From a virus, in IMG/VR virus record IMGVR_UViG_3300045988_069050, positions 1-64,000 of that record: a stretch of DNA of 64,000 bases; one strand, given 5' to 3'. This document shows, piece by piece, positions 1-64,000 of this stretch. Under the pieces are notes generated by a model. The model saw nothing but the letters and a program-made list of their open reading frames with translations, did no database searches and was not told the origin of the DNA. The position numbers were made by a program, and so were the translations under genes. How positions within the stretch are numbered: the stretch's first letter is position 1; each line of letters begins with the position of its first letter.

Positions 1-40
1 CTGCCTGTCTCGTGGGCTCGGAGATGTGTATAAGAGACAG
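1..40. other. Illumina Nextera/Tn5 transposase adapter (GTCTCGTGGGCTCGGAGATGTGTATAAGAGACAG) left at contig 5' end
   Basis: Positions 7-40 exactly match the Nextera read-2 adapter with mosaic end; not biological sequence. Confidence 0.9.
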
Positions 41-282
41 ATTATACATATTTTATATATTAAGGGGAAAGCCGGTACAGGTACTTTATATAAATAGCCC
101 CCTGGGGTTATTATAAATTCCGACTTTTATATTTGGAGGGCAATTACCTAGATTCCAAAAATTCATAGAGTGAGTGTAGTGGCGGTCCACAACCCCTTTA
201 GTCCCCCCCCTGTATATTGATATAAAACTAAAACAAAAACAAAAATCAATTTCCAGTATTAACATTTTAAAATTTTAAGATT

Positions 283-729
283 ATGACACTCGAAGAATTG
301 AAAGACCAGAACGTAAGCGCAGTAGAAAGAGCTAAGGCAGTAGTATCAGCATTGGGACTGAAAGGTGATGAACGCTCAGTTGTTGTCGGCTTGTCAAAGG
401 GCGATAAGTTTAAGTTGGTAGCAATGAACAAGGTAGATTTGCCTGCAAATGCCAACCAACCAAACCAAAGCAACTTTACACCGATTACATTTAGCACTGA
501 CACAGGTGCAACCATTGGTGCAAAACACTTTGCGGGCGTAGAAATCGACGACGATGCTCCGGCAATCGGTTCAACTCCGTTGGAAAATGCCGCTTTCCTT
601 GTTTATTGCATTGACCACAATGTAACATTTAAGGTAGACAAAAAGGTAACGGAAGACATCGAAGCTACCACTGACCGCCAAGCCTACAAGAAAAATACTT
701 ACAAGCTGGTAGTGGAAGACTATGATTAA
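283..729 (+). CDS. hypothetical protein (148 aa)
   Basis: ATG-initiated ORF, + strand, no recognisable motif. Confidence 0.55.
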   Translation: MTLEELKDQNVSAVERAKAVVSALGLKGDERSVVVGLSKGDKFKLVAMNKVDLPANANQPNQSNFTPITFSTDTGATIGAKHFAGVEIDDDAPAIGSTPLENAAFLVYCIDHNVTFKVDKKVTEDIEATTDRQAYKKNTYKLVVEDYD

Positions 730-1814
730 AAGATTGGGGAGAAATCCCCTTTCTTTTACATACAAATAATCTTTGTAGAAATGGACATAAGAAAAAAGTT
801 TAAGACTATAAAGTGTTTGTATAATTGGGGCATAATCTATGACCCAAAGACTAATGAAAAGTTAAATTTCAAATCCAAACGTGTTTATTGCGTAACTTCT
901 TGGGCTTGGATTATGACCTATCAAAAGTCAGAAGAAGATATTCCTGAGATAATTAGGATAGTCTTTGTAGATTAACTCTAAGGTACTATGAGTTTTAAAT
1001 AAAGTGCCCACATGAACCCCATCATCGGAACGTTGGTTAACGGGGAAAACAACATCACAACAAATCAAATCAAAGTTTTTGTTTAGTTTTAGGATTGTAT
1101 CTGGCAGCTTGGAAAGACAAGCAAAATCTTTATACCTATCTGCTAATAGGTTTAGTGTTCAACGCGAAAATTCGGTAAAGGAAGGAGAGAAATTGTCCAC
1201 TAAAAAGACCCTCAATTTCCGGACTTTTTCCGATTTTCAAAAAAATCCGCCAGAGTAGGAGTTATATAGCTCACACTCTCTATAGACATTATTTAGTATT
1301 TAGCCTATAAAAAGGCAACAAAAAGCGAGGCTACGCAGAAGAGCCTAACACCAAAAATAACTGCTACAAATTCTATGTGCATATTCGCAAACTTGAGCAC
1401 TATAGGATTTAGGTTGAGCTATAAGGATTGGTCACTTATAGCAATATTATGAGTACTGCTGATATGTCAGTGACCGTACATATCACATATAAAATATGTT
1501 ATACAATTATGTTAGAAGTTGCCAGGTCTAAGAAGCCTGATTAAAATCTCTAGATAGTAAGAGAGAACCTCATAAGGGTTCATTTTCCATCTCGAATCTA
1601 TTCGCAAGTTTTGAGATTAGCTACCTCAGAATTTAGTGAACGTTGATAACGTGGTATGTCTGGAAAACATACTAAATAATCCCCTATCTTATACTAGTTA
1701 CCAAGATAGGGCATACTCTCAAGATAAGAACAACCTTTACGTGGTTTGAGAGATAAGTAAGCTATTTAAGCTGAAACTAATAGTTCTAGTAATAACAATT
1801 AAATTTGACAAATC

Positions 1815-1979
1815 ATGGAAGTAACAAAATACGTTGTAACTAACAATCTCTCTGTATTATATAATACTAGAGAAGAAGCAGAAACTGCATTTGAAGCAGA
1901 ACTAGCTAAACTGGAATCGGACTTCGCAAAGGGTGCATTCAAGCTCGTATACACAGTTGCTCCTTACATAGTAAAATAA
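1815..1979 (+). CDS. small hypothetical protein (54 aa)
   Basis: Short ATG ORF in otherwise ORF-poor region; read manually. Confidence 0.3.
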   Translation: MEVTKYVVTNNLSVLYNTREEAETAFEAELAKLESDFAKGAFKLVYTVAPYIVK

Positions 1980-2019
1980 CAATCTAAAACCTCGCGATGC
2001 AGGTCAATCGTATATAATC

Positions 2020-2181
2020 ATGGATACAATAATTTGGTCAGACGGACATACAACTACAATCAGCAGCGAAGAAGCTTTCAGAAGACAATATGAAGTTTAT
2101 ACTGACAATGGTTCTGAATGGCGAATGAGAATTGGTGATGCAGAATTTGCCTGGCATGGTAACTGTTGGATGCAGGTATAA
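2020..2181 (+). CDS. small hypothetical protein (53 aa)
   Basis: Short ATG ORF read manually. Confidence 0.3.
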   Translation: MDTIIWSDGHTTTISSEEAFRRQYEVYTDNGSEWRMRIGDAEFAWHGNCWMQV

Positions 2182-2628
2182 ATAAACAGAAGGCCAGTGC
2201 TGTAAAGACTGGCATATAACATTGATCGAGCTCCTGTCAAGTGCCACGGATGACAGATTTGAGTCCTAATACAGTGGTTTACGCTGTTCCTTGAGAAAGA
2301 ACAGTATAACTGAGTCTCAAAAGATTGTGTATATTCTAATATTTAGAAGATTGTGCTATACACTCTATAATCCGAAGTATTCGCACAGTACAAACTTGGA
2401 TAGACAAAGTACAAGTCTATACCTAAAGTTCTAAGTTATCTCTCACAGAGAGGATTATAAGAACTTTTATAAAAAACTCAATAACTTCCCAAGACATTGA
2501 GGGCACCAGTTTCTTATGAATAAATACTCTGAAAAGCCTATATATGGGCAGGACAGAGCCTCGAAAGTCTTAGACCAGAGAGATAGTAAGTTTTAGGTGT
2601 AAAATGCGATTAATAAAAGAAAAAGATT

Positions 2629-3222
2629 ATGGAACAGTATTTAGATGCAAAAATTAAGAGATTTACTCAAAAGCAATTATTCAAGAAAATAACTAAAGTT
2701 AAAACTATGCTAGGTTTGGGAGGATTACATCCTGAGAAATACCTAGAAGTTGTACCCAAACATAAAAATTGTGTCCTAGTTGACTTCAATCCAGCAGATG
2801 CATTAGTAAGAAGAAATTCTCTTATTGGAGAGTTTGATTTACTTACTAATTCTCCAGCGGAGAGAAGTCCGCTTAACTTCGTTGATTGTGATTTCTGCAA
2901 GTCCATTATAAATAATGGAGCAGATTTACTATATATTTATACGAAGATGCAGCTTTCTCCAATTAGAAACAAGTATATCACATTTACTTTTAGTTGTAGA
3001 ACTGCGGGAGACGAGAGAACGATTGAGTGGTTGGCAAAGAATTTCCCAGAACTTGATATTCCAAGAAATTACGTGTTTATAAATGATACAAGATGTAAGG
3101 AGATTGGATATCGTCAATATGTTAAACGTATGTATGATCCAACTAGAGACAGATTCTTGGACATATACAAATACAGAGATTCTGGAGATAACATGATTAC
3201 CGGACTAATTAAAATCCTCTGA
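2629..3222 (+). CDS. hypothetical protein (197 aa)
   Basis: Long + strand ORF followed by 7-bp hairpin (3251-3270). Confidence 0.6.
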   Translation: MEQYLDAKIKRFTQKQLFKKITKVKTMLGLGGLHPEKYLEVVPKHKNCVLVDFNPADALVRRNSLIGEFDLLTNSPAERSPLNFVDCDFCKSIINNGADLLYIYTKMQLSPIRNKYITFTFSCRTAGDERTIEWLAKNFPELDIPRNYVFINDTRCKEIGYRQYVKRMYDPTRDRFLDIYKYRDSGDNMITGLIKIL

Positions 3223-3287
3223 TGAGTCTTTGAAAATTAAGACGAAACTACCCATCTTTGGGTAGTCAGGATTAAAAAGAAAAAGAA

Positions 3288-3488
3288 ATGAGAAAGTACA
3301 ACAGATTAAATTGCGATTCAACTGTTCGCGCAAGATTTATAGATACTTGGGGACGAGTAATAACTTTAGTCGGAACCCATGCCTTCGAATATGCCATTCA
3401 CATAGAAGGAGTAAGAACAGTTACTGAAACATTCGAGAATGGAACATTAGCAAGAAAAAGATTTAACGAATTAAAAAAGAAACCATGA
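3288..3488 (+). CDS. small hypothetical protein
   Basis: ORF; stop/start overlap ATGA with next ORF (translational coupling). Confidence 0.45.
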   Translation: MRKYNRLNCDSTVRARFIDTWGRVITLVGTHAFEYAIHIEGVRTVTETFENGTLARKRFNELKKKP

Positions 3489-3718
3489 GAAAGAGATTTA
3501 AGATGAGCAGAATTGCTTCATCAGACAACTATGAGTTGTCAAGAAAGATTCACGCAATGTACCTCCAAAGATTTCACGAGGAGAACATAGAAGTGATTAC
3601 AGAGATTTCATCTACATTAGTAATTAAAGAACAAAAGTATATTCGGGTATTTGGGAAGTTAATTCCTGTTTCCGAAGAAGAATTGAGAATACATAACACT
3701 TTAATATCTGTGAAATGA
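3485..3718 (+). CDS. small hypothetical protein
   Basis: ORF, ATGA overlaps with neighbours. Confidence 0.45.
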   Translation: MRKRFKMSRIASSDNYELSRKIHAMYLQRFHEENIEVITEISSTLVIKEQKYIRVFGKLIPVSEEELRIHNTLISVK

Positions 3719-3957
3719 TGGAAGATTTGTTAACAATAGTAAGATGGGCAATAACATTGCCTGTTTGGTTGCTAGAACATATACTTAAGGCTATAACCTT
3801 AATAGTTCTGGTATTGGTAATCATCGTCATGGCGGTATTATATCCGCTATTTCGGTCTATCTGGCGTAAGACAGGACAGTCTGTGATTTTTAAGTATGCA
3901 ACAAAATGGAGAGGAAACTATCCGCTAACCAAAAAAGTATTTGACTTATGGCAATGA
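3715..3957 (+). CDS. small membrane protein (hydrophobic helix ITLIVLVLVIIVMAVLYPLF)
   Basis: ORF with predicted TM segments. Confidence 0.45.
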   Translation: MMEDLLTIVRWAITLPVWLLEHILKAITLIVLVLVIIVMAVLYPLFRSIWRKTGQSVIFKYATKWRGNYPLTKKVFDLWQ

Positions 3958-4234
3958 TGAGAAGAATTACCGAAATAAACGGTGAGATAATTATGGTAGA
4001 AACTATGATTATCGTAGGAGAGATAGTATTGATTACAGTACAAATAAATGGAGAACTAGTTCGCTATGAAATATTATCTGTTAGACAGTTATGGGAAGGT
4101 CGTTAGGGCCTTCTCAAGCTGGTCTGAGGCTAACAAATTTCGTATAACTAGAAATAGACCAGATTGGAGGATTGTATGACATACATCGTTGTATTTATAA
4201 TATTAATCATCATGTGGAAAATGATTGAAGACGA

Positions 4235-5194
4235 ATGAAAACAGTATTAACCCATACAGGAAAAATCTATGTTGATACAGAACATAGACTAGAGTTCTTA
4301 ACTGTAGGAGACTATGGTAAGGAGAACAACATCAAGGCTGATTTCTTAGGTCTAACTAAGGAAATCAATGGAGTAGAGAATACAGCAGTAGACCTAAGCA
4401 AGAAATGGGTAGCAACTATTTCAACTCAGAAAGGCTGTCCTATGCATTGTAAATTCTGTGATGTTCCCAAGTTTGGATTCTATGGAAATGCTTCTATAGA
4501 AGATATGGATAGACAAATCCGAACTATTATAGAAGGCGAAAGTGTCAGAGAAACAGACAGGTTTAATGTGCACTTTGCTAGAATGGGAGAACCAACATGG
4601 AATGATAATGTATTAGCATTTGGGCTTGCTCTCAGAGGTGTGGTTAAGTCTGCAGGGTTAATAGCTAAAACTGTTCATCCAGTAGTTTCTACGATGCTTC
4701 CGAAAGCAAATAATAAGCTTGGAAACTTCTTACAGGTTTGGTGTAGCATAAAAAATGAGTTCTACAATGGAGAAGCAGGCTTACAGTTTTCAATCAATTC
4801 TACAGACGATGAACAGAGAAACGAGCTGTTTGACTCTAAGAGTTTGTCACTAGCACAAATTTCTCAGTTGGCTAATGAGTTACCAATGCCAGTAGGCAGA
4901 AAGTATACTCTAAATTTTCCAGTAACCTCACAAACTATTCTCGATGCGAAGGAATTGTCAAAGCTATTTGATAGGGAGAAATTTATTGTTAAAATCACTC
5001 CTATACATGAAACAGCTTCTGCTATAGAGAATGGTTTCCAGGTAACTGGATACTCTGATTATGACGTTTATCGTCGCTTTGAACAACCTTTATTGAAAGA
5101 AGGTTGGGATGTTATAGTGTTTGTTCCATCTAAGGAGGAAGATTCTGACCGAATTACTTGTGGGAACGCACTAATCTCTGAAGAAAAGATTTAA
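4235..5194 (+). CDS. radical SAM enzyme (CxxxCxxC: GCPMHCKFCD), RlmN/Cfr-like CKFC signature; function unknown
   Basis: [4Fe-4S] cluster-binding motif CPMHCKFC seen directly in translation; 319 aa. Confidence 0.8.
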   Translation: MKTVLTHTGKIYVDTEHRLEFLTVGDYGKENNIKADFLGLTKEINGVENTAVDLSKKWVATISTQKGCPMHCKFCDVPKFGFYGNASIEDMDRQIRTIIEGESVRETDRFNVHFARMGEPTWNDNVLAFGLALRGVVKSAGLIAKTVHPVVSTMLPKANNKLGNFLQVWCSIKNEFYNGEAGLQFSINSTDDEQRNELFDSKSLSLAQISQLANELPMPVGRKYTLNFPVTSQTILDAKELSKLFDREKFIVKITPIHETASAIENGFQVTGYSDYDVYRRFEQPLLKEGWDVIVFVPSKEEDSDRITCGNALISEEKI

Positions 5195-5246
5195 CAATTC
5201 TTAACTAAGGAGAACGTAGTTCGCTGTATATAATAGCGAACACGAT

Positions 5247-5320
5247 GTCCCGTTAGCTCAGTTGGATAGAGCAACAGCCTTCTAAGCTGTGGGTCGTAGG
5301 TTCGAATCCTACACGGGATA
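5247..5320 (+). tRNA. tRNA-Arg(TCT)
   Basis: Cloverleaf by eye: acceptor gtcccgt/acgggat, anticodon stem acagc/gctgt loop cttctaa, T-loop ttcgaat. Confidence 0.8.
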
Positions 5321-5342
5321 CTAACAATTAAAAAACAAAACT

Positions 5343-5555
5343 ATGATACTATTTATTTATATCTTAGGAGTACTAATGGCATGGTTTCTAATGTATTTAG
5401 AAGAGAAATATCGTTATAAGAAGGAAAAGACCTATAAATTTACTTTAGGTAATCTATTGTCAAGCATATTCTTTTCTTTATTTTCATGGATTGTAGTAGC
5501 AGCGTGCCTAATATCCTTGTCGGATAAAATAATCTTAGTAGATAAATCCGACTAA
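5343..5555 (+). CDS. small 2-TM membrane protein (70 aa)
   Basis: ORF between tRNA-Arg and tRNA-Lys; hydrophobic. Confidence 0.4.
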   Translation: MILFIYILGVLMAWFLMYLEEKYRYKKEKTYKFTLGNLLSSIFFSLFSWIVVAACLISLSDKIILVDKSD

Positions 5556-5560
5556 TTAAT

Positions 5561-5634
5561 GACTCCGTAGCTCAGTTGGTTAGAGCACGATACTTTTAAT
5601 ATCGGGGTCCCGAGTTCGAATCTCGGCGGAGTCA
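5561..5634 (+). tRNA. tRNA-Lys(TTT)
   Basis: acceptor gactccg/cggagtc, anticodon stem cgata/tatcg loop cttttaa. Confidence 0.85.
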
Positions 5635-5688
5635 CTCTTTTTCTTTTATTCCGCTAGTAAACATTTGTTGTGAAACACGTGTTTGCAT

Positions 5689-5761
5689 CTGGGTATAGTC
5701 GAGTTGGTAAGATGCTACATTTGGGATGTAGAGACCGCAGGTTCGAGTCCTGCTATCCAGA
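5689..5761 (+). tRNA. tRNA-Pro(TGG)
   Basis: C1:G72 acceptor ctgggta/tatccag, anticodon stem ctaca/tgtag loop tttggga. Confidence 0.7.
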
Positions 5762-5966
5762 CAAGAAGTAATCAACATTCACTATTAGTACAGCAATTAG
5801 GACTGTAGGGTGCCTTTTAGATGAATCCCTGATTACTCCGATTAACAGAGGCAATGTCCTTAATATCGTTACCACGCACTGCGGCTATTAGCTGTTAGAT
5901 GATTTGGGGTGCCAAATGGAAGAACGGTAACAGCTATGTTAATTAGAACGAATCTGTTAATTGTAT

Positions 5967-6049
5967 GGGAGTGCGCCAACGTTGGAGAGTTGGGCTTGAC
6001 TGTAAATCAAGTGCCTATGGCTTAGAAGGTTCGAATCCTTCCACTCCCA
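5967..6049 (+). tRNA. tRNA-Tyr(GTA), long variable arm
   Basis: acceptor gggagtg/cactccc, anticodon stem cttga/tcaag loop ctgtaaa. Confidence 0.75.
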
Positions 6050-6747
6050 CAAATTTAATGAATATGTTAATAGGATTTTTAGTATTTATTACTCTAGAAA
6101 TAGCTATAATAGCTACTATAGGGTTTACTTATTTTCACGAAGATGATAAGAATTTCAAGAATTATCGCAAAGGAAAGAATAGCTGATTTGTTAGACTTAA
6201 ATTTCGTGTCTAAGATAGAAATTAAGACAGGGAAAACAAGGATTTAATAATCCTGCTATTTGTAGAGTAGAAATCTATTTACTACTTGAAAACGACAAAG
6301 AGTACTTTAATTCCAAAATGGCTGATATTATGTCATGGGCACAAAAGAACAAATGTAACATTGCTTTTTACTACTGCTAGTTATGGCTCTCAAAGACGGA
6401 TTTATTAAAGAATCTGCTTTTTGATGACTTTAACTATCCAGTTCCTAAAAAGTATAAGGCATTATGTGATATTTATTTCAGCAAGTTACTTTAATCTATT
6501 TAATAGAAGAAAGCTATAATGGAAGATTAGTACGAAGGATTATCTGACGAAGAACTTAAAGAGATTTTCGAAGATATGGAAGCAGACTATTGGATAGACT
6601 ACTATCAGTCTCTCTGTGAGTAAAACTCTGTTAGCGAGATGCGCAGAGTTTAGACCTAGGATATGGATTTTAGAAATATGTATACCCACTGCATATAGGT
6701 TAGTCATGTTTAAACGAGGAAACCAGGGTTCTCTACTAGGTCGATTC

Positions 6748-6831
6748 GGGATTGTAACCGGTAATTGGTAGCCGCGCAGACTGTAAATCTGCTCTCTTTT
6801 GAGACTGGAGGTTCGAGTCCTCCCAATCCCA
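6748..6831 (+). tRNA. tRNA-Tyr(GTA) second copy, long variable arm
   Basis: acceptor gggattg/caatccc, anticodon stem gcaga/tctgc loop ctgtaaa. Confidence 0.7.
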
Positions 6832-6852
6832 CACATTTTAATTAATTAGATT

Positions 6853-7047
6853 ATGACAAAAGAAGAAGCAATTAGAGCTATGTCTGAAGGAAAGAAAGTA
6901 AGGCATAGATACTTTAGTAAAGACGAATGGGTAACTATAAATTCCAGCGGACTATATGAGTTCGAAGATGGTGTAAAAGTTGACTCATCGTTATTTTGGA
7001 TGGACAGACAGGATTCCTATTGGAATGATGGATGGAGCTTAGTTTAA
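6853..7047 (+). CDS. small hypothetical protein
   Basis: ORF directly after tRNA, preceded by TTTTAATTAATTAGATTATG motif. Confidence 0.45.
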   Translation: MTKEEAIRAMSEGKKVRHRYFSKDEWVTINSSGLYEFEDGVKVDSSLFWMDRQDSYWNDGWSLV

Positions 7048-7074
7048 CTTTAAATAAGAATAAAATGACAACGT

Positions 7075-7326
7075 ATGAGTACGGAAAAGGATACTTGCCA
7101 GAAATCTGGTACTAGTGTAATATTCCAAAAAGAAATTACGCAGTGTAGGGAATGTCCTCATTGTAGAATCGCTCCTGACCCAGACCCCGATGACTGGTTC
7201 AATGACGATGATGAAAAAGCGCTTTGTAAAGAAGCAGGGAATAAACTAATTGAGGGAATGTTAAGACCTTACGAAAGGGTATTAATTCCGGATTGGTGTC
7301 CATTAAAAACTAATAAACAAAAATGA
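7075..7326 (+). CDS. small Cys-rich protein (CRECPHC)
   Basis: ORF with putative zinc-binding cysteines. Confidence 0.5.
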   Translation: MSTEKDTCQKSGTSVIFQKEITQCRECPHCRIAPDPDPDDWFNDDDEKALCKEAGNKLIEGMLRPYERVLIPDWCPLKTNKQK

Positions 7327-7775
7327 ATAGAATTAAGACAAAAGCCTATCTTGAGGTAACTTTAGAGCAGGCACGCGAATGGTATGAAAGCGGTAATGAA
7401 GACTTGAAGAAATTAGCTCTTACTACATTTAGTGAAGAAATGCTAATTCCTTCTTTTCTAGAAGTATTAGAATCAGAAAAGTGGACTGTATCAGCATTAC
7501 CTAGAAGTACATCGGAACAATTTGCTTCCCTAGCCCTTCTACAACTAACTGCTAACTATCTAAATAAAGGATGGAGCAAAACAGAGGGCAATACTGGTTA
7601 TTTTCTTGGAAAAGGTTCTTCTTTATCTGGAAAGACGGAAACCGATATAAAAGGAGTATACGTTGGTATGCATCAAAATGTAAAATATCCAGGTGTTGTT
7701 TATTTTAGAACCGTAGCTGATGTACAGAAAGCGGTGAAGATACTAGGAAATAAGTTGCTTCCACTATTCGAATAA
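7323..7775 (+). CDS. hypothetical protein (150 aa)
   Basis: ORF, ATGA overlap with upstream. Confidence 0.55.
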   Translation: MNRIKTKAYLEVTLEQAREWYESGNEDLKKLALTTFSEEMLIPSFLEVLESEKWTVSALPRSTSEQFASLALLQLTANYLNKGWSKTEGNTGYFLGKGSSLSGKTETDIKGVYVGMHQNVKYPGVVYFRTVADVQKAVKILGNKLLPLFE

Positions 7776-7782
7776 TTTGATG

Positions 7783-7855
7783 GTGTTATTAGTTCAGTTG
7801 GCAGAACGCTACATTGTGGCTGTAGAGGTCAGCGGTTCAAATCCGCTATAACACC
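7783..7855 (+). tRNA. tRNA-His(GTG) with G-1
   Basis: G-1 plus acceptor gtgttat/ataacac, discriminator C, anticodon stem ctaca/tgtag loop ttgtggc. Confidence 0.8.
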
Positions 7856-7885
7856 CAAATCATGTTTTATTAAATACTATAACAA

Positions 7886-8446
7886 ATGAAAAGAACTATT
7901 GAAATTGAATGTCCAGATGGCTACAAGCCTATCTACAATGCCAAAACAGGTAATGTTGAAATTGTTCCAGAGAATATTATGGGACGAATAAAGACCTATG
8001 AGGACGCTAGAGACTATCTTGGGTACTTATTTAATAGTGAAATCCATTACACTGAATCTGTAAAGGCTCTAGCTAAGTTGCAAACAATTCTGGATGCGCT
8101 GAACGAAAAGCACAAGTTCAATCTGCTGACTGGAACTGTATGGTATCCTTGGGTTCGGTTCTTTAGAATGAAATCAGTGCCGAAAGATGCAGAGGTCATT
8201 GGACACTTCCGTTATCAGGGCGAGAAATTCGCGTTGGTGGGCGGCGGCGCGGGTTCTGGCGGCTATGCGGGTCTCGGCTATTTCTATTCTGACTATGGCG
8301 TCAGCTATGCCGATTCCGATGTCGGGATGCTTGCGTGCAAATCTGAAGAGATTGCCAAATATGTGTCAACTCAGTTTGGAAAGCTAGTGTTTGATGCTTG
8401 TTTTGCAAGACATTTTGAAGGTAAAGAATTTGAGTGGCTTGACTGA
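7886..8446 (+). CDS. hypothetical protein with Gly/Tyr-rich segment; contains GC-rich island 8215-8340
   Basis: ORF; local GC about 60% vs about 35% background. Confidence 0.6.
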   Translation: MKRTIEIECPDGYKPIYNAKTGNVEIVPENIMGRIKTYEDARDYLGYLFNSEIHYTESVKALAKLQTILDALNEKHKFNLLTGTVWYPWVRFFRMKSVPKDAEVIGHFRYQGEKFALVGGGAGSGGYAGLGYFYSDYGVSYADSDVGMLACKSEEIAKYVSTQFGKLVFDACFARHFEGKEFEWLD

Positions 8447-8925
8447 TGAAGAAGTTTTTTGTACTTACGCTTGCTATGCTCTGGATGAGCGTAGCAGCAT
8501 TTTCTCAGATAACTATATCTCAGGAAGATTATGATAAGTTACCCAATGAGACTAGAACTCAAATTGAGAAGATAACAACAGAGAAGGCTATAAAGGGTGA
8601 AATCAAGGAAGTTTCTGAGTATGCAAATCTCGGTAAGGAGATTGGAGTAGCCGTTAATGAAACTTTGAAGGCAGTTGAAGATTCAGCCATAAGAATAGCA
8701 GAATCCAACCTGGGACAAACAGCAATAACTATCGTAGTATGGAAACTTCTCTATAAGGAGATAGCTGGAATTGTAGTAGGCACCATACTATTAGGAATAT
8801 CAGTATTTATGCTACTAACTGGTAGAGGAAAACTATCCAAAAACGATGAAGATGCTGGAGGTTGGATAAGTGTGGTAGGAGGAGCTGTATTCTTTATATC
8901 TTCAATGATTTGTATATTTGGCTGA
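8446..8925 (+). CDS. secreted/membrane protein (N-terminal signal MKKFFVLTLAMLWMSVAAFSQ, C-terminal TM)
   Basis: Signal-peptide-like N-terminus and hydrophobic C-terminus. Confidence 0.6.
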   Translation: MKKFFVLTLAMLWMSVAAFSQITISQEDYDKLPNETRTQIEKITTEKAIKGEIKEVSEYANLGKEIGVAVNETLKAVEDSAIRIAESNLGQTAITIVVWKLLYKEIAGIVVGTILLGISVFMLLTGRGKLSKNDEDAGGWISVVGGAVFFISSMICIFG

Positions 8926-9089
8926 GGAGCAATCCAGGCTATAGGCTGGTGTATTCTAGCTATATTCTGTGTATTATTGCTTCTTGGATGTATATTAGGC
9001 TAACTAATTGGTTAGCCCTCTGGAAGGGTGGCAGAGTCAGGTTTAATGCAACGGTTAGATGAATAGTTAGAAACTTTAATGTTATGTAA

Positions 9090-9482
9090 ATGAACGCTTG
9101 GGAAAGCGACTACAAATCACATCAAGGCAATTTAGGGTTAGGCAGGGCTATAGCTTATTATACAACTAATTGTATTCCTGTCCTGATTCCTTTAAATGAT
9201 ACTCAAAAGTATGATATAGCAATAGATAAAGATGGGTTGAAGAGAGTTTCTGTTAAAACTACTCAATGCCTATCAAAGAGTGGCAACTATGAAGTTCTAT
9301 TAAAGAATTGTGGTGGCTCTTCTGGACAATCAAAGATTAGACACTTTGATAATTCTACATGCGATATATTATTTATTGTAGTAGTCAACGGTGATATGTA
9401 TGAGATTCCTTCAAGTGAGATTATAGTTAAAAGTACTCTAACTCTCACGGATAAATGGGACAAATATAAAGTTTCATTGTAA
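9090..9482 (+). CDS. hypothetical protein, possible PD-(D/E)xK nuclease fold (DIAIDKDG...KRVSVKT)
   Basis: Motif pattern only. Confidence 0.5.
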   Translation: MNAWESDYKSHQGNLGLGRAIAYYTTNCIPVLIPLNDTQKYDIAIDKDGLKRVSVKTTQCLSKSGNYEVLLKNCGGSSGQSKIRHFDNSTCDILFIVVVNGDMYEIPSSEIIVKSTLTLTDKWDKYKVSL

Positions 9483-9483
9483 T

Positions 9484-9575
9484 GGAAGTATAAGCCTAAT
9501 TGCTAAGGCAGTAGTCTTGAAAACTACCAGTAATCGTGTAAAAGCGATGTGTGGGTTGGAGTCCCACTGCTTCCT
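9484..9575 (+). tRNA. tRNA-Ser(TGA), type II
   Basis: acceptor ggaagta/tgcttcc, anticodon stem gtagt/actac loop cttgaaa, long variable arm. Confidence 0.7.
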
Positions 9576-9627
9576 CAAAACCGTCGGGCGGTAAAACGTC
9601 CCCAGGGTTCGAATCCCTGTCCTTCCG
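9576..9627 (+). pseudogene. tRNA 3'-half remnant (T-arm cagggttcgaatccctg + acceptor tccttccg) without matching 5' half
   Basis: Canonical T-arm and acceptor 3' strand immediately after tRNA-Ser; 3' end nearly identical to tRNA-Ser(GCT) 3' end (..tccgcaattaac). Confidence 0.4.
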
Positions 9628-9636
9628 CAATTAACT

Positions 9637-18824: not shown

Positions 18825-18906
18825 TCCGATTTAGCTCAGTATGGTAGAGCGCCCATACCAATAAAGCATTAGTGGGAGGTCAGAGGTTCAAATCCTTTAA
18901 TCGGAA
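18825..18906 (+). tRNA. atypical tRNA-like gene: normal acceptor, D and T arms but 15-nt anticodon loop (accaataaagcatta); identity unclear
   Basis: acceptor tccgatt/aatcgga, D-arm gctc..gagc, T-arm agagg ttcaaat ccttt; anticodon stem cccat/gtggg encloses 15 nt. Confidence 0.4.
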
Positions 18907-18992
18907 CGACGAAACAAGGCTCCACAGCAGTTACAAGTTGTAACTGGTCTTATCTCCGAATAACTAGTCTTACGGGGTGGAGAAGTAGTCAC

Positions 18993-19067
18993 CTCGGTGT
19001 ACCAGAGTGGTTTAATGGCTCAGACTGCAAATCTGCTGATTCGTCAGTTCGAATCTGACCACCGAGT
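18993..19067 (+). tRNA. tRNA-Cys(GCA) second copy (C1:G72)
   Basis: acceptor ctcggtg/caccgag, anticodon loop ctgcaaa, T-arm gtcag ttcgaat ctgac. Confidence 0.6.
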
Positions 19068-19204
19068 CTCGACGTGCAAGTCTTTTAACTACAATAGTTA
19101 ACGTGTCTGGTTACGTTATCACCCAGTCGTCACCTACGGTTAGAAGGGCGTCCCTTATCGTGAAAGGCATCTCTGAGTAGCGGATGTAAATTAGCTACTA
19201 ATAT

Positions 19205-19284
19205 CGTGGAGTAGAGAAGTTGGTCATCTCGCTAGGCTCATAACCTAGAAATCGTCATAAACGGTTCGAATCCTACCTCCGCAA
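19205..19284 (+). pseudogene. tRNA-like(CAT) with degenerate T-stem (probable pseudo-tRNA)
   Basis: Perfect anticodon stem ctagg/cctag loop ctcataa and D-arm, but T-loop ggttcgaatcc is flanked by only 2 pairing bases; 3' end ..tacctccgca resembles Ser tRNA 3' ends. Confidence 0.4.
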
Positions 19285-19344
19285 CTAAACTCCTTTTGTG
19301 GCTCTGTTATTAGATTAATTATTAACAATTTTAAACTTTAATGT

Positions 19345-19464
19345 TATGAAGAAAGTAATTAATGTTGTAAAGAAAGCTGCTAAATGGTATTTTGAACAGA
19401 GTTCTAAGAACTACACTTGGTTAGTGTCTGGAACAATACCTCCTCCATACAGAGGACAAGAGTA
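19345..19464 (+). CDS. small hypothetical protein (39 aa)
   Basis: Manually read ORF. Confidence 0.3.
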
Positions 19465-19525
19465 AAAATATCATTAAAAGGTAAGTACCAATGGGGTACT
19501 TACAGATGTCTGGGAGGAAATAATA

Positions 19526-19611
19526 TGTATGGTTAGCCAAGTGGCCGACGGCAGCGGGCTGTTAACCCGTCGTGAGAAATCCCATCGCAGGTTCGAATCC
19601 TGCACCATACG
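19526..19611 (+). tRNA. type-II tRNA-like, anticodon GTT (Asn) with 16-nt variable arm (unusual)
   Basis: acceptor gtatggt/accatac, anticodon stem gcggg/cccgt loop ctgttaa, T-arm gcagg ttcgaat cctgc. Confidence 0.5.
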
Positions 19612-19771
19612 CCTTTTTGCTGAACCCTCCTTAGTTTTTAACTAAGCAATAGTAATCCAGCAAACTCTAGACCGATGTGAGGAAGAGAGTCGTCTAGACG
19701 GTAGCTAGCACTGTAGTACGCAATGGTGGAATAGAAACGGCTAGCATCCACCAACTTTTAATTAATTAGAT

Positions 19772-20137
19772 ATGATAGTACAACCTATTGGAAAGTTTAA
19801 ACTTACTTATGCAAATGGTATAAGTCAAGTTAAGCTGTTAATAACTCAGGAAGACTACAAGTCTATTGTCAAACCTATATTAGATAATATAGCTGAGTTA
19901 GAGGCACAGCGAAGTGGGATTAATAAAAAGAGTAAAAGGTATAAGGAAATTTCGGAAAAACTTAGAGAACTGAAAAAACCTATATCGGAACTTGGAGAGT
20001 TTTTCACAAGCACGTCTCCTCTTGGATTAGCACTATGGAGTAGTCGCTTCCCAAACTTGATACTTCCGCCTCAACAAGGCGGTGGACATTTTGTTAGATT
20101 TGAAAAATTAGATTTGTATGAAAATAAGGAAGGTTAA
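19772..20137 (+). CDS. hypothetical protein (121 aa)
   Basis: ORF preceded by TTTTAATTAATTAGATATG motif. Confidence 0.55.
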   Translation: MIVQPIGKFKLTYANGISQVKLLITQEDYKSIVKPILDNIAELEAQRSGINKKSKRYKEISEKLRELKKPISELGEFFTSTSPLGLALWSSRFPNLILPPQQGGGHFVRFEKLDLYENKEG

Positions 20138-20306
20138 CTCCACTATCAAAAGACGAGTTCTTAGGGAAGTGTCTAGAGAGTGCAGAAAGAGGAATATGAT
20201 GGACAAGAAAGGTGAAATTCCAAATGATATTAAAGACATATGGGAAGCGATTAAAGTATTAACAAAGAGAAATAAACAATTTGCTGTTAGATATGCATCA
20301 ATGTGA
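20118..20306 (+). CDS. small basic protein
   Basis: ORF. Confidence 0.35.
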   Translation: MKIRKVNSTIKRRVLREVSRECRKRNMMDKKGEIPNDIKDIWEAIKVLTKRNKQFAVRYASM

Positions 20307-20374
20307 TTATTGTTGTTGGTATAATCCTGCCAGTGGGTGCTGTGATTGTCCATACGTAATGAGACGGAAAGCGT

Positions 20375-20572
20375 GTGAGAAGGCTCGTAAACAGAAAGAA
20401 GAAAATGAAAAGCCTAGAAAGTTATAGCATATTTACTAAGCCTAAACTATCTAATCCTGTATCATGGGAGGATATGAAAGAATTTAATACCCATATGAAG
20501 GAAGTAGTTAGAGACTATAAGATTAGGCAAGCTAAAGCTAGAGAAAGCGCTAAGAAAGTAATTATTAAGTAA
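20375..20572 (+). CDS. small basic protein
   Basis: ORF. Confidence 0.4.
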   Translation: MRRLVNRKKKMKSLESYSIFTKPKLSNPVSWEDMKEFNTHMKEVVRDYKIRQAKARESAKKVIIK

Positions 20573-20836
20573 ATACTAACCTGGCAAGGTAAAAATCCAG
20601 TCGGGGTCTGTTAGCATTTATGCTAATAAGTCGAAGCCAGTCCCTGCGTAGTTATAATAGGCAAGCTGAACTTGAGAATTGTTAAACGGATGGTTGCCGT
20701 TAAAAGATATATAGTTACAAACTTATGTATCCAGAATATAACTAATTAAAGACTTATCTGGTGATGTTAGGTTATGGAATCCTAACAGTGGAAATTTATG
20801 AGTTATGTCACCAATTAAAAAGAAAATCTCAAACAT

Positions 20837-20909
20837 GGGCCGTTAGCTCAAATGGCTAGAGCGCTGGTTTTGCACACCGGAAGATAGGGTTCGAGTCCCT
20901 GCGTGTCCA
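20837..20909 (+). tRNA. tRNA-Ala(TGC)-like with poorly paired acceptor stem (possible pseudogene)
   Basis: D-arm, anticodon stem ctggt/accgg loop tttgcac and T-arm are canonical; acceptor pairs only 4 of 7, including a G3:U70-like pair. Confidence 0.35.
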
Positions 20910-20927
20910 CAACAAAATTAAATAATT

Positions 20928-21074
20928 ATGAAAGTATACGTAGTCGTAGTGAACCATCATCCAGCTAATGCGCCTCAGAACTATAAAACTGAGTGTCAGA
21001 TATTTCTGGATAAAAAGGAAGCCGAAGGCTATAAGAAAGCCAAGGAAGAAGAATATCCCATACGTTGGGGATGA
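20928..21074 (+). CDS. small hypothetical protein (48 aa)
   Basis: Manually read ORF. Confidence 0.3.
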   Translation: MKVYVVVVNHHPANAPQNYKTECQIFLDKKEAEGYKKAKEEEYPIRWG

Positions 21075-21110
21075 AGGCTATTATGATGACCGTTCAGATG
21101 TTCCAGAACT

Positions 21111-21407
21111 ATGAGCGTAATACAACAGGTCTACTTAGCTGAATCAGGCAGTTCTATTTACATAAAGGGGATTAAACCTGATAAAGAGAATGAATATTCT
21201 GGTGAGATTACTCTAAACGGTAATCCCACTAGATTAGAGAGAAAAGAACGTTACCATATAAGTAACGGTATGCTTGTTACAGATAGTTATCATATCCCTA
21301 TGGAGTTCATTATTAGCTTCTTGCAGGCTAACGGATGTGTTCAAGAAGGAGAAGATGGCAAGTCGTATGTTGTTTTAAGAGAAGTAGAATTTAAATTGAA
21401 TAACTAA
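21111..21407 (+). CDS. hypothetical protein (98 aa)
   Basis: ORF. Confidence 0.5.
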   Translation: MSVIQQVYLAESGSSIYIKGIKPDKENEYSGEITLNGNPTRLERKERYHISNGMLVTDSYHIPMEFIISFLQANGCVQEGEDGKSYVVLREVEFKLNN

Positions 21408-21988
21408 TGTTATCAGTATTATATAGCGAATATGAGCTGTGGGGTTGTCCTAATTGTGGGTGCGATTCCGTTATAAGTAGTGGAATTTCTGGAGGAGGTC
21501 TAACATCTGGAACTTGTAGACATTGCAAGTTAAAATTTGAAGTTAGAAGCGAAAATCCAATGGGAATAGTCAAATATGGCTGCCATCCAGAAAATCCCTC
21601 AGACCCGAAATCTAAATGGGTTATGGAAAGCGCAATCAGAATTGAACATCCTAGAAAAGGTATTCCTGCATGGAATTGGGAACCAGTTGACGAACGTCCA
21701 GAAGAAGGAGAATATTGGAACTCTCGTGGTCCTGGCTATCCAGATGTTTCTGGCTTTGTAAAGACCAAAGCTGCTGGTGAGCGTATTCTAGCTATGGTGC
21801 ATGAAGTGTTAGGAACTGACAAGTGTAAGACTTATCTAGATTTCAGACCAAGTGAACCAACGTGGATTCAATTCAAATTTCATAAAGACGAGTTTGATAT
21901 AGAGAAACTAGATTCTCTTACTCGTGATAGTGGAATAATTACTAAAGACATAATCAAACAATGTATTTATGGCAAAAGTAGTAAATAG
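21407..21988 (+). CDS. hypothetical protein with N-terminal zinc ribbon (CPNCGC...CRHCK)
   Basis: ORF with Cys pairs. Confidence 0.6.
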   Translation: MLSVLYSEYELWGCPNCGCDSVISSGISGGGLTSGTCRHCKLKFEVRSENPMGIVKYGCHPENPSDPKSKWVMESAIRIEHPRKGIPAWNWEPVDERPEEGEYWNSRGPGYPDVSGFVKTKAAGERILAMVHEVLGTDKCKTYLDFRPSEPTWIQFKFHKDEFDIEKLDSLTRDSGIITKDIIKQCIYGKSSK

Positions 21989-22220
21989 GGCCTCTGATAT
22001 AATCCAACTTAAAGACCTAAAGGATGGGGAATTTGCAGAAGTGATAGAATGGTTTGAGGATGGAACAGTATCTAACGGAGATATAATTCAAAGATGTGGA
22101 CTTGCACTATTTATATTAGGAAGTTGTTCTTACTATCCTGAGATATTTAGTAAGGGTGCTAGAGACTATACTAATACTAAGTTACGGACACTACCTGAGG
22201 GTACAACTATAATGTTATAA
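21969..22220 (+). CDS. hypothetical protein (83 aa)
   Basis: ORF. Confidence 0.45.
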   Translation: MAKVVNRASDIIQLKDLKDGEFAEVIEWFEDGTVSNGDIIQRCGLALFILGSCSYYPEIFSKGARDYTNTKLRTLPEGTTIML

Positions 22221-22260
22221 TTTCTTTTTCCAGTTTTCTAATTAAAGATAAACTGGGTAT

Positions 22261-22822
22261 GGGCCTACTTGGATTTGACAGGCGATTACAAATTATAAGG
22301 ACGTGTAGAGCGCAATCTCTTTAAACGAAGAAAAAACAATAAATGCTACTTATAGCGAAGTAAGAATGGCAGCCTAAGCTGCTGGCTTGTTGGTAGACAC
22401 TATTAACTAAGTCGGGTTACGGGAGAGACCTAGAAACAGAAGAGGTTGAGTATATTGATATAATGGAGAGCTAGGCTCTAATCCTAGTAATATGCTCTTA
22501 ATCAGAACACTCTAAGAGTTAGTAAGACTGAATCTCCTACGTCATAAAACAGATGGAAGATGTGTTCCGTGAGATGTGACGAATCTCTAAAGTATCATCC
22601 CGTTCTCCAACGTAAATGGAGTGGTGGAACGTTGACTTCGGTCAGCCCTATAGTTTGGTAGCTTGTAGATAAGCATCTAGAGAAATACTTAGTATGGACT
22701 CTTGTAAGACTTATAAAACTACCTAAATGCTAGAACTCCCTAGCTGATATAATAAAAATGAGACGCACGTTATCCTTGTAACGAGGGTTGTTTGGACACG
22801 GGTTCGACTCCCGTTAGGTCCA
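22261..22822 (+). ncRNA. ssrA: tmRNA (ssrA)-like RNA; tag reading frame 22345-22377 encodes ATYSEVRMAA
   Basis: 5' GGGCCTACTTGGATTTGACAGG matches tmRNA 5' consensus GGGGCUGAUUCUGGAUUCGACGGG. 3' GGACACGGGTTCGACTCCCGTTAGGTCCA matches E. coli ssrA 3' GGACGCGGGUUCAACUCCCGCCAGCUCCA. Acceptor 7 bp with G3:U70. A-rich run before resume codon GCT; stop TAA lies in loop of hairpin gcagc-ctaa-gctgc. No ORF of 60 aa or more in about 940 bp. Confidence 0.75.
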
Positions 22823-22828
22823 CATAAT

Positions 22829-22902
22829 AGGGCTATAGCTCAACTGGTTAGAGCACCACACTGATAATGTGGAGGTTATCAGTTCAAGTCTGATTAGCCC
22901 TA
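22829..22902 (+). tRNA. tRNA-Ile(GAT)
   Basis: acceptor agggcta/tagccct, anticodon stem ccaca/tgtgg loop ctgataa. Confidence 0.75.
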
Positions 22903-22979
22903 CAAAACCGCCAGCTCACGCGGTATATAAGAAAGGATTGCCGGACTCGCAGGTGTAACGAGATAAATACCTGCATTTT

Positions 22980-23052
22980 CGAGGCTGTGGTGTAATGGCT
23001 TGCATATCACACTGTCACTGTGAAGGTTGGGGTTCGAATCCCCCAGTCTCGG
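22980..23052 (+). tRNA. tRNA-Asp(GTC)
   Basis: anticodon stem tcaca/tgtga loop ctgtcac, T-loop ttcgaat; acceptor register cgaggct/agtctcg. Confidence 0.65.
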
Positions 23053-23059
23053 CATTTAT

Positions 23060-23132
23060 TCCCCTGTAGTTTAGTTGGTTAGAACACGTGATTTGTAATC
23101 TCGAGACCTCGGTTCGAATCCGAGTGGGGGAT
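23060..23132 (+). tRNA. tRNA-Thr(TGT)
   Basis: acceptor tcccctg/tggggga, anticodon loop tttgtaa, T-arm ctcgg ttcgaat ccgag. Confidence 0.6.
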
Positions 23133-23159
23133 CTTAACCATTAAATCAGATTAATTTTT

Positions 23160-23834
23160 ATGACTAGATTAGAAAAGTATTTAGTAGCAACTGCTACTGA
23201 GATTATCGAAGCGGAAACAACTGTTTCTCGCTACTTTGTCATTGGAAACGTCAAAGTTAGAGTATCAGACCATTTAAGTAAAATGAGTGATGCAGACTTA
23301 CAAGTGATTATTCCATTGAACGGAGGGACTAAGTATATAGTTACTGTTAAGGATAGTCCTGGAAAATTTCTTGTATGGAATGCAACTCAAATAAAAGACT
23401 TTATTCCTTCATTGCAGATTATTAAGGGCTTGAAGGAAGGAGTACAACTTAAGCCAAAACCTAAAGACTCTGCAGTTCAGAAGATTCAGCTAGCATTAAA
23501 TAATAGTAATACCGATGGAGGTTCGTTAACGTTCGATGGTACTATTATCGAGTCTAGATTGAAAGAAAAGCAACTTACCTCCAAACAGCGGGAAGTTTTC
23601 AGGAGAACTAAATCTACTTGGGATATTTCTCAGATTGGAACATTACCCAGTATGATTAAAGTAGATTTGGGATTGTCAAATGGTTCTGTAAACGAAGATG
23701 TGCAGATATTTCTAACTTGTACATCTTTAACCTACAAAGAAATTCTGAACATTTATAAAATAATAGTTGTTGATAACCATATGGTTCCAACTATTAAACT
23801 GTTGCAAGAAGCTTATAGCTTAATTGTGCAGTAG
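23160..23834 (+). CDS. hypothetical protein (224 aa)
   Basis: ORF. Confidence 0.6.
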   Translation: MTRLEKYLVATATEIIEAETTVSRYFVIGNVKVRVSDHLSKMSDADLQVIIPLNGGTKYIVTVKDSPGKFLVWNATQIKDFIPSLQIIKGLKEGVQLKPKPKDSAVQKIQLALNNSNTDGGSLTFDGTIIESRLKEKQLTSKQREVFRRTKSTWDISQIGTLPSMIKVDLGLSNGSVNEDVQIFLTCTSLTYKEILNIYKIIVVDNHMVPTIKLLQEAYSLIVQ

Positions 23835-23837
23835 GAT

Positions 23838-23909
23838 AGCGCCATCATCTAATGGTTAGGATTCAGGCTTTTCACGCCTGCCATACGGGTTCGAATCCCG
23901 TTGGCGTTA
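23838..23909 (+). tRNA. tRNA-Glu(TTC)
   Basis: acceptor agcgcca/tggcgtt, anticodon stem caggc/gcctg loop ttttcac. Confidence 0.75.
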
Positions 23910-23916
23910 CTATGTA

Positions 23917-23948
23917 CCCCAGCAGCGGAAGTTGTTGGGGTATTTTTT
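23917..23948 (+). terminator. rho-independent terminator (8-bp stem ccccagca/tgttgggg + TATTTTTT)
   Basis: Hairpin plus T-run directly after tRNA-Glu. Confidence 0.6.
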
Positions 23949-23966
23949 GTTTAATATAATTAATAA

Positions 23967-24287
23967 TTGATGAGAAAAACATTTGAGTTTGTAAAGGTTG
24001 GAGGAGTCTGGTTCTATTGGTGGCCAGATTATGACGGAACACCAGAGGAACTAGCAATGGTTGGTGGTGCAGATGAACTTCTTGATTCTCTAGATAATAA
24101 GTTTGTTAGATTGCAGATGGTTGACCCAGCTGCAGCTAAGATAACGTTGTCTAAAATTGAGGAGGATGAATGTGGAGCAACTTACTTATGCAAAAGTAAG
24201 AATTACAATGACAGGGTATGGATTTGTGCTGTAACTCTATCAGTATTCGGGGAATATCCTCAAAATATTTACCTAAAAGATATGTAA
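23967..24287 (+). CDS. hypothetical protein (106 aa)
   Basis: ORF. Confidence 0.5.
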   Translation: MMRKTFEFVKVGGVWFYWWPDYDGTPEELAMVGGADELLDSLDNKFVRLQMVDPAAAKITLSKIEEDECGATYLCKSKNYNDRVWICAVTLSVFGEYPQNIYLKDM

Positions 24288-24290
24288 AAA

Positions 24291-24716
24291 ATGAAAACGT
24301 TAAATGAGATTTTAGACAATTACAAAGACTATGCCGTAGTTCTCGATGACCGTTTCGGTTCTAGATTAGCAAAGTTTTTAACAGAAGAGCAGTTAGAAAA
24401 AATAGGCTTCAAGTACGATGGTGATGAGCCTTATCCAGAGCCTAAGGAATGGACTAGAGAGAATATCCTAGAGCAACTTAAGTCTGACGTGGAGTTTGGT
24501 TTTGAGAAGGCTCTAGACCAGAGAGGCATTTCAGCTAGCCTAATGTTCTACGTGGTACTAAGGTGGAATCAAGTTCTAGAAGAGGGCTTAGAGAATTATC
24601 CTGAAGAGAATTATGCTATGTATGGGTTGCCTTTGTTTAAGGCTACTGCTGTAAAGTATGGATGGGAGAATCCTATAGGCGACGATAATGGGGACGAAGA
24701 GTTCTACAATGAGTAG
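24291..24716 (+). CDS. hypothetical acidic protein (141 aa)
   Basis: ORF. Confidence 0.55.
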   Translation: MKTLNEILDNYKDYAVVLDDRFGSRLAKFLTEEQLEKIGFKYDGDEPYPEPKEWTRENILEQLKSDVEFGFEKALDQRGISASLMFYVVLRWNQVLEEGLENYPEENYAMYGLPLFKATAVKYGWENPIGDDNGDEEFYNE

Positions 24717-24912
24717 CGCTATGAAGGAATCTTCTATACTTAAAGCAATTTCTGACGCTATTGAAGAATACGAGGAAAATCAACAAAGACGAATAGACCT
24801 GTTAGAGAGTAAAATTCTGCTATTTGAGAGAGAAAGGGAGGCTTTTATTCGGCATTTGAGAGAAGGAAACATTCAATTATTAAAGGATTATCTAGGAATT
24901 AAAGATGAGTAA
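24688..24912 (+). CDS. small coiled-coil protein
   Basis: ORF. Confidence 0.4.
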   Translation: MGTKSSTMSSAMKESSILKAISDAIEEYEENQQRRIDLLESKILLFEREREAFIRHLREGNIQLLKDYLGIKDE

Positions 24913-25228
24913 GTACTATTTAATTAAGGAATGTAATAATATTCCTTTTATCTTAGGACAGTTCGATAGTATTGAAGAGGCTGAGGCCGCTCTTCCTTCT
25001 ACAAATAAGAAGGGAGCTAAGCACTTTGTCGTTTGTTCTACAGAGCAATTAAAGTCAGCAAGGGCGGCTATATCCTACTTACAAGAAGAACTTAGAAAGA
25101 GTCGAGAGGAGGTACGGCAATGGAGGGATTTAGAACTTAAAACAAGGCTAGATTTCTCAAACCAAATCTGTGAATTATCGAAGATAGCTAATCTAACTGT
25201 AGAGGACCTAACTAAAGTATTGTTATGA
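24905..25228 (+). CDS. hypothetical protein (107 aa)
   Basis: ORF. Confidence 0.5.
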   Translation: MSKYYLIKECNNIPFILGQFDSIEEAEAALPSTNKKGAKHFVVCSTEQLKSARAAISYLQEELRKSREEVRQWRDLELKTRLDFSNQICELSKIANLTVEDLTKVLL

Positions 25229-25527
25229 TAGTAAGTTCTCCTTTTGATAAAGATTTGCTTGGACATGAGATAAGGGGTGTAAATACATCTTACTACGGAC
25301 TTTCTGCATTGCAGGCTGTAATAAATCATGACGGAATCCGTCAAGATATTGCAAAATATATGTATAGAGACTGCATTGTAGATGGAGGACGAAAAGGAGT
25401 AATCATAGGATTTGAGGATAATAATCAATTCTTTGATTACTACTATATAGTCTATGTGCCAGAGCTAAATACTACTGTATATCAATTAGCTAATGATGCG
25501 AGATTTATTAATTCAATTGAGATATGA
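25225..25527 (+). CDS. hypothetical protein (100 aa)
   Basis: ORF. Confidence 0.5.
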   Translation: MIVSSPFDKDLLGHEIRGVNTSYYGLSALQAVINHDGIRQDIAKYMYRDCIVDGGRKGVIIGFEDNNQFFDYYYIVYVPELNTTVYQLANDARFINSIEI

Positions 25528-25681
25528 AAGTATATTATATTTCAATTCCCACGGCATATGACGGGCAAGTCCCTATAAACTATGAGAAGATCTCTCCTCT
25601 TTTTCTAGAGAAGAAAGACGCTATAGAATGGGCGGTAACTCAAAATTACTGGGATATTAGATTAATAGAAGAAGAAGTTTT

Positions 25682-26176
25682 ATGAAAAAGAAAGTTTTAA
25701 TTATCCTTATGATTAGTATTGTATTCGGATTTGCAACTGGTTATTCTTTGCATCATCTGATACATTTCAATCAGAAACAGGAGGAAATGGTATTGCTGCC
25801 AGAGCATCCATTCTACTTATTGGATGAAGTAAACGAAGAAGTATTGTACAATACTTTGAAGCATTACGATTTTCCAAATCCAGCAATTATAACAGCTCAG
25901 GCTGTTCTGGAATCTGGCAATTTTAAATCGAAACTTTGTAAGGATAATAACAATCTGTTCGGGTTGTATAACTCCAGAACAATGTCTTACTTCAAGTTCG
26001 ATAGTTGGATAAGCTGCGTGTTCGCTTATAAGCAATTTATCCTTAGTAAGTATAACCCAGAAGAGGATTATTACAAATTCCTAGACAGAATTGGCTACGC
26101 TGAGGATTCCTTGTATGAAAGTAAAGTTAAGGAATTGGAATTAGATATACTTAATAAATATGGAAGCTCAAATTGA
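25682..26176 (+). CDS. membrane-anchored glucosaminidase-family peptidoglycan hydrolase (AQAVLESGNFKS...NNLFGL)
   Basis: N-terminal TM plus mannosyl-glycoprotein endo-beta-N-acetylglucosaminidase-like motifs. Confidence 0.7.
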   Translation: MKKKVLIILMISIVFGFATGYSLHHLIHFNQKQEEMVLLPEHPFYLLDEVNEEVLYNTLKHYDFPNPAIITAQAVLESGNFKSKLCKDNNNLFGLYNSRTMSYFKFDSWISCVFAYKQFILSKYNPEEDYYKFLDRIGYAEDSLYESKVKELELDILNKYGSSN

Positions 26177-26426
26177 AGAAGCTATCAAATTTAGAAAGAA
26201 AGCTAATTTCAAGATATTAACTAGATTAAGTCAAATCATTGACCAATATCCTTATCTAAGATTTCACCAAATTCTTATTATATATAAGATTAGTGAGCTG
26301 GGAGTGGATAAGTTCAATGAGGAGAGTGTAGAAACTTTGAAGAAGCTAGAGCATGAAATGGTGGAAAAAGGAATTAGTAAGATTACTAGTAATAGTTCTG
26401 ATGGGAACAATACTATTAGTAACTAG
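26160..26426 (+). CDS. hypothetical protein (88 aa)
   Basis: ORF. Confidence 0.45.
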   Translation: MEAQIEEAIKFRKKANFKILTRLSQIIDQYPYLRFHQILIIYKISELGVDKFNEESVETLKKLEHEMVEKGISKITSNSSDGNNTISN

Positions 26427-26507
26427 GGAAGTAACGGGTTTTGAGACCGCAGTTATGACTGGTCTAACTATTATATTATGCAATCAAATATTTAACGAAT
26501 AAAGATT

Positions 26508-28523
26508 ATGAATTTTAAAGATTTCAAGAAAGATGTAGAGTCTGCTTTCAATGCTATGATTGCAGATAATTTATTTGTAGTTAATGTAGACAAAGACCTT
26601 TTGTGGATGAGTTATCTTCTCTCCTTTGAGGACGAAACAATTCGGCAAGATCACAATTGTAATGCTTGTAAGTCTTTCATACGTCACTATGGTAAGGTAG
26701 TCGCTATAGACCCTCAAACCTACAAGGTGAAAACCTTCTGGGATGATGTTCACACTCCTGGCTATGAAAAGACCGCATCTGATTTAGCTAAGCTCGTTAA
26801 GGAAGCTGGAATAGGAGATATATTCATTCAGGATGTTAATGAGTTTCACGGTTGTGACCATAATGTGCAACTTCTTCCTGATGGAACTACTAGAACTTGG
26901 ACTCACTTGTACGTGACTATTCCTAACAAGTTTAAATTCAACAAGAGAGTACATCATTTCGATTCTGCCGCAGGTTATCGCGGAGATGTTAGAGCTAGAG
27001 CTGGTGTCTTTGAACGCTCTCTTTCCGAGCTTAAACTAAGTGCGGTAGAAACCGTAATTGAGTTGATAGAGGATAATAATCTCTATCGCGGAGAAGAGTT
27101 CCTAAAGACTCTGCAAGAGTTCAGAAGAACTATGCTTGAGGCCGATAATCTCTCACCAGAGGTTCGCACTAACTATTGTTGGTTTAACTTCAAATCTCCA
27201 ATAGCTAAAATTAGAAATACGGCTATGGGAACTCTACTGATTGACTTAAGTAATGGTGTAGACCTGGAAAGAGCTGTTAAGTCTTATGAGAACATTATGG
27301 CTCCATCTAACTATAAGAGACCTACTGCTCTTATTACTAAGAAACAAATTGAGGCTGCTCAGAAGAAGGTTGAAGAACTTGGGTTAACTGATGCCCTTCC
27401 TCGCCGTCATGCTCGTGTAGAAGATATTTCTGTAAACGACGTTCTGTTCGTAAATAGAGACACTCGTGCACGTATGAAAGGAGGTATATTTGACTCTTTA
27501 AAAGAGACCTCAACGGTTAATCCTAAAGAGTATACCAAAGCTACTGAAATTTCAATTTCGGAGTTTGTAACTAATGTATTGCCACACTCTAAGGATGTGC
27601 AAATTCTTGTTGAGAATAAGCATATTCCTAATTTTGTTACCCTAACTGCTCCAGAGAACCCTGATGCAGGTCAGCTGTTCAAATGGAAGAATAACTTCGC
27701 TTGGGTGTATAATGGCTCTATGGCGGATTCATTCAAGGAGAAAGTAAAAGCAGCAGGTGGTAACGTAAATGGATTCCTAAGATGTTCTCTACACTGGTTT
27801 AACTATGATGACCTTGACCTCCATGTAACAGAACCTGGTGGTAATGAAATCTATTACGGGCATAAGAGAGGATTAACTGGTGGTACACTAGATGTAGATA
27901 TGAACGCTGGTTCTGGTAAAACCAGAGATGCAGTCGAGAATATTATCTGGACTGACCAATCTAAACTCAGAGCAGGTCGATATGAAGTGCGTGTGCATAA
28001 CTTCTGCAAAAGAGAACATATAGACTTTGGATTCGAGGTAGAAATCGAAATCAATGGAGAACTTCATAAGTTCAACTATGATAAGATGGTGTCAGACAGA
28101 GAATATATTGCGGTAGCAATTATCAAGGTAGATTCTATTGGTAATATAACCCTAAGTCCGGTAATTGCCGAAGGTGCAACTTCATACAAGTCTATGAACG
28201 AGTGGGGCATTGATACTATGCGTTTCCAAACTGTTTCTTGCATCATGTATTCTCCAAATTATTGGGAAGGTAATGAAATAGGAAACAAGCACCTATTCTT
28301 CATGATTGATGGATGTAAAAATCCTGACCCAGTTCGAGGATTCTTCAATGAATATCTGAGACCCGATCTCGAAAAAGATCATAAGAGAGTATTCGAAGCT
28401 ATTGGCTCTAGAGCTAAAGCAGAATACAACGATAACCAGTTGAGTGGACTAGGATTCTCTAGTACGTCTCACGACGAGGTTGTAGTTAAAGTTGATAATA
28501 AACCATTTAAAATTAAATTCTAA
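26508..28523 (+). CDS. large hypothetical protein (671 aa)
   Basis: Uninterrupted 2-kb ORF; no motif I can name. Confidence 0.8.
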   Translation: MNFKDFKKDVESAFNAMIADNLFVVNVDKDLLWMSYLLSFEDETIRQDHNCNACKSFIRHYGKVVAIDPQTYKVKTFWDDVHTPGYEKTASDLAKLVKEAGIGDIFIQDVNEFHGCDHNVQLLPDGTTRTWTHLYVTIPNKFKFNKRVHHFDSAAGYRGDVRARAGVFERSLSELKLSAVETVIELIEDNNLYRGEEFLKTLQEFRRTMLEADNLSPEVRTNYCWFNFKSPIAKIRNTAMGTLLIDLSNGVDLERAVKSYENIMAPSNYKRPTALITKKQIEAAQKKVEELGLTDALPRRHARVEDISVNDVLFVNRDTRARMKGGIFDSLKETSTVNPKEYTKATEISISEFVTNVLPHSKDVQILVENKHIPNFVTLTAPENPDAGQLFKWKNNFAWVYNGSMADSFKEKVKAAGGNVNGFLRCSLHWFNYDDLDLHVTEPGGNEIYYGHKRGLTGGTLDVDMNAGSGKTRDAVENIIWTDQSKLRAGRYEVRVHNFCKREHIDFGFEVEIEINGELHKFNYDKMVSDREYIAVAIIKVDSIGNITLSPVIAEGATSYKSMNEWGIDTMRFQTVSCIMYSPNYWEGNEIGNKHLFFMIDGCKNPDPVRGFFNEYLRPDLEKDHKRVFEAIGSRAKAEYNDNQLSGLGFSSTSHDEVVVKVDNKPFKIKF

Positions 28524-28525
28524 TT

Positions 28526-28900
28526 ATGTACAAACAAGCGTCTAAAATGAAGTTGCGCTTTGCAACTAGTAAAGGTAATTTGAGTGTGGAAGATTTGTGG
28601 GACTTAAGTCTGCCTGCATTGGACAGACTGGCAGTGTCCTATGACGAAGAATTAGCCAAGAGTCCTAGAAAATCTTTCATAACTAATGATACTCCTAGCA
28701 ATAGCGAACTGGAGTTAAAGTTCAACATTGTGAAAGATGTTATCACTGATAAGCTGAAAGACAAGGCCGCTAGAGAAGCAGCTAAAGATAAGGCAGCTGA
28801 GAAGGCACGCCTGACTGAACTGCTGGCTAAGAAACAGTCTGAGAAAATGGAAAGTATGTCCGAAGATGAAATCAGACAACGACTTGCAGAACTCGGATAA
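28526..28900 (+). CDS. hypothetical K/E-rich protein (124 aa)
   Basis: ORF. Confidence 0.55.
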   Translation: MYKQASKMKLRFATSKGNLSVEDLWDLSLPALDRLAVSYDEELAKSPRKSFITNDTPSNSELELKFNIVKDVITDKLKDKAAREAAKDKAAEKARLTELLAKKQSEKMESMSEDEIRQRLAELG

Positions 28901-29275
28901 TTGTGTCGTATTTGAAAACAGTTAGTCCACAAATCTTAGATAAACTAAGGGAAAGTGGATTGACTGTTTTGTACGTGTTTGTGAATTTCCTGGTACAGCC
29001 TGGTTTAGTATTCAGACCAAATATGCCTACATCGGATATTCACGGGTGAGGTGTATGATTTTCGAAGAGATAGGACTTTTTTTGGAACAGAGGCTGTTCT
29101 CAAAATACTTCGAAGCTAACACTCCGAATTATGTAGATTGCGGAACTGATGTCGATAAATTTATTAACATTTGTTTGCAGTTTAAATAAGTTAACGGTTT
29201 TTAACTTTGAATTTAACACTTGTACTGTTATTATAGTAAGTTGATTAGCGGTACGTGAGTATAGCTAATTACTAT

Positions 29276-29361
29276 GCCCGAATGGTGGAATTGGTAGACA
29301 CGTCAGATTTAAGCTCTGATGCCCAGTAATGGGCGTGTGGGTTCGAGTCCCACTTCGGGTA
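29276..29361 (+). tRNA. tRNA-Leu(TAA), type II
   Basis: acceptor gcccgaa/ttcgggt, anticodon stem tcaga/tctga loop tttaagc. Confidence 0.8.
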
Positions 29362-29380
29362 CTAATTTAATATCAATAAT

Positions 29381-29552
29381 ATGGAAAGATATATAGAAGA
29401 ACTTATTGAAATATATAGAAAAAATACTCTAAAGTCAGATGAAGAATTAGAATCTCTGAAGAGTTTACTTAGAAATGTTCATCGTGATGGATTTATAGCA
29501 GGAGAAGAATCAATAATTAATGTTGTGGATAAACTAACAAAACGTAACTAAT
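29381..29552 (+). CDS. small hypothetical protein (57 aa)
   Basis: Manually read ORF after tRNA-Leu. Confidence 0.35.
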
Positions 29553-30464
29553 ATGAACAGTGTATTTTTTGGAAATGAAGGGTTGACTTCTACGTCAGCA
29601 AACTTCTATGCGAACATCGCACAAGAAATGATTCAAGCAGCACAGGAACGCTTGAATAATGTGAAATTCTTTCAAGTATCTGTAGCCTCTATCGGTGGAG
29701 GAGAAAAGCAGTTAATGACAGTAGGACAAAAGTCCCTTGACTTTATAAAAGATGATTTGGAAAAGGTCGCTGCCATGAATAGTTTTTGTGCTTGGGTACG
29801 AGAAGCTATTAAAGAGAAAGAAGGAATGATTGGCAAAGTATCTGCTACTATGCTTGATGATTGGGCAGAAAGTCAGGGAATAGGACTGCCAGAGCAGCCT
29901 AAGTATCCAGAAGCTCTACCTTCTCCGACTGAAGAGACTATCATAAAGTCGTGGGATATTAACAAGAGAAATAAATTCCTAAGATTAGAGGCGTTTGCTT
30001 CTACCTATGGAAAGTATATTCATCCAAAAGGAGCCTTTAGTAAAGCACGAAAAGAAGTTCATGCAGCTGAGAATTGTCCTATCTATAAGGAAGGCTCTGG
30101 AAGAGATTTAATTCTCTACTACCAAGACCCTACCATCGAAGTAGAAAAAGTGGACAATATGTTCATGTCTCTTCAAGACACCTATCGTTCTTACGAGAAG
30201 GAGTTAAATGCTCTTAAAGCTGAGCTTAAGGAGGAGGTTAATAAACTTTCTAACACTCAAGAACAAGAGTATCGTGAGAAAATGGCTGAATTTAAAGCAA
30301 AATACGACAAATATACCTCCGAATTAGGAGAGTTGAGAAGTCGTTTCAATAGTTGGAAAACTTCTGAAATGGAACGTATTTCCAAACTAAAAATCGCTTT
30401 GCCTAAGAATCTTTTAGATATTTTCGAAGAGATTAGGAGACAAGGCGACTCTTCCTCTAAGTAA
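29553..30464 (+). CDS. hypothetical protein (303 aa)
   Basis: ORF. Confidence 0.7.
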   Translation: MNSVFFGNEGLTSTSANFYANIAQEMIQAAQERLNNVKFFQVSVASIGGGEKQLMTVGQKSLDFIKDDLEKVAAMNSFCAWVREAIKEKEGMIGKVSATMLDDWAESQGIGLPEQPKYPEALPSPTEETIIKSWDINKRNKFLRLEAFASTYGKYIHPKGAFSKARKEVHAAENCPIYKEGSGRDLILYYQDPTIEVEKVDNMFMSLQDTYRSYEKELNALKAELKEEVNKLSNTQEQEYREKMAEFKAKYDKYTSELGELRSRFNSWKTSEMERISKLKIALPKNLLDIFEEIRRQGDSSSK

Positions 30465-30846
30465 TTAGAGGACTTCCGTAGGAAGCTAACATAACATACT
30501 TAACAGGAATAATTATGAACAGTATATTCTTAAATCCGCATGGATTTAATCTTTATTCGCTGGCTACACAAAAATTTACAACCTACTCTCTAATTGAGAG
30601 TCTTTGTCTTAGTCTTTGTTAGTGTAGCTAGGTCTTTGACTACGGCTTCATCTTTGCCTGCGCGTTAGCTTCCTACATAGCTCGTCAACCACGTGTTGAA
30701 GGAGTTACGGAATCCCTTCGGGATTCTAGCCTTTTGCTTCAGTTACAAGTAATCTTTAAACTTGGTGACTATTATCCCAAATTCTCAACAAGATGAAGAG
30801 GGAGGTTGACCAACCTAATAATGGTACAAGCTCTTCGGAGTGATAG

Positions 30847-30898
30847 GAGTGGGGAAAGTATCTGGTGAAGCACAGATACTGGAACCACTCTTTTTTTT
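30847..30898 (+). terminator. nested hairpin (outer gagtgg/ccactc, inner agtatctg/cagatact) followed by T9
   Basis: Inverted repeats and T-run at the end of a 470-bp ORF-free region. Confidence 0.5.
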
Positions 30899-30938
30899 GA
30901 TAGATAAAATGATTATTAACTAATTTAAATTAAGAAAA

Positions 30939-31113
30939 ATGAAGAAAGTACTATTGCTTTTCGGAATGGTTGCACTGATGTCTGCTTGTGCAGGTAATAC
31001 AAAGACTCAGGCTCCAGAAAACGATTCTATCGCAATCGTTAAAGAAGTTGCTGACACAATGAGTGTAGACACTCTAGGTGTGGATAGTCTTGTAATTGAT
31101 AGTATTCAGTAAT
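30939..31113 (+). CDS. small lipoprotein (MKKVLLLFGMVALMSAC...)
   Basis: Lipobox-like signal. Confidence 0.5.
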
Positions 31114-31114
31114 A

Positions 31115-31437
31115 TGGATTTTATCGCAACCAGAGTCAATGAACTCTTAAGTAGGGTATCTCCTATTAAGCGATGGCTTATTTCTGATGTTGCGAATGAA
31201 TACTATCGAGCAGGATATCAAGATGGTCAGAAACTAGTCTACAGAAATGTGTTAAAGGGAAGCGCATTGAGAGAGTTTATCGAAATTCTAAATCATTGCG
31301 GAATTAAACTTAGTTACAACTTACGTAAGGGTGGGCTACTGGTCAGTGTAAGAACTGATAAGTTGTCCAACTTACAGAATCTTGTTAATTGTTACAAAAA
31401 TGAGCAAAACAAAGAGAACAGTCCTGACAAGGGATGA
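31115..31437 (+). CDS. hypothetical protein
   Basis: ORF; start set to first ATG after upstream stop. Confidence 0.5.
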
Positions 31438-31780
31438 TTGTCCCCCATTGGAGGAACAATACAAAAGCATTATGGAGAACTTTGATTTTGATAAGGTTCT
31501 GGAGTATATGCAGTGGGACAAGAGTCATAGAGAATATGATGACGAGGGTCGCTGTATAGGCAAAAGTACATGGAAAATGTATGTAGGTCCGAACGAACAC
31601 AGAGTTCCCACTCTTTACGAACTATCCAGAAATGCTAGCGTACTACTAAGAGAAGTAATGAAGCTGTACAATGACAACAAAAGTCCTTATCTTTCTATAG
31701 CTACTGGACCATTCAAGGTTATTTGCAGATATGGGATGCTGGAACTTATAGCTTGCCTAGAAACTTGGAGTTATGATTGA
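31382..31780 (+). CDS. hypothetical protein (start uncertain, 31382 or 31400)
   Basis: ORF. Confidence 0.5.
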   Translation: MLIVTKMSKTKRTVLTRDDCPPLEEQYKSIMENFDFDKVLEYMQWDKSHREYDDEGRCIGKSTWKMYVGPNEHRVPTLYELSRNASVLLREVMKLYNDNKSPYLSIATGPFKVICRYGMLELIACLETWSYD

Positions 31781-32186
31781 ATTTAATCAGATTTTTTGTG
31801 AGGATTTGAAAGATGATTTCGAGGAAGCTGGTAGGCATGAGAGAAATTTCGAGTTAGACGAGTTTATTCAGAAGGATTTAAGTAGAGCATTTGCGTTTGG
31901 TTATTGTCATTTAGACTGGATAAAGGAGAAAATGTGGTTTCCTGTTCCTATTAGGAAGGCTTTACGGCATTTAGGGGACGACCTAGAAGATTTTGCTCCT
32001 CAGCTTAAATGGCTTAACGAAAAATATGGTGCTATAGGAAAGAGAGTTAGAATTGTTGATTATGCAAACTATATTTTAGATAATATATTTTGTGACAATC
32101 AAGACGATTTGCTAAAGATAGCAATATTACTCGGAACTAACATGAGAGTAAATACTGCTGATGAGCAGGCTAGAAGTGTTCACTGA
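31773..32186 (+). CDS. hypothetical protein (137 aa)
   Basis: ORF. Confidence 0.5.
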   Translation: MIEFNQIFCEDLKDDFEEAGRHERNFELDEFIQKDLSRAFAFGYCHLDWIKEKMWFPVPIRKALRHLGDDLEDFAPQLKWLNEKYGAIGKRVRIVDYANYILDNIFCDNQDDLLKIAILLGTNMRVNTADEQARSVH

Positions 32187-32604
32187 TGGAGCTTTTAGCT
32201 CGTCTAGAGACACAGGAGGAGTAGGAGTTGTATTCGTAATTGATGGGGAAAAAGCCTATGAATTTAGTAAGATGATTCCTAATACTACTAATAATAAATG
32301 TGAGTTGTTAGCAGTAATTTATGCTCTAAATGCAGTAAGTCGTAAAATCGAATCTCTGACTATTTACTCAGATTCTCAGTACGTCATAGGATGTGCTACT
32401 AAAGGATGGAAAAGAAAGAAGAACGTAGAGTTATGGAATTTATACGACAAGGTCTTAAATAAGGCAAAGCAATTTTGTCCTAATATAGATTTTTGTTGGG
32501 TGAAAGGACATACTTCAAGTTCAGACTTCTTTTCTCAGATGAATAATCTCGCAGATAAATTAGCAGTTGAAGCAAGTCAGGAATATGAAACTAAGAAAGA
32601 ATAA
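32161..32604 (+). CDS. rnhA: ribonuclease H (RNase HI-like)
   Basis: TDGAF...ELLAVIYAL...YSDSQYVI...WVKGH...ADKLA motifs of RNase H. Confidence 0.85.
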   Translation: MSRLEVFTDGAFSSSRDTGGVGVVFVIDGEKAYEFSKMIPNTTNNKCELLAVIYALNAVSRKIESLTIYSDSQYVIGCATKGWKRKKNVELWNLYDKVLNKAKQFCPNIDFCWVKGHTSSSDFFSQMNNLADKLAVEASQEYETKKE

Positions 32605-33001
32605 GAATAAGAAACTTATCAAAGAAGCTATGAAGTTTTATCCATTCGATTATGGATTTGTTCTCTCTTTAGAGAAACAAGCCCTAATTAGAATGTATGA
32701 ATACTTTAAGGTATCTAGAATTGCGGAAGGCAATGAACGTGTCGAAAAAGAGCTAAATCTAGCACTAAAGCTATTAGATATTGTGCTAGAAATAGATTCT
32801 GCGTATCACCATGACTTTAGACCTGGGTCAAAGGGATTTGTAGATAGACACATAAATACTAAAAATTGGAATCGATTCCACCCTAAGGCTGCTGATCTCG
32901 ATTGGAATACTCCAATCCTTAAAGATTATCTGAGAAGAGAAAAAGCCTGGTACTTATACAACAAACTAAAGTTTGAACGTATGAGGTCTTGGTGGGATTA
33001 A
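32567..33001 (+). CDS. hypothetical protein (144 aa)
   Basis: ORF. Confidence 0.5.
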   Translation: MKQVRNMKLRKNKNKKLIKEAMKFYPFDYGFVLSLEKQALIRMYEYFKVSRIAEGNERVEKELNLALKLLDIVLEIDSAYHHDFRPGSKGFVDRHINTKNWNRFHPKAADLDWNTPILKDYLRREKAWYLYNKLKFERMRSWWD

Positions 33002-33017
33002 TTTAATTAATAGAATT

Positions 33018-34034
33018 ATGAAGAAAATTTTTAGTATTATTTGTTTGTGTTTAATGTGCGTGTTTGCTAGCGCACAAGTTGTTGAAACTGGAAGTTTGAA
33101 AGATAACTGGTATGTTTCTGGTAATGTAGGTACCACAATTTGGGACAACTCAAGAAGTTGGGCTGAACCTCATGATGTATTAGTAAATATTGCGGTGGGT
33201 AAAGAAATTACTCCTATCTTCGGACTAGAGTTAGATATGATGGCAGGTATGAATCAAGGCAGTAAAACGTTCTTCGATTCCCATAACCTTACAGCTAATG
33301 TAACTACTAATCTAACTAATCTTATTTGTGGATACGAAGGCTCTAGACGTTTATTTGAGCCTGTATTACTGATAGGTGCTGGTTGGTATCATACTTATGG
33401 TGATGTTTATAATAATGTATCTGCAAGAGGTGCAATTAGATGCAACTTTAATATTACTGATAGTTGGGCACTAAATGTTACTCCAGAGTATATGCTACTT
33501 CCAAAGACTACTCCTCTAAATCATGAAGTAAATGTTTATATAGGAGCCACTTACCGGTTTAAGTCTAATAAAGGAAACTTTCCTATGATGAAACTATATA
33601 GTGACGCTGAAGTAGAAAGTCTTAATGCTGCTATTAACGAGTTGAGGGTTAAGAATAGCGAATTGGAATCTCGTAAACCAGTAGAAATAATTAAGACTGA
33701 TACTATAGTAGTTACTAAGGTAGAACTTCTTACACCTAAAATTCAGTTTTTACAGAACTCTTCTGAAATCTCTACAACTTCTAATGTTGCAGTATCGGAG
33801 TTAGCAGCTTATATTTCAAATAGTGGTAAGTCATATATGATTGAAGGATATGCTTCTGAAGAAGGTCCAGTAGATTTTAATGACAACTTAGCTGTAGCTA
33901 GAGCAGAATCTATGAAGAAGGCCCTTATCAGTTATGGCGCTCCAGAGGATAAGCTTATAGTTAAAGGCTGCGGAAGCACTACTGAGTTTGGAGATAGAGA
34001 ATTTAACAGAATCGTAATCGTAACAGAACAATGA
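33018..34034 (+). CDS. OmpA-family outer-membrane protein (signal peptide, beta-barrel-like N-domain, C-terminal OmpA peptidoglycan-binding domain)
   Basis: Signal MKKIFSIICLCLMCVFASAQ; C-terminal IEGYASEEGPVDFNDNLAVARAESMKKAL matches OmpA_C. Confidence 0.8.
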   Translation: MKKIFSIICLCLMCVFASAQVVETGSLKDNWYVSGNVGTTIWDNSRSWAEPHDVLVNIAVGKEITPIFGLELDMMAGMNQGSKTFFDSHNLTANVTTNLTNLICGYEGSRRLFEPVLLIGAGWYHTYGDVYNNVSARGAIRCNFNITDSWALNVTPEYMLLPKTTPLNHEVNVYIGATYRFKSNKGNFPMMKLYSDAEVESLNAAINELRVKNSELESRKPVEIIKTDTIVVTKVELLTPKIQFLQNSSEISTTSNVAVSELAAYISNSGKSYMIEGYASEEGPVDFNDNLAVARAESMKKALISYGAPEDKLIVKGCGSTTEFGDREFNRIVIVTEQ

Positions 34035-34299
34035 AATACAAGAAAAAAGTAAAATGGTTAAAGGATAAACAGGCATGGTGGGATAAGCAGGGAAAAGATT
34101 TCCAAGCTGCAACCACTAGACCTGGTTCCGTTAAAACTCGATAATCTATGTTAGCTATTATACTAGCAATAGTCTTGATAATCGCCTTTATTTATTACGA
34201 CCCATATGTAGATATTACAGAGGATAATGTCTTATTATGGTATAATGGTAAGGGATATAGGGAATACATTATTCTGTGGTCCAGAAATACTAATTAAGT

Positions 34300-34614
34300 A
34301 TGGACGTAAAGATTATGTTGATAAGTGATTGTATAGGAGTTGTGCTCTATGCGCTCCTATACTATACACTTTATCATACCTATGAACTAGATTATTTAGG
34401 TTCTGGAAGGTGGAGAAGGTGGAGAAGAATATCTGTGCCTGGTTGGGCTGTAGTTATAGCCCTAGTGAGCCTATGTCTTCCTCCTGTAGCTGTCTCGCTT
34501 TCTATAGTAAGCTGGATTATATATATGCTTAAGTTTCTCGGCGATAAATATTACGAGGTAGACGTTTCTTTTATTAAGTTTTTATCAAACTCAATACATG
34601 ACACGAATATTTAA
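34300..34614 (+). CDS. membrane protein (104 aa)
   Basis: Hydrophobic ORF. Confidence 0.45.
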   Translation: MDVKIMLISDCIGVVLYALLYYTLYHTYELDYLGSGRWRRWRRISVPGWAVVIALVSLCLPPVAVSLSIVSWIIYMLKFLGDKYYEVDVSFIKFLSNSIHDTNI

Positions 34615-35110
34615 ACATCTAATTAGGATTATTAAGCATAAATACTGGGTAGCACGCTATTGTTTCCAGTTAGGTCTTTATTGGCAGGGAATAGTACATG
34701 ACTGGTCTAAGTTTAGCTATACTGAATTTAGTAGGTCAATAAAGTATTGGGACGATACTATTAGTCCTCTAGCTAATGAGAAAAACATACACGGATATTC
34801 TGAAACCTTCCTACATCATCGAGGAAGAAATCCACATCACTATGAATATTGGGTTCATAGTTTAGATGAAGGAGGAGTTCCAGCGAAAATGCCAAGAAAA
34901 TATGCTTTGGAATTAGTCTGTGATTATCTGGCTGCTGGGAGAACCTATAATAAAGATTTTACCTATGGGAGTGAGTACAACTGGTGGATTAAATTTCTAA
35001 GTTCACCTAGAGCTATACATCCCGAAACCAAGGACTTCGTAACTAAATGCTTTAGGCATTTGAGTGCCGGAGGTAATATTAAATATTTATTGAAAATTGA
35101 CTATGAGTAA
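34598..35110 (+). CDS. hypothetical protein (170 aa), His-rich motif HHRGRNPHHYEYW
   Basis: ORF. Confidence 0.55.
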   Translation: MTRIFKHLIRIIKHKYWVARYCFQLGLYWQGIVHDWSKFSYTEFSRSIKYWDDTISPLANEKNIHGYSETFLHHRGRNPHHYEYWVHSLDEGGVPAKMPRKYALELVCDYLAAGRTYNKDFTYGSEYNWWIKFLSSPRAIHPETKDFVTKCFRHLSAGGNIKYLLKIDYE

Positions 35111-35921
35111 GATAATAGGGCAAGACAAGTTAATTAAGGAAGTTAATAGAATATTTCAGGTATTTGTAAATAGTAATTGCAAGATAAGACCGCACTTTAT
35201 TCTTACAGGTGAGAGCGGGTCTGGTAAGAGCTTTACTATTAAACAGTTATGTGATATGAATGAACTTAGCTTTCTAGAAGTTAATGCAGCTCAAATAACT
35301 AAAGAGGGTATTTCTGGAAATAGTTTAAGCAAAATTCTATCTCCACTTGTTAACTATAGTCACACACCTATTGTAGTCTTCGTAGACGAGTTTGATAAAC
35401 TTTTCATCAACGGAAACACTAATAGCCAACTGGCTAATGAATCTACTGCCAGTGTACAGAACGAGTTTCTCAAACTTTTAGAGTCTGATACTACTAGTGT
35501 TTTTGGCGATTATGGGAAGTACATATCAGTCCCTATTGATAATGTACTATTTGTGTTTGCTGGAGCATTCAATAATGAGCCTCACATTACATTAGATAGA
35601 CTAAGAGACTTTGGAGTTAAAACAGAGTTTCTTGGAAGAGTAGGATTAATCTACAATACTAAACCTCTCACTCTAGAGGATTTGTATTCTATCTTGGAGT
35701 GTTCAGACTTGTTGCAGAATTATCTTGACTTATTCTTTAATGTAAATAGAGAACAAGTCATTAGTGATTTGAAAGGGTATCTCGAAAGTTCTTTTCGCAA
35801 TAATACTCTTGGAGCAAGAACAATTAATACTCTTATTCACCAATACTTTATCAAAGGTGGAAAACTCGAAACTGAAGAAGTAAAAGAAATAACTTTTAAC
35901 AAAAAATTAGAATGGAAATAA
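35097..35921 (+). CDS. ClpX-like AAA+ ATPase (no zinc-finger N-domain)
   Basis: GESGSGKS Walker A, VVFVDEFDK Walker B, VQNEFLKLLE and VLFVFAGAF / TEFLGRV..LEDLYSIL segments resembling ClpX/HslU. Confidence 0.75.
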   Translation: MTMSKIIGQDKLIKEVNRIFQVFVNSNCKIRPHFILTGESGSGKSFTIKQLCDMNELSFLEVNAAQITKEGISGNSLSKILSPLVNYSHTPIVVFVDEFDKLFINGNTNSQLANESTASVQNEFLKLLESDTTSVFGDYGKYISVPIDNVLFVFAGAFNNEPHITLDRLRDFGVKTEFLGRVGLIYNTKPLTLEDLYSILECSDLLQNYLDLFFNVNREQVISDLKGYLESSFRNNTLGARTINTLIHQYFIKGGKLETEEVKEITFNKKLEWK

Positions 35922-37462
35922 TTAATGCTACAGATGGTTACAAGTTGGGCCATCACAGAATGTACCCCGAAGGTACTGAACAAGTTTATAGTAACTGGAC
36001 TCCTAGAAGTAATAAATACTTCCCAGAAGCAACCGAAGGTTCAGTAGTATTTGGTATTCAATACCTAATCAAAGAATATCTCATTAAACAGTTTGAGAAA
36101 AACTTCTTTAATCTACCAAAGAAGGAAGCTGTGGAGATGTTCTATCGTAGAGTAAACAACTTTGTTGGTATTGAATCCGTTGGGTACAGACATATTGAAG
36201 CTTTATATGACCTTGGGTATCTACCAATTCGCATAAAGGCTCTTCCTGAAGGTTCTGTGTGCCCTATTCGGGTTCCCATGATGACCATTACAAATACTCT
36301 ACCCGAGTTCTTTTGGTTAACTAACTACTTAGAGACTATTATCAGCTGTACCTTGTGGATGCCATGCACATCTGCTACTAGAGCTAGGCTTTATAAGAAA
36401 GAGCTACATCGTCATGCTTGCAAGACTGGTTTTCCAACAGATGTAAATCTTGGTTTTTGTTGTCATGATTTCTCAATGCGAGGTATGGCGGGAATGGAAG
36501 CCGCAATTATATCTGGTATGGCGCATATGACTTCTTTTGTGGGAAGTGAAACTATTCCAGCTATTGCTGCTTTGGAAGAATATTATGGAGCTAATTCAGA
36601 CGAGGAATTGATTGCTGCTACAGTTCCAGCAACAGAACACTCTGTAATGTGTGCTGGAGGAGAGGAAGATGAGCTGGGCACTTTCAAACGTCTAATTAAT
36701 GATTTGTATCCTTCTGGGTTTGTTTCTATTGTATCTGATACTTGGGATTTCTGGAATGTAATTGAAAATTTCTTGCCCAAGCTGAAGAAAGACATTATGG
36801 CTCGTGATGGTAGAGTAGTAATCCGTCCTGATAGTGGAGACCCAGTAGATATAATCTGCGGGTTGAGAACTAATCCTCACTTCAATACCAGAATGAAAGA
36901 AGGTAAGTATTATTGCTGCTATGCTCCGTTTAACGACGATGCAGAGTATGTTGAAGTGTCCGAAGGTCAATATTATGGGGCATATTATATGCTTGGTAAA
37001 ATCTTCGGATGGAATACTACTTCAAAGGATTACCGTTATCCTAGCACTAAGGTTGGTCTGCTTTATGGAGATTCTATTACTCTGGAACGTCAAAAGCAAA
37101 TCTACTTGAGATTAGAAAACGCTCATATGGCGGCTTGTAATCTCGTTCTGGGAGTAGGTTCATATTCCTATCAGTATGCAAGTAGAGATAGTCTTGGGTT
37201 TGCTATTAAGGCTACTGCTTGCGTAGTAAATGGCGAATTGAAAGAAATCTTCAAACATCCTAAAACTGATGATGGTACTAAGAACTCTTTGAAAGGTTTG
37301 ATTGCTGTCTATAAATGTCTGGATGGGAAGTATACTGCTACCGACCAGGTCTCAATCGAGGAGGAAAAAGAGGGATGCTTAGAGACTGTCTTTGAAGATG
37401 GTATCTTGAAGAAAGAATATTCTCTTGAAGAAATCAGACAAAGAATTGACCATGGACTTTAA
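35912..37462 (+). CDS. nadV: nicotinamide phosphoribosyltransferase family protein (NAMPT/NadV-like; alternatively Namat-like)
   Basis: 516 aa; N-terminal DGYKLGHH and overall NAPRTase/NAMPT family pattern. Confidence 0.85.
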   Translation: MEIINATDGYKLGHHRMYPEGTEQVYSNWTPRSNKYFPEATEGSVVFGIQYLIKEYLIKQFEKNFFNLPKKEAVEMFYRRVNNFVGIESVGYRHIEALYDLGYLPIRIKALPEGSVCPIRVPMMTITNTLPEFFWLTNYLETIISCTLWMPCTSATRARLYKKELHRHACKTGFPTDVNLGFCCHDFSMRGMAGMEAAIISGMAHMTSFVGSETIPAIAALEEYYGANSDEELIAATVPATEHSVMCAGGEEDELGTFKRLINDLYPSGFVSIVSDTWDFWNVIENFLPKLKKDIMARDGRVVIRPDSGDPVDIICGLRTNPHFNTRMKEGKYYCCYAPFNDDAEYVEVSEGQYYGAYYMLGKIFGWNTTSKDYRYPSTKVGLLYGDSITLERQKQIYLRLENAHMAACNLVLGVGSYSYQYASRDSLGFAIKATACVVNGELKEIFKHPKTDDGTKNSLKGLIAVYKCLDGKYTATDQVSIEEEKEGCLETVFEDGILKKEYSLEEIRQRIDHGL

Positions 37463-37889
37463 TCATCCTTTTGGGAAAGAAGCTTGCAAGAAACGACTAT
37501 TAGAAGAGTATCATAAATACGGAAAGCTAATAGTCGCTTTCGATTTTGATAATACTATTTTCGATTACCATAATACTGGCGGAGATTATAGTTGCGTTAT
37601 AGAACTACTTAAAGAATGCTCACTTCTAGGTTTTGAAATGATTTTATTCACCACTGATGAAGATGATTATAAAATTATGGCAAAGCAGACAATTTGTATG
37701 CGATTAGGAATAGCAAATATTACTTCTAATACTTTATCTGCTCCAAACATTAGTAGTTCTATATTCTCTAAATCTAAGAAACCTTATTACAATATCCTCC
37801 TAGATGATAGGGCAGGTCTGGAAGAAAGTTATGAAATCTTAAAATATGTAGTAGATGAAATTAAACTTAATCAACAAGGAAATCAGTGA
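37425..37889 (+). CDS. HAD-superfamily phosphatase (motif I FDFDNTIF)
   Basis: DxDxT motif. Confidence 0.65.
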   Translation: MKKSDKELTMDFNHPFGKEACKKRLLEEYHKYGKLIVAFDFDNTIFDYHNTGGDYSCVIELLKECSLLGFEMILFTTDEDDYKIMAKQTICMRLGIANITSNTLSAPNISSSIFSKSKKPYYNILLDDRAGLEESYEILKYVVDEIKLNQQGNQ

Positions 37890-38664
37890 AATTAAGTACG
37901 ATGTTACTAGATTTCCTGATGGAGAGCCTCAGTTTTTCCTTACTGAGGAATTAAACAGAAAGGAATCTATTGATGTCATTTGTAGAATATCTAATACTGA
38001 GGATTTATTCCTCTTAGTGCAAGTAGGAGATATTTTAGATAGACAAGAAGTAGAATGGGATTTACACATTACTTATTTAATGTCTATGCGTATGGATAGA
38101 GTAATGAGTTTTAATCGTCCATTCTCCTTGAAAGTAGTATGTAATATGTTAAATAGCTTAGGCTATAGAAACATATATGTTCTTGAGGCACATTCTAGTA
38201 GAACTTTTCATCTTCTTGGTGACAGATGTTTACCTTGGGAATTTGGACACCACTCTTGGATTCCAGCCCAAAGTAATATCGTGTTCCCAGACCATGGGGC
38301 GAAGGACAGATATGGAAGTAACTATTCTCACTATGGTTATTTAGTCTTCAAAAAGGAAAGAAATCTAGAGACTGGAAGAATTGAGTCCTTTGAAATAGAG
38401 GAGTCTAAGAATTGCTACTATTCTACATTTGTGTTCATTGATGACTTGTGTGATGCCGGAGGAACTTTCCTAGGAGAGCTTAAGGTTCTCAAAGAGAGAT
38501 ATCCAAATAGCAAGTTTATCATAATCGTATGTCACGCAGTTAATGATAAAGGTCTGATTAATATGTGTAATAATTTTGACCAGGTTATTGTATCTAATTC
38601 TCATAGGGATATTAATTATCGTCCCAGCAACGAGAACTTAACTGTAATAGACGTTTGTAAATAA
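37855..38664 (+). CDS. ribose-phosphate pyrophosphokinase family protein (PrsA-like; possibly ADPR-pyrophosphokinase Adps-like)
   Basis: RFPDGEPQ N-terminal motif and VFIDDLCDAGGT PRPP-binding-type loop. Confidence 0.75.
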   Translation: MKLNLINKEISEIKYDVTRFPDGEPQFFLTEELNRKESIDVICRISNTEDLFLLVQVGDILDRQEVEWDLHITYLMSMRMDRVMSFNRPFSLKVVCNMLNSLGYRNIYVLEAHSSRTFHLLGDRCLPWEFGHHSWIPAQSNIVFPDHGAKDRYGSNYSHYGYLVFKKERNLETGRIESFEIEESKNCYYSTFVFIDDLCDAGGTFLGELKVLKERYPNSKFIIIVCHAVNDKGLINMCNNFDQVIVSNSHRDINYRPSNENLTVIDVCK

Positions 38665-38674
38665 CAAAATAAAA

Positions 38675-38977
38675 ATGGTAATTGAAGGTCCTTTTTACAG
38701 ACTTACTCCCATTAGTGAATCTTCTCCGAGGTTTGACTTGGAATTGTTGTATGATATTGGTGGGAAAAATCCGAGAAAAGAATTTAAAGTGGAAGGCTAT
38801 GGCTATCCCCTAGAAGCTGCTATAGAGCGATGTCGCCATTATGCAGTAAGAAAAAAGTTCGGAAAAGATGAAGTTATAACTTTAGGTAGGTACTTAGATG
38901 AGTTTAAAAAGGCAAAGGAGGAAATTAAACTCGAAGTCTCAGGAGATTCAGGAGATTCTAGCGGAGAGGCTGAATAA
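38675..38977 (+). CDS. hypothetical protein (100 aa)
   Basis: ORF. Confidence 0.5.
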   Translation: MVIEGPFYRLTPISESSPRFDLELLYDIGGKNPRKEFKVEGYGYPLEAAIERCRHYAVRKKFGKDEVITLGRYLDEFKKAKEEIKLEVSGDSGDSSGEAE

Positions 38978-39371
38978 GCTTTGTAGATTCTTAGATGAGG
39001 AATATGACGTTAATTGTGGAGGGTGTTGCTATATAGCATACTGTCTAGCTAGGCTACTAAGTAGAGATAAATTCAAGTTCAAAGTCATTATTTACGAGGA
39101 TTATGAACTAGAAGAAAAGTTTAGCGAAGTAGCGAGAAGTCATTATCATTATGCGATTTCTATTGGAAAGTACACCATAAACGCAGCAGATTGTGATGAT
39201 GACGATAGCTTTTGCAGAAATGTGTATACTGGCGTAAAAGCTTCCGAACTACTATCTCACTATCAGAAATGTAGCTGGAATGACTGTTATAATACTCAAA
39301 AGAATCAATTCATTTTTAAGACTATAAAGGTGTTTTATGACGACCTCACGGAGGACTTACGAGAAGGATAA
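38898..39371 (+). CDS. hypothetical Cys-rich protein (157 aa)
   Basis: ORF. Confidence 0.5.
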   Translation: MSLKRQRRKLNSKSQEIQEILAERLNKLCRFLDEEYDVNCGGCCYIAYCLARLLSRDKFKFKVIIYEDYELEEKFSEVARSHYHYAISIGKYTINAADCDDDDSFCRNVYTGVKASELLSHYQKCSWNDCYNTQKNQFIFKTIKVFYDDLTEDLREG

Positions 39372-39621
39372 ACAAATTGTGCATACGCACGATAAGTTTA
39401 TCTACTGTAGTTCAGTATATCAAATATGGAGCTGGGGAGCTGCTCTAATGGAAGAAAAATACTACTCTTCTAATAAACCTATTGTATTGAAAAAGAATCA
39501 ACTATGTTGTAAGAGGAAGAAGTACTCTTTGCATAGATTCTTTGAATTACAATTTGCTCCCGAAGAATATTTAATTAATAACGGTTTTAAAATTGTAGAA
39601 AATGAAACAGGATGTGATTGA
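39337..39621 (+). CDS. hypothetical protein (94 aa)
   Basis: ORF. Confidence 0.4.
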   Translation: MTTSRRTYEKDKQIVHTHDKFIYCSSVYQIWSWGAALMEEKYYSSNKPIVLKKNQLCCKRKKYSLHRFFELQFAPEEYLINNGFKIVENETGCD

Positions 39622-40186
39622 GTACATGGTAGACTCATTTGTAGACTTTAAGGGTGAAGAACGTAAAATTGTAGCTTGTGCTTTAAGTCAGGCTGCTGAA
39701 GTAAGTGAGGATGATTGTGTCTTAGCAGTAGGTTGGGTAGCTCCCGATGAATACATATGCACAAATGATCCGGACTATGCTAGAATCTGTAGAGTAGTAA
39801 CCGTTGGTATTGCAGTATGTAATCCTAGTGATACCTTCGATTTGGCTAAGGGACAGAAGAAGGCTTACGATAAGGCTCTTCATGATCCAAAGTGTCCAGC
39901 TATTTATACTACATCTAGAGGTGTAGCAGGTAAAGTGCTGGTAAAAGCATTCTTGGAACAGGAGCTTACTTTCTTGAAAGAAAATCCAGAGCGTATCATT
40001 AAGGGGTATAACCAAATGAAAGCTCGATTCGAAAGAAAAGAAGCCCTCAAGAACGAAATCAAAAATCTCTCTGATAAAGAGAAGCAAGCTTTGAATCTAG
40101 CTAAAGAAGGTATAGATGTAGTTAAATGCGCTGAACTGGTAACTAAAGCCAAGGCAATAGGCGTTGAGCTAAATGAACAGGACTAA
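39602..40186 (+). CDS. hypothetical protein (194 aa)
   Basis: ORF. Confidence 0.6.
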   Translation: MKQDVIEYMVDSFVDFKGEERKIVACALSQAAEVSEDDCVLAVGWVAPDEYICTNDPDYARICRVVTVGIAVCNPSDTFDLAKGQKKAYDKALHDPKCPAIYTTSRGVAGKVLVKAFLEQELTFLKENPERIIKGYNQMKARFERKEALKNEIKNLSDKEKQALNLAKEGIDVVKCAELVTKAKAIGVELNEQD

Positions 40187-40478
40187 GTTTTGCTATATCT
40201 TAATAGCCTTGATGGGATTGTTAATTATTTATTTGCTAATACCTAAGAAGGAAACCGCAGTTTCTCCGCCTAATGTGCAGGAAATAGTAAGGGATTCTAT
40301 AATTAGAGATAGCATCTATATAGTTAACGATTCCATCGTGGAGAAAATTAAGTATATAGACAAAGAGTATGATGAGAAAGTATCTACTATTATGTCTAGT
40401 TCTGATAGCATCAATTTGTGCTTTTTCTCAGAATACATCGACCGTTACAATAACCAGCGAGCAACTAAAAACAACTAA
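40173..40478 (+). CDS. membrane-anchored protein (101 aa)
   Basis: N-terminal TM. Confidence 0.45.
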   Translation: MNRTKFCYILIALMGLLIIYLLIPKKETAVSPPNVQEIVRDSIIRDSIYIVNDSIVEKIKYIDKEYDEKVSTIMSSSDSINLCFFSEYIDRYNNQRATKNN

Positions 40479-40743
40479 TCTGATATTTGCCGAGCATCAG
40501 AAGTTGTCTGAAACTGTTCCGTTATTGAATAAGCGAATAACTAATCTAGAACTAATAAATAAGAGTTGGGAAAAAACGGATTCTCTTCGTAGAGTTCAGT
40601 TACTGTATTATGGAAACATAATTGAAGATAAAAATAGATCTATTGAAGGTCTTAATAAGTCTTTAAAAAAGAAGCAGAATGTCATTAAATATGGCGCTGC
40701 TGGTTCATGTGTATTAATATTATTATGCCTATTACTGAAGTAA
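40369..40743 (+). CDS. secreted protein with C-terminal TM (signal MMRKYLLLCLVLIASICAFSQ)
   Basis: Signal peptide and coiled-coil. Confidence 0.5.
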   Translation: MMRKYLLLCLVLIASICAFSQNTSTVTITSEQLKTTNLIFAEHQKLSETVPLLNKRITNLELINKSWEKTDSLRRVQLLYYGNIIEDKNRSIEGLNKSLKKKQNVIKYGAAGSCVLILLCLLLK

Positions 40744-40897
40744 TGTTTAAGGACAAAGATGGTTTTCACTACAAACATCCTGAACGTAGCTGCACTAGGT
40801 GTAAGAATTACCCTTGCTTGCCTAACATGGATAAGCTGCAAGGAGACTTCGCTTCTTATGGTTGTAGGAAGTTCGAGGATATTAATACATTTGAAGT

Positions 40898-41221
40898 GTG
40901 GAAACCAAAGAAGTAACTTACCATGTCAAATTTGTTGCTGAATGTGAGGACGGGATGGGATACGCTAATTATGTCTTTGAAAGGCTAGAATATGATAATC
41001 TAGATTACAAGGATATAATGTGTGTTCGATTCCCGAATTGGAACCAGTGTTCTATGAAATTAGGAGATGTCGGCTATGTTTCACTAAGATACGTAGAAGA
41101 AGGCATCGATAGATGGTACGATGGTAAAGATTTTGTTCCATACAAGGATAGTAATATAATTTTCTTGAAATTTATTCATGAAAAGCCTATCATTGAAGAT
41201 GGACAAATATTATTAGATTAA
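40898..41221 (+). CDS. hypothetical protein (107 aa)
   Basis: ORF. Confidence 0.5.
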   Translation: METKEVTYHVKFVAECEDGMGYANYVFERLEYDNLDYKDIMCVRFPNWNQCSMKLGDVGYVSLRYVEEGIDRWYDGKDFVPYKDSNIIFLKFIHEKPIIEDGQILLD

Positions 41222-41266
41222 CATTAAAAAGGAGATAAACTATGAAGTATTTTTAAAGAATAATTT

Positions 41267-42130
41267 ATGACTGTATTAGGAGATAAGCTGAGAGAGGCTT
41301 TGAGCGATAAAGCAAACGACGTTAATAGCTATGTATGGAAAGGACCTAAGGTAAATGGGGTCCAGGAGGAAATTAAATTGGTAGACGCAGGTTATGACCA
41401 GCTGAGACGATTCTACAATCATTGTGAACAAATGTTGTACAACTCTGATACCAAGAATCCGGGTCGTGTAACATTACTCGGAATTGTGTCCGACCAAATA
41501 CAAAGATGTCGTGCAGAGCTTCTTATTAGATGGCTTAGAGCTGAAAAGCAATACACAAACACACGTTGTTTGGAAGACTTGAAAGCTGTTATCAAAAACA
41601 ATAAGGAAGTGTTAACTAATGAGGCTATTAAGGTCTATCCAATTGGAGAGATTCTTAATGGAATCCCTGTAGAGTTTAGAGAAGTACCGGTAAGTTTAGT
41701 TATGGATGCTTGTTTAGATTCCTTGGGATTGTTTGACAACTCTCATTTGACGCTTAACTTCATTGTAAAAATGGGACTGTGGTTTACACAGCAAGAAATG
41801 CAGAAAGACTTGTATCGTAAAGACCCAGTGACAGGTAAAGCTGTTAACAGACTGTTAGTAGTAAGTAAGGAACTTCGTTTGAATCCTTCTATAGCTCTGA
41901 AAATCTGTGATACTGGATTAAGTTATGCTGAGTTTAGATCTATGTGTAGATTGAAACGAGATAAATATGCTAACTTAACTAGTGATCAGCTCAGACTGCT
42001 ATCAAACAAAGTTCTTTATCGCTTCCAAAATCAATGCGAGAACCAGGCTAAACAATGGAAGGATAAGATGGAAGAAATCAAGAAAGTTGCAGAACTTAAA
42101 GGATGGGACATCACTAGGAATATAGATTGA
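41267..42130 (+). CDS. hypothetical protein (287 aa)
   Basis: ORF. Confidence 0.7.
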   Translation: MTVLGDKLREALSDKANDVNSYVWKGPKVNGVQEEIKLVDAGYDQLRRFYNHCEQMLYNSDTKNPGRVTLLGIVSDQIQRCRAELLIRWLRAEKQYTNTRCLEDLKAVIKNNKEVLTNEAIKVYPIGEILNGIPVEFREVPVSLVMDACLDSLGLFDNSHLTLNFIVKMGLWFTQQEMQKDLYRKDPVTGKAVNRLLVVSKELRLNPSIALKICDTGLSYAEFRSMCRLKRDKYANLTSDQLRLLSNKVLYRFQNQCENQAKQWKDKMEEIKKVAELKGWDITRNID

Positions 42131-43404
42131 TGAAAGACCTCTTTACTCCTGTTACTCGTGATGAGCGACAGGAGCAATGTAAGAGAGCCTGGTTATTACA
42201 TAAAGGAAGAGGCACCATAGAAGCCTGTACAGGCTTTGGTAAAACACGATGTGCTATTAATTGTTTAAAGGCTGTTCTATCTAAATATCCTACTATTAGA
42301 GCATTGGTAGTAGTCCCCACGGAACTTTTAAAGAATCAGTGGATAGATATATTAGATAAGGAAGGTCTAGGGTTAAATACAGAGGTGCAAGTTGTAAATA
42401 CTACAGCAAAGAATGGATACGAATGTGACTTTTTAATCATTGATGAAATCCATAGAACTGCTGCTGAGACTTTACAATTTGTATTTAGTAAGGTTAAATA
42501 CAAGTTAATTCTTGGACTAACTGCTACTCTGGAAAGACTTGACGGTAGACATACTATAGTCGAGAAATATTGCCCTGTAGTTGATAGCGTAACTATTGAA
42601 GTAGCCAAAGCCAATGGTTGGGTATCTGATTTTACTGAATATCAAGTAATTATCACAGCAGAAGACATCGAAAGCTATCGAGAGCAAAATAGGGAATTTA
42701 TAAGACATTTTGAATTCTTTAACTTTGATTTTGGACTCGCAATGAGTATGGTTGGTAAAGACGGCCTCAGAAATAGGCTTAATTACAGAAACCAGATTTG
42801 TAGTAGTTCGGATAAAGCTGAGCTGTCTAATGCTTTGAAGCAGATTACCTTTCATTCTACAGCTTTTATGAGAGCTTTACAAGCTAGAAAAAAGTTTATC
42901 CATAATCATCCGGCTAAATTAGAAGTGGCTAGGGAGATTATTGCTCACAGAGCAGACAAGAAAATTATTACATTCTCTGCTAACACTGCAATGGCAGAGA
43001 AGATAGGAGTAGGATATGTTTACACTGGCAAAGAAAGTAAAAAACAAAACAGAATTACACTTGAGGAGTTCGCCCTACTAGACAAGGGCGTGATTAATAG
43101 CTGTAAATTGGCTATTGAAGGTTTTGATTGTCCCGGTCTATCGGTCGGGATAATGCTTGGAGTTGACTCTAGTAGCACAAAAAGCACTCAAGCCGCTGGT
43201 AGGGTCATTAGAAAAGAAGGTTCTAAATACTCTGAAATATTCACATTAGTGCTAGAAGATACCGTTGAACAAGAATGGTTTAAGAAGTCTCATCAAAAGA
43301 GCGAGTATGTTACTATTGATGTAGATAACTTACGAAAGTTACTTAATGGAGAGCCTTGGGAACCTTACAAGAAAAAATTGCAGAATTTTACCTATCGTTT
43401 TTAA
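42127..43404 (+). CDS. superfamily-2 DNA helicase (DEIH box)
   Basis: TGFGKT Walker A, IIDEIH Walker B, LGLTAT motif III. Confidence 0.85.
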   Translation: MMKDLFTPVTRDERQEQCKRAWLLHKGRGTIEACTGFGKTRCAINCLKAVLSKYPTIRALVVVPTELLKNQWIDILDKEGLGLNTEVQVVNTTAKNGYECDFLIIDEIHRTAAETLQFVFSKVKYKLILGLTATLERLDGRHTIVEKYCPVVDSVTIEVAKANGWVSDFTEYQVIITAEDIESYREQNREFIRHFEFFNFDFGLAMSMVGKDGLRNRLNYRNQICSSSDKAELSNALKQITFHSTAFMRALQARKKFIHNHPAKLEVAREIIAHRADKKIITFSANTAMAEKIGVGYVYTGKESKKQNRITLEEFALLDKGVINSCKLAIEGFDCPGLSVGIMLGVDSSSTKSTQAAGRVIRKEGSKYSEIFTLVLEDTVEQEWFKKSHQKSEYVTIDVDNLRKLLNGEPWEPYKKKLQNFTYRF

Positions 43405-43406
43405 TT

Positions 43407-43574
43407 ATGGAAACTTATTACACTAAAAAAGAGTTTAATGAGATGAAGTCTGCTTTGACTAAGAAGTGCAAAGCATTGGAAACTAAAGTTAGTAAGCTTA
43501 CCGCTGAATTGAAGGAATTAAAGAAGGACTATGCAGTACTTCTTGAAACTGCCAGCGAAAAAGTTGAGGACTAA
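43407..43574 (+). CDS. small coiled-coil protein (55 aa)
   Basis: First ATG after the helicase stop. Confidence 0.4.
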   Translation: METYYTKKEFNEMKSALTKKCKALETKVSKLTAELKELKKDYAVLLETASEKVED

Positions 43575-43661
43575 AGTTTATCACGTAACCAAGTTTTAAC
43601 GCTTTAACAAGTAAACTAGACTTGGTGTATAGATTAGTAGAAAATCTATTAATTTGTACAC

Positions 43662-44267
43662 GTGAAAAATCTTGAACTGAAACAGCAACTTTTGTTTTGT
43701 GAAAAATATAGCATAAACCCAAGTGAGCTGTTGTTGTTAGAAATTCTTCTTATCGCCCAAGAGGGTGATGAACCCGAAATTGTCCACGAGTATTTCTCTT
43801 CTAGAGTATGCGCTCGTGGTTTTACAATAGAACTATTAACTGGACTTCGCGATGCTGGAGTTATTCATAAATCCTATAAGATTCCTGAGAAAGGGTCTGT
43901 ATTTAACCCACTAGATGTTCCTCTAAATAAGTTAGTTGTGAAAGACTTTTATAAGTGTTCATTCGACTTAGGTAAGGAATTGTGGGATACTTATCCATTA
44001 TTTGGAATAGTTAATAATACACAAGTGGGTCTGAAAAGCGTATCTAAGAAATTTGATACAATTGAAGACTTCTATAGGTTTTATGGTAAAACTATCAGAT
44101 GGAAGCCAGAAACTCATAACCATATTATAGAGTTAGTTAAGTGGGCTAATGAACACAATATATTGTGTACCACAATAGCTAATTTTGTAATAGACCATAA
44201 GTGGGAAGAACTAGAGGCATTAAAGAATGAAGGCGGAGTTAATTATGATTCTATGAGATTACTATGA
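43662..44267 (+). CDS. hypothetical protein (201 aa), possibly a helicase-loader/accessory protein by position
   Basis: ORF immediately upstream of the DnaB-like helicase. Confidence 0.55.
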   Translation: MKNLELKQQLLFCEKYSINPSELLLLEILLIAQEGDEPEIVHEYFSSRVCARGFTIELLTGLRDAGVIHKSYKIPEKGSVFNPLDVPLNKLVVKDFYKCSFDLGKELWDTYPLFGIVNNTQVGLKSVSKKFDTIEDFYRFYGKTIRWKPETHNHIIELVKWANEHNILCTTIANFVIDHKWEELEALKNEGGVNYDSMRLL

Positions 44268-45358
44268 TTTCTGATAAACTTCTCAATGAAATTGATAGAG
44301 GTAGACAGGGACTAAATCATGGTATTTCTATGAAACTTCCTAAGCTAGAGAGTATTATTGATGGAGTTACTAGGGAAACCTATACTTTAATTCTATCAAA
44401 CTCTGGTGCAGGTAAGACTTCGTTTGCCTTATATGCTTATGTATATCGACCACTAATGGAACATCTTGATGATGATGATTTTAAGGTATTATATTTCAGT
44501 CTTGAAATGGGAGAAGTAGCTTTGTATATTAAGCTGTTATCCATATATATATTTGAGACCTATGGAATCCAACTATCTTTTAAGAAGATATTGTCAAGAG
44601 AAAAAGAATATATTTTATCTGATGAGCATTATGACTTAGTTAAGCAATGTATGCCTTGGATAGATAAGATTAGTAAGAAGTTAGAAATCTATGACAAGAA
44701 GGTAACTCCGAAGAAGGTATATGCCATCTTGAAAACTAGGTTGGAGGAAATGGGAACCTTTTCTGAAAGTGAAACCCGCCTCGTCTATACTCCAAATAAT
44801 CCTAATCTTATTTATAATGTAGTTGTAGACCATATTGGTCTTGTTGGTACAAAGCCTGATATTGATTTGTTGTCTAGCTATCTTCTTTTTCTTAGAGATA
44901 AGTGTTTTATTAGTCCTGTAGTAATACAGCAAGCTAATAGAGAGCAGGGAAATATTGAGAGGTTTAAACAAGGCAAAAGTGCGTTTACTATTCACGATGC
45001 TAAGGATTCAGGTAATACTGTGCAAGATTGTAATATCATGATTGCATTGTATAATCCTCACAGAGATGGATTGAAGACTTATAAACATTACAATATTGAG
45101 TATCTAGGCTCTTATTATAGGAGTATTATGGTACTTAAGAACCGATATGGGGATTGCGATGTTGAGGTTGGAGTAAACTTCTTTGGATGGATTAATATGT
45201 TCTACGAGCTGCCGAAGCCCGATGAAATTTATGATTATGAGAGATATACAAGTCCAAACTATATATTAGAAGATAATAGTTCTATTGTAGAACAGGAGCT
45301 AGATGATATTACAGAATTAGATAATTCAAATTCGAATTTTAATTTTGCATTAGAATAA
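44264..45358 (+). CDS. DnaB-like replicative helicase (C-terminal RecA-like domain)
   Basis: LSNSGAGKTSF Walker A, SLEMGE, VVDHIGLVG, QQANRE motifs. Confidence 0.8.
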   Translation: MISDKLLNEIDRGRQGLNHGISMKLPKLESIIDGVTRETYTLILSNSGAGKTSFALYAYVYRPLMEHLDDDDFKVLYFSLEMGEVALYIKLLSIYIFETYGIQLSFKKILSREKEYILSDEHYDLVKQCMPWIDKISKKLEIYDKKVTPKKVYAILKTRLEEMGTFSESETRLVYTPNNPNLIYNVVVDHIGLVGTKPDIDLLSSYLLFLRDKCFISPVVIQQANREQGNIERFKQGKSAFTIHDAKDSGNTVQDCNIMIALYNPHRDGLKTYKHYNIEYLGSYYRSIMVLKNRYGDCDVEVGVNFFGWINMFYELPKPDEIYDYERYTSPNYILEDNSSIVEQELDDITELDNSNSNFNFALE

Positions 45359-46053
45359 TGGCTGCTGAAACAATTGCTATCGTAGGTGAATCAGGTACTG
45401 GAAAAAGTACAAGTTTAAGAAATCTTAATCCCGAAACTACTTTTATTATAAGTACTACGGGTAAACCCCTTCCCTTCCGTGCATGGAAGAAGAAGTATAT
45501 TCCCATCAAAATCGAAGGAAAGAACGTGAGTGGTAACTACTATGTAAGTTCAAAGTGGGACCAAATACTGAAAATTCTTCAAATTATTGATAAGATGATG
45601 CCACACATCAAGCAGGTAATCATTGATGACTTCCAATATGTTCTCTCTTATGAGTTCGTTGATAGAGCAACTGAAGTTGGTTATACTAAGTTTAGTGAAT
45701 TAGCTCAACACGCTATGGAAATTCTGAGATATTCAGAAAAGATGAGAGAGGATTGCAAAATGATCTTCTTGACTCACTCAGAAAATGTTGGAGACAACGT
45801 TAATCCTAAGTATGTTATCAAGACTGTTGGTAAGTTGCTGTCTGAAAAAGTAACCTTGGAAGGTTTGTTTACATATATCTTCTTTACTAAAGTAAACGAA
45901 GGAGACTCCGGTAGAATGGAGTATAAGCTTATCACTAACAATGATGGTAGCTGTGTAGCAAAGACTTCTTTGGGAATGTTTGAAGACTTAGAAATTGATA
46001 ATGATTTGGATGAGATTATTAAAGTTATTGACGCTTATAACGAAGGGGAATAA
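45358..46053 (+). CDS. phage AAA-domain ATPase (Sak4/RecA-like)
   Basis: GESGTGKST P-loop, size and position between helicase and primase. Confidence 0.75.
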   Translation: MAAETIAIVGESGTGKSTSLRNLNPETTFIISTTGKPLPFRAWKKKYIPIKIEGKNVSGNYYVSSKWDQILKILQIIDKMMPHIKQVIIDDFQYVLSYEFVDRATEVGYTKFSELAQHAMEILRYSEKMREDCKMIFLTHSENVGDNVNPKYVIKTVGKLLSEKVTLEGLFTYIFFTKVNEGDSGRMEYKLITNNDGSCVAKTSLGMFEDLEIDNDLDEIIKVIDAYNEGE

Positions 46054-46628
46054 TGAAATTAGACATACTGTTTCACTATGATGTGAATGAGCAAACGGGT
46101 GAAATCACCTATATTGGTAAAGAAGAAATCCATGTTGACACCGTAGCTACTAAGAAAGCTGCAAGTAGTAAATCTTCATCTGCTAAGGTAGATGAAAATC
46201 CTGAACCTATTATTACGCTTGATTCTAACAAGTTGATTTTAACCCAAGGGGCAGTAGACTTGTTACAAGTCTGTGCAGATTGTCGTGTAGACATCAAGTA
46301 TAAGAAAAAGGATAAGAAGGCAGTTCCTATTATTGGAACCGATGCTGCTTTCGGTACTAAGGCTGGAAACAAGCTGACTAAAAGTAATACTGTAAGTTAT
46401 AGAGGAGCTGCTAACGAAAAGCTTTCTGCTTACGGTACTGTCTTTAAGTTGGAACCTACAGAGGATAAAGGAATTTATTATCTGATAGGAGACAAGGTAC
46501 AGGAGTCAAATCCTGTGCCGGAAGAGATAATTGATATCGAAAAAGAACTCGATATAGAAGCATTAGATAATTTAAACATAGACGAAGATGACAAAAACTT
46601 AGAAAAATTTGATTTTAATTTGAATTAA
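46053..46628 (+). CDS. hypothetical protein with acidic C-terminus
   Basis: ORF. Confidence 0.55.
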   Translation: MKLDILFHYDVNEQTGEITYIGKEEIHVDTVATKKAASSKSSSAKVDENPEPIITLDSNKLILTQGAVDLLQVCADCRVDIKYKKKDKKAVPIIGTDAAFGTKAGNKLTKSNTVSYRGAANEKLSAYGTVFKLEPTEDKGIYYLIGDKVQESNPVPEEIIDIEKELDIEALDNLNIDEDDKNLEKFDFNLN

Positions 46629-46630
46629 TT

Positions 46631-47326
46631 ATGGCATTTAATTTTGGTATATCAGCAGACTCAGCAGTAAGAAACACACGTCGTCCTTTAACCCCTTGGA
46701 ATATCCATGATGTAAAATTCATGGGTTGCGAAATCAAGGAATTTGATGGGAAGAAGGACCCAACAGCCCACTATAAAGTTTTGTCTATCAATTTTGAGAA
46801 CGAAGATGGTTACTTCTCAGTAACTCAATTCTTCCCGAAAGCTGGTGATGATGAGAGACGAGAATTTGATAGTAAGAATGGTGGAAAGGTAGTGATGCCC
46901 TCCAACTTCGAAACTTTGATGGCTGTAGTTAAACAGACTGCGCAGGTTCTTAACCCTGCAGGATTCGAAAAGATGCAAGCAGCTAGCTCTAAGTTTAAGA
47001 GCTTCGACGATGTAGCTAAGGCTTTGATTACAATCACTGAGAAGGTGAAGGGAACAGAGACTAAGTTGAAGTTGATTGGTAGAAACCGTGACGGTAAGGT
47101 AGTTGCTGATATACCGCGTATTGTTGGTATTAACAAACAGGGTGAGTCGTTCATTTCTGATAACTATATTGGCGATAAGCTGTTCTTCTCTGACTATGAG
47201 GAAGGAGAACGTCAGAAATATCTGAAGGCTAAGCCTACTGAAATGAAGTCAGAAGATCCAATTGCAGATGTAGCAGGAGTAGACCAAGCTCCAGCAGATG
47301 ATTTGGACATCACTGACTTACTCTAA
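46631..47326 (+). CDS. putative single-stranded DNA-binding protein (acidic C-terminal tail DDLDITDLL)
   Basis: Position in the replication module and acidic tail; weak. Confidence 0.5.
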   Translation: MAFNFGISADSAVRNTRRPLTPWNIHDVKFMGCEIKEFDGKKDPTAHYKVLSINFENEDGYFSVTQFFPKAGDDERREFDSKNGGKVVMPSNFETLMAVVKQTAQVLNPAGFEKMQAASSKFKSFDDVAKALITITEKVKGTETKLKLIGRNRDGKVVADIPRIVGINKQGESFISDNYIGDKLFFSDYEEGERQKYLKAKPTEMKSEDPIADVAGVDQAPADDLDITDLL

Positions 47327-47360
47327 TGATTTGTTAGTAGAGTAATTCATAAATTCCTTA

Positions 47361-48374
47361 GTGACCATGTTTGATTATACTTTTGAACCAAAAATTACTA
47401 AGGAATTTCTTCTATCTAAAAACAATGAGGAGACTTACATGACTTATTATCTGGGCATCCCAGTTAAGAAAGGATTGTTCAAGTCTCCTTTGCGTAGTGA
47501 CAGTCATGTCACTTGCAGTTTCTTTAGAGGAAAATCTGGAAACTTGTATTTTAAAGACTTTGCTTCTGGAAAATGTCTCACATTCGAAGGAGTAGTTATG
47601 GAAAAGTATAATTGTAACTACCACACTGCTTTAAGGATTATAGCTAAAGACTTTGGATATACGAAAGATTCTTCCGTAAAGAAAGTTGCAGTGAAAATCC
47701 AGCCTAAGTTTGAAGAAGAGAAACAAACTTTTATTCAGATAGAGGCTAAGGATTTTTCAGAACCTGAGTTGAAGTGGTGGGGAAGTTTTGGTATAACTAA
47801 AGACATCCTATATAAGTTCAAAGTATACAGTTGTAGTACTGTATTTTTGAATGGGAACATATATGCACAATCTGCCCAGCATAGTCCTATATATGGCTAC
47901 TATTTTGGAAAGAAAGAGAACATCGAGCAATGGCGAATTTATATGCCAAAACGAAAGGAGTTTAGATTCATAGGAAATGTTTCAACCAAGACTATTCAAG
48001 GCTATAAGCAATTAGCTAAGAGTGGAAAACTAGTTGTTATAACTAAATCTATGAAAGATGTAATGTGTTTATATTCTTTAGGAATACCAGCTATAGCTCC
48101 CAACTCTGAAACTCAGTTTGTTTCTGATAAGATTTTAGAAGAATTAAAGCAGAGATTCAAATACGTTGTGTTGCTATATGATAATGATTTGACTGGAGTA
48201 CGTTTTACTAATAAGATTAGGAAAGAGCATCCAGAACTAATTGTATCAATGATTCCCAGAAGCACAGGAGCTAAGGATATAAGTGATTATTACCATATGT
48301 ATGGAAGAAAAGGTACACAAGAATTTATTACTAATTACATAAAGAAACTTAAGAAGAATGAAAAAGTAGACTAA
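47361..48374 (+). CDS. DnaG-like DNA primase (zinc-binding N-terminus, Toprim domain with LLYDND)
   Basis: Cys/His cluster near the N-terminus; Toprim E...DxD motif. Confidence 0.75.
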   Translation: MTMFDYTFEPKITKEFLLSKNNEETYMTYYLGIPVKKGLFKSPLRSDSHVTCSFFRGKSGNLYFKDFASGKCLTFEGVVMEKYNCNYHTALRIIAKDFGYTKDSSVKKVAVKIQPKFEEEKQTFIQIEAKDFSEPELKWWGSFGITKDILYKFKVYSCSTVFLNGNIYAQSAQHSPIYGYYFGKKENIEQWRIYMPKRKEFRFIGNVSTKTIQGYKQLAKSGKLVVITKSMKDVMCLYSLGIPAIAPNSETQFVSDKILEELKQRFKYVVLLYDNDLTGVRFTNKIRKEHPELIVSMIPRSTGAKDISDYYHMYGRKGTQEFITNYIKKLKKNEKVD

Positions 48375-48564
48375 TACAAGTGTTACAGCCATCTTTAAGG
48401 ACGGTAGTAGAAAAACTTTTGAATCTGTTGAATTAGCCTCTGAAGGAACTGGTTTGGAGATAAACTCAATCAAAGCTAGAGCTAATAAGCCTGGCTCTGG
48501 AGCAAAATCAAAAGACGGAATTACCTTTGAATGGGCAGACCCCGCAGTTAGAAGAAGTAAGTAG

Positions 48565-48948
48565 GCAAAGAAGAGTAAACAAAAAGGCTCTCAGTATGAG
48601 TTAGAAATAATTCACAAACTTAGAGATATAGGATACGAAGGATGTGTGTCTAGCAGAAGTCAAAACAAATTGGCTGATGCTGACAAAATAGACATTGTTG
48701 ACATGAACAATGAACTTCCGGTTAATATCCAAGCTAAATTTACTCAGAATATGCCTAACTATTTTGATATTAGAGATGCTTGCAGTGATAAGTCAAAGCC
48801 GTTCTGTATATGCTGGAAAAAGGCAGGAAAGAATGGAGAGTCAGCTAGAGGGCAAGTTGCTGTAATCCCAATCAGCTTTTTTTATGAGCTACTAGAAATG
48901 TGCAAGAATGGAGGAATGGAAGGTATATCCAGAGTTTCCGACGTATGA
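48565..48948 (+). pseudogene. Hjc-like Holliday-junction resolvase / PD-(D/E)xK nuclease lacking a canonical start codon; preceded in-frame by TAG (48562-48564) and 64 open codons (48370-48561)
   Basis: KGSQYELEIIHKLRDIGYEGCVSSRSQ...DKIDIVD matches the archaeal/phage Hjc N-terminal pattern. No ATG/GTG/TTG between the TAG and the catalytic KGSQYE. Confidence 0.5.
48855..48900 (+). repeat. direct repeat copy A (AGTTGCTGTAATcCCaAT...TTTTTATGAgcTaCTAGAAATG) flanking the HNH gene
   Basis: About 46-bp imperfect direct repeat with 49376-49423; both encode VAVIPI(S/E)(F/Y)FYELL. Confidence 0.7.
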
Positions 48949-49375
48949 AGTGTCTAATAATGGACAAGTACGAAATAGGAAAAGAGGAAATATATTAAAG
49001 CCTCATGAGGATAAGGATGGATATTTAGGAGTATGCCTATGCTTTGAGGGTAGGAAGTACCATAGAAGAATAAATAGGATAGTTGCTATTACTTTTATTC
49101 CTAATCCCGACAATCTGGAGATAGCTGACCATATTGATAAGGATAGAAAGAATAATTGTGTTTCTAATCTTAGATGGGTTGATACTATTGGAAATAATAG
49201 AAATAAAATTTCTAACTCCAAAGTTGATATTTGTGACAAAGATGGGAACATATTGAAGTCTTTTGATTCTATATCTGAGGCAGCAGAATATTATAATGTA
49301 CCAGATGATAAGATGTGCGCAGCGGTAGTAGTTAATAAGAAAATTGGAGGTTATGTTAAATACTCTGAGAAATAA
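48908..49375 (+). mobile_element. freestanding HNH homing endonuclease (NUMOD4-like N-terminus + HNH_3 NLRWV motif)
   Basis: MEEWKVYPEFPTYEVSNNGQVRN ... DHIDKDRKNNCVSNLRWV; bracketed by direct repeats. Confidence 0.8.
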
Positions 49376-49423
49376 AGTTGCTGTAATACCTATAGAATAT
49401 TTTTATGAATTGCTTAGAAAATG
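49376..49423 (+). repeat. direct repeat copy B flanking the HNH gene (carries the ancestral C-terminus ..ELLRK* and the start of the downstream gene)
   Basis: See copy A. Confidence 0.7.
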
Positions 49424-49669
49424 AAAAAGTTAGTAGTTAAAGGTCCGGTTCCTACGATTAAAAATTGTATAGTTAATGACTTTGATGATGAATATGCTCT
49501 TTATTTAAGGACAGCTAAAAAGAATTGGAGAACAATGGAAGCATTCTCTCTTGAGTTTGATTCCACTTTATCTGATTTGAAGAAAAGTCATTTCATCTAC
49601 GTAGATAGAGAAGACCTAGAGCTATTAATAAAGAAGCGATTGAACGTTATTGAAGTAATCGAGTTATGA
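49421..49669 (+). CDS. hypothetical protein (82 aa)
   Basis: ORF. Confidence 0.5.
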   Translation: MKKLVVKGPVPTIKNCIVNDFDDEYALYLRTAKKNWRTMEAFSLEFDSTLSDLKKSHFIYVDREDLELLIKKRLNVIEVIEL

Positions 49670-49887
49670 ACATATATTTATTTCCATGGCATACAGACGA
49701 AGTCTGTACTATTAGCAAAGTAGTAGCAAGAAGCTATGAGGATTGCGAAGAGAAGATAAAGAGTATGTATATAAATAAATACGACGATTTAGATGATCTT
49801 CTGGATTATGATGATTTCTGTATAGAACTTGCTGAAAAACATGGAATATATTTAGGAGACGTATCTGAGATAAATGAATTTATGTAA
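49666..49887 (+). CDS. hypothetical acidic protein (73 aa)
   Basis: ORF. Confidence 0.45.
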   Translation: MNIYLFPWHTDEVCTISKVVARSYEDCEEKIKSMYINKYDDLDDLLDYDDFCIELAEKHGIYLGDVSEINEFM

Positions 49888-50392
49888 TCCATTAAGGATA
49901 GCGTTAGACTTGGATGACACAATCTTCGATTTCTGGGGAGCATATAAAACACTATTCCCTAGAGAATCAGATTTAGTCGAGCACGTAATTACACGAAACG
50001 TAGTAAGTCTTCGCTACAACAAGGAGTTTTGGGAAAATTTACCCTTGCTAGAAAAGCCGAATTTCGAGCCGCATATTTATGCGACTAAAAGAATTAACAG
50101 TAAAACTTATACTCGAAATTGTCTAGCTAAATACAATTTACCCATAAGACCTATTTATCAAATGTATTATCAGCACGGAAACAAGGCTGACTTGATAAAA
50201 GGCAAATGCGATGTATTAATCGACGACAGTATTAGTAATGTGACTATGGCAATAAACTCTGGACTTCCAGCATTGCTAATAGATAGGCCACATAACCAGA
50301 ATGGAGATCCTTTATTCCGCATTTATAGTTTAGATATTGACGAAATTAGATTTGCATATGAATTAGAATTAGCAACTTTAGGATGGAATTAA
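49874..50392 (+). CDS. HAD-family 5'(3')-deoxyribonucleotidase-like phosphatase (LDLDDTIF)
   Basis: DxDxT motif I. Confidence 0.7.
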   Translation: MNLCNPLRIALDLDDTIFDFWGAYKTLFPRESDLVEHVITRNVVSLRYNKEFWENLPLLEKPNFEPHIYATKRINSKTYTRNCLAKYNLPIRPIYQMYYQHGNKADLIKGKCDVLIDDSISNVTMAINSGLPALLIDRPHNQNGDPLFRIYSLDIDEIRFAYELELATLGWN

Positions 50393-51432
50393 AAGATATC
50401 AAGCTTAGGCCGCTGCTAGACACACTAAGATTGGAGAAGATAAGTGATAAGGTATATTTTTCTGAACAGTACAGTGGATACGTTAGTAATTCCCGTTTAG
50501 GATTAATTAATCCTCGGCAGGATGGTAATCCAGATAAATTCTTTACTGGGTTTAAAAATACTTTCTCTTCTGCTCTGGAACTTGGAAGCGCTGTACACGA
50601 GTTAGTGCTACAGCCAGATAGTTTTGAACTGTCAGAAGACATTGGTAAACCTACTGCAAAGTTAGGAGCAATGGCTAATGAACTCTATCCCGTTTTTCTG
50701 AAAGGAGAAGTAACATTTGACGATGTAAAGAAAGCATCAGACAAGGTCGAATATTACAAGGGAAAGCTTACCAAGGAACTAGCTAAATCTGTGATTGAAG
50801 CTTCTACTAACTATTGGAAGAATAGACAGCTAAAAGAATTTGATTTAACACAAGATAAGGAAATTATATATCTTGACAACAAATCACTAGAAATCGTAAA
50901 GTCTTGTGTATCAGCATTAAATAGCAATAAGCAAGTGCAGAAACTTTTACATCCTGAAGGGATAACTAAAACACCTATTTCTGAAAATGAGCAAGCTATT
51001 TTATTGGACGTGGAGGCGACCTGCCCTAATGGAAAAAAGTTTATCTTACACCTGAAGTCCAAACTAGATAATTATACAATAGATACAGAAACTAACACTA
51101 TTGTAGTGAATGATATTAAGACGATTGGAAAAATCGTTAGTGAAATTGACACCAATATCAATAAGTATCACTATAGTAGGGAGTTTGCGATGTATTTATA
51201 CCTTCTGAAGTTGTGTGCTGAAAAGTTCTATAACTTGGAGAATCCAAAATTGCAAGCTAATTACTTAGTAGTTTCTACCATTCCGAACTTTTATAGTAAG
51301 GTTAGGCCAGTTACTTATTTGGAATTGCGACAAGGATTTCATGAGTTCAAGACTCTTTTGAAGTATGTAGCCTATCAGATAGGTTATAGAGACTATTCTC
51401 TTGATGAACGACCTTCAAAATATCAGCTTTGA
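50383..51432 (+). CDS. hypothetical protein (349 aa), possible PD-(D/E)xK nuclease
   Basis: Long ORF; weak D...E.K pattern (LLDVE...LHLKSK). Confidence 0.65.
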   Translation: MELKDIKLRPLLDTLRLEKISDKVYFSEQYSGYVSNSRLGLINPRQDGNPDKFFTGFKNTFSSALELGSAVHELVLQPDSFELSEDIGKPTAKLGAMANELYPVFLKGEVTFDDVKKASDKVEYYKGKLTKELAKSVIEASTNYWKNRQLKEFDLTQDKEIIYLDNKSLEIVKSCVSALNSNKQVQKLLHPEGITKTPISENEQAILLDVEATCPNGKKFILHLKSKLDNYTIDTETNTIVVNDIKTIGKIVSEIDTNINKYHYSREFAMYLYLLKLCAEKFYNLENPKLQANYLVVSTIPNFYSKVRPVTYLELRQGFHEFKTLLKYVAYQIGYRDYSLDERPSKYQL

Positions 51433-51754
51433 ACAATTGTCATCAATTTACTCAAAATACTTTACCTTAAACTACCTAGGGAGCAATATGGGTGATAAAC
51501 TAGCCTGTATTGCTCTTACTTGTTATATAACTAATGAGTTAAAGAAAAAAGGTCAAAAGGTAACGTGTTATGATGTTTTATTGAAAGTCGGAAAAGATTT
51601 TAGGGAAGGAGAAAAAAATACCTTTCTGAAGTCTTTAGGGGCTATCTGTGAGGATTTAATGTACGGGTGTACCACTTTTCTTGACTTTGGTATTAAGCCG
51701 AAAGATATGCCCAAACAGCTCCAGATTTTGCTCGACAATTATGTACCATTTTAA
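51401..51754 (+). CDS. hypothetical protein (117 aa)
   Basis: ORF. Confidence 0.5.
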   Translation: MMNDLQNISFEQLSSIYSKYFTLNYLGSNMGDKLACIALTCYITNELKKKGQKVTCYDVLLKVGKDFREGEKNTFLKSLGAICEDLMYGCTTFLDFGIKPKDMPKQLQILLDNYVPF

Positions 51755-51935
51755 GAGATTTTTAGTTAAGAGGATTTTAACGTCCTTTAACATAAAATTA
51801 ACATTTGAAGATTAGGGTTTCTATGTATGATGTAGTATAATTGATTACATCAGTAAGGGAAACAATACTGATTAGATACGGAAAAATAATTTCAGATTAT
51901 ATGTTAATGATTTATGTTTAAAAATTTTATTTATT

Positions 51936-52493
51936 ATGAGTACAACGATTTTGAATTTTAAGAAAGTAGAAGTAGTAGCAGAAAGCAAAGAAGCAGCAAT
52001 CGCACAAGTTGAAAGCACATTATTCCATGTAAATGGTGATGCAACTCAGGCTTACAAAAATTGGAAAGCTAAACAGACCAAGGGTATTACTGAGCGTGAT
52101 GTAAAAGAGTTTATGCTTGAATATCTCGCTAAGAAAGGCAAGAACTGCCCCGGTGCTGGTTATCTGATTACTATTGAATCGTCTGTTGCAGACACTCGTG
52201 AGCGTCCGTACAAGATTGACGATGTTAAAGGTGATGGAAAGCGTAAGTTTAAGACTTTCTACAAGTGGATTGACAAAGAAACTAAGACTGTTGTTTGCCA
52301 AGTTGATACTAACAAAGCTGACGCTAAGAACGCAATCAAAGAATTGTATAAGAGCGGTAAGTATAAAGGAAATGCTGAGTTGGTGAAAACTAAGGATGTT
52401 GTTGAAGGACAGGCAGTAGTAGCAACTGCACAATATACTCCTTCTAAGAATACCAAGAATGGTACTTGGTTAGCTTTCGGTATCGAAGCCTAA
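51936..52493 (+). CDS. K-rich hypothetical protein (185 aa), likely highly expressed
   Basis: Preceded by about 180-bp very AT-rich region, followed by a strong terminator. Confidence 0.7.
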   Translation: MSTTILNFKKVEVVAESKEAAIAQVESTLFHVNGDATQAYKNWKAKQTKGITERDVKEFMLEYLAKKGKNCPGAGYLITIESSVADTRERPYKIDDVKGDGKRKFKTFYKWIDKETKTVVCQVDTNKADAKNAIKELYKSGKYKGNAELVKTKDVVEGQAVVATAQYTPSKNTKNGTWLAFGIEA

Positions 52494-52517
52494 TTTCTTG
52501 AAAGATATACGTTTAAA

Positions 52518-52551
52518 AGGAAGATTGCCTAAGGGTGGTCTTCCTTTTTTA
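52518..52551 (+). terminator. rho-independent terminator (aggaaga/tcttcct stem + TTTTTTA)
   Basis: Hairpin and T-run seen directly. Confidence 0.75.
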
Positions 52552-52626
52552 TTTTGAGATAAGCAATATTTAATAGATATTAAACGTAATTTAATTATGG
52601 AAGTGTAACAACTAATTAACAATTAA

Positions 52627-53217
52627 ATGGAATTTACTCCTATAACAGGACTTCAGATTAGAATTAATTTCTATACAAACAGAGGTTGTGTGCTTGAAGA
52701 TGTAATAGAAAATCATTTCTATAACTATTTTAGCTTAGTTAATCCTCTAATAATCGGAAGAAAAGAATCCATCGCGGGAAAACCTACAGATGGAATAGTT
52801 AGGTTCTATGACGAAAACCGGAATGTCAAGTTCTGGATTCTTCAAGAAACTAAAAGAGATATAGGTATTAACTCTGTTTTCGTACATAGGTCTTTATTAC
52901 AGGCTATGATGTATTTAGGAAACGTGTATTATGATACTAGTACTCATTTAGGAGTAGATAATTTCAATGGAGTATTTCTCGATTCGGCAAGGTATTTTTG
53001 CTACATTCCGAGAAGAGAAATAGATACTCTAATGGAAAAATTTGAACCTTTATGGCGCAAATATTTTCGAGTTTCACCTTCCAAAGCATACAAAGAACCA
53101 GAATTAGAGAGTTTTGCAGAATTAGCTATGTATTCTCTAAGGCATAGGGTTAAAGCATTGGATGAACACTTTAGATTAGACCTCCTATTAAAGGAGATTT
53201 ACTATAATAATGTTTAA
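52627..53217 (+). CDS. hypothetical protein (196 aa)
   Basis: ORF. Confidence 0.6.
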   Translation: MEFTPITGLQIRINFYTNRGCVLEDVIENHFYNYFSLVNPLIIGRKESIAGKPTDGIVRFYDENRNVKFWILQETKRDIGINSVFVHRSLLQAMMYLGNVYYDTSTHLGVDNFNGVFLDSARYFCYIPRREIDTLMEKFEPLWRKYFRVSPSKAYKEPELESFAELAMYSLRHRVKALDEHFRLDLLLKEIYYNNV

Positions 53218-53219
53218 AT

Positions 53220-53987
53220 ATGGAATTGACGATTGAACAATTGATGCAAGGGAAAGCAACTAGAATTAAGGATAAAGAGTATTTTACTACTGAAGCCTAT
53301 GTAACTCCGTTTATAGACAGAGTATCTAAAATGACTGATAATTTTATCATTAATGCTAAGCCTGCTGACCAAATATCGCTTACTAAAGATGGGGAGATTA
53401 ATTTTGATGATGTAATATACAATAGAGTTTGGATTCAAGGTGTTTTGCCGGACGAATATGCTTGGGATAATCATAAAAGAGTAATTAGTATGATTTATGC
53501 CCTTGATACTCGTAAACCATTAGTTAAGTTCTATGTAGGAGCTTTAAATATGGCTTGTCTAAACTTGTGTGTATTTAATCCAGAAATGTTAAATGTTTCT
53601 GAGCTAGAGCCAGAATCTGCTATTAACTATAGCTTCTTAAGAAATGCTATGTCGATGACAGATGAAACCAACTTAATGCTTAAGAAACTTTCAGAGATGG
53701 AGTATAAGAAAGATGATATATATGCTGACCTAGGTCACTGGGTTGACAACTGCATCAATTCTAAAATCAACATGGGATTTGGTTCTGTAAAATTAGCTGA
53801 ATCTGCTCCGATTGATGTTTATAAAGATTTGTTTTATGATGAAAAATCTAAGTATTATACAACAGACAATGTTGTAGATGGATTTACCGTGTATAACGCA
53901 TTTACTGACTTGATTACCCAGGATAAGAGAGACTTAGTAAATAAATTCGAGAAGACATTGTTAATTAAGGACGTAATGGGTATTTAA
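53220..53987 (+). CDS. hypothetical protein (255 aa)
   Basis: ORF. Confidence 0.65.
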   Translation: MELTIEQLMQGKATRIKDKEYFTTEAYVTPFIDRVSKMTDNFIINAKPADQISLTKDGEINFDDVIYNRVWIQGVLPDEYAWDNHKRVISMIYALDTRKPLVKFYVGALNMACLNLCVFNPEMLNVSELEPESAINYSFLRNAMSMTDETNLMLKKLSEMEYKKDDIYADLGHWVDNCINSKINMGFGSVKLAESAPIDVYKDLFYDEKSKYYTTDNVVDGFTVYNAFTDLITQDKRDLVNKFEKTLLIKDVMGI

Positions 53988-53988
53988 T

Positions 53989-56157
53989 ATGCAAGTAGTA
54001 AAGAGAGACGGAAGTTTACAGGAATTTGACGGTAATAAGATAGTAGAAGCAATATCTAAAGCATTTAATGCTTGCTGTCCTGAAGAAAATAAAGAAGTCA
54101 TTACAGCTATGGTGGCTGATATGCATTTATGGGACGGCATTACTATAGAAGAGATTCAGGACGTAGTAATAGAAACCTTGAGGGACTATGGTTACGATGA
54201 TGTAGCCTCAGCATATTCTCAGTATAGAAGCGAACAATCTAGACTTAGAGAAATCATAGCTAAGATTAGTTATCAAGATAACTATATTAATAGTTCCGAA
54301 AATGCAGCTACTTCATCTGAAACAGATGGAAATGCTAATGTTGTATCTAAGAACGTTGCTACATTAGAGAGTGAGGATAGAAAGCGCGAGAACAGAGAAA
54401 TTCAGCGCTATCGTATGAAGAAGAAATTAAAACTTCTTTATCCCGAACTCTCTTCTCAATATTCTAGAGACCTAGACAGTCATATTATTTATACTCACGA
54501 TGAGGCTTCTACGTCAGTACTTAAACAGTATTGTATGGCAGTCTCGTTATATCCTCTAATGTTAGAGGGAGTAGGTAATATTGATGGAGTTACTCCTGGC
54601 CCTCCTAACGATTTGCAGTCATTTAGTGGACAGGTTACTAACTTAGTATTTCTATTGTCTTCTCAATGTAAAGGAGCAGTTGCTGTAGGTAGCTATTTTA
54701 TTGCACTTAACTATTATATTATTGCTGAATACGGAGAAAAGTGGTATGAGAAGCTCGATTGTATATGTACTTCGGAACATTCTCTTATTAAGAGAACTAT
54801 CGAAGACTCCATCCTTAAAGCTTTTAAACAGTTTGTTTGGGGAATTAATCAACCTGCTGGAAACAGAAGTTATCAATCTCCCTTTACTAATGTTTCGTAC
54901 TACGATAAGACCTATTTTGAATCTCTATTTGGAGAATTTTACTATCCAGACGGAACTAAGCCAGAATGGGTAGCAATTGATACTTTACAGAGATTGTTCA
55001 TGTCTTGGTTTAATAAACTTCGCTTGAAACAAGTTCTGACATTTCCAGTAGAAACCTTTGCTATGGTGCATGACGGTAAAGACATTATAGATAAGAACTA
55101 TAAAGACTTATGTGCAGAAATGTATTCTCAAGGTCATAGTTTCTTTACCTATATCTCAGACAGTGCAGATAGTCTTGCATCTTGTTGTCGTCTTCGTAAT
55201 GAATTAGCTGAAAATACATTTAGTCCTACCTCTGGTATGACTGGTGTAAAGACAGGTTCTTGTAATGTTATTACTCTGAATATTAACAGAATTGTCCAAG
55301 ATTGGGCTAGACAAGAAACTACTTGGTGGAGTGAAGATGGAGACAAAAATCTCTTGCATTGTAAAGATAATGTTGCCCTACTCAAAAAATATCTAATAGA
55401 TATTCTAGAGAGAGTATACAAGTATCACATTACCTATAAGACCATGCTCTATGAGTGGGAGGATAAGAAGATGTTTGCTTCTTCAAATGGAGGTTATATA
55501 AACATCAAAGACCTATATAGTACTATTGGGCTAAATGGTCTAAATGAAGCTGCTGAGTTCTTAGGAATGAAGGTATCTAATAATCCAGAATATTTTGAGT
55601 TTTTACAGCTCATACTTGGAACAATAAAAGAGCAGAATAAACTTCATTCTATCCATGACAAAAAGCGCCCCTTCTTATTTAATTCTGAAGTCGTTCCAGC
55701 AGAGGGACTTGGTGGTAAGAATTATAAATGGGATAAAGCAGATGGCTATTGGGTTCCTGAAGATAGGAATCTATACAATAGTTACTTCTATAATGCCCAT
55801 GATGATACATCAGTGTTGGATAAGTTTATACTTCATGGAAGGCAGACTTATCAGTATACAGATGGAGGTAGTGCAGCTCACATTAACTTGGAGGAACATC
55901 TGTCTAAGGAGCAATACTTGAAGCTTATAGACTTTGCTATTCAGCAAGGAACTAATTACTTCACGTTCAATATTCCTAATAGTAAGTGCGAGGATTGTAA
56001 ACATATTGTGAAAGCTCCCATTAAGGTATGTCCTAAATGTGGAAGTGAACATATTACTCAATATACCAGAATTATTGGCTATCTAAGACCTATCACTGCT
56101 TTTGGTAAGGATAGAAGAATAGAAGCTGAAAGAAGAACATATTCAAAAAATGTATAA
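53989..56157 (+). CDS. nrdD: anaerobic ribonucleoside-triphosphate reductase (class III)
   Basis: N-terminal ATP-cone (VVKRDGSLQEFDGNKI), C-terminal Cys4 zinc site and glycyl-radical region RIIGYLRP. Confidence 0.9.
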   Translation: MQVVKRDGSLQEFDGNKIVEAISKAFNACCPEENKEVITAMVADMHLWDGITIEEIQDVVIETLRDYGYDDVASAYSQYRSEQSRLREIIAKISYQDNYINSSENAATSSETDGNANVVSKNVATLESEDRKRENREIQRYRMKKKLKLLYPELSSQYSRDLDSHIIYTHDEASTSVLKQYCMAVSLYPLMLEGVGNIDGVTPGPPNDLQSFSGQVTNLVFLLSSQCKGAVAVGSYFIALNYYIIAEYGEKWYEKLDCICTSEHSLIKRTIEDSILKAFKQFVWGINQPAGNRSYQSPFTNVSYYDKTYFESLFGEFYYPDGTKPEWVAIDTLQRLFMSWFNKLRLKQVLTFPVETFAMVHDGKDIIDKNYKDLCAEMYSQGHSFFTYISDSADSLASCCRLRNELAENTFSPTSGMTGVKTGSCNVITLNINRIVQDWARQETTWWSEDGDKNLLHCKDNVALLKKYLIDILERVYKYHITYKTMLYEWEDKKMFASSNGGYINIKDLYSTIGLNGLNEAAEFLGMKVSNNPEYFEFLQLILGTIKEQNKLHSIHDKKRPFLFNSEVVPAEGLGGKNYKWDKADGYWVPEDRNLYNSYFYNAHDDTSVLDKFILHGRQTYQYTDGGSAAHINLEEHLSKEQYLKLIDFAIQQGTNYFTFNIPNSKCEDCKHIVKAPIKVCPKCGSEHITQYTRIIGYLRPITAFGKDRRIEAERRTYSKNV

Positions 56158-56494
56158 AATAGAAGAGTTTGTAGGAACAGCTGCTGAGCTGGAGAAGTTC
56201 CTTAATGAAATGCAAGTTATTAAACATTTTAATCTATCTCATATAGTATCTAGACAAGCTAAAACTTTTGCAGGACCTGGATGCTCAGTTGATAGAACCG
56301 TTTATACCTTAGTATTTTATGGGAATGACGAAGAAAAGAAGAGACAAATATATCTTGAATATGCTAAAGAAAACTTATGTAAAGATTGCTTGACTTGTGC
56401 AGACTTCGGGTATTATTGTAGAGGAAATAAAGAAAGATGTAATGCGTGGAAATACGATGAAAAAGCACATTATAGAATTGATAAAGTTGTATGA
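56150..56494 (+). CDS. Cys-rich hypothetical protein (114 aa)
   Basis: ORF. Confidence 0.5.
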   Translation: MYKIEEFVGTAAELEKFLNEMQVIKHFNLSHIVSRQAKTFAGPGCSVDRTVYTLVFYGNDEEKKRQIYLEYAKENLCKDCLTCADFGYYCRGNKERCNAWKYDEKAHYRIDKVV

Positions 56495-57156
56495 GTAAAG
56501 TTTTAATTATTCCAGATGTTCACGGTAGACCATTCTGGAGAAAAGCAAAAGAGAAGATTAATAGTGTGGATAAGGTAGTCTTTTTAGGGGACTACCTCGA
56601 CCCATATGGTTATGAAGGTATTACTAGAGAGAATGCGATAGAGGAGTTTAAAGAGATTATCCAATTCAAAGTTGATAATCCCGATAAGGTAATACTACTC
56701 CTTGGAAATCACGACTGTGCTTATTGCTATGATTTCGGAAGTGCTTCTAGGTATGATTACGCTAATGCAGAGCTAATTAAGGAAATGTTTGAGAATTTCA
56801 AGTCTCTATTCCAACTCAAATACTTCTCGGAAGGTATTCTATATACTCATGCTGGAGTTACTAATGATTGGTTAAAGAGTATGGATTTTACTATTACTGA
56901 CCTAATTACTAAGCCTGAGGACTTTCTAGTTGGCTTCCTATGGGAAGTATCTCGTATGAGAGGAGGGTGGTCTAATACAGGCAGTATGGTATGGAGCGAT
57001 GTCAGAGAAGGAGATAGAGAGTCTACATATTATCAAATATTTGGGCATACTCAATTGGAATCAGAACCCATTATTACTGACAAGTTTGCTTGCTTAGACG
57101 TAAGAAGACCTTTTATATTAGATACAGAAACTAAAAAGATTGAGGAGTATGCTTAA
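56491..57156 (+). CDS. calcineurin-like metallophosphoesterase (DVHG...GDYLD...GNHD)
   Basis: Metallophosphatase motifs I-III. Confidence 0.8.
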   Translation: MSKVLIIPDVHGRPFWRKAKEKINSVDKVVFLGDYLDPYGYEGITRENAIEEFKEIIQFKVDNPDKVILLLGNHDCAYCYDFGSASRYDYANAELIKEMFENFKSLFQLKYFSEGILYTHAGVTNDWLKSMDFTITDLITKPEDFLVGFLWEVSRMRGGWSNTGSMVWSDVREGDRESTYYQIFGHTQLESEPIITDKFACLDVRRPFILDTETKKIEEYA

Positions 57157-57643
57157 ATATGTTGATGCCAGAGTAGTCTTTCAGGAAATTCCGGATGAGA
57201 TTACATTAGCTATAAATATATCTAACTGTCCTTGTCATTGTAAAGGATGTCATAGTCAATACCTAGCCGAAGATATAGGTAAACCATTAATTGAATATCC
57301 GCAGGGGTTCTCTGATGATTACATTATTCATCTAGACGAACTAATTACAGATGGTATTTCGTGTATAGCATTTATGGGAGGGGATTCTGACCCTCACTTA
57401 GTAAATGTGTTAGCTAGTTTTGTTAAAGATTATTATCCGAATTTAAAAGTGGCATGGTACTCAGGTAGACAAGAACTATCGGAGCACGTGAATATGAAGC
57501 ATTTCGATTATATCAAGCTAGGTCCATATATTGAAGAAAACGGGCCTTTAAATAGTAAGACAACTAATCAAGTTATGCTTCATATAGATAATAGCTGTGG
57601 AAAACCCATAGTTAAAGACATAACATCACGTTTTTGGAAATGA
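57140..57643 (+). CDS. nrdG: anaerobic RNR activating enzyme (radical SAM, CPCHCKGC)
   Basis: CxxxCxxC near the N-terminus, about 167 aa, adjacent to nrdD. Confidence 0.8.
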   Translation: MRSMLKYVDARVVFQEIPDEITLAINISNCPCHCKGCHSQYLAEDIGKPLIEYPQGFSDDYIIHLDELITDGISCIAFMGGDSDPHLVNVLASFVKDYYPNLKVAWYSGRQELSEHVNMKHFDYIKLGPYIEENGPLNSKTTNQVMLHIDNSCGKPIVKDITSRFWK

Positions 57644-57939
57644 TTCTTAAGGTTGCGTATGATGATAACAGTCAACATCTGGTTGACGAATTAAAAAAGG
57701 TTCTTCCTAAATATCCTTTAGTAGAATTACAAACTTACCATGAAGGCTTGTTTAAGGAACGTAAAAACGCCTTCAAGCTCAAGGGAGGTTTTAGCGCTAG
57801 ACATACTCCATTTGCTGTATTAATTGATAATGATGCAGCTCCAGTAATGGCATTCTACAGTGAAGCTAATACTTGTACCATAGAAGAGATAATGAAAGCA
57901 TTAAATAATCCCGTAGTATATGGTAGAATTGAAGGTTAA
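57634..57939 (+). CDS. hypothetical protein (101 aa)
   Basis: ORF. Confidence 0.45.
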   Translation: MEMILKVAYDDNSQHLVDELKKVLPKYPLVELQTYHEGLFKERKNAFKLKGGFSARHTPFAVLIDNDAAPVMAFYSEANTCTIEEIMKALNNPVVYGRIEG

Positions 57940-58261
57940 AGATATTATTGAGAAGAAGAAACTTCTGATAAAAGGACTTGAAGAGAATATCTTCAAGGAC
58001 TTTACTGAAGAAGAAGAAAATCTCTTGCACTCCAAGCACGGAATGATTAAAGTTAGTCATAGGTCAGGTGCTGGTAAAGTGTATGAAGGGATAACTGGAG
58101 CGTTTAAGGTTGGGCTTCCTCTAATTATTGATAGTGAGCCGACTAAGATAATACAGAGAATTACCATGATAGATTGGGACTCTAGTATGTTCCAGGATGC
58201 AGATGGAGAGTGGTTTATATTTGAATTTACTCCAATAAGACTCTACGAATTAAGTGTATGA
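57920..58261 (+). CDS. hypothetical protein (113 aa)
   Basis: ORF. Confidence 0.45.
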   Translation: MVELKVKDIIEKKKLLIKGLEENIFKDFTEEEENLLHSKHGMIKVSHRSGAGKVYEGITGAFKVGLPLIIDSEPTKIIQRITMIDWDSSMFQDADGEWFIFEFTPIRLYELSV

Positions 58262-58563
58262 TAAGAAAATTTACTAACATCGTTTGTGTATATTACAACG
58301 ACAAAAATTATATTCCAGCTAAGTATAATTGTCCAGACTTAGAGATTGATGATGTAATTCTCAACCTGACTACAAACAAGGAACAGAATTATGAAAAGAT
58401 TTCTGAGATTATTGTTGATTATGCCTTTGCTTTGTTCTGTAACAAATCTGATTTAAAAGATTTTTCACAAGACCATAAGAAATATAAGAGACAGAACTGG
58501 AAATTGCTTGATTTTAGGGAAATAATTAAAACAACAGAGATAAAACCAAAAGATCAGAAATGA
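58258..58563 (+). CDS. hypothetical protein (101 aa)
   Basis: ORF. Confidence 0.45.
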   Translation: MIRKFTNIVCVYYNDKNYIPAKYNCPDLEIDDVILNLTTNKEQNYEKISEIIVDYAFALFCNKSDLKDFSQDHKKYKRQNWKLLDFREIIKTTEIKPKDQK

Positions 58564-59114
58564 AATATGGAGTTATTTTAGCTAGGTTTCAGCCCATTCA
58601 CAATGGGCACCTAGCTTTAATTAAAAAAGCTTGTTCAGAGAACGATAAGGTTCTTTTGTTAGTTGGTAGTGCTGATAAAGTAAACAAGCGTAATCCTATT
58701 CCTATAAAGGTTAGGATAAAATTACTAGAAACTGCCTTAGAGGACGAAGGTTTACTTAGTAGATGTATCATTCACCCTCTTAATGATTTGACTGATGAGT
58801 CTGATAACTCTCAGGATTGGGGATTCTATTTATATGCTAACATAGTTAGTATTATAAAAGAGTCCCATTTTAATATCTACTATAGCGATGGATACGAAAT
58901 TATTACAACATGGTTTCCAAAGTTTATGCTGAAGGGTTATATATCAATGACTCTCATGGCAAGAGAACAGGTAGAAGAAGGTATATCGGCTACTGTTGTA
59001 AGAGATGCCCTAAGATCTAATTTAAGCCTAGAAGGACTAGTTCCTAAGTGTGTTATAGATGCAAGATTTTATTTAACTGAATTTATTTTATTACATGAAA
59101 GTACTCATAATTAA
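58560..59114 (+). CDS. nicotinamide-nucleotide adenylyltransferase-like nucleotidyltransferase ([10 protein letters not shown])
   Basis: (H/T)xGH nucleotidyltransferase motif in the RFQP.H.GH context typical of NadM/NadR-type NMNAT. Confidence 0.75.
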
Positions 59115-59676
59115 TAAATCAAGACATCAACTTCCTCAGTATGAAACTCCCTTATCAGCAGGTATGGATATTAGAGGAGACTTTAGTAGAATTAAGTTAG
59201 TAGACAATAAGCCTGAGAAATTCTTTTTCGATGCTGATGTTGTAGCTATTAGTAAAATTGAAGATCCAAATGGTCCATTTGTGGTAGACAAGGAAGGAAA
59301 TCTTACTGATAGAAGAGTTCCTAGTATTCCCGTTGCTTCTACTATTGAAATAAAGCCCGGAGGTAGATGTTTGATTCCGACTGGATTGTTTATAGCTTTA
59401 CCTAAGGGTTACGAGGCGCAAGTTCGACCACGAAGCGGTCTTGCATTAAAATTGGGACTTACTGTCCTTAATTCACCTGGAACCATTGACGCCGACTACA
59501 GAGGAGAGATTGGAGTTGTATTAGTGAACACTTCTAATGTCCCAGTTAGAATTACTGATGGAGAAAGAATTGCCCAAATAGTTATTGCTAAGCATGAAAC
59601 TATAGAATGGGAAGTTGTTGAAGAATTACCTTCCACTGAACGAGGAGAAGGGGGATTTGGACATACCGGAGTATGA
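59095..59676 (+). CDS. dut: dUTP diphosphatase
   Basis: dUTPase motifs [35 protein letters not shown]. Confidence 0.9.
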
Positions 59677-59918
59677 TATGGATATTAATGGTATTGGGGT
59701 TATGTAATTTAGCCCTAATACTTTGTCTCATGCGGAGAGTTGAGGACATTAGTAATCAAATCAAAACTAATTATCACTTTATTGATGATACAAGAGACAA
59801 AGTCAAGTATCTAACTTCTCTAATGGATATACGAGTGAATATTCCAGAAGAAATCGAGAAGCAATTTGGTAAGATGAAAAAGGAAATTGTTGTTAAAAAT
59901 GTATTAAAAGTACCATGA
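59673..59918 (+). CDS. small membrane protein
   Basis: ORF with N-terminal TM. Confidence 0.4.
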
Positions 59919-60235
59919 CTAAAGAGGAATTGAGGTCTAAAATATTAGAACTCGAAGAAGCTATGAGAGAAGAAGACAGCAAGTCTACCACAGCTAAACT
60001 AAGTGATGAATGGGATGAATTAATGAGTAAGTTGGAAGATGTTATCTATGACGAACTCGAAGGTGTTGCAGTTAAGATAGTCACTGAAAGAATTGTTGAT
60101 AAATACGATGTAGACACTGATATATTAATTGCAGAGTATATGGAAAGTGGAGACCTAGAGGAATCATTTAAGATAGCAGCCGAGGAGTGCGATTGCGGTT
60201 GGAAGACAGATATTACAAAAAGAATATTAAAATAA
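59915..60235 (+). CDS. hypothetical acidic protein
   Basis: ORF. Confidence 0.45.
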   Translation: MTKEELRSKILELEEAMREEDSKSTTAKLSDEWDELMSKLEDVIYDELEGVAVKIVTERIVDKYDVDTDILIAEYMESGDLEESFKIAAEECDCGWKTDITKRILK

Positions 60236-60243
60236 TTACTACT

Positions 60244-60555
60244 ATGACTAAAGAAGGATTTGTAAAGCTTATTGAAAATGCCCAGAACTATTCTAAGGAA
60301 TTGGATAGATGGTCTGATTTTGGAATTGATTTGTTTGAACTTCCTATATCCGAACTCGGTTGGGGATTCTTAAATACAGTACTTCCGGAATTGTTCTCTG
60401 ATGAAGGAGTGGACTGGGTTAATTGGTGGTTGTTTGAGAAGCCTGGACTATTCAAAAATAGTCTTCCTAATGAAGCTTATGATGAAGACGGAAATATAAT
60501 TCCTACTGATACGATTGATGATTTGTGGAACTTAGTTAAGGACTACCAGAAATGA
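60244..60555 (+). CDS. hypothetical protein (start set to first ATG after upstream stop)
   Basis: ORF. Confidence 0.45.
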   Translation: MTKEGFVKLIENAQNYSKELDRWSDFGIDLFELPISELGWGFLNTVLPELFSDEGVDWVNWWLFEKPGLFKNSLPNEAYDEDGNIIPTDTIDDLWNLVKDYQK

Positions 60556-60782
60556 CACTAGAAGAACTTAAAAAGAAAGTAGTCACTATTACAGTACACA
60601 AAAATATTGTATTAGGGGAAGATTTACATGAAGATGATCTGCTAGAGTTTCTCGAACTGCAAGAGGAGGAGGCTTGTTCTGATGAAAGATTATTACAAGC
60701 AATAAAAAATGCCTACTACGGAACTCTTAGTGATATTGAAGATATTATCTACGATAACCTCAATGTAACTATTCATGATTAA
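60552..60782 (+). CDS. hypothetical acidic protein
   Basis: ORF. Confidence 0.4.
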   Translation: MTLEELKKKVVTITVHKNIVLGEDLHEDDLLEFLELQEEEACSDERLLQAIKNAYYGTLSDIEDIIYDNLNVTIHD

Positions 60783-61974
60783 ATATTTGTTAAGCAAAGC
60801 CTCAACTGGCAAGTTTAGAGTTGTATATTTATCTACTACAGAGCAGTGGGATGAAGAAAAAGCTGGATTTGTAATTAATAGAGTTACAGGACAGCTACAT
60901 GGAAAGATGACAGAGCAACCAGAAATAGTCATTACTAAAGGAAAAGCTGGTAGAACGCATAGAGAACAACTTGAGTTGCAGTTTAAGTCTGAGCTTAAGA
61001 AATATTTAGATAAGGGTTACAAGGAGCTAGAGAACGATCCCGAAACTTATAGCGAAACTCAATTGGAAGAATTTTATGGAGACATTAAAACCGACCAGAA
61101 TGGATTTGCAAAGCACATGCTTGCAAAATCTGCAGATAAAGTTAAGGAATCCTCAATCAATAAGGTTAAGTATTGGTATGCTAGCAGAAAAATTGATGGA
61201 GTTAGGTGTTCCTTCTACTATAAGGACGGTGAGATTCTATCTGCTTCCAGAGGTGGGGGAAATTATGACTATTCAACAAGCCATATCCGAAACAATGAGA
61301 AATTGCTTGAGTTCTTCAGGAATCATCCCACTTACATTCTTGATGGAGAGTTGTATAGACATGGTAAAAGTCTCCAACAAATCAGTGGAGCAGCTCGTCT
61401 TGAGAAAAACGCAGTTGACTGCGACTGGCTTGAATATTATGTTTACGATATAATGATTCCTAGTATGAAGTTCTCTGATAGGCTTGAAATTCTTAAGCAG
61501 CTTCAGAAAGAACTTAATCTTGGATTTAATCCAGATAAAGATTGGGAAGAGGGTGAGTTACAATTGCAAATAGTCCCGCAGGAAAAGGTCTCTGGATACG
61601 AGAATATTATGAAACTGCACAACCAATATGTTTCAGAAGGTTGGGAAGGAGTAGTATGTAGAAATCCAGATAAAGAGTATGGCTTCGGTAAGCGTACTAA
61701 TGATATGCTAAAATTTAAATTCTACAAAGATGCAGAGTTTGAAATTACTGGTTTATCAGAAGGTCTTCGGGAAGAAGATATGTGTTTTACGCTAATAACA
61801 GAAGATGGTATAGAATTTAAAGCTAAACCAATGGGTTCTAGAGAACTTAAACAACAGTATAGGGAAAGACTTAAGGAGCTGATAGGAAAGATGGCTACTG
61901 TTAAGTATTTCTATCTATCTGATGAAGGTACTCCATTGCAACCTGTACTAAAATGTATTCGCGATTATGAGTAA
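60775..61974 (+). CDS. ATP-dependent DNA (or RNA) ligase
   Basis: Motif I ASRKIDGVR (KxDGxR), DGELY motif, LKFKFYKD motif V. Confidence 0.8.
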   Translation: MIKYLLSKASTGKFRVVYLSTTEQWDEEKAGFVINRVTGQLHGKMTEQPEIVITKGKAGRTHREQLELQFKSELKKYLDKGYKELENDPETYSETQLEEFYGDIKTDQNGFAKHMLAKSADKVKESSINKVKYWYASRKIDGVRCSFYYKDGEILSASRGGGNYDYSTSHIRNNEKLLEFFRNHPTYILDGELYRHGKSLQQISGAARLEKNAVDCDWLEYYVYDIMIPSMKFSDRLEILKQLQKELNLGFNPDKDWEEGELQLQIVPQEKVSGYENIMKLHNQYVSEGWEGVVCRNPDKEYGFGKRTNDMLKFKFYKDAEFEITGLSEGLREEDMCFTLITEDGIEFKAKPMGSRELKQQYRERLKELIGKMATVKYFYLSDEGTPLQPVLKCIRDYE

Positions 61975-62212
61975 GTACAAATTTGATGTATCGCTTGTTA
62001 CATCTGGTCTTAGTGAAGGAGTATTCGAACTGCAGCCTAGTGACTATCTATACTGTGAGGACGAAGATGAGTTATTTGATGAAGTTAACGACACATTGTG
62101 TGGTACACTTCGCAAACATATCAAGTTCTCTAGAGTATATACTTGCGAATCAGACTGGCGTTACCCAAAAGGATTTTTGGAAGAATGGAGGCGATTAAAG
62201 AATGAGCGCTGA
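61967..62212 (+). CDS. hypothetical protein
   Basis: ORF. Confidence 0.4.
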   Translation: MSKYKFDVSLVTSGLSEGVFELQPSDYLYCEDEDELFDEVNDTLCGTLRKHIKFSRVYTCESDWRYPKGFLEEWRRLKNER

Positions 62213-62402
62213 AGATATAATTATTTTAGTTATCGCTAATATAGTTGGCAACAGCTCAAATAGATTCGGGCAATCACACGAGCTGTATCTTCCAAAGTCT
62301 CTAGAGTCAGAAGTACATGATAAGTGGGACGACTGCTATCATCAAGGCAAATACTATATAGCTGGAAATACTTTTAAAATCAATTTTTATGAAGAAGATT
62401 AA
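62202..62402 (+). CDS. hypothetical protein
   Basis: ORF. Confidence 0.35.
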   Translation: MSAEDIIILVIANIVGNSSNRFGQSHELYLPKSLESEVHDKWDDCYHQGKYYIAGNTFKINFYEED

Positions 62403-63027
62403 GTATAGGCAATATTACTACGATGGGAACTTTTCTAGCCTAGAGTTAGAAGTTCCTGACGAATGCCGTATCTACGAGATAGGCTTTATGAATATATCCC
62501 ACAAGATTGAAGAAGGTGAGACTAAAGCTTATGTTTTTCTTTGTCCTTCAGAAATCGAGGATTCTAAACTGCTTTGTAATGTTTATCTATCTTACCTAGA
62601 CGATGTTTTTATAGAAAACTCAGAAATACCTATACAGAATGTAGAGGAAGCTCCTAGATTCGAAAACGCGTATATGGTAAGATACTACAAAGATGCTGTG
62701 GCAGAAAACAAAATATCAGCTATCCTGAGTAAAATAGGAAAGCTCAGTGAAGCTTCTGAACAGGATAGGAGTGACTTACAAGTATTATATAAGGAATCTA
62801 AGGGTATATCCGAAATATCTAAGCTTAGACGTATTACTTATAAAGGTATAGAGATAGGTAGTGTGTATTTCAAGAACTGGATAGATGGAACAGAAGTTGC
62901 TTCTATGGCTGTTAGTGAATTACCATATGGACGTATATGGTTTGAGGAGTTCTCTAATTCCAATGATATAGTTGCTAAGTTTAAGGAAGAAGCAGATAAA
63001 ATCTATAATTCTATAATAAATTATTAA
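62389..63027 (+). CDS. hypothetical protein (212 aa)
   Basis: ORF. Confidence 0.6.
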   Translation: MKKIKYRQYYYDGNFSSLELEVPDECRIYEIGFMNISHKIEEGETKAYVFLCPSEIEDSKLLCNVYLSYLDDVFIENSEIPIQNVEEAPRFENAYMVRYYKDAVAENKISAILSKIGKLSEASEQDRSDLQVLYKESKGISEISKLRRITYKGIEIGSVYFKNWIDGTEVASMAVSELPYGRIWFEEFSNSNDIVAKFKEEADKIYNSIINY

Positions 63028-63029
63028 TT

Positions 63030-63233
63030 ATGTATTTAAGTATTCGATTAGACGATGACAGCGTTGAACTAATGCAGTCTGACATCGAAGATATGTGGAA
63101 TTATCTGGAACAGGATACGGAAAATTTTGTGTATCATACAGCCTCGTACATAGAAGGTCTAGAGTTGGAGTATTATGCAGATGAGCTTAGGCCGCTATAT
63201 GAGACATTGAAAAACTTCTTTGAAAATGAGTGA
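63030..63233 (+). CDS. hypothetical acidic protein
   Basis: ORF. Confidence 0.4.
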   Translation: MYLSIRLDDDSVELMQSDIEDMWNYLEQDTENFVYHTASYIEGLELEYYADELRPLYETLKNFFENE

Positions 63234-63444
63234 TGTAGAAAAACGCTATATTTGGCTAGTTAATCATCTAATCTGGAATGGCTCTAAGCAGAAAAACGGG
63301 GTTTATTGGGTAAAGATAACCAAAGAGAATGCAGCCCTTCTTGAAGAGAAATATGAAGTGTGCGATACTCGCGCCTTGAAAGGAGGGCTTAAAGTAAATG
63401 TTATAAAAATGTGTGATAATTTTATTGTACTTGATACGCGATGA
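63220..63444 (+). CDS. hypothetical protein
   Basis: ORF. Confidence 0.4.
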   Translation: MKMSDVEKRYIWLVNHLIWNGSKQKNGVYWVKITKENAALLEEKYEVCDTRALKGGLKVNVIKMCDNFIVLDTR

Positions 63445-63932
63445 AATACGAAAAATTTGATATTCTAAAGAAAGCTAAATATTCTATCGTTCCGAATAAT
63501 AGAGAGCTGTATGTAGTTTATGTAGAATGTGACGCAAACGATGGTGATTACATGAGAGATACTATTGAATTTGATAAAGAATCGTTTGAAGAAGACGAAC
63601 TTCTCCTATTGGTTTTATCATATGTTAGTAAGTATTCCGGAAGATTTTCTGAGAAAGGATGGAACTCTGCAGGATATGGGCACCATGTAGATGAAAACAA
63701 AGATTTTCCTTGGTTGTCGGAGTATCTATCTGAAAATGATATTCTGATATTCGCTGGAATGTGTGATATCATGTGCCATAGCGTATCTCAGATACGTATA
63801 GAATATTATGACAACGATGGAAGAAAGAATAAGGTAGAGCTTCCTGATGTAGATAATCTTTTTGAAAACAAACAGGAGTTTGTGGATTATTTAAATAGTC
63901 TGTACAAACTGTATTATGATGAAATTGAATAA
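63441..63932 (+). CDS. hypothetical protein (163 aa)
   Basis: ORF. Confidence 0.55.
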   Translation: MKYEKFDILKKAKYSIVPNNRELYVVYVECDANDGDYMRDTIEFDKESFEEDELLLLVLSYVSKYSGRFSEKGWNSAGYGHHVDENKDFPWLSEYLSENDILIFAGMCDIMCHSVSQIRIEYYDNDGRKNKVELPDVDNLFENKQEFVDYLNSLYKLYYDEIE

Positions 63933-64000
63933 TGGAGGAAAGCTCCCAGACAAGTTTAAAATAGCTAATCAAGAAATAACCGTAATCATAGAAGATTCTC

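Follow-up and report, generated by a model that had tools for sequence, protein, structure and literature searches.

A phage tRNA island in which endonuclease cassettes appear to split and replace resident tRNA genes

The tRNA island and its surroundings

The window, i.e., the whole 64,000-nt stretch of viral DNA analysed here, is near-identical to human-faecal phage contigs and has a GC content of 36%. ARAGORN detects 26 tRNAs in it, 25 of which lie within 5247–23910, the outlying one being an uninterrupted tRNA-Leu(TAA) at 29276–29362 (Rfam 56.9 bits). Rfam cmscan confirms all of them with 38.5 to 74.3 bits, against a gathering score of 29 bits, and brings the total to 27 by adding an Ala(TGC)-like gene. 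ARAGORN missed this gene as well as a tmRNA that Rfam detects. All 27 genes are on the + strand, as are the other features described below. An earlier note, made from the sequence alone, had proposed an island of about 27 tRNA or tRNA-like genes with a tmRNA; the island is real, and each anticodon that was listed is recovered by ARAGORN at its given place. Four genes had been left unnamed, i.e., an 83-nt element at 18825, an 81-nt CAT tRNA at 19205, an 87-nt Asn-GTT tRNA at 19527 and the Ala-like gene at 20837.

The other canonical genes, all identified by ARAGORN and given here with their Rfam scores in bits, are tRNA-Arg(TCT) (5247–5321; 71.5), tRNA-Lys(TTT) (5561–5635; 70.8), tRNA-Pro(TGG) (5689–5762; 66.4), two copies of tRNA-Tyr(GTA) (5967–6050; 41.2 and 6748–6832; 47.4), tRNA-His(GTG) (7783–7856; 65.4), tRNA-Trp(CCA) (9637–9710; 60.4), tRNA-Ser(GCT) (12521–12609; 50.4, with laxer filters), tRNA-Phe(GAA) (13535–13612; 67.2) and tRNA-Gln(TTG) (13676–13748; 66.3). 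They are followed by a 76-nt tRNA(CAT) (14461–14536; 66.7), a 74-nt initiator-type tRNA(CAT) (14598–14671; 55.1), tRNA-Leu(TAG) (15571–15653; 60.5), a first tRNA-Cys(GCA) (17282–17356; 59.1), tRNA-Gly(TCC) (18669–18744; 55.1), tRNA-Gly(GCC) (18749–18821; 67.7), a second tRNA-Cys(GCA) (18993–19068; 52.9), tRNA-Ile(GAT) (22829–22903; 74.3) and tRNA-Asp(GTC) (22980–23053; 54.7), both uninterrupted in the window, tRNA-Thr(TGT) (23060–23133; 60.5) and tRNA-Glu(TTC) (23838–23910; 58.1).

Besides tRNAs, the island contains other elements. The tmRNA (22261–22825, 565 nt; RF00023, 63.1 bits against a threshold of 47) has a predicted tag ATYSEVRMAA* and a 213-nt insert in its pseudoknot region. Among relatives its tRNA-like ends are invariant, and the tag occurs as two alleles in the same reading frame, both ending in VRMAA. 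The gap between tRNA-Pro and tRNA-Tyr holds a candidate structured non-coding RNA (5763–5966), conserved in 22 relatives, for which RNAalifold predicts 63 pairs, of which five show compensatory changes. The paired share of cells is 98.5%, compared to at most 47% when the partners are slid; folding of the single sequence gives a z-score of only −1.33. Twenty nt after the 74-nt CAT tRNA lies a 2H phosphoesterase gene (14692–15102; Pfam tRNA_lig_CPD, 31.1 bits against 23) with two HxT motifs, HCT and HIT. The strongest intrinsic-terminator-like hairpin of the island, with a 13-bp stem containing six G-C pairs and then a T run, directly follows tRNA-Glu (23914–23953), and strong terminators inside the island are few. 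As had been noticed before, a small gene in AT-rich surroundings comes next after many of the tRNAs: after 13 of the 27, 7–29 nt of almost pure A/T lead to an ATG-initiated ORF. Of 92 ORFs, only 8.7% have a Shine–Dalgarno core upstream, compared to a background frequency of 12.8%. No enrichment was found for sigma-70-like promoters, nor for a Bacteroidota-type promoter motif, and the OmpA-like gene yielded no named bacterial relatives.

The window further encodes NrdD, NAMPT, a DnaB-like helicase, a ligase and RNase H. The order of the tRNAs is shared by thirty relatives in IMG/VR, whose contigs reach 193 kb. Together with the tmRNA, these elements bear out the suggestion of a large phage; the virulent lifestyle suggested along with it is putative.

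Codon supply and divergent alleles

Val is the one amino acid that the tRNA set lacks; the other 19 are covered. The anticodons mostly have U34 or G34, so that the A/U-ending codons preferred by the phage can be read. With simple wobble, approximately 76% of the phage codons are readable, which fits the role in supplementing translation that the earlier note had proposed. A first explanation is plain codon compensation: the island would provide the AT-rich phage with tRNAs for those of its frequent codons that the host seldom uses, and duplicates, odd copies and nuclease genes would be incidental. The low GC content, the anticodon set, the codon coverage and the conserved order of the tRNA genes all agree with this.

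However, codon compensation leaves the allelic variation unexplained. Among relatives, 12 anticodons fall into two or more allele classes that differ deeply, and alleles with the same anticodon in a single slot can be only 53–76% identical. The Arg-TCT slot has four deeply different alleles and the Lys-TTT slot two allele classes. It also leaves unexplained why two divergent Tyr and two divergent Cys genes are maintained. The two Tyr copies are mutually divergent and both slots are present in all relatives covering the region, copy 2 having the same sequence in 20 of 22. A second Cys gene is present in nearly all relatives; copy 1 has ten alleles, with one compensatory acceptor-stem change, and the alternative in the slot of copy 2 is an unrelated 86-nt Cys allele with a long variable arm. 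Judging from these comparisons, neither the Tyr nor the Cys pair is a recent duplication; both consist of old, divergent paralogues that the family has retained.

Several CAT genes are expected in such a set, as initiator, Ile2 or Met. The 76-nt CAT tRNA may be an elongator Met or Ile2, and its homologues in other phages are annotated as either tRNA-Met or tRNA-Ile. The 74-nt CAT tRNA combines A11:T24 and GGG/CCC in the anticodon stem with T1-A72 and an unusual anticodon loop, TGCATAG, with G at position 33; it is present in only two relatives. The duplicated Tyr, Cys and CAT species that had been considered unusual are indeed present. Lastly, the most conserved elements of the island are structurally non-canonical, for which codon compensation has no explanation either. 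As the whole account, it has a little less than an even chance of being correct.

Non-canonical and degenerate tRNAs

Three genes have an irregular but conserved structure. The Ala(TGC)-like tRNA (20837–20909; Rfam 39.5 bits) has three non-pairs in its acceptor stem, at 5-68, 6-67 and 7-66, together with G3:U70. The 81-nt initiator-like tRNA(CAT) (19205–19285; ARAGORN; Rfam 38.5 bits) has an insertion in the T stem, a C1xA72 mismatch and A11:T24. The third is an 87-nt type II tRNA-Asn(GTT) with a long variable arm and discriminator G73 (19527–19613; ARAGORN; Rfam 55.9 bits), among whose alleles one compensatory anticodon-stem change occurs. A fourth element (18825–18907; ARAGORN "Tyr-ATA"; Rfam 52.9 bits) has a CAT-type body and a 15-nt anticodon loop, with 17 nt where the Rfam model has nine.

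These aberrant copies could be decaying pseudogenes in an island of selfish-endonuclease junk with little function beyond the canonical tRNAs. The element at 18825 does look like a remnant: its loop varies from 13 to 19 nt by allele, two alleles have lost sequence in the T arm, and 16 of the 30 relatives lack the gene. The stem still pairs, with one compensatory pair. No homologue of it was found in cultured phages. Decay is likewise suggested by the split halves of a tRNA-Ser described below, which resemble remnants, by a chimera in relative L023 that shows a deletion between T arms, and by the label "tRNA-Pseudo-1" given to the homologue of the Ala-like gene by the annotators of Vibrio phage KVP40.

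The other three genes argue against decay. The Ala-like sequence is the same in 25 of 27 relatives, compared to 3–13 alleles for ordinary island tRNAs. Relative to KVP40 its anticodon stem is fully covarying and its D stem covaries too, while both phages have the anticodon TGC and the same odd acceptor region. For the 81-nt CAT tRNA, identity is 97.5% or more in 26 of 27 relatives. It also has a match in a 484-kb uncultured phage and shares 82–84% identity over its full length, including the T-stem insertion, with the 81-nt "tRNA-Met" of Streptomyces phages. The type II tRNA-Asn is of the same type as the 89-nt and 86-nt tRNA-Asn of phages phiKZ and 4MG, respectively. It is widespread, with 103 distinct examples in IMG/VR, of which 89 have G73 and 53 have U1-A72. 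Pseudogene decay is therefore unlikely as a general explanation. The odd copies that the earlier note took for aberrant do exist, but by conservation three of the four are families of non-canonical tRNAs common to distant phages, and only the copy at 18825 looks degenerate.

A split tRNA-Ser and parallel insertions in relatives

One tRNA gene of the window is in two pieces, which come in addition to the 27. The 5′ half (nt 1–34) of a resident 90-nt tRNA-Ser(UGA) at 9022–9055 matches the intact allele of relatives, and the 3′ half (nt 39–90) at 9577–9628 is 100% identical to the 3′ part of that allele. In relative L012 the intact gene sits at precisely the split site; compared to it, the 521-bp insert of the window replaces four nt (CTTG) of the anticodon loop. 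The insert consists of 34 nt, an ORF, 1 nt and a tRNA. The ORF (9090–9482) is a PD-(D/E)XK endonuclease gene of the I-Ssp6803I family (Pfam PDDEXK_5, 37.2 bits against a cut-off of 26.1), which matches a single PDB entry, 2OST, in the catalytic core. The tRNA (9484–9576; ARAGORN; Rfam 47.6 bits) is a 93-nt substitute tRNA-Ser(TGA) that is only 58% identical to the resident one and differs from it in the anticodon stem. Presence of the endonuclease and of the substitute allele coincide perfectly: the gene is found in all six region-covering relatives with the 93-nt Ser allele and in none of the 19 with a 90-, 91- or 82-nt allele, one of which, L001, has only a 46%-identical paralogue inside its Tyr gene. 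By this comparison, the resident tRNA-Ser(UGA) is split at its anticodon loop by an apparently selfish nuclease gene bringing a replacement tRNA. Such splitting and replacement had been overlooked by the earlier note.

Similar insertions occur elsewhere in relatives, at five genes of which the window retains the uninvaded allele. The L001 paralogue (PDDEXK_5, 65.6 bits with TAG read as Gln) splits Tyr copy 2 as part of a cassette with a new Tyr tRNA. In 16 relatives, tRNA-Asp is split in the anticodon loop by an HNH gene and a 73-nt substitute Asp tRNA. In L016 and L029, tRNA-Ile is split by a substitute Ile tRNA, followed by an HNH-motif sequence interrupted by TAG. The 76-nt CAT tRNA is split by an HNH gene in L011, L025 and L027, and tRNA-Leu(UAA) of L023 is interrupted at U34|A35 by an insert of about 0.8 kb that contains an HNH gene. 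As no substitute tRNA was detected in the relatives' CAT and Leu insertions, the nuclease-plus-substitute scheme is not universal. Moreover, the relatives are closely akin to one another, so the many invaded loci represent few independent events.

The interrupted genes might instead contain self-splicing group I introns with homing endonucleases, leaving the resident tRNAs functional, as in cyanobacterial tRNA-fMet and tRNA-Leu. Insertion sites in or beside the anticodon loop are compatible with this, and I-Ssp6803I, which belongs to the PD-(D/E)XK family, has its gene in a group I intron of a tRNA-fMet (PMC1995217). The L023 insert lies at U34|A35, the classical position, with a U before it and a G as its last nucleotide, and approximately 220 nt of it are non-coding. 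The Ser insert, however, leaves no room for a ribozyme beside its ORF and tRNA, and four anticodon-loop nucleotides are lost at this site. Rfam finds no group I intron in the window, L016, L023 or L025, and splicing would make the full substitute tRNAs of the Ser, Tyr, Asp and Ile cassettes unnecessary. This explanation is thus even less probable than pseudogene decay. Finally, although tRNA-derived attachment sites are frequent in temperate phages and one tRNA-like sequence, the Ala-like one, is invariant, it is barely credible that the tRNA-like sequences serve a temperate element as attachment sites for integration into host tRNA genes, given 27 full-length genes on a single strand with a tmRNA, homologues of the invariant sequence in lytic T4-like vibriophages, and no integrase or recombinase domain among approximately 90 ORFs scanned in the window, which is only about one third of the genome.

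A proposed translation island in flux

The explanation preferred here, with a probability of roughly 0.78 for the whole of it, is a translation island kept in flux by homing-type endonuclease cassettes that split, and in some cases replace, resident tRNAs, in an AT-rich human-gut phage of about 190 kb whose genes lack Shine–Dalgarno sites. The island would comprise about 23 canonical tRNAs, three conserved non-canonical tRNAs and the tmRNA on one strand, with small ORFs interleaved. It is probably transcribed as long precursors, from which host RNase P and RNase Z would cut out the tRNAs. Each cassette would insert in the anticodon-loop region of a resident tRNA and split the gene. The Ser, Tyr, Asp and Ile cassettes would also bring a tRNA that diverges in sequence but not in anticodon; the phage would thereby lose no decoding capacity, and the new copy should escape targeting. 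The window would carry one such event, with the PD-(D/E)XK gene and the substitute tRNA-Ser(UGA).

A tRNA island is in itself a known kind of feature, and a homing endonuclease that spreads a tRNA region has been published before (PMC2330249), but the nuclease-plus-substitute cassettes appear to be a new variation. Much of the irregularity of the island would result from this splitting and replacement of tRNA genes. The unusual and alternative alleles most likely offer two benefits to the phage. One is codon supply. The other is escape from host tRNA-cutting nucleases, an anti-defence role that is suggested by analogy with E. coli phages, as phage tRNAs can counter tRNA-cutting defences (PMC11555353; PMC11464382; PMC13096335).

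Composition of the tRNA island and its tmRNA

According to ARAGORN, the window contains 26 tRNA genes, each of them on the plus strand; 25 of these lie between 5247 and 23910, and a tRNA-Leu(TAA) gene stands apart at 29276. The Rfam tRNA model (RF00005, gathering score 29 bits) recovers each of them with 38.5–74.3 bits and yields 27 matches in total, every one spanning model positions 1–71. Two genes that ARAGORN overlooks are added by Rfam only, i.e., an Ala(TGC)-like gene at 20837-20909 and a tmRNA. An earlier note, made by eye, had described a large island of about 27 tRNA or tRNA-like genes and had proposed ARAGORN as a check. The island is reproduced by both programs, each listed anticodon is recovered at its coordinates and all Rfam scores exceed the gathering score. 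The resulting density is 26 tRNA-type genes in 18.7 kb, with phage replication genes on the flanks. Together these genes serve 19 amino acids; Val is absent and Ala is represented by the irregular gene alone. The fit between the phage codons and the island tRNAs amounts to 76%. A canonical cloverleaf, with a 7-bp acceptor, a 5-bp T stem and a 7-nt anticodon loop, is predicted for 23 genes, while the genes at 18825 (15-nt loop), 19205 (interrupted T stem and a 1–72 mismatch) and 20837 (three acceptor non-pairs) depart from it and the gene at 19527 has a type II form.

As the earlier note had noticed, many tRNAs are immediately followed by a small gene: 13 tRNA-type genes are separated by 7–29 nt of nearly pure A/T from an ATG-initiated ORF. 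For most of the interleaved small ORFs, no Pfam or PHROG function was found. Shine–Dalgarno cores are rarer upstream of genes than expected by chance (8.7% vs. 12.8% in random sequence), and the conserved AT-rich initiation context is therefore explained as initiation without Shine–Dalgarno sites. Such initiation is typical of Bacteroidota and their phages, which suggests a host from this phylum. The Bacteroidota promoter motif TAnnTTTG is not enriched in the window (73 matches against 70 expected), nor are sigma-70-like promoters (60 against 55). An OmpA-like gene (33018-34034), with bacterial homologs that are only about 30% identical, points to a Gram-negative host by its outer-membrane type. 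Terminator-like hairpins are few within the island, with a strong one after tRNA-Glu.

The tmRNA gene, also reported in the earlier note, occupies 22261-22825 on the plus strand (565 nt) and matches RF00023 with 63.1 bits against a gathering score of 47. The acceptor is GGGCCUA/UAGGUCC, including G3:U70, and the tag frame, GCU...GCC UAA, would encode ATYSEVRMAA; score, G3:U70 ends and a tag frame closed by a stop codon are thus all as expected of a tmRNA. Two tag alleles occur in the phage family, ATYSEVRMAA and AEIAPVRMAA, both keeping the frame and the C-terminus. The pseudoknot region bears a 213-nt insert, and 3 nt separate the 3′ end from tRNA-Ile. Elsewhere in the island, a conserved spacer of 204 nt between tRNA-Pro and tRNA-Tyr (5763-5966) is predicted to fold into two domains that include five compensatory pairs and is a candidate stable RNA; the folding energy of its single sequence is not significant. 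It recalls the small RNAs encoded among the tRNA genes of T4. The intergenic region 19069-19204 contains conserved blocks, without a convincing shared structure being found.

The phage and its relatives

A megablast search of the window returns unannotated human-faecal phage fragments only (87–99% identity). The AAA ATPase of the island is found in 30 IMG/VR viral contigs at 81–100% identity; several of these measure 185–193 kb, in agreement with the earlier suggestion of a large, jumbo-like phage. Around the island lie genes for an anaerobic ribonucleotide reductase, a DnaB-like helicase, an SNF2-type helicase, a Toprim protein, an ATP-dependent ligase, a dUTPase and RNase H, as well as for NAMPT (35912-37462) and a cytidylyltransferase-like partner of the NMN adenylyltransferase type, which suggests a NAD salvage pair. 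No integrase domain was detected among the ORFs scanned in the window, about one third of the genome, and a reading of the island as a temperate attachment site was dropped for this reason.

Several other genes in or near the island deserve mention. A 652-aa SPFH/Band 7 domain protein with a long repetitive Ala/Glu/Lys-rich region is encoded in the middle of the island (10502-12460). A 2H phosphoesterase gene (14692-15102), resembling the CPD of tRNA ligase and having HCT and HIT motifs, lies 20 nt 3′ of a tRNA and also occurs in 23 of the 30 relatives; its product could act in RNA repair or in Acb1-type degradation of cyclic-nucleotide immune signals. A conserved 671-aa protein (26508-28523) matches phrog_1735 with E = 5e-242, and the nearby genes 24291-24716 and 28526-28900 match phrog_5706 and phrog_2018. 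This protein and its two neighbors are about 43% identical to counterparts in phiCbK-like, Vi1-like and other large phages; searches with the 671-aa protein gave neither a function nor a solved structure. Upstream of the island, a RAGATH-14 RNA match (1514-1685; 182.9 bits vs. 149.1) sits in a long stretch devoid of convincing genes, from about 1000 to 1810. A diverged copy is found in the relatives L014 and L026, and a search of the open-access literature gave no papers on RAGATH-14.

The island has the same order in the 30 contigs: Arg-Lys-Pro-Tyr-Tyr-His-Ser-Trp-Ser-Phe-Gln-CAT-Leu, followed by Cys-Gly-Gly-(X)-Cys-CAT-Asn-(CAT)-tmRNA-Ile-Asp-Thr-Glu. Every relative covering the region has both Tyr slots occupied, and nearly all have the second Cys slot. 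Since the members of each pair are highly divergent and kept in relatives, they are old paralogs; the duplication of Tyr and Cys that the earlier note had pointed out is real, but it is not recent. For twelve anticodons, at least two allele classes exist among the relatives, with only 53–76% identity between classes, whereas the genes flanking these slots are 80–100% identical. Inside allele classes, stem changes are compensatory, e.g., in the first tRNA-Cys (17282-17356) and in the tRNA-Asn at 19527. In the second Cys slot, a 75/76-nt tRNA-Cys alternates with an unrelated 86-nt tRNA-Cys(GCA), e.g., at L001:13298-13383 in the relative L001. This is a long-arm version of a short-arm tRNA, having a 5-bp variable arm, a GAAA closing loop and T at the discriminator position.

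A tRNA-Ser gene split by an endonuclease gene and a second tRNA-Ser

A stray T arm found by a repeat search at 9602-9631 turned out to be part of a split tRNA-Ser(UGA) gene. Nucleotides 1–34 of the resident gene are located at 9022-9055 and nucleotides 39–90 at 9577-9628, both on the plus strand; the 5′ part matches, and the 3′ part matches exactly, the 90-nt tRNA-Ser(UGA) allele of most relatives. Compared to L012, a relative with an intact gene, the window has 521 bp (9056-9576) in place of four nucleotides of the anticodon loop, the gene being otherwise intact. The insert consists of a 34-nt A/T-rich leader, an ORF of 130 codons (9090-9482), a single nucleotide and a 93-nt tRNA-Ser(UGA) (9484-9576). 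This substitute tRNA shares only 58% identity with the resident allele, from which it also differs in the anticodon stem. Its discriminator is U, where the resident allele has G, and its T-loop, TTGGAGT, and D-loop, AATTGCTA, look like a swap of the tertiary pair G19:C56 to C19:G56.

The ORF belongs to Pfam PDDEXK_5 (PF11645; 37.2 bits vs. a cut-off of 26.1). Its PDB matches consist of 2OST alone, via the catalytic core; this structure is that of I-Ssp6803I, a PD-(D/E)XK homing endonuclease from a group I intron in the Synechocystis tRNA-fMet gene. Among the relatives covering the region, the ORF accompanies the 93-nt Ser allele in six out of six cases and is found beside the Ser gene in none of the 19 with the other allele; one of these 19, L001, has only a 46%-identical paralog, located in a Tyr gene. 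A recognizable domain and polymorphism at a precise site, for which an intact empty allele exists, are the properties expected of a putative homing endonuclease. A group I intron would likewise place such a gene in an anticodon loop, but this explanation was rejected for the Ser insert: it has no intron match in Rfam, only 34 nt of it are non-coding and four loop nucleotides are lost.

Parallel insertions in related phages

In the relatives, too, tRNA genes are split at precise sites by inserts with an endonuclease-family gene, which in the Ser, Tyr, Asp and Ile cases also bring a tRNA with the same anticodon. In L001, the paralog and a unique tRNA-Tyr are inserted between nucleotides 33 and 37 of the second resident tRNA-Tyr (6748-6832 in the window). 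In 16 relatives, an HNH gene and a 73-nt tRNA-Asp interrupt the anticodon loop of the Asp gene, which the window has in intact form. In two relatives, the Ile(GAT) gene is split with the order reversed, the substitute tRNA preceding an HNH-motif sequence that is broken by TAG codons. Furthermore, an HNH-type gene splits the 76-nt CAT tRNA gene (14461-14536 in the window) in three relatives. The HNH genes in the cassettes score 22.0 for HNH_2 (cut-off 21) and 27.5 for HNH (cut-off 21.4), and the ORF in the CAT tRNA gene has 20.7, slightly below its cut-off. As the relatives are closely related, the number of independent insertion events is limited.

The Leu(UAA) gene of L023 (L023:19867-20770) is a different case. 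An insert of about 0.8 kb, which includes an HNH gene, splits it at U34|A35; this insert is preceded by U, has a final G and comprises about 220 non-coding nucleotides. Because it obeys the splice-site rules of group I introns, it may be a true group I intron; it has no ribozyme match in Rfam, and the Rfam group I intron models gave no match in the window, L016, L023 or L025 either.

Possible stop-codon recoding

Stop-codon-recoded gut phages are known from Jade, Sapphire and similar clades (bioRxiv 10.1101/2021.08.26.457843). In the window, which excludes the late genes, no convincing genes with in-frame TAG or TGA were found and ARAGORN detected no suppressor tRNA. A weak and possibly coincidental signal is a 93-codon frame at 30515-30796 that opens if two TAGs are read through, in a gap of about 470 nt without standard-code ORFs. 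In L014, a tRNA(CTA), i.e., an amber suppressor, directly follows the RAGATH-14 homolog (L014:307-377) and has no counterpart in the window. L026 has a near-identical tRNA with anticodon CTG (Gln) at L026:1741-1811, differing from that of L014 in the last base of the anticodon and at a few further sites. On sequence grounds, this pair suggests TAG-to-Gln recoding in some members of the family. Two endonuclease genes within tRNA cassettes of relatives, L001:2907-3266 with three TAGs and L016:16346-16909, are interrupted by TAG codons alone. Once the TAGs of the L001 paralog are read as Gln, its PDDEXK_5 score reaches 65.6 bits and the VQVK catalytic stretch of 2OST is restored, which fits amber readthrough rather than decay.

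Non-canonical tRNAs

Three non-canonical tRNA types of the island are conserved across phages of different bacterial phyla. The aberrant copies of the earlier note do have irregular structures, but three of them represent conserved tRNA families; only the element at 18825 is probably decaying.

In the Rfam alignment, the Ala-like gene (20837-20909) has normal D, anticodon and T arms, but three non-pairs lie at the bottom of its acceptor stem. The rest of this stem reads G1-C72, G2-C71, G3:T70 and C4-G69, with discriminator A; the transcript would carry the tRNA-Ala identity element G3:U70. It is the most conserved tRNA-type gene of the island, being identical in 25 of 27 relatives, compared to 3–13 alleles for ordinary tRNAs. 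Moreover, it can be aligned from end to end with a gene named "tRNA-Pseudo-1" in Vibrio phage KVP40 and its relatives. Between the two, the anticodon stem differs at every position with pairing intact and one D-stem pair covaries, while GGGCCGT in the 5′ strand, the TGC anticodon and GAAGATAGGGTTCGA(G/C)TCCCTGCGTGTCCA on the 3′ side are unchanged. From these comparisons, selection on the gene is well supported. Where canonical tRNA-Ala genes of phages share this 5′ strand, their 3′ end is ACGGTCC. The simplest predicted model therefore has an acceptor of 7 bp, in which a single pyrimidine bulges out of the 3′ strand, and a T stem of 4 bp. Pairing of nucleotide 7 to the G after CCCT is consistent with two rare variants, one with C in place of U7 and one in which this G is replaced by A and the bulged U by C.

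The second type is an 81-nt CAT tRNA (19205-19285). It has the C1xA72 mismatch and A11:T24 of bacterial initiators, with only two of their three G-C pairs at the bottom of the anticodon stem, and in the Rfam alignment it shows 12 extra nucleotides and an interrupted T stem. Identity to this gene is 97.5% or more in 26 of 27 relatives. It aligns end-to-end with the 81-nt "tRNA-Met" of Streptomyces phages (82–84%), and a 484-kb uncultured phage also matches. These homologs have in common GT-[C(A/T)(T/C)AAAC]-GG facing CCTAC, i.e., an insertion of 7–9 nt in the 5′ strand of the T stem. A 74-nt CAT tRNA (14598-14671), found in two relatives only, has an initiator scaffold with the loop TGCATAG; A11:T24 and GGG/CCC are present, but so are T1-A72 and G at position 33. 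The relatives have a more standard initiator tRNA that is missing from the window.

The third type is an 87-nt tRNA-Asn (19527-19613) with a 3-bp D stem, a long variable region, a GTT anticodon and G73. A pattern scan of IMG/VR for such long-arm genes gave at least 119 loci, at least 114 of which are tRNA-Asn of at least 80 nt according to ARAGORN; at least 103 sequences are distinct. Among the 103 distinct matches listed, 89 have G73, and the 1–72 pair is U-A in 53 and G-C in 42. In cultured phages, the type occurs in phiKZ (89 nt), 4MG (86 nt), GAP31, Stubb and XacN1. GUU and G73 make up the Asn identity set of E. coli, and U1-A72 is the determinant for the amidotransferase (PMC9976931). The 87-nt tRNA would satisfy these rules with its GUU and G73, although SerRS could be an alternative charger of a long-arm G73 tRNA. 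Given that the type is common across phages and has the Asn identity set, it is not an aberration but a form of tRNA-Asn that is widespread in phages; a paper describing it was not found in the open-access literature. In phiKZ (269271-269937), an annotated HNH endonuclease gene follows about 160 nt after the long-arm tRNA-Asn, and the two may form another endonuclease-tRNA cassette.

Two further elements are irregular in another sense. The one at 18825-18907, called "Tyr-ATA" by ARAGORN, has an anticodon loop of 13–19 nt depending on the allele, with CAT two nucleotides before the stem. The stem is kept, with one compensatory pair; two alleles have a T-arm deletion, 16 of the 30 relatives lack the element and no homolog was found in cultured phages. 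It is probably a decaying CAT-type tRNA and, more speculatively, the footprint of a former insertion. Lastly, the "tRNA-Ala" that ARAGORN reports at L023:13984-14057 is a chimera of the 5′ part of the Ala-like gene and the 3′ end of the tmRNA, originating from a deletion of about 2 kb between two similar T arms.

Comparison with known systems

The tRNA regions of T4 and T5 and the KVP40 cluster, with about 30 tRNAs, resemble the island in having single-strand tRNA genes amid small ORFs and homing endonuclease genes and in being located in the nucleotide-metabolism and replication part of the genome. KVP40 additionally shares the Ala-like tRNA. In contrast to these clusters, the island comes from the human gut, lacks Shine–Dalgarno starts, has an embedded tmRNA and contains resident tRNA genes split by substitute-carrying cassettes; by megablast, DNA similarity is limited to individual tRNAs. 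The T5 region has been reported to counter retron-Eco7 and PARIS via its tRNAs (PMC11555353, PMC11464382).

The closest experimentally characterized element is SegB of T4, a free-standing GIY-YIG homing endonuclease within the tRNA cluster (PMC2330249; PMC13096335). It spreads itself and neighboring tRNA genes and recognizes a conserved T-loop-coding motif, without splitting a gene (PMC2330249). Like SegB, the endonuclease genes of the island lie among phage tRNA genes and are polymorphic in relatives; their products would likewise target tRNA-coding DNA, and the genes would spread jointly with adjacent tRNA genes. However, SegB sits between genes, whereas the PD-(D/E)XK and HNH inserts lie inside one specific tRNA gene, in the anticodon loop, and destroy it; unlike SegB, the Ser, Tyr, Asp and Ile cassettes bring a substitute with the same anticodon. 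The intron-encoded I-Ssp6803I of Synechocystis (PMC1995217) shares with the ORF of the Ser cassette the Pfam family PF11645, a similar size (150 vs. 130 aa), an aligning catalytic stretch and the anticodon-loop region of a tRNA gene as target type. The island element differs in having no intron, in replacing the tRNA by a second gene instead of splicing it and in residing in a phage rather than a bacterial chromosome.

Irregular bacterial and phage tRNAs have been described before by Mukai et al. (PMC5389517), namely 8/4 and 9/3 allo-tRNAs, with 8/4 forms of tRNA-Ser and tRNA-His occurring in phage clusters. Those of the island are similarly conserved departures from the 7/5 cloverleaf in phage tRNA polycistrons, some of them bulged. 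The three types are different ones, however, namely a long-arm tRNA-Asn, a tRNA-Ala with a probable 3′ bulge and 4-bp T stem and an initiator-like tRNA with a 7–9-nt T-stem insertion, and they are not described in PMC5389517 or in the review PMC7609411.

The tmRNA is, like that of other large phages (e.g., a Stenotrophomonas phage annotated with SsrA), a one-piece molecule with G3:U70 and a tag ending in AA, encoded beside tRNA genes. Such tmRNAs are also known from surveys of huge phages. That of the island differs in its length of 565 nt, its 213-nt insert and the two tag alleles within one family.

Proposed mechanism and significance

The scarcity of internal terminator-like hairpins and the strong one after tRNA-Glu suggest that the island would be transcribed as long precursors, which host RNase P and RNase Z would process. 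In a mixed infection, the endonucleases would cut the anticodon-loop region of cassette-free alleles, and repair would then copy the cassette into the cut allele. The substitute tRNA would preserve decoding capacity and, because its anticodon stem differs, would itself be immune to cutting. In such a "kill and replace" strategy, a divergent copy of the split tRNA would take the place of self-splicing, and isoacceptor alleles would keep turning over. This turnover and the unusual tRNA shapes may also aid escape from tRNA-cutting host nucleases, by analogy with tRNA-Tyr and tRNA-Lys of T5 and tRNA-Tyr of T6 (PMC11555353, PMC11464382, PMC13096335). To the joint reading, in which selfish cassettes with a presumably cleavage-immune substitute drive tRNA turnover and the three non-canonical architectures are functional across phages of different phyla and maybe nuclease-evading, we assign a probability of about one half.

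For a large phage, there is nothing unusual in a tRNA island itself; tRNA arrays and tmRNAs of phages are already known, as are homing endonucleases within tRNA clusters. Compared to the open-access literature, the cassette of an endonuclease and a substitute tRNA appears to be new, as does the recognition of three odd tRNAs as conserved families. Homing endonucleases are thought to require introns or inteins for invading conserved genes (PMC3943268). If the proposed mechanism is true, a cassette that brings its own replacement gene would be a different route into such genes, and would explain phage tRNA clusters as mosaics of divergent alleles, duplicates and fragments. Moreover, tRNAs that have been flagged as pseudo or odd, such as the KVP40 "pseudo-tRNA", the 81-nt "tRNA-Met" and the 86–89-nt "tRNA-Asn", are conserved between gut, marine and soil phages. 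With bacterial tRNA-cutting defenses being an active field, this conservation across habitats makes them testable candidates for tRNAs shaped by an arms race with such defenses.

Follow-up and report, generated by a model that had tools for sequence, protein, structure and literature searches.

A one-piece tmRNA gene with an enlarged pseudoknot domain in a tailed phage of the human gut

The locus at positions 22261-22822 on the plus strand of the window, that is, the entire 64,000-nt stretch of viral DNA analyzed here, is most likely a functional one-piece tmRNA gene of a ~190-kb tailed human-gut phage. The predicted mature tmRNA (ssrA) is 562 nt long to its discriminator A, as delimited by the Rfam model RF00023 and by the limits of conservation in a family of relatives. 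The identity of the gene, its ends, its fold, its reading frame and its family-wide conservation were each demonstrated in this work. The sequence-only reading had proposed a phage-borne tmRNA gene, and this proposal is supported by an RF00023 match over the full model, with RNA ends, resume codon and tag as had been put forward; all of its statements about the sequence held when the letters were rechecked. The unusual points are the length of the RNA, the presence of PK1 as a hairpin, the existence of two tag cassettes, and the failure of ARAGORN, which either misses the gene or assigns a wrong tag.

The covariance model RF00023 matches positions 22261-22825 with 63.1 bits against a gathering score of 47 (E 2.9e-22 in the 64-kb window), in the search that the sequence-only reading had suggested, and the alignment spans model positions 1-374 of 374, end to end. 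The score is modest when compared to other viral-contig tmRNAs (63 versus 77-170 bits) because of a 213-nt insertion, placed by the Rfam alignment in the pseudoknot domain, and weak pseudoknot matches. The patterns for the 3' tRNA-like domain (TLD) and for the 5' part each occur once in the window, versus 0 expected from 100 shuffles. Two-piece or permuted tmRNAs (RF04321, RF01849, RF01850) were rejected on a sub-threshold score and a standard domain order; the permuted model, whose gathering score is also 47, gave only partial matches at 25-26 bits. The permuted forms RF01849 and RF01850 had also been put forward for checking. Betaproteobacterial tmRNA models had no match at E <= 1 at the locus. 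The same threshold returned no other Rfam family, introns included, in 22200-22828, and for this reason a group I intron, a mobile element or a second RNA gene as the source of the extra ~200 nt was dropped; the variation of this extra sequence is blockwise, with compensatory pairing, like that of structural RNA. The region had been described as free of ORFs, and indeed stop-free runs in 22221-22828 reach 44 codons at most across the six frames. Any single stop-codon reassignment opens at most 83 codons of this interval, with at least nine stops still in that frame, so an alternative genetic code yields no gene and a protein-coding region of this kind is ruled out.

The ends of the RNA form the tRNA-Ala-like acceptor with a G3:U70 wobble that had been noticed from the sequence. 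The 5' strand GGGCCUA (22261-22267), which contributes G3, pairs with the 3' strand UAGGUCC (22815-22821), followed by discriminator A22822 (sequence and family alignment), and all seven pairs are present and invariant in 37 distinct sequences. The T arm ACGGG-UUCGACU-CCCGU (22798-22814), located by the Rfam alignment, has five invariant pairs. Helix P2 joins a 5' strand at 22279-22306 (P2a 22279-22287, P2b 22293-22301 and P2c 22302-22306; RNAalifold) with a 3' strand at 22765-22794 (RNAalifold and family alignment). Its 23 pairs are 100% paired in the 37 sequences, and the only changes are two one-sided ones, U:G to U:A, so P2 variation provides no compensatory evidence. More generally, the family shows no variation in the tRNA-like domain, P2 or the PK1 hairpin, which therefore have no covariation support of their own. 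The trailer after the discriminator reads CAU rather than CCA, so that CCA is not encoded; likewise, none of the 26 phage tRNA genes of the window encodes CCA, and they have a C after the discriminator, as in the tmRNA trailer.

About 85 nt from the 5' end, the A-rich stretch AAAAAACAATAAAT precedes GCT ACT TAT AGC GAA GTA AGA ATG GCA GCC TAA, as the sequence-only reading had it. This frame (22345-22377, GCU...GCC UAA), with its register taken from the Rfam alignment, encodes ATYSEVRMAA and a stop, and its GCU resume codon is RNA position 85 (22345). Immediately upstream is the frame-setting UAAAU (22340-22344), with U at -5 and A at -4; all tag alleles carry UAAAU, UAACU or UAAUU. In E. coli, U85 and A86 correspond to these nucleotides, and A86 lies four nt before the resume codon (PMC2481249). 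The stop codon is located in the CUAA loop of hairpin H5, GCAGC-CUAA-GCUGC (22369-22382, arms 22369-22373 and 22378-22382; RNAalifold), which confirms the hairpin seen initially. In the 515-nt relatives the H5 loop is GUGA, through a change from GCC UAA to GCG UGA in one lineage that still gives Ala and a stop. Altogether, the same frame and ten-codon length were found in 49 of 49 copies, each with a GCN start preceded by U(-5)A(-4) and with ...VRMAA and the stop in the H5 loop. Three tag alleles occur in the family, ATYSEVRMAA, AAYSEVRMAA and AEIAPVRMAA. Codons 1-5 are represented by two unrelated 15-nt cassettes, ATYSE and AEIAP, which are identical at three of the 15 bases and sit within otherwise ~97% identical flanks. 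The tag had been called non-canonical; its MAA ending stands, whereas the term itself is too strong, since MAA tags occur in bacteria and viral contigs. For instance, such bacterial tags are those of an Akkermansia sp., ANYSEEEYAMAA, and of a Lachnospiraceae, ADYEAPVAMAA, and MAA endings are also found in many other viral-contig tmRNAs.

Between P2 and the resume codon, the 4-bp hairpin AGAG-CGCAAU-CUCU (22307-22320) occupies the PK1 position according to RNAalifold and to the Rfam alignment, the latter with mismatches in the PK1 stem of the model. A search of loop partners for the second stem of PK1 gave at best 2-3 bp. Pseudoknot 1 is the most important pseudoknot for the function of E. coli tmRNA, and the pseudoknot domain is the tmRNA part least constrained by function. 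In the phage RNA, the domain between H5 and the P2 3' strand contains at least ten helices, including two H-type pseudoknots and one candidate long-range pseudoknot, and these have no one-to-one correspondence to E. coli PK2-PK4. Of the PK1-PK4 fold that the sequence-only reading had suggested looking for, a pseudoknot-rich domain with compensatory changes was recovered, with PK1 only as a hairpin and PK2-PK4 without a one-to-one match. The unusual length noted at the outset was borne out, at 562 nt versus 335-415 nt in 109 bacterial tmRNAs sampled.

The enlarged domain starts after H5 with an 11-bp hairpin (22384-22413), in which all 11 pairs are 100% paired and two are compensatory, for example A:U in 23 and G:C in 14 sequences. 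The next hairpin, GGGUU/GACCU (22414-22431, family alignment), has the loop GGAGA (22422-22426), which can pair with UCUCC (22533-22537) as the candidate long-range pseudoknot; all five pairs are kept in the 37 sequences. Five sequences have an extra A in the GGAGA loop together with an extra U ahead of UCUCC, a co-insertion that comes from one lineage and thus lends weak support to the long-range pairing. The 20-nt stretch GACCUAGAAACAGAAGAGGU (22427-22446) is invariant in 37 of 37 distinct sequences. It is followed by a module (22448-22497) with a 9-bp closing stem, GAGUAUAUU/AAUAUGCUC, four pairs of which are compensatory; the module encloses a small H-type pseudoknot, AGAG/CUCU and CUAGG/CCUAG, this inner part being read from the sequence. 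A further H-type pseudoknot, CGUCA/UGACG and GAGAU/AUCUC, occupies 22540-22587 and has an optional inner hairpin, GGAA/UUCC, which is deleted in two relatives (L004 and L017). Relatives have other sequences in this place, GUGGU/ACCAC, or GCC/GGC with UCUAU/AUAGA. Two hairpins, CUCCA/UGGAG and GUUGAC-UUCG-GUCAGC (22605-22646), have compensatory variants among relatives (ACUUU/AAAGU, GACC/GGUC and GAGACC/GGUCCUC). The long interrupted helix GUUUGGUAG.UU...AUAAG / CUUAU..AACUACC.AAAU (22653-22728) has a variable tip and 16 pairs that are 97-99% paired, three of them compensatory, with U:A, C:G, A:U and G:U all found at one position. Finally, the hairpin GCUAG-AACUCC-CUAGC (22729-22744; RNAalifold and family alignment) lies just 5' of the P2 3' strand.

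Overall, the proposed structure comprises 133 pairs, with 95.2% of cells paired versus 36-47% when partners are slid, and 14 of these pairs show compensatory change among the 37 distinct sequences. A brute-force search for covarying columns in a MAFFT alignment returned mostly noise. For the middle region, minimum-free-energy folds of single sequences disagreed from one relative to the next, as expected in the presence of pseudoknots.

The family includes 49 complete copies, 37 of them distinct, of 515-574 nt; they come from viral or metagenome contigs of the human gut, most of which are 185-194 kb in length. They fall into four structural types, all above the gathering score of RF00023 at 56.3-74.6 bits. 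The mean pairwise identity is 98% for the 5' tRNA-like part, 97% for the 3' part, 97% for the last five tag codons and stop, and 59% for the pseudoknot domain. Similarity stops exactly at G1 and at the discriminator A, which are the predicted mature ends, and the flanks are replaced, with at least five unrelated upstream and at least four downstream contexts. The family is a tight clade. Its nhmmer profile found no distant relatives in 120 viral loci and matched only the generic 3' end in 120 bacterial loci. A close bacterial donor was identified neither in these 120 bacterial loci nor by a T-arm scan of bacterial genomes, where the best 5' similarity, in Paludibacteraceae/Bacteroidales (UGGUUUUGACAGC), is weak.

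ARAGORN, recommended by the sequence-only reading as a check, reported no tmRNA at the locus, also with -ps, a failure that we attribute to the limits of the program and not to the locus. Among the relatives it calls only the 515-nt ones, with a spurious tag at positions 185-241, and six normal-size viral-contig tmRNAs found by Rfam are missed as well. Because ARAGORN in phage pipelines misses the gene or gives a wrong tag, surveys of phage tmRNAs may undercount.

The gene sits in a phage tRNA cluster, and the genes of the window are all on one strand. The PHROG matches in the window include helicase, ligase, NrdD and NAMPT. The gene has an internal position in 27 IMG/VR viral contigs, which are up to 192 kb long, and the closest GenBank records are annotated as 'Bacteriophage sp.' from human faeces. 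Genes for tRNA-Ile(GAU), tRNA-Asp and tRNA-Thr are located directly downstream (22829-23133), the first of them starting 6 nt past the tmRNA discriminator. The phage also has a gene with a tRNA-ligase phosphodiesterase domain and, in the same array, its own tRNA-Ala. A promoter scan gave a sigma-70-like match, CGGACA-17-TATAAT (22185-22213), 48 nt upstream of the gene; such matches are no more common in the region than in shuffles (25 versus 22.3 expected), and the promoter call is therefore tentative. The upstream motif CTATAATGYTATAAT is kept in most but not all relatives. A strong intrinsic-terminator-like hairpin with a T run follows tRNA-Glu (23914-23943), where the transcription unit may end.

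The host is probably a Gram-negative bacterium of the Bacteroidota type, judging first from window genes that have no Shine-Dalgarno sequences and second from an ORF with OmpA and outer-membrane beta-barrel domains. A tblastn search with a conserved 671-aa phage protein retrieved phages of many unrelated hosts and was uninformative on this point, and scanning bacterial genomes for the T arm pointed to no host. With E. coli SmpB as the query, no SmpB gene was found in the 64-kb window of the ~190-kb genome; as a positive control, the same query found the SmpB that adjoins a tmRNA in L069. Given this result, the RNA would need the SmpB, AlaRS, EF-Tu and CCA-adding enzyme of the host.

For charging, SmpB use, tagging, proteolysis and the benefit to the phage, we infer the following course. 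With E. coli tmRNA as the model, the RNA would be transcribed together with the neighboring tRNAs and processed to 22261-22822 by RNase P and 3' trimming, after which the host CCA-adding enzyme would append CCA. Host AlaRS would recognize G3:U70 and the discriminator A and charge the RNA with alanine, and with host SmpB and EF-Tu it would enter ribosomes stalled on broken or stop-less mRNAs. Translation would resume at GCU (22345), four nt past the conserved A, so that the nascent chain would gain A-ATYSEVRMAA before release at UAA; the ...MAA end would most likely send the product to ClpXP-type proteolysis. In this way the phage may keep ribosomes recycling during infection, when damage to mRNA and tRNA is likely, and ribosome rescue and tagging could come under phage control. 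The extra 150-200 nt are added helices and pseudoknots in the pseudoknot domain.

It is unlikely, although the best of the alternatives, that the phage RNA acts as a tmRNA but competes with or replaces the host tmRNA rather than supplementing it. The possible means are titration of host SmpB or a phage-specific tag with a different fate (stable, or directed to another adaptor or protease), in which case the two codon 1-5 cassettes would reflect tag specificity. The N-terminal part of the E. coli tag is the site of the adaptor SspB, and it is in this half that ATYSE and AEIAP are unrelated to each other between near-identical flanks and differ from the Bacteroidales tags GENNYALAA and GNTSYALAA. 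However, the C-terminal VRMAA is strictly kept, a hydrophobic-Ala-Ala end is the usual protease determinant of tags, and MAA tags are also present in bacteria. Competition would also agree with the lack of a phage SmpB gene in the 64-kb window and with TLD-only molecules, thought to titrate SmpB in DS6A (PMC4131195), similar mini forms of which, 81-132 nt long, occur in viral contigs; yet a pure decoy needs no conserved frame, stop codon or frame-setting motif.

Slightly less probable is a specialized modular tmRNA, in which the enlarged pseudoknot domain and the interchangeable ATYSE and AEIAP before a fixed VRMAA are adaptations and not drift. Such an RNA might, for example, withstand a host defense directed at host tmRNA and tRNAs by cleavage or depletion, or might route tagged proteins to a particular adaptor or protease, with their fate under phage control; the tRNA-ligase phosphodiesterase-domain gene and the own tRNA-Ala would then join the same arms race over the translation apparatus. 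It is very unlikely that the locus is a decaying or neutral passenger, a captured bacterial ssrA that travels with the tRNA cluster but has lost its function. Decay would fit a degenerate PK1, a swollen and highly variable pseudoknot domain and a modest RF00023 score, but almost every tRNA-like and P2 position is unchanged across the 37 distinct sequences while the flanks are replaced, the frame-setting motif, stop codon and last five tag codons are kept in the same sequences, compensatory changes maintain the helices of the variable domain, and the searches of bacterial loci and genomes gave no close donor. It is true that ssrA is an integration site for many temperate phages, which carry its 3' end, and that 3' tmRNA fragments are common in viral contigs, but an attachment-site remnant or an alternative-code coding region is refuted here by the complete RF00023 order, with the full 5' half, tag and 3' half in standard arrangement, by the absence of open frames under any single stop reassignment, and by neighboring genes that tile normally in code 11, which leaves this possibility negligible.

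As a functional tmRNA gene, the locus brings a common human-gut phage lineage into the group of phages with their own ribosome-rescue RNA; this lineage was seen in dozens of independent gut metagenomes. The sizes known for one-piece tmRNAs now reach about 515-574 nt. The two cassettes provide a simple handle on the role of the variable half of the tmRNA tag. The understanding of trans-translation itself is unchanged.

Phage-borne tmRNA is not new in kind and is already well documented, with examples in Bxz1-like mycobacteriophages and Bacillus phage G (PMC4131195) and in huge phages (PMC7162821). The Bxz1-like (cluster C) mycobacteriophages and phage G likewise have a complete one-piece tmRNA with a tag frame (PMC4131195, PMC12484599; tmRNA Website) in a large lytic-type phage with many tRNA genes, and function is inferred in both cases. 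In contrast to them, the host group here is that of the human gut, probably Bacteroidota, the RNA is 515-574 nt long versus a reported length of about 308 nt in phage G, PK1 is hairpin-only, two tag cassettes exist, and the only sequence similarity is that of the generic tRNA-like domain. For huge phages (>200 kb), tmRNAs have been reported, in many cases alongside SmpB (Al-Shayeb et al. 2020, PMC7162821), and, as here, within a phage-borne translation set, which in our case is a large tRNA array; however, the present genome is just under 200 kb and no SmpB was found in 64 kb, and the program of that survey was ARAGORN, by which this tmRNA family goes undetected. Bacterial one-piece tmRNAs (E. 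coli SsrA, Bacteroidales) share with the gut-phage RNA the G3:U70 pair, T arm, P2, U-A frame-setting motif, Ala resume codon, stop in the H5 loop and hydrophobic-Ala-Ala tag end. On the other hand, the gut-phage RNA exceeds all 109 sampled bacterial tmRNAs (335-415 nt) and the 425-nt maximum of a 2005 alignment (PMC1168896) by 150-200 nt, it has extra pseudoknot-domain helices and no PK1 second stem among the loop partners searched, and its tags are unrelated to the Bacteroidales tags. Mycobacteriophage DS6A has a TLD-only mini-tmRNA thought to titrate SmpB (PMC4131195), and similar TLD-only mini forms of 81-132 nt occur in viral contigs. The gut-phage RNA shares with the DS6A form a phage-borne tRNA-like domain of the tmRNA type but has full mRNA-like and pseudoknot domains, and is therefore a complete tmRNA rather than a bare SmpB decoy.

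The locus at 22261-22822 (+) is a standard-order, one-piece tmRNA gene. The Rfam model RF00023 scores 63.1 bits (gathering score 47) at 22261-22825 and is covered in full (positions 1-374; E-value of 2.9e-22 in the 64-kb search), while the permuted-tmRNA model gave only two partial, sub-threshold matches of 25-26 bits at 22200-22828. Apart from these, none of the 4227 Rfam families matched 22200-22828 even under permissive settings, so the extra length is neither a known intron nor another known RNA. In the alignment to the Rfam model, 213 nt are inserted in the 3' pseudoknot region and the resume codon falls at GCU 22345, in agreement with the sequence-only reading. The elements proposed in that reading were also recovered when 22100-23000 was read directly: GGGCCTA (22261-22267) pairs with TAGGTCC (22815-22821), including a G3:U70 wobble and followed by the discriminator A22822, and an A-rich stretch ending in TAAAT precedes the tag frame GCT ACT TAT AGC GAA GTA AGA ATG GCA GCC TAA (22345-22377), whose TAA lies inside the 4-base loop of GCAGC/GCTGC. 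The one-piece assignment follows from the agreement of the features tested, apart from pseudoknot 1 (PK1), with those of such tmRNAs; the PK1 position holds only a 4-bp hairpin (22307-22320) with best loop partners of 2-3 bp and mismatches flagged in the Rfam alignment.

The locus is free of ORFs, as had been claimed, with a longest stop-free run of 44 codons over six frames. Reassignment of any single stop extends this to no more than 83 codons, and that frame still contains many stops; this absence of an open frame refutes a protein-coding reading, and the full-model Rfam match refutes an attachment-site fragment. Read in the standard code, the + strand around the locus shows normally tiled genes.

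Exact matching of the 3' 29-mer detected 27 IMG/VR viral contigs, and a looser 5' pattern detected 29 human-gut metagenome contigs. Together with the window, both scans provided 49 complete copies of 515-574 nt, corresponding to 37 distinct sequences, and all four structural types of relatives tested passed the Rfam gathering score (56.3-74.6 bits). Many contigs carrying the tmRNA are 185-194 kb in size, which we take as the genome size. Mean pairwise identity is 98% in the 5' tRNA-like/P2 part, 97% in the 3' part and 97% in tag codons 6-10 with the stop, compared with 59% in the pseudoknot domain; this conservation pattern is that of a tmRNA. Similarity between genomes starts exactly at G1 and stops exactly at the discriminator A, providing independent evidence for the predicted mature ends. 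The flanks belong to at least five unrelated upstream and four downstream contexts, and the discriminator is followed by CAU, CAC, GGA or CUA and never by CCA. No more distant relatives were found among viral and bacterial loci.

The family indeed exceeds typical one-piece tmRNAs in length. In samples biased by the T-arm collection pattern and ARAGORN limits, 109 one-piece bacterial tmRNAs spanned 335-415 nt (median 353), and one-piece tmRNAs in 120 viral loci did not exceed 420 nt, the phage family aside. The longest tmRNA in a 2005 comparative alignment has 425 nt (PMC1168896). The pseudoknot domain of the phage tmRNA is unusually large. ARAGORN, proposed as a check, called no tmRNA at the locus, even with -ps. 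This negative reflects the tool, since only the shortest (515-nt) relatives were called, with a spurious tag, VQQKDDRATVLNLKAKG, drawn from the variable region, and six normal-size tmRNAs in other viral contigs were found by Rfam but missed by ARAGORN. Gut-virome surveys report phage tmRNAs via ARAGORN-based pipelines (PMC12291355), and standard annotation would miss the large phage tmRNA.

RNAalifold on 19 sequences recovers the acceptor stem, the T arm, the three-part P2 helix and several middle helices, as well as a hairpin at the PK1 position and the hairpin H5, whose loop holds the stop codon. These were merged with helices from block-wise comparison of relatives into a 133-pair model, which was counted on the 37-sequence alignment. 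Standard pairs occupy 95.2% of model cells; shifting the 3' partners by 1-3 columns lowers this to 36-47%. In 14 pairs both partners have changed, and none of 500 shuffles reached the observed paired fraction or covariation score. Of the variable helices, three have the best support: the hairpin following H5 (22384-22413), the 9-bp stem that closes a small pseudoknot module (22448-22497) and a long interrupted helix (22653-22728). An H-type pseudoknot at 22540-22587 (CGUCA/UGACG and GAGAU/AUCUC) rests on direct reading of the sequences because MAFFT misaligns those blocks; its second stem reads GUGGU/ACCAC in one relative group and UCUAU/AUAGA in short forms, and two relatives have lost its inner hairpin. 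No sequence lacks the candidate long-range pairing of GGAGA (22422-22426) with UCUCC (22533-22537), and in one lineage an additional A is matched by an additional U, a single event that weakly supports the pairing. Within the variable domain, 20 nt (22427-22446) do not vary at all. The clade is tight and its tRNA-like domain and P2 are invariant; what supports these two elements is the Rfam score and not covariation.

The window has ~36% GC, carries all genes on one strand and encodes phage-type genes (helicase, ATP-dependent ligase, NrdD and NAMPT); in GenBank it comes closest to unannotated 'Bacteriophage sp.' scaffolds from human faeces. TAG is rare among its stop codons (3/73). From gene starts without Shine-Dalgarno motifs and an ORF with OmpA and outer-membrane beta-barrel domains (33018-34034 (+)), we infer a Gram-negative, Bacteroidota-type host. 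The window also encodes a 652-aa SPFH/Band-7 protein (10502-12460 (+)) and, within ~1.9 kb free of ORFs of 80 aa or more, a RAGATH-14 RNA (1514-1685 (+); 182.9 bits, gathering score 149.1).

The large tRNA set noticed beside the tmRNA amounts to 26-27 genes. None of 26 (5247-29362 (+)) encodes CCA, and 25 have a C right after the discriminator, as has the tmRNA; in the tRNA genes the trailer most commonly reads CAA. One tRNA with anticodon CAU (14461-14535 (+)) has the same CAT trailer as the tmRNA and the acceptor GGACCUA/UAGGUCC, which differs from the tmRNA acceptor only in carrying A3 instead of G3. A tRNA-Ala(UGC)-like gene (20837-20909 (+)), scored at 39.5 bits by Rfam, not called by ARAGORN and conserved in the relatives L001-L004, has G3:U70 but mismatched acceptor pairs 5-7. 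The ARAGORN-called tRNA-Tyr(ATA) (18825-18907 (+)) folds with a 15-nt anticodon loop, which may reflect a small intervening sequence or mis-assignment. An ORF within the array (14686-15102 (+)) has a tRNA ligase phosphodiesterase domain (PF08302; 31.1 bits, cut-off 23) that hints at RNA repair; speculatively, this ORF and the tRNA-Ala(UGC)-like gene would fit a phage protecting or repairing the translation apparatus during infection. In several relatives (compared contig loci L006, L009, L012 and L285), the first ~110 nt past the tmRNA hold a chimaera in which the opening 16-22 nt of the downstream tRNA-Ile continue into a different tRNA, suggesting recombination between tRNA genes within the array.

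The tag has 10 codons in all copies and reads AEIAPVRMAA in 26, ATYSEVRMAA in 21 (six with a UGA stop) and AAYSEVRMAA in two. Short forms change GCC UAA to GCG UGA, retaining Ala and a stop. Relative to the resume codon, every copy has U at position -5 and A at position -4 (UAAAU, UAACU or UAAUU), the latter matching E. coli A86, which sets the frame four nucleotides ahead of the resume codon (PMC2481249). Codons 1-5 comprise two unrelated 15-nt cassettes (3/15 bases identical) between nearly identical flanks, and the cassettes and middle blocks occur in varied combinations (one relative, L277, joins AEIAP to a window-type middle), so the gene is a recombining mosaic. The MAA ending was thought unusual, a view that did not hold: bacterial tmRNAs have it too (Akkermansia sp., ANYSEEEYAMAA; ADYEAPVAMAA in a Lachnospiraceae), as do many viral-contig tmRNAs. 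The phage tag differs from that of the likely host, given the sampled Bacteroidales tags GENNYALAA and GNTSYALAA.

On the best-supported reading, the phage provides an ordinary RNA for trans-translation. The tmRNA would be released from a tRNA-type transcript (its 3' end is followed by tRNA-Ile after 6 nt in the window genome and after ~86 nt in others), receive CCA and be charged by host AlaRS, after which host SmpB and EF-Tu would deliver it to stalled ribosomes. The ribosome would then switch onto GCU 22345, append A-ATYSEVRMAA and be released. No SmpB gene was found within the 64-kb window, about two-thirds of the genome lying outside it. The hydrophobic-Ala-Ala end of SsrA tags is associated with ClpXP-type degradation, and by analogy the phage tag's ending suggests the same fate. 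The tag cassettes hint instead at a competitor or decoy function, or at a tag that meets another fate, whereas conservation of the frame and of VRMAA favours real tagging. Strict conservation while the flanks are replaced makes a decaying passenger gene unlikely.

Phage tmRNAs are known from Bxz1-like mycobacteriophages, Bacillus phage G and DS6A, the last consisting of the tRNA-like domain only (PMC4131195; PMC12484599), and have also been reported for huge phages (PMC7162821). No description of the large gut-phage family was found in the literature searched, which is not proof of absence. In L059, an unrelated 117-kb viral contig, a ROOL RNA (4853-5307 (-); 294 bits) adjoins a 417-nt tmRNA and ~20 tRNA genes. 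Three other viral contigs carry mini forms of 81-132 nt (L063 5315-5398, L058 7700-7780 and L052 5115-5246) in which the two ends of the tmRNA model are joined and only the tRNA-like domain is present, as in mycobacteriophage DS6A.

Follow-up and report, generated by a model that had tools for sequence, protein, structure and literature searches.

A probable NARP1 operon for NAD+ reconstitution, with an additional HAD phosphatase gene, in a phage genome

NARP1 is an established NAD+ reconstitution pathway found in ~4% of phages. Its two genes, coding for Adps and Namat, have been described in phages Bas63, SpβL1 and Fado (Osterman et al., bioRxiv 10.1101/2024.02.11.579819), and structures of Namat have been solved (9w5w/9w5x; PMC12774641). 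In the variant called NARP1-AP, described in Vibrio phage Gary, the genes follow the order Adps, Macro-domain Adpp and Namat (bioRxiv 10.64898/2026.01.28.702374). In 15% of NARP1 operons, a gene lying between those of Adps and Namat codes for a Macro-domain ADPR-1P phosphatase, which defeats aRES. We have confirmed the same layout in Vibrio phage Chazly21. In the literature searched, Macro-domain and RyR proteins are the only accessories described for NARP1. The other relevant phage pathway, NARP2, is represented by the NadV and NatV proteins of KVP40, and no phage was reported in the original survey to combine it with NARP1. Lastly, NrtR-regulated prs-nadV operons have been described in bacteria (Rodionov et al., 2008; PMC2330246). 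In that work the genes were read as Prs and NadV, no HAD gene was described, and ADPR was found to weaken DNA binding of the two NrtR proteins tested.

The window analyzed here is a stretch of 64,000 nt of viral DNA. Its region 35912-38664 is probably, as judged from sequence, a NARP1 operon extended by a third gene that codes for a HAD phosphatase. The relevant features are the following:

35097..35921, + strand: AAA-family ATPase (PF00004, 1e-12; phrog_5534, 8e-116)
35912..37462, + strand: predicted Namat (nicotinamide ADP-ribose transferase, Nampt fold), 516 aa (PF04095 and PF18127, clamp motif)
37425..37889, + strand: predicted small capless HAD-superfamily phosphatase, 154 aa (catalytic motifs, AF2 model, NARP1 neighborhood)
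37855..38664, + strand: predicted Adps (ADP-ribose pyrophosphate synthetase, Prs-like), 269 aa (neighbor-joining clade, catalytic Lys)
58560..59114, + strand: predicted stand-alone NadM/archaeal-type NMN adenylyltransferase (NMNAT), 184 aa (PF01467, PDB matches)

The last four of these ORFs, all on the + strand, are found where an earlier note on this DNA had put them, and the family matches of the Namat, Adps and NMNAT proteins are far beyond chance. Overlaps of 38 nt between the Namat and HAD genes, 35 nt between the HAD and Adps genes and 10 nt between the upstream AAA-ATPase gene and that of Namat make these neighboring genes one tightly packed, co-directional block, with an alternative ATG at 37452 as the possible true start of the HAD gene. 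The AAA-ATPase gene, which only some near-identical relatives carry upstream of Namat, is probably a variable neighbor rather than a core part of the block. The carrier is a gut phage, of a family with genomes of ~190 kb.

As in Bas63, SpβL1 and Fado, an Adps-clade gene and a clamp-motif, Nampt-fold gene lie in one co-directional cluster of a phage genome, and they are found in each other's vicinity, as the definition of NARP1 has it, with the single 154-aa gene between them. Unlike in those phages, the Namat gene comes first here, and a third gene is interposed.

The 516-aa protein matches PF04095 (3e-32) and PF18127 (1e-9) in Pfam, and NF006629 (2e-157) in NCBIfam. The Pfam and NCBIfam names, NAMPT/NAPRTase for this protein and Prs for the 269-aa one, speak for an ordinary PRPP salvage route of the KVP40/NARP2 type, in which Prs would supply PRPP, the NAMPT-like enzyme would make NMN and the NMNAT would convert it to NAD+, the HAD protein being a side activity. 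Against it, the score of the 516-aa protein with the solved Namat of SpβL1 (9w5x/9w5w; 488 bits) is twice that with human NAMPT (~227 bits) among PDB sequences, and its clamp motif and, as far as the alignment shows, its clamp loop are of the Namat type. The published selectivity-clamp motif of Namat, GSXΦXΦXΦTRD with aromatic residues at X, is absent from Nampt. Here, the clamp helix reads GSYSYQYASRD (aa 416-426). Each of the three X positions is aromatic, and Ser replaces the Thr of the TRD triad, a difference from the known NARP1 Namats. The corresponding sequence of the Nampts of NARP2, both KVP40-like and T4-like, GMGGGLLQ..RD, is not found in the 516-aa protein. The clamp loop resembles that of other Namats in its length, and in the sequence alignment a Lys-Tyr pair occupies the position concerned; the published criterion is a stacking residue, which is either Arg or a residue preceded by Lys/Tyr. 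The catalytic core is kept, with Phe189, Arg192, the catalytic His, Arg306 and Asp308 in SpβL1 numbering, the last two being shared with the Namats of the described NARP1 systems. The exception, a second difference from known NARP1 Namats, is the replacement by Glu of Asp215, which hydrogen-bonds nicotinamide; this replacement, a point against the assignment, is common to crAss-like phages. A variable insertion is present at approximately aa 318-355. In tblastn comparisons, identities are 34-50% to the Namat clade and at most 30% to the Nampt clade. For the KVP40-like and T4-like Nampts, the alignment gives 30-32% and tblastn 29-30%. The 516-aa protein is thus assigned by its motifs as a Namat and not a Nampt, with a predicted specificity for ADPR-PP over PRPP. 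PRPP salvage draws some support from the fact that Namat enzymes make NMN from PRPP in vitro.

The evidence on the 269-aa Prs-like protein points the same way. It scores 58 bits (5.5e-16) with TIGR01251, under the cut-off of 113, whereas E. coli Prs reaches 423 bits and the NARP1-type Adps proteins of other phages 55-140 bits. It fails every curated Prs threshold, all equivalog models of NCBIfam being far under cut-off. In a neighbor-joining tree, which is small, it falls inside a clade of ten NARP1-adjacent proteins that is split from seven true Prs proteins in 200 of 200 bootstraps. In the phylogenetic check that the earlier note had proposed, true PrsA versus Adps, this placement favors the Adps clade; phrog_619 does not discriminate. 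The catalytic Lys is conserved as in Bas63, SpβL1 and Fado. It is assigned by inspection to K167, in a K-x-R motif, the automatic alignment having set K166 opposite the preceding Asp, and it corresponds to K197 of B. subtilis Prs and K162 of SpβL1 Adps. Further conserved residues are R79, D81, R169, D196 and D200, and M80, A112, C199 and A201 are in Adps-type states. By sequence, the protein belongs to the Adps clade, although its identities are no higher than 24-33% to the Adps proteins of Felix O1-like (the group that includes Bas63), Staphylococcus, Bacillus and ICP1 phages. A housekeeping ribose-phosphate diphosphokinase was considered for it and rejected on the TIGR01251 score and the tree placement, both of which also run counter to PRPP salvage. 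Together with gene adjacency, the clamp motif, the catalytic residues and the similarity to solved Namats, the Adps-clade placement upholds the proposal of the earlier note that these two genes represent NARP1.

PRPP salvage could also invoke the NMNAT encoded in the same genome. The 184-aa protein matches PF01467 (2e-11), and its best NCBIfam matches are NMNAT models, all under cut-off (PRK01153, 57 bits against 127). Its best matches among PDB sequences are NMN adenylyltransferases, with 1f9a at the top (9e-10), and a 13-letter stretch and the sequence ISATVVR align to motifs of MJ0541 (1f9a). As in the NadV-NatV pair of KVP40, a nicotinamide-using enzyme of the phosphoribosyltransferase fold and an NMN adenylyltransferase are thus found in one phage, and the presence of an Nmnat homolog in the same genome, part of the definition of NARP2, is provided by this NadM-type protein. 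Unlike in KVP40, the transferase is of the Namat type and the two genes are 20 kb apart. The 184-aa protein also lacks the Nudix ADPR-pyrophosphatase domain, which supplies ribose-5-phosphate in NatV (343 aa in nt-1), and its phage relatives are NMNAT-Nudix fusions, the closest being that of Bacteroides phage BS-TP1 (53%). The distance and the missing Nudix half count against PRPP salvage, which we regard as quite improbable. The suggestion in the earlier note that the NAMPT-like and NMNAT genes make up a NARP2/KVP40 NadV/NatV pathway accordingly fails, since the transferase is Namat-type, with at most 30% identity to NARP2 Nampts, and the Nudix half is absent. Its remark that a Prs-like gene and a stand-alone NMNAT in one genome are notable, in contrast, holds, NARP1 with such an NMNAT being unusual in the light of the original survey.

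The sub-threshold NMNAT scores, and the location of the gene in a nucleotide-metabolism cluster (NrdD, NrdG and dUTPase), might instead suggest that this protein is cytidylyltransferase-like and works with the Prs-like and HAD proteins on sugar nucleotides or in DNA modification, outside NAD+ metabolism. This is scarcely credible, as a Namat gene is firmly linked to the Prs-like and HAD genes in this genome and at more than 100 other loci, and the nucleotidyltransferase is encoded 20 kb away, its best matches being NMNATs with NMN-binding motifs. The NMNAT occurs together with the trio in about 42 IMG/VR contigs, and the pairing is conserved throughout the phage family.

NARP1 being an established pathway, what is new in this locus is the middle gene, a candidate third component. 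Its 154-aa product shows the hallmarks of the HAD superfamily, namely motifs I (DxDxT), II (S/T), III (K) and IV (DD) on a Rossmannoid core. Across 32 homologs, motif I, DFDNT (D40/D42/T44), K119 and DD127-128 do not vary. The AF2 model has a pLDDT of 88, and the fold is confirmed. The protein is therefore predicted to be a catalytically intact, capless HAD phosphatase. No Pfam or NCBIfam model covers it. The nearest structural relative is BT_0820 (PDB 2obb); nevertheless, the protein is not a member of the corresponding NCBIfam family, with 20 bits to NF046079 against a cut-off of 165, and its NARP1-linked homologs score at most 35 bits. As BT_0820 has no assigned substrate, the structural match gives the HAD protein no function.

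The gene neighborhood is more informative. HAD homologs lie beside NARP1-type genes, in the same orientation, at 68 of 78 viral loci and at 39 of 68 genome loci. The gene orders number at least five. The order is Namat-HAD-Adps in Crassvirales and Adps-Namat-HAD in Bacillus herelleviruses, and Nampt-Prs-HAD occurs in four further genome loci. In Lak megaphages the HAD and Adps genes are kept together, with Namat 100-225 kb away. Adjacency is also seen in Flavobacteriia, Saprospiraceae and Paenibacillaceae. By these sequence comparisons, the association of HAD homologs with NARP1 genes recurs in numerous phages and bacteria that are not related to one another, from gut crAss-like phages, Lak megaphages and Bacillus phages to many bacterial chromosomes. 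That the HAD gene might be a mere passenger, or moron, lodged between the NARP1 genes with no role in NAD+ metabolism could be argued from the mosaicism of phage genomes, in that the HAD allele swaps independently in the phage family (~70% identity while its neighbors are 99% identical). In addition, about a quarter of the sampled HAD loci have no NARP1 neighbor, some family members being found in unrelated contexts, and two-gene NARP1 operons work without HAD in published tests. The conservation of adjacency across these gene orders, from Crassvirales to Paenibacillaceae, the overlaps with both neighbors, the invariant catalytic residues and the NrtR gene that usually lies within 5 kb of the bacterial clusters (30 genome loci with HAD) nevertheless weigh strongly against a passenger, which we consider very unlikely.

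Under the favored reading, a three-gene NARP1 operon, and following the published biochemistry of these families, a host NADase would split NAD+ into ADP-ribose and nicotinamide, Adps would use ATP to convert ADPR into ADPR-pyrophosphate, and Namat would join the latter to nicotinamide to regenerate NAD+. The context of the HAD gene suggests that its product may dephosphorylate an ADPR derivative and thereby let ADPR back into the pathway. The most likely substrates would be ADPR-1''-phosphate or ADPR-2''-phosphate, arising from RES-type defenses or from decay of ADPR-PP. In vivo, ADPR-PP decays to ADPR-cyclic phosphate. HAD enzymes are monoesterases and cannot open this cyclic phosphate alone, a point against this role. 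The HAD protein might nonetheless do the job of the Macro-domain Adpp of NARP1-AP by means of an unrelated fold. The two arrangements are alike in having three genes with a small phosphatase between the core two, likely a functional parallel, and they differ in the fold of that phosphatase, HAD here and Macro there. NARP1-AP is defined by a Poa1p-like Macro gene at most two genes away; no Pfam Macro match was found in the flanking ORFs, and tblastn with a Macro Adpp homolog as the query gave no match in the 64,000-nt window. The earlier note had proposed NMN or ADPR-related intermediates as substrates of the HAD protein. The conserved neighborhood strengthens the second possibility, and the first has become less likely, since Namat yields NAD+ and not NMN.

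A substrate other than an ADPR phosphate, within the same pathway, is a less favored but serious possibility. Candidates are NADP+ or 2'-phospho-ADPR, which would tap the NADP pool, PPi, whose removal would drive the reactions of Namat and NMNAT towards their products, or a nucleotide, for instance NMN. A shared substrate such as PPi or a 2'-phosphate would fit the link of the HAD family to both Adps-Namat and Prs-NadV operons. In Mucilaginibacter, a family member is found in a genuine NrtR-NadM-NadV-Prs operon, with Nampt-type and Prs-type genes, so that its substrate need not be ADPR-specific; this operon can also be quoted in support of PRPP salvage. Furthermore, a Macro Adpp-like gene and a HAD gene occur together at one locus (L113), which argues against simple redundancy, and two homologs (P0197 and P0219) are fused to a nucleoside 2-deoxyribosyltransferase-like domain. 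A HAD-fold inorganic pyrophosphatase, BT2127, is known. Nothing speaks directly against this possibility as a whole. An NMN nucleotidase would, however, oppose NAD+ recovery, hosts are already rich in pyrophosphatase, and the one published NARP1 accessory phosphatase, which occupies the same slot, acts on ADPR-1''P.

Dephosphorylation of an ADPR derivative, if this is what the HAD protein does, would mean that phages have recruited two unrelated folds for the same counter-counter-defense step, and surveys restricted to Macro domains would then underestimate the NARP1 operons armored against RES-type defenses. As for the NMNAT, its context suggests that it may add a reaction from NMN and ATP to NAD+, with NMN coming from residual PRPP activity of Namat or from a defense that cuts NAD+ into NMN and AMP, as the Metis system does. 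The enzyme could reverse this cleavage, and its conserved pairing with the trio is of interest for the question whether phages counter such recently described defenses. On a bolder and tentative view, which we think doubtful as a whole, the genome would carry one toolkit against all three known routes of NAD+ destruction: Adps and Namat against SIR2, TIR and SEFIR, the HAD protein, an independently evolved ADPR-phosphate phosphatase and non-homologous replacement of the Macro Adpp, against RES, and the NMNAT against Metis-type cleavage. The HAD protein would also be a core part of an NrtR-regulated, ADPR-recycling operon of bacteria. Such an operon would account for a puzzle pointed out in 2008, that of a 'second prs paralog next to nadV'. 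The bacterial relatives of the trio adjoin NrtR as the prs-nadV operons do, unlike the phage copy, which has no regulator gene, and the NrtR genes beside them suggest a concrete role for the 'bacterial NARP1' left open in published papers. The existing annotation of the HAD protein as 'phosphoheptose isomerase' is a mislabel.

The four open reading frames named in the earlier note are all present, and they lie in the window with their neighbors as follows.

Genes of the NARP1 block and of the NMNAT region
34598-35110: DUF5662 gene, upstream of the block, in all relatives
35097-35921: AAA-family ATPase gene (phrog_5534, unknown function), overlapping the Namat start, only in some relatives
35912-37462, + strand: NAMPT-like protein, 516 aa, predicted Namat
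37425-37889, + strand: HAD-family protein, 154 aa
37855-38664, + strand: Prs-like protein, 269 aa, predicted Adps
58560-59114, + strand: NadM-type NMNAT, 184 aa
53989-57643, 59095-59676 and 60775-61974: cluster around the NMNAT gene (NrdD, radical-SAM/4Fe-4S ORF, dUTPase, ATP-dependent DNA ligase)

The window is AT-rich (~36% G+C), its GC skew is positive over the whole length, and all 17 of its ORFs of at least 250 aa are on the + strand. The closest sequence is a human-gut 'Bacteriophage sp.' fragment (99.8% identity), and nearly identical copies of the module occur on IMG/VR contigs whose lengths reach 185-193 kb. The Namat and HAD genes overlap by 38 nt, the HAD and Adps genes by 35 nt, and the upstream AAA-ATPase gene overlaps that of Namat by 10 nt; the block is compact and forms a single unit of transcription and translation. 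Promoter-like sites were no more frequent than expected by chance, and the 7 terminator-like sites detected (3.3 ± 1.7 expected) were not informative on operon boundaries. The phage also encodes an OmpA-family outer-membrane beta-barrel protein (PF13505 and PF00691; 33018-34034), whose N-terminus is hydrophobic and by eye resembles a signal peptide, and a 652-aa SPFH/Band 7 protein (10502-12460). An SPFH gene is found two genes downstream of the NARP1 trio in the crAss-like phage cr126_1 (L001:6462-7253).

The 516-aa protein harbors Nampt domains, and the question of whether it is a Nampt or a Namat is answered in favor of Namat by sequence evidence. In a sequence search of the PDB, it scored 488 bits against 9w5x/9w5w, whose residue numbering is that of the published SpβL1 Namat structure, versus ~227 bits against human NAMPT. 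That structure served to define a Namat-specific 'selectivity clamp', made of a helix with the motif GSXΦXΦXΦTRD, which contacts the ADPR-PP adenine by stacking of its aromatic X residues, and of a longer β1-β2 loop (PMC12774641). The clamp helix of the window protein reads GSYSYQYASRD, and the pattern GS[YF][ST]Y[QA][YF]x[ST]RD fits all seven other NARP1-type proteins aligned, which come from crAss-like, Bacillus, Staphylococcus, ICP1 and Felix O1-like phages. In contrast, the aligned NARP2 Nampts of KVP40-like and T4-like phages have GMGGGLLQ..RD and a shorter loop. Finally, tblastn identities over 2046 phage records split into two groups, at 34-50% for Namat-type and at most 30% for Nampt-type proteins. 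The catalytic residues are kept save for the replacement of Asp215 by Glu, which is common to crAss-like phages. Relative to SpβL1 Namat, an insertion of ~30-40 aa follows the IICG strand (36863-36976, Namat residues 318-355), a site that is variable among Namats and carries ~100 aa in Felix O1-like phages.

Pairwise identities for Adps against Prs are 20-33% everywhere and hence uninformative, and they were replaced by a bootstrapped tree and by curated-model scores. The phrog_619 profile fails to separate Adps from cellular Prs, as E. coli Prs scores 193 bits with it and the window protein 176, and it was discarded as a classifier. Curated Prs models do discriminate: with TIGR01251 (cut-off 113 bits), E. 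coli Prs scores 423 bits, the NARP1-type Adps proteins of other phages 55-140, and the window protein 58. For the phylogeny of the Prs-like protein, a neighbor-joining tree was computed from ten proteins encoded next to NARP1 genes and seven cellular ones that are true Prs or Prs-like. The window protein falls within the NARP1-adjacent clade in 200/200 bootstraps, and its place there is beside the crAss-like phages. The alignment shows the Adps rather than the Prs state at four columns. K167 was assigned, by inspection of the K-x-R motif, to the Lys equivalent to SpβL1 K162 and B. subtilis K197, and the automatic alignment had K166 opposite the Asp before it; this Lys has been mutated by others (Osterman et al., 10.1101/2024.02.11.579819). 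A Namat neighbor has been reported for 97% of Adps-clade genes and is rare for bacterial prs genes (Osterman et al., 10.1101/2024.02.11.579819). Judged by sequence, the 269-aa protein is an Adps, and the proposal of the earlier note that the pair forms NARP1 is borne out at every level testable here.

The NARP1 part of the locus is thus a new member of a known pathway; the HAD accessory and its linkage are the part for specialists to test. The 154-aa protein has no Pfam match, a weak NCBIfam match only, and no hit in a PDB sequence search. Nevertheless, the HAD motifs DFDNT, K119 and DD127-128 are invariant among 32 homologs, and an exhaustive profile search collected 864 representative clusters, which makes the family a sizeable one. 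Membership of the BT0820 family, for this protein and its NARP1-linked relatives, was rejected on a curated-family search. PHROG 1238 and RefSeq call the family members of crAss-like and Bacillus phages 'phosphoheptose isomerase' (window 37425-37889; L001:5025-5450; L002:4965-5357), which looks like a misnomer.

Among the loci fetched through HAD homologs, NARP1 genes lie within 5 kb of the HAD gene in 68 of 78 viral loci, and NARP1-type genes occur in 39 of 68 genome loci, with Nampt-Prs-HAD in 4 more. HAD and NARP1 genes are always co-oriented, in at least five gene orders: Namat-HAD-Adps in three genera of crAss-like phages, for instance, and Adps-Namat-HAD in Bacillus herelleviruses. In Lak megaphages, HAD and Adps are adjacent and Namat lies 100-225 kb away (Lak-B2, L031:6001-7295 and MK250021.1 195703-197172, respectively). 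In about a quarter of the loci, HAD occurs by itself and the context is unrelated; a tree without bootstraps groups these copies into a few subclades that lie among NARP1-linked branches. Their neighbors are radical-SAM genes or proteins of unknown function, among which no link to NAD+ was found. One such subclade has radical-SAM genes on both sides, on phage-like contigs (L079:4253-6351; L190:4298-6396).

Many genome loci are on true chromosomes. The Tamlana trio has ileS-dksA-lspA on one side and folate or RimK genes on the other, and it immediately follows a gene that encodes a Nudix domain and an NrtR winged-helix domain (L054:2741-6105). An NrtR-like gene is found within 5 kb in 30 genome loci and in no viral locus, beside Namat-HAD-Adps or other trio orders (L054, L057-L065, L069, L077, L081, L092 and others). 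ADPR weakened DNA binding of both NrtR proteins tested in an earlier study, which in 2008 singled out 'nrtR-prs-nadV with a second prs paralog' as a case without explanation (PMC2330246); many of these operons may be bacterial NARP1. In Mucilaginibacter, HAD is the last gene of an NrtR-NadM(Nudix)-NadV-Prs operon, whose transferase has a Nampt sequence and whose kinase looks like a true Prs. Searches of the available literature for a HAD-NARP1 link or for BT0820 function returned nothing, and the wide linkage of HAD, which in phages is to NARP1 and in bacteria to operons beside NrtR genes, is apparently undescribed.

Two NARP1 accessories appear in the literature searched, the Macro-domain ADPR-1''P phosphatase Adpp and a RyR-domain glycosidase, and the text of neither paper mentions HAD. 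Adpp is present in 15% of NARP1 operons; its gene separates Adps from Namat in Vibrio phage Gary, and with it NARP1 works again in the face of aRES, a defence with a RES domain (10.64898/2026.01.28.702374); the same layout was confirmed in Vibrio phage Chazly21. In the HAD-fetched loci, no significant Macro homolog was found except in L113, a metagenomic cluster where an Adpp-like Macro gene, Adps, two small ORFs and HAD, cut off by the contig end, follow each other (L113:3139-5192). Strict mutual exclusivity is ruled out by this locus, where both phosphatase types co-occur, and as a single case it speaks against the two being simply redundant. In vivo, ADPR-PP breaks down to an ADPR-cyclic phosphate. 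One substrate class would suit the Adps-Namat context as well as that of Prs-NadV: a pentose 1- or 2-phosphate that remains from the activated pyrophosphate intermediate, or RES-made ADPR-1''P. From context, an ADPR-phosphate phosphatase ranks first as the role of HAD, a tentative choice as regards the exact substrate. Ranked after it, and rather unlikely, are 2'-phospho-ADPR or NADP+, PPi, or a nucleotide. A hint at nucleotide-type substrates comes from two HAD-family members, P0197 and P0219, each of which carries a fused nucleoside 2-deoxyribosyltransferase-like domain (PF15891); the only other fusion found, to GIY-YIG, probably reflects either the insertion of a homing endonuclease or an error of gene calling, and domain fusions were not decisive as a substrate guide.

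Near-identical phages carry swapped alleles: HAD can be as low as ~70% in identity where both Namat and Adps reach 99%, and Adps can be at 42% where Namat is at 98%. Internal deletions have removed the Namat C-terminus and most of HAD in two relatives (comparisons of L029 and L027 with window 36608-37829 and 37027-37715; MT836666.1). The module is therefore dispensable and often recombining, as expected for a counter-defence cassette.

The 184-aa protein aligns with the archaeal NMNAT of M. jannaschii, with the nucleotidyltransferase motif HxGH, NS..W (which we take to be NMN-binding) and ISATVVR all conserved. In phages, the related sequences form the N-terminal half of NMNAT-Nudix fusions, whereas the window protein lacks a Nudix domain. 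Osterman et al. found NARP1 and NARP2 together in no phage (10.1101/2024.02.11.579819). The window phage has the second enzyme of NARP2 alongside NARP1, but it does not strictly break this rule because it lacks a KVP40-type Nampt. NMNAT and the trio occur together in about 42 IMG/VR contigs, so that the pairing is stable in this phage family. Namat makes NMN from PRPP in vitro (PMC12774641), and NAD+ cleavage by the Metis defence yields NMN and AMP; either source would give NMNAT something to do, a proposal of this analysis that is absent from the literature searched. An NAD+-dependent ligase was rejected as the reason for NMNAT, the window ligase being ATP-dependent. The NMNAT gene lies 20 kb from the trio, in a nucleotide-metabolism cluster whose NrdD is an anaerobic ribonucleotide reductase; the weak radical-SAM/4Fe-4S ORF there (Fer4_12, below cut-off) may be its activase, NrdG.

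Follow-up and report, generated by a model that had tools for sequence, protein, structure and literature searches.

A phage nuclease gene with an in-frame TAG conserved close to its start codon in a lineage that appears to decode UAG as glutamine

Results

The window analysed here is a 64,000-nucleotide stretch of the virus record IMGVR_UViG_3300045988_069050, and all coordinates refer to it unless another contig is named. On its plus strand a Toprim primase gene (47361–48374) is followed by a complete nuclease gene (48358–48948), which starts with ATG, has 196 sense codons if TAG is read as glutamine, and ends with TGA at 48946–48948. The first 17 nt of the nuclease gene coincide with the end of the primase gene, in a different frame (a +1 relationship). 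From the ATG at 48358 the reading frame opens ATG AAA AAG TAG ACT, and it contains two in-frame TAGs, at codon 4 (48367–48369) and at codon 69 (48562–48564), with no frameshift and no in-frame TAA or TGA. Codons 5–68 (48370–48561) encode a predicted I-HmuI/NUMOD-like DNA-binding domain, and codons 70–180 (48565–48897) a predicted Hjc-like PD-(D/E)xK nuclease domain in which the invariant motif residues are kept. With TAG as glutamine, the predicted N-terminal peptides are MKKQTNTSVTAIFK or (M)KKQTNTSV...; around residue 69 the protein is rich in Lys.

A first-pass annotation of this DNA had described an Hjc-like resolvase gene without a start codon, preceded in frame by a TAG and 64 open codons. 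Much of this holds on the sequence: the TAG at 48562–48564 shares its frame with AKKSKQKGSQYELEII, the open frame upstream of it is exactly 64 codons long (48370–48561), a TTG at 48454 is the sole ATG, GTG or TTG among those codons, and no start lies between this TAG and the motif, the next canonical one being a GTG at 48646 (codon 97), downstream of the putative catalytic Glu, E81. Two points need correction. The open frame was said to begin directly after the primase stop, but the primase TAA (48372–48374) is in a different frame and the upstream boundary of the open frame is the TAG at 48367–48369. Moreover, the ATG at 48358 was missed, and a start of the form ATG-(2–4 codons)-TAG is found in 85 of the 85 homologous loci that we retrieved, a recurrence that argues against a chance arrangement. 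These 85 loci share the same gene architecture. The versions of the homologues produced by public gene callers carry TAG as Q; such database gene calls are untranslatable under table 11 and were therefore made with TAG as glutamine.

In the predicted product an I-HmuI/NUMOD-like DNA-binding domain is joined to an Hjc-like PD-(D/E)xK nuclease. A NUMOD-type DNA-binding module and a PD-(D/E)xK (restriction-endonuclease-like) fold are both recognisable, and the AF2 model of a homologue (P0001, 97–98% identical to the window protein) has a mean pLDDT of 86. Alignment to 1hh1 places the motif residues at E81 (48598–48600), D112 (48691–48693), Q125 (48730–48732) and K127 (48736–48738). This E-D-Q-K motif is invariant in all homologues, and Q125 aligns with E55, the second acidic residue of Hjc, so that the catalytic E...D...E-x-K tetrad is altered to Gln at its second Glu. 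TnsA of Tn7 has a motif of the same type. A Pfam search of the nuclease domain gave no match, phrog_244 alone matches it (E = 3e-10), and the curated Hjc HMM (NCBIfam NF040854) scores 19 bits, below its cut-off of 70. Because of this sub-threshold score and the Gln in place of the second Glu, a role as a Holliday-junction resolvase is putative, as is a junction-resolving activity in general; the nuclease probably cleaves branched DNA. The Hjc-like assignment of the first-pass annotation, and its remark on Q in place of E, therefore stand as regards fold and motif, but it fell short over the 64 upstream codons, which encode a real NUMOD/I-HmuI-like DNA-binding domain.

The 73 large ORFs of the window (at least 100 aa) contain 439 CAA or CAG codons and no in-frame TAG, the latter being true by construction because the ORFs were delimited at TAG. 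Their terminators are 47 TAA, 23 TGA and three TAG, with a TAA or TGA situated 3–9 codons past each TAG end. When the window was scanned for upstream extensions through TAG, the nuclease gene alone showed a gain supported by homology. Other ATG...TAG extensions, at 42103, 37846, 51365, 25628, 62317, 31671, 15104, 18004 and 30515, were rejected as having a normal ATG just downstream or as implausible overlapping frames.

The window includes neither a tRNA(CUA) nor late genes, and its contig begins at base 1 with adapter sequence. ARAGORN finds 26 tRNAs in the window and Rfam one more, a tRNA-Ala(UGC), none of them with a CUA anticodon; a 'tRNA-Tyr(ata)' at 18825–18907 was discarded as a suppressor as it has an over-long anticodon loop without CUA. 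The earlier report that no tRNA with a CTA anticodon is present is thus true within the window, and the reason is that the gene lies about 0.6 kb outside it, in contigs 99.3% identical to the window. We reached the left flank beyond the window via an identical 148-aa window protein. In three relatives (L089, L090 and L091) a tRNA(CUA) is located at 9070–9142, approximately 575–650 nt to the left of window base 1, and it is present in L100 also. The identical tRNA sequence is present in 27 IMG/VR contigs, two of which, _050009 and _054118, match the window at 99.3% identity. Its best match and closest paralogue among the 27 tRNAs of the window is the phage tRNA-Gln(UUG) at 13676–13748 on the plus strand, to which it is 78% identical.

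Just left of the window, L089 and L091, which are 96–98% identical to the window's left end, carry TerL (phrog_6681, E = 8e-63) with 20 in-frame TAGs and a portal gene with at least nine, in both cases with no TAA or TGA in frame. TAG makes up 41% of the glutamine codons in this TerL/portal block. When these late-gene TAGs are followed into diverged relatives, 197 of 252 sites are TAG, CAA or CAG, and 69 of the 252 are CAA or CAG. The first-pass annotation had called for a scan of late genes for in-frame TAG and for a search for a suppressor tRNA, and both have given positive answers in these near relatives. The lineage appears to decode UAG as glutamine via its own tRNA(CUA), derived from tRNA-Gln. 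As the window itself has neither the tRNA gene nor a late gene, we infer recoding and the presence of tRNA(CUA) in exactly this genome from contigs that are 96–99% identical to it. The phage belongs to a human-gut crAss-like lineage with genomes of about 185–192 kb, for which size, layout and recoding together suggest the Zeta type.

The 85 homologous copies of the nuclease gene comprise 61 distinct sequences with 63–100% amino acid identity. TAG is present at codon 4–6 in all 61 (and in 85/85 loci), after a leader of 3 to 5 codons, a count that refers to phylogenetically related sequences and not to 61 independent events. The flanking codons vary: AAA, AAG, ACA or GTA precedes the TAG, and ACT, GCT, CTT, GTA, TTA or CTA follows it. 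At the other 13 columns that bear glutamine, CAA (279) and CAG (117) are interchangeable, and TAG accounts for two of the 398 codons, both sporadic and both at Gln columns. The gene terminates with TGA or TAA in 85/85 loci. Codons 5–68 are under strong purifying selection (dN/dS 0.06–0.16, with dS of about 0.8–2.8 except in the closest comparison), and the sequence downstream of the stop has dN/dS of 0.02–0.16, with no sign of the relaxed constraint of a pseudogene. Among the homologues no conserved start codon is found downstream of the first TAG, the position of the first one ranging between codons 6 and 116; in L050 and L055 there is no canonical start before codon 116, past E81 and D112.

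The TAG at codon 69 is private to the window sequence. In the 60 other distinct sequences this column has CAG (16), CAA (24) or Thr codons (20), and so a Gln codon in 40 of the 60. Among the closest relatives, L003 shares 99.5% identity with the window across 20.5 kb and combines the codon-4 TAG with a CAG at codon 69, and L001, L004 and L005 have CAA there; the related contig OOXP01000004 also has the CAG allele. We searched IMG/VR and the JGI metagenome contigs, in addition to the 85 loci, for the exact TAG-69 allele and did not find it. The CAG-69 allele, otherwise identical, is present in 17 IMG/VR loci and two JGI contigs, and since this control gave just two JGI matches the failure to find TAG-69 among the JGI contigs carries little weight. 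If TAG is glutamine, the window protein is the same as that of L006–L010.

Discussion

The overall picture is very probably best explained by an intact two-domain nuclease gene in which UAG is read as glutamine by the phage's own tRNA(CUA) and in which the UAG at codon 4 has a gating role. Judged by sequence comparison, the gene is an intact, two-domain phage nuclease gene with TAG-to-Gln recoding, and is neither a pseudogene nor a case of unusual initiation. The first-pass annotation, whose observation was real but incomplete, had offered three options without choosing among them, and so its interpretation is supported in part. Read-through or suppression of TAG is the option supported by sequence comparison, through the TAG at codon 4–6 in 61/61 sequences, the CAG or CAA at codon 69 of relatives, the TAG-rich TerL and portal genes, and the tRNA(CUA). 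A two-base change from ATG to TAG at codon 69 is refuted, as the ancestral codon is CAG or CAA, requiring a single C-to-T change, and the protein runs 68 codons further upstream. Unusual initiation, the third option, is refuted by the lack of conservation of the starts that follow the TAG.

The nuclease gene sits in the replication gene block and is probably co-transcribed with it. Early in infection, when there would be little suppressor tRNA, ribosomes starting at the ATG at 48358 would stop after Met-Lys-Lys and no nuclease would be made. Once tRNA(CUA) became abundant, both UAGs would be read as glutamine and the full-length nuclease would be produced. The codon-4 UAG would in this way act as a translational gate, confining the nuclease to the late, packaging phase, a timing and a function that are suggested by the conservation of the TAG. 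We lean towards the proposal that the UAG at codon 4–6 is a selected single-codon timer, by which a nuclease that probably acts in branched-DNA cleavage or packaging would be kept silent, although its mRNA would be produced along with those of the replication genes, until tRNA-Gln(CUA) accumulates. If this is so, the locus would report, naturally and in compact form, on the phage's switch of genetic code.

Another possible, if less probable, explanation is that TAG encodes glutamine but that the codon-4 TAG is non-regulatory, being either a frozen synonymous codon or kept in place by a constraint on the nucleotide sequence, for instance from a signal that overlaps the start of the gene. The common descent of the 61 sequences is compatible with a frozen codon, and the junction at the gene start, overlapping the end of the primase gene in the window, is compact. 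However, synonymous sites are saturated (dS about 0.8 to >2) and codon 4–6 is unchanged all the same, whereas TAG and CAA/CAG swap freely in the late genes, as seen at the 69 of 252 sites noted above. Nor is a constraint on the nucleotide sequence easily reconciled with the changes in the codons next to the TAG and in the length of the leader, or with the many relatives in which the nuclease start has no overlap with the primase gene. TAG is also avoided elsewhere in the gene, at all but two of the 398 other Gln codons.

The codon-69 TAG is probably a recent CAG-to-TAG transition, synonymous under a code in which TAG is glutamine. As it is seen in one assembly alone it could be a sequencing error, in which case the T at 48562 would be a sequencing or assembly mistake or a rare within-sample variant and the true codon would be CAG, with read-through at codon 4 still needed. 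The failure to find this allele in any of the 85 loci, in IMG/VR or in the JGI contigs, where the CAG allele does occur, is in keeping with an error, as is the untrimmed adapter at the end of the window contig. We nevertheless consider an error improbable, since a synonymous change of this kind is to be expected, a comparable private TAG is found in L026 at codon 102, in a column that is otherwise CAA/CAG, and exchange of CAA/CAG for TAG is frequent in late genes.

It is more doubtful still, and in our view very unlikely, that the TAG at codon 69 is a genuine nonsense mutation, making the gene a pseudogene in this strain that has lost the nuclease domain and yields a 68-residue DNA-binding fragment or nothing. 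The allele is unique, there is no start between it and the catalytic E81, and suppression is never 100% efficient, so that a second UAG must cut the yield. All functional relatives must, however, read the UAG at codon 4, and the tRNA that does so would serve for the second UAG too; further lesions are absent from the window gene, its 20-kb neighbourhood is 99.3–99.5% identical to that of relatives, and the change itself is a synonymous transition under the recoded reading. That there is no read-through at all, with the protein made from an internal or non-canonical start (TTG 48454 or GTG 48646), by re-initiation after the MKK mini-ORF or by a primase frameshift, is exceedingly improbable. In its favour, the TTG does exist and the gene start does stand in a +1 relationship to the primase end. 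Against it, the first start after the TAG varies in position from codon 6 to 116 (in L050 and L055 beyond two catalytic residues), and codons 5–32 upstream of the TTG are conserved as protein. L001-type genomes have another ORF between the two genes, the primase gene ending about 200 nt before the nuclease gene, which rules out a primase-to-nuclease frameshift; mini-ORF re-initiation, too, is rejected on comparative grounds.

Beta, Delta and Zeta crAss-like phages are already known to recode TAG to glutamine in their late genes (Yutin et al. 2021, PMC7886860), and Peters et al. (2022, PMC9523058) give peptide evidence for glutamine at UAG in other crAss-like phages. The present lineage resembles the code 15 crAss-like phages, especially Zeta (PMC7886860), in its human gut source, its size of about 185–192 kb and its many homing endonucleases, in having a large tRNA block beside a forward replication block with the virion genes in a reverse block, and in its in-frame TAGs in TerL and portal, its phage tRNA(CUA) and the alignment of TAG with Gln. 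It differs from the published code 15 picture, in which recoded stops are in the late block, in that one gene of the replication block has a conserved TAG right after its start. What the locus adds is this 'amber gate', which is strictly conserved within an early block that is free of TAG elsewhere.

A timing role in late expression has been put forward for stop recoding in gut phages, on evidence that is so far largely statistical. Gene families recoded preferentially as a timing device are described by Borges et al. (bioRxiv 10.1101/2021.08.26.457843), among them an intron endonuclease situated in an early gene. As with their lysis-cassette genes and the group I intron endonuclease of Agate phages, a potentially harmful protein is here encoded among or near early genes with in-frame recoded stops, which should block its synthesis until the code switch, as we propose. 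The Agate phages are of another clade and recode another stop (TGA to Trp), and the gene described here is a syntenic core nuclease gene and not an intron-borne homing endonuclease gene. In contrast to a statistical enrichment, the proposed gate is one codon, at position 4–6, conserved across 61 distinct sequences. The locus therefore offers a clean test case, with a TAG-free early block, one UAG fixed at codon 4–6 family-wide and a near-complete avoidance of TAG at the gene's other Gln codons. Gene callers that use the standard code would show this core nuclease as truncated or start-less and would miss the fused DNA-binding domain.

The predicted protein also departs from its known relatives. 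Unlike the archaeal Hjc/Hje enzymes (PDB 1gef, 1hh1, 1ob8) and the phage Hjc-like resolvases (phrog_244), it has an invariant Gln as second acidic residue (E-D-Q-K) and an extra N-terminal DNA-binding domain, and its score falls far short of the curated Hjc cut-off. Unlike the I-HmuI/NUMOD homing endonucleases (PDB 1u3e), its DNA-binding module is joined to a PD-(D/E)xK domain and not to HNH or GIY-YIG. The gene lies between the primase gene and an 82-aa ORF in all loci retrieved and diverges with its flanks; with a constant syntenic position in 85/85 loci, it has the behaviour of a core gene, in contrast to mobile homing endonuclease genes.

An ORF of the homing endonuclease type does adjoin it in the window. 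An HNH ORF (NUMOD4 + HNH_3; 48908–49375, plus strand) is inserted in the 3' end of the nuclease gene, as a result of which the C-terminus of the window nuclease is different and 15 residues longer. This ORF is sporadic: L001, L003 and most relatives lack it. Past the HNH cassette, on the same strand, 49376–49424 is a remnant of the nuclease gene's native 3' end, left untranslated and identical to the gene end of L003 at 10497–10546.

Structure and conservation of the nuclease gene

The nuclease gene was described in the first-pass annotation as a resolvase gene without a start codon, but an in-frame ATG at 48358, three codons 5' of a second in-frame TAG (48367–48369), had been overlooked. The gene opens ATG AAA AAG TAG ACT AAT ACA, and with TAG as sense the ORF runs from 48358 to a TGA at 48946–48948 (196 codons), with TAGs at codons 4 and 69. 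Much of what had been noted of its interior holds: the TAG at 48562–48564 shares its frame with AKKSKQKGSQYELEII..., the 64 codons before it (48370–48561) are open, TTG 48454 is the sole canonical start within them, and no start lies between this TAG and the resolvase motif, the next canonical start being GTG 48646, 3' of the putative catalytic Glu. The frame is not, as had been supposed, opened by the primase stop; the primase TAA (48372–48374) is in another frame and the TAG at 48367–48369 is the boundary.

Close relatives clarify the second TAG. MT836281, a GenBank scaffold of a human-gut phage, opens with the same ATG-AAA-AAG-TAG and reads CAA where the window has its second TAG; in a 133-kb contig (L003), 99.5% identical to the window across 20.5 kb, codon 4 is TAG and codon 69 is CAG. 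From these closest relatives we read CAA or CAG as the ancestral state of codon 69. The codon-69 TAG is private to the window sequence, a single C-to-T change from CAG that is synonymous if TAG is Gln. Whether this T is a genuine neutral variant or an error of sequencing, the overall conclusion is the same.

A protein search returned 287 homologues; among the matches listed, most are about 181 aa long and extend over each half of the ORF, and MKKQTNTSV is a frequent N-terminus. Under table 11 the homologues' genes fail to give the query, so TAG must have been read as Gln by the public gene callers. Addition of 80 further IMG/VR loci gave 85 gene copies comprising 61 distinct nucleotide sequences, which span 63–100% amino acid identity to the window nuclease. 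All 85 copies have TAG at codon 4, 5 or 6 and end in TGA or TAA, while the codons flanking the early TAG vary and the leader is 3 to 5 codons long (MKK, MAKK, MRKK, MGKT, MAKKV and others). At the remaining Gln columns of the 61 distinct sequences CAA (279) and CAG (117) are interchangeable, and outside codons 4–6 the gene avoids TAG: only two are seen, at window codon 69, a column that in relatives is CAG (16), CAA (24) or Thr (20), and at codon 102 of one relative (L026), where others have CAA (24) or CAG (19). The first ATG, GTG or TTG after the early TAG falls anywhere from codon 6 to codon 116, and no conserved start codon 3' of it was found across the homologues. Over codons 5–68, dN/dS is 0.06–0.16, with dS about 0.8–2.8 except in the closest comparison. 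Because of this low dN/dS together with the lack of a conserved downstream start, we conclude on comparative grounds that the N-terminal 68 codons are translated, and that the sole conserved route is from the ATG through the TAG.

In all loci the gene is flanked by the primase gene on one side and an 82-aa ORF on the other, and it therefore behaves as a core gene and not as a mobile homing endonuclease gene. In many relatives a further ORF, of 64 aa, separates the primase gene from the nuclease gene (1457–1651 in MT836281). The window (48330–48374) and its closest relatives lack this ORF and have a different primase C-terminus, with the primase gene extending 17 nt into the nuclease gene.

TAG recoding in the lineage

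All genes in the 64-kb window are on the + strand, and they form one block of tRNA genes and another for replication and nucleotide metabolism; there are no virion genes in it, and ARAGORN and Rfam agree with the first-pass annotation that it holds no tRNA(CUA). Window bases 1–40 are an Illumina Nextera transposase adapter (CTGCCTGTCTCGTGGGCTCGGAGATGTGTATAAGAGACAG) and in no relative does the alignment begin before base 41; the source contig therefore starts here with the adapter untrimmed; the suppressor tRNA, further left in relatives, is cut off by this contig start. We reached the left flank via the first protein of the window, identical copies of which occur in thousands of assemblies, and the evidence for recoding is drawn from three relatives (L089–L091; 96–98% identical), not from the window's own contig. 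In these, ARAGORN finds a tRNA(CUA) at 9070–9142, approximately 575–650 nt left of window base 1. Of the 27 tRNAs in the window, tRNA-Gln(UUG) (13676–13748; 78% identical) matches it best, with nearly identical D and T arms and a U1-A72 pair in both. The exact tRNA(CUA) sequence occurs in 27 IMG/VR contigs of 96–193 kb, two of which (IMGVR_UViG_3300045988_050009 and _054118) are 99.3% identical to the window across 20.6 kb.

The left flank of these relatives is a virion block on the opposite strand, and in-frame TAGs, which the first-pass annotation had suggested seeking in late genes, are abundant there: 20 in TerL (phrog_6681, E = 8e-63), at least 9 in the portal gene (phrog_6547) and 1–5 each in several neighbouring genes, with no in-frame TAA or TGA in any of these. 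In L090, evidently called with the standard code, the same virion genes are shattered into fragments. TAG makes up 41% of the Gln codons of the block; of its 252 TAG sites, 197 correspond to TAG, CAA or CAG in diverged relatives, and conversely 69 of 325 CAA/CAG sites are TAG. By these alignments, codon usage of the virion block confirms the recoding. In a scan of the window, the nuclease gene is the only one within the replication block with credible in-frame TAGs.

The lineage matches descriptions of crAss-like phages, especially of the Zeta group, to which we liken it by such traits and not by phylogeny: genomes of 145–192 kb that carry multiple tRNA genes and numerous homing endonucleases, with TAG reassigned to Gln or TGA to Trp chiefly in late genes (PMC7886860; PMC12386605).

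Only three window ORFs of at least 100 aa end in TAG (21407–21988, 23160–23834 and 24291–24716). In each a TAA or TGA follows after 3, 6 or 9 codons, so reading TAG as Gln would give short C-terminal extensions late in infection.

The nuclease protein and its 3' end

Residues 67–183 match phrog_244 'Holliday junction resolvase' (E = 3e-10), and residues 11–37 weakly match the I-HmuI NUMOD-like domain (Pfam PF22083, E = 0.02). A family profile aligns residues 73–131 to Sulfolobus Hjc (1hh1, E = 0.1), placing E81, D112, Q125 and K127, invariant throughout the family, on Hjc E12, D42, E55 and K57, and an AlphaFold2 model of a 181-aa homologue (P0001) has a mean pLDDT of 86. These results predict a PD-(D/E)xK nuclease with an Hjc-like fold and the motif E-D-Q-K, to which a DNA-binding module of NUMOD type is fused. 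Of the original Hjc-like call the fold stands, whereas membership of the Hjc family is at most putative, as residues 67–183 score 19 bits against an NCBIfam Hjc cut-off of 70 and Q replaces E. That replacement had been pointed out previously, and is a fixed family trait and not a lesion.

The window nuclease is 15 residues longer than most homologues, and its odd C-terminus arises because an HNH homing-endonuclease cassette (48888–49424; ORF 48908–49375, NUMOD4 and HNH_3), missing from most relatives, is inserted in the last codons of the gene. The cassette carries its own diverged duplicate of the nuclease 3' end (...VAVIPISFFYELLEMCKNGG...), and the native 3' end (...VAVIPIEYFYELLRK, then stop) remains as an untranslated relic at 49376–49424.

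A proposed amber gate

On the comparative evidence the nuclease gene needs UAG read-through, and the lineage has a tRNA(CUA) and uses TAG as Gln heavily in virion genes. Since it overlaps or abuts the primase gene, the nuclease gene probably shares transcripts with the replication genes. With the standard code of the host in force, ribosomes would release Met-Lys-Lys at codon 4, and full nuclease would be made only once tRNA-Gln(CUA) had accumulated. Replicating DNA would in this way be spared a nuclease that is probably specific for branched DNA until the enzyme is needed, for example in junction resolution ahead of packaging. The proposed timing is analogous to that of the late-acting resolvases of T4 and T7.

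Recoding without any gating role is a serious alternative, which we regard as rather unlikely. Conservation of TAG among related sequences is non-independent evidence, and to that extent favours it; against this, strict retention of TAG points to selection on the stop codon itself, because synonymous sites elsewhere in the gene are saturated and TAG, CAA and CAG interchange freely in late genes. Unusual initiation, offered in the first-pass annotation, and likewise internal initiation or re-initiation, are contradicted by the lack of a conserved start 3' of the TAG, and a primase frameshift by relatives whose primase gene ends about 200 nt upstream. Inactivation by an ATG-to-TAG change is refuted by CAG or CAA at codon 69 in relatives (a single C-to-T change). 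Purifying selection contradicts a pseudogene, as do the lack of further lesions in the gene and the UAG that all relatives already have to read. TAG suppression, the remaining option then proposed, is correct, as all relatives keep TAG at codons 4–6 in a lineage that reads TAG as Gln.

Code 15 in crAss-like phages is already known; what is specific to this locus is the proposed 'amber gate', a TAG kept without exception near the start of a nuclease gene within the early block. The same reasoning has been put forward for lysis genes and for the endonuclease of an intron within an early Agate phage gene (Borges et al., bioRxiv 10.1101/2021.08.26.457843), and the amber gate offers a new, easily testable example of this proposed regulatory use of recoding.

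In L089, a 46-aa ORF directly adjoining tRNA(CUA) (9148–9288, − strand) and a 192-aa late gene (4097–4675, − strand) also have TAG exactly at codon 4, possibly a hint that the lineage has made repeated use of TAG placed early in a gene.

Other RNA elements and the right flank

A tRNA-like gene at 18825–18907 (Rfam 52.9 bits; ARAGORN 'tRNA-Tyr(ata)') has an anticodon loop of 15–17 nt, and was rejected as an amber suppressor as the loop lacks CUA. A tRNA-Ala(UGC) at 20837–20909 (Rfam 39.5 bits) was missed by ARAGORN, and its addition gives the window at least 27 tRNA genes. Within the tRNA block, 22261–22825 matches tmRNA over the full model length (63.1 bits; gathering score 47) with no ARAGORN call; a phage tmRNA in a stop-codon-recoding phage could bear on the handling of stalled or terminated ribosomes. 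Near the divergent region separating the virion and early blocks, 1514–1685 strongly matches the RAGATH-14 RNA family (182.9 bits; gathering score 149.1). Just to the right of this position, in a segment without similarity to the window, ARAGORN calls 'tRNA-Stop(tta)' in L090 (11428–11498) and a tRNA-like gene of undetermined type at the same place in L089 and L091; some relatives may carry a second, ochre suppressor-like tRNA at this place. The 474 nt at window 30464–30939 lack a standard-code ORF and the sole TAG-read-through frame looks non-coding, and the segment may hold an unannotated RNA or regulatory region. In relatives covering the region 3' of the window (L086–L088, 10500–20492) we find a Sequestin-domain protein, a sigma-70-like factor, a Tad2-like protein (an anti-defence family), a family A DNA polymerase and a PolyA_pol/CCA-adding-type enzyme.
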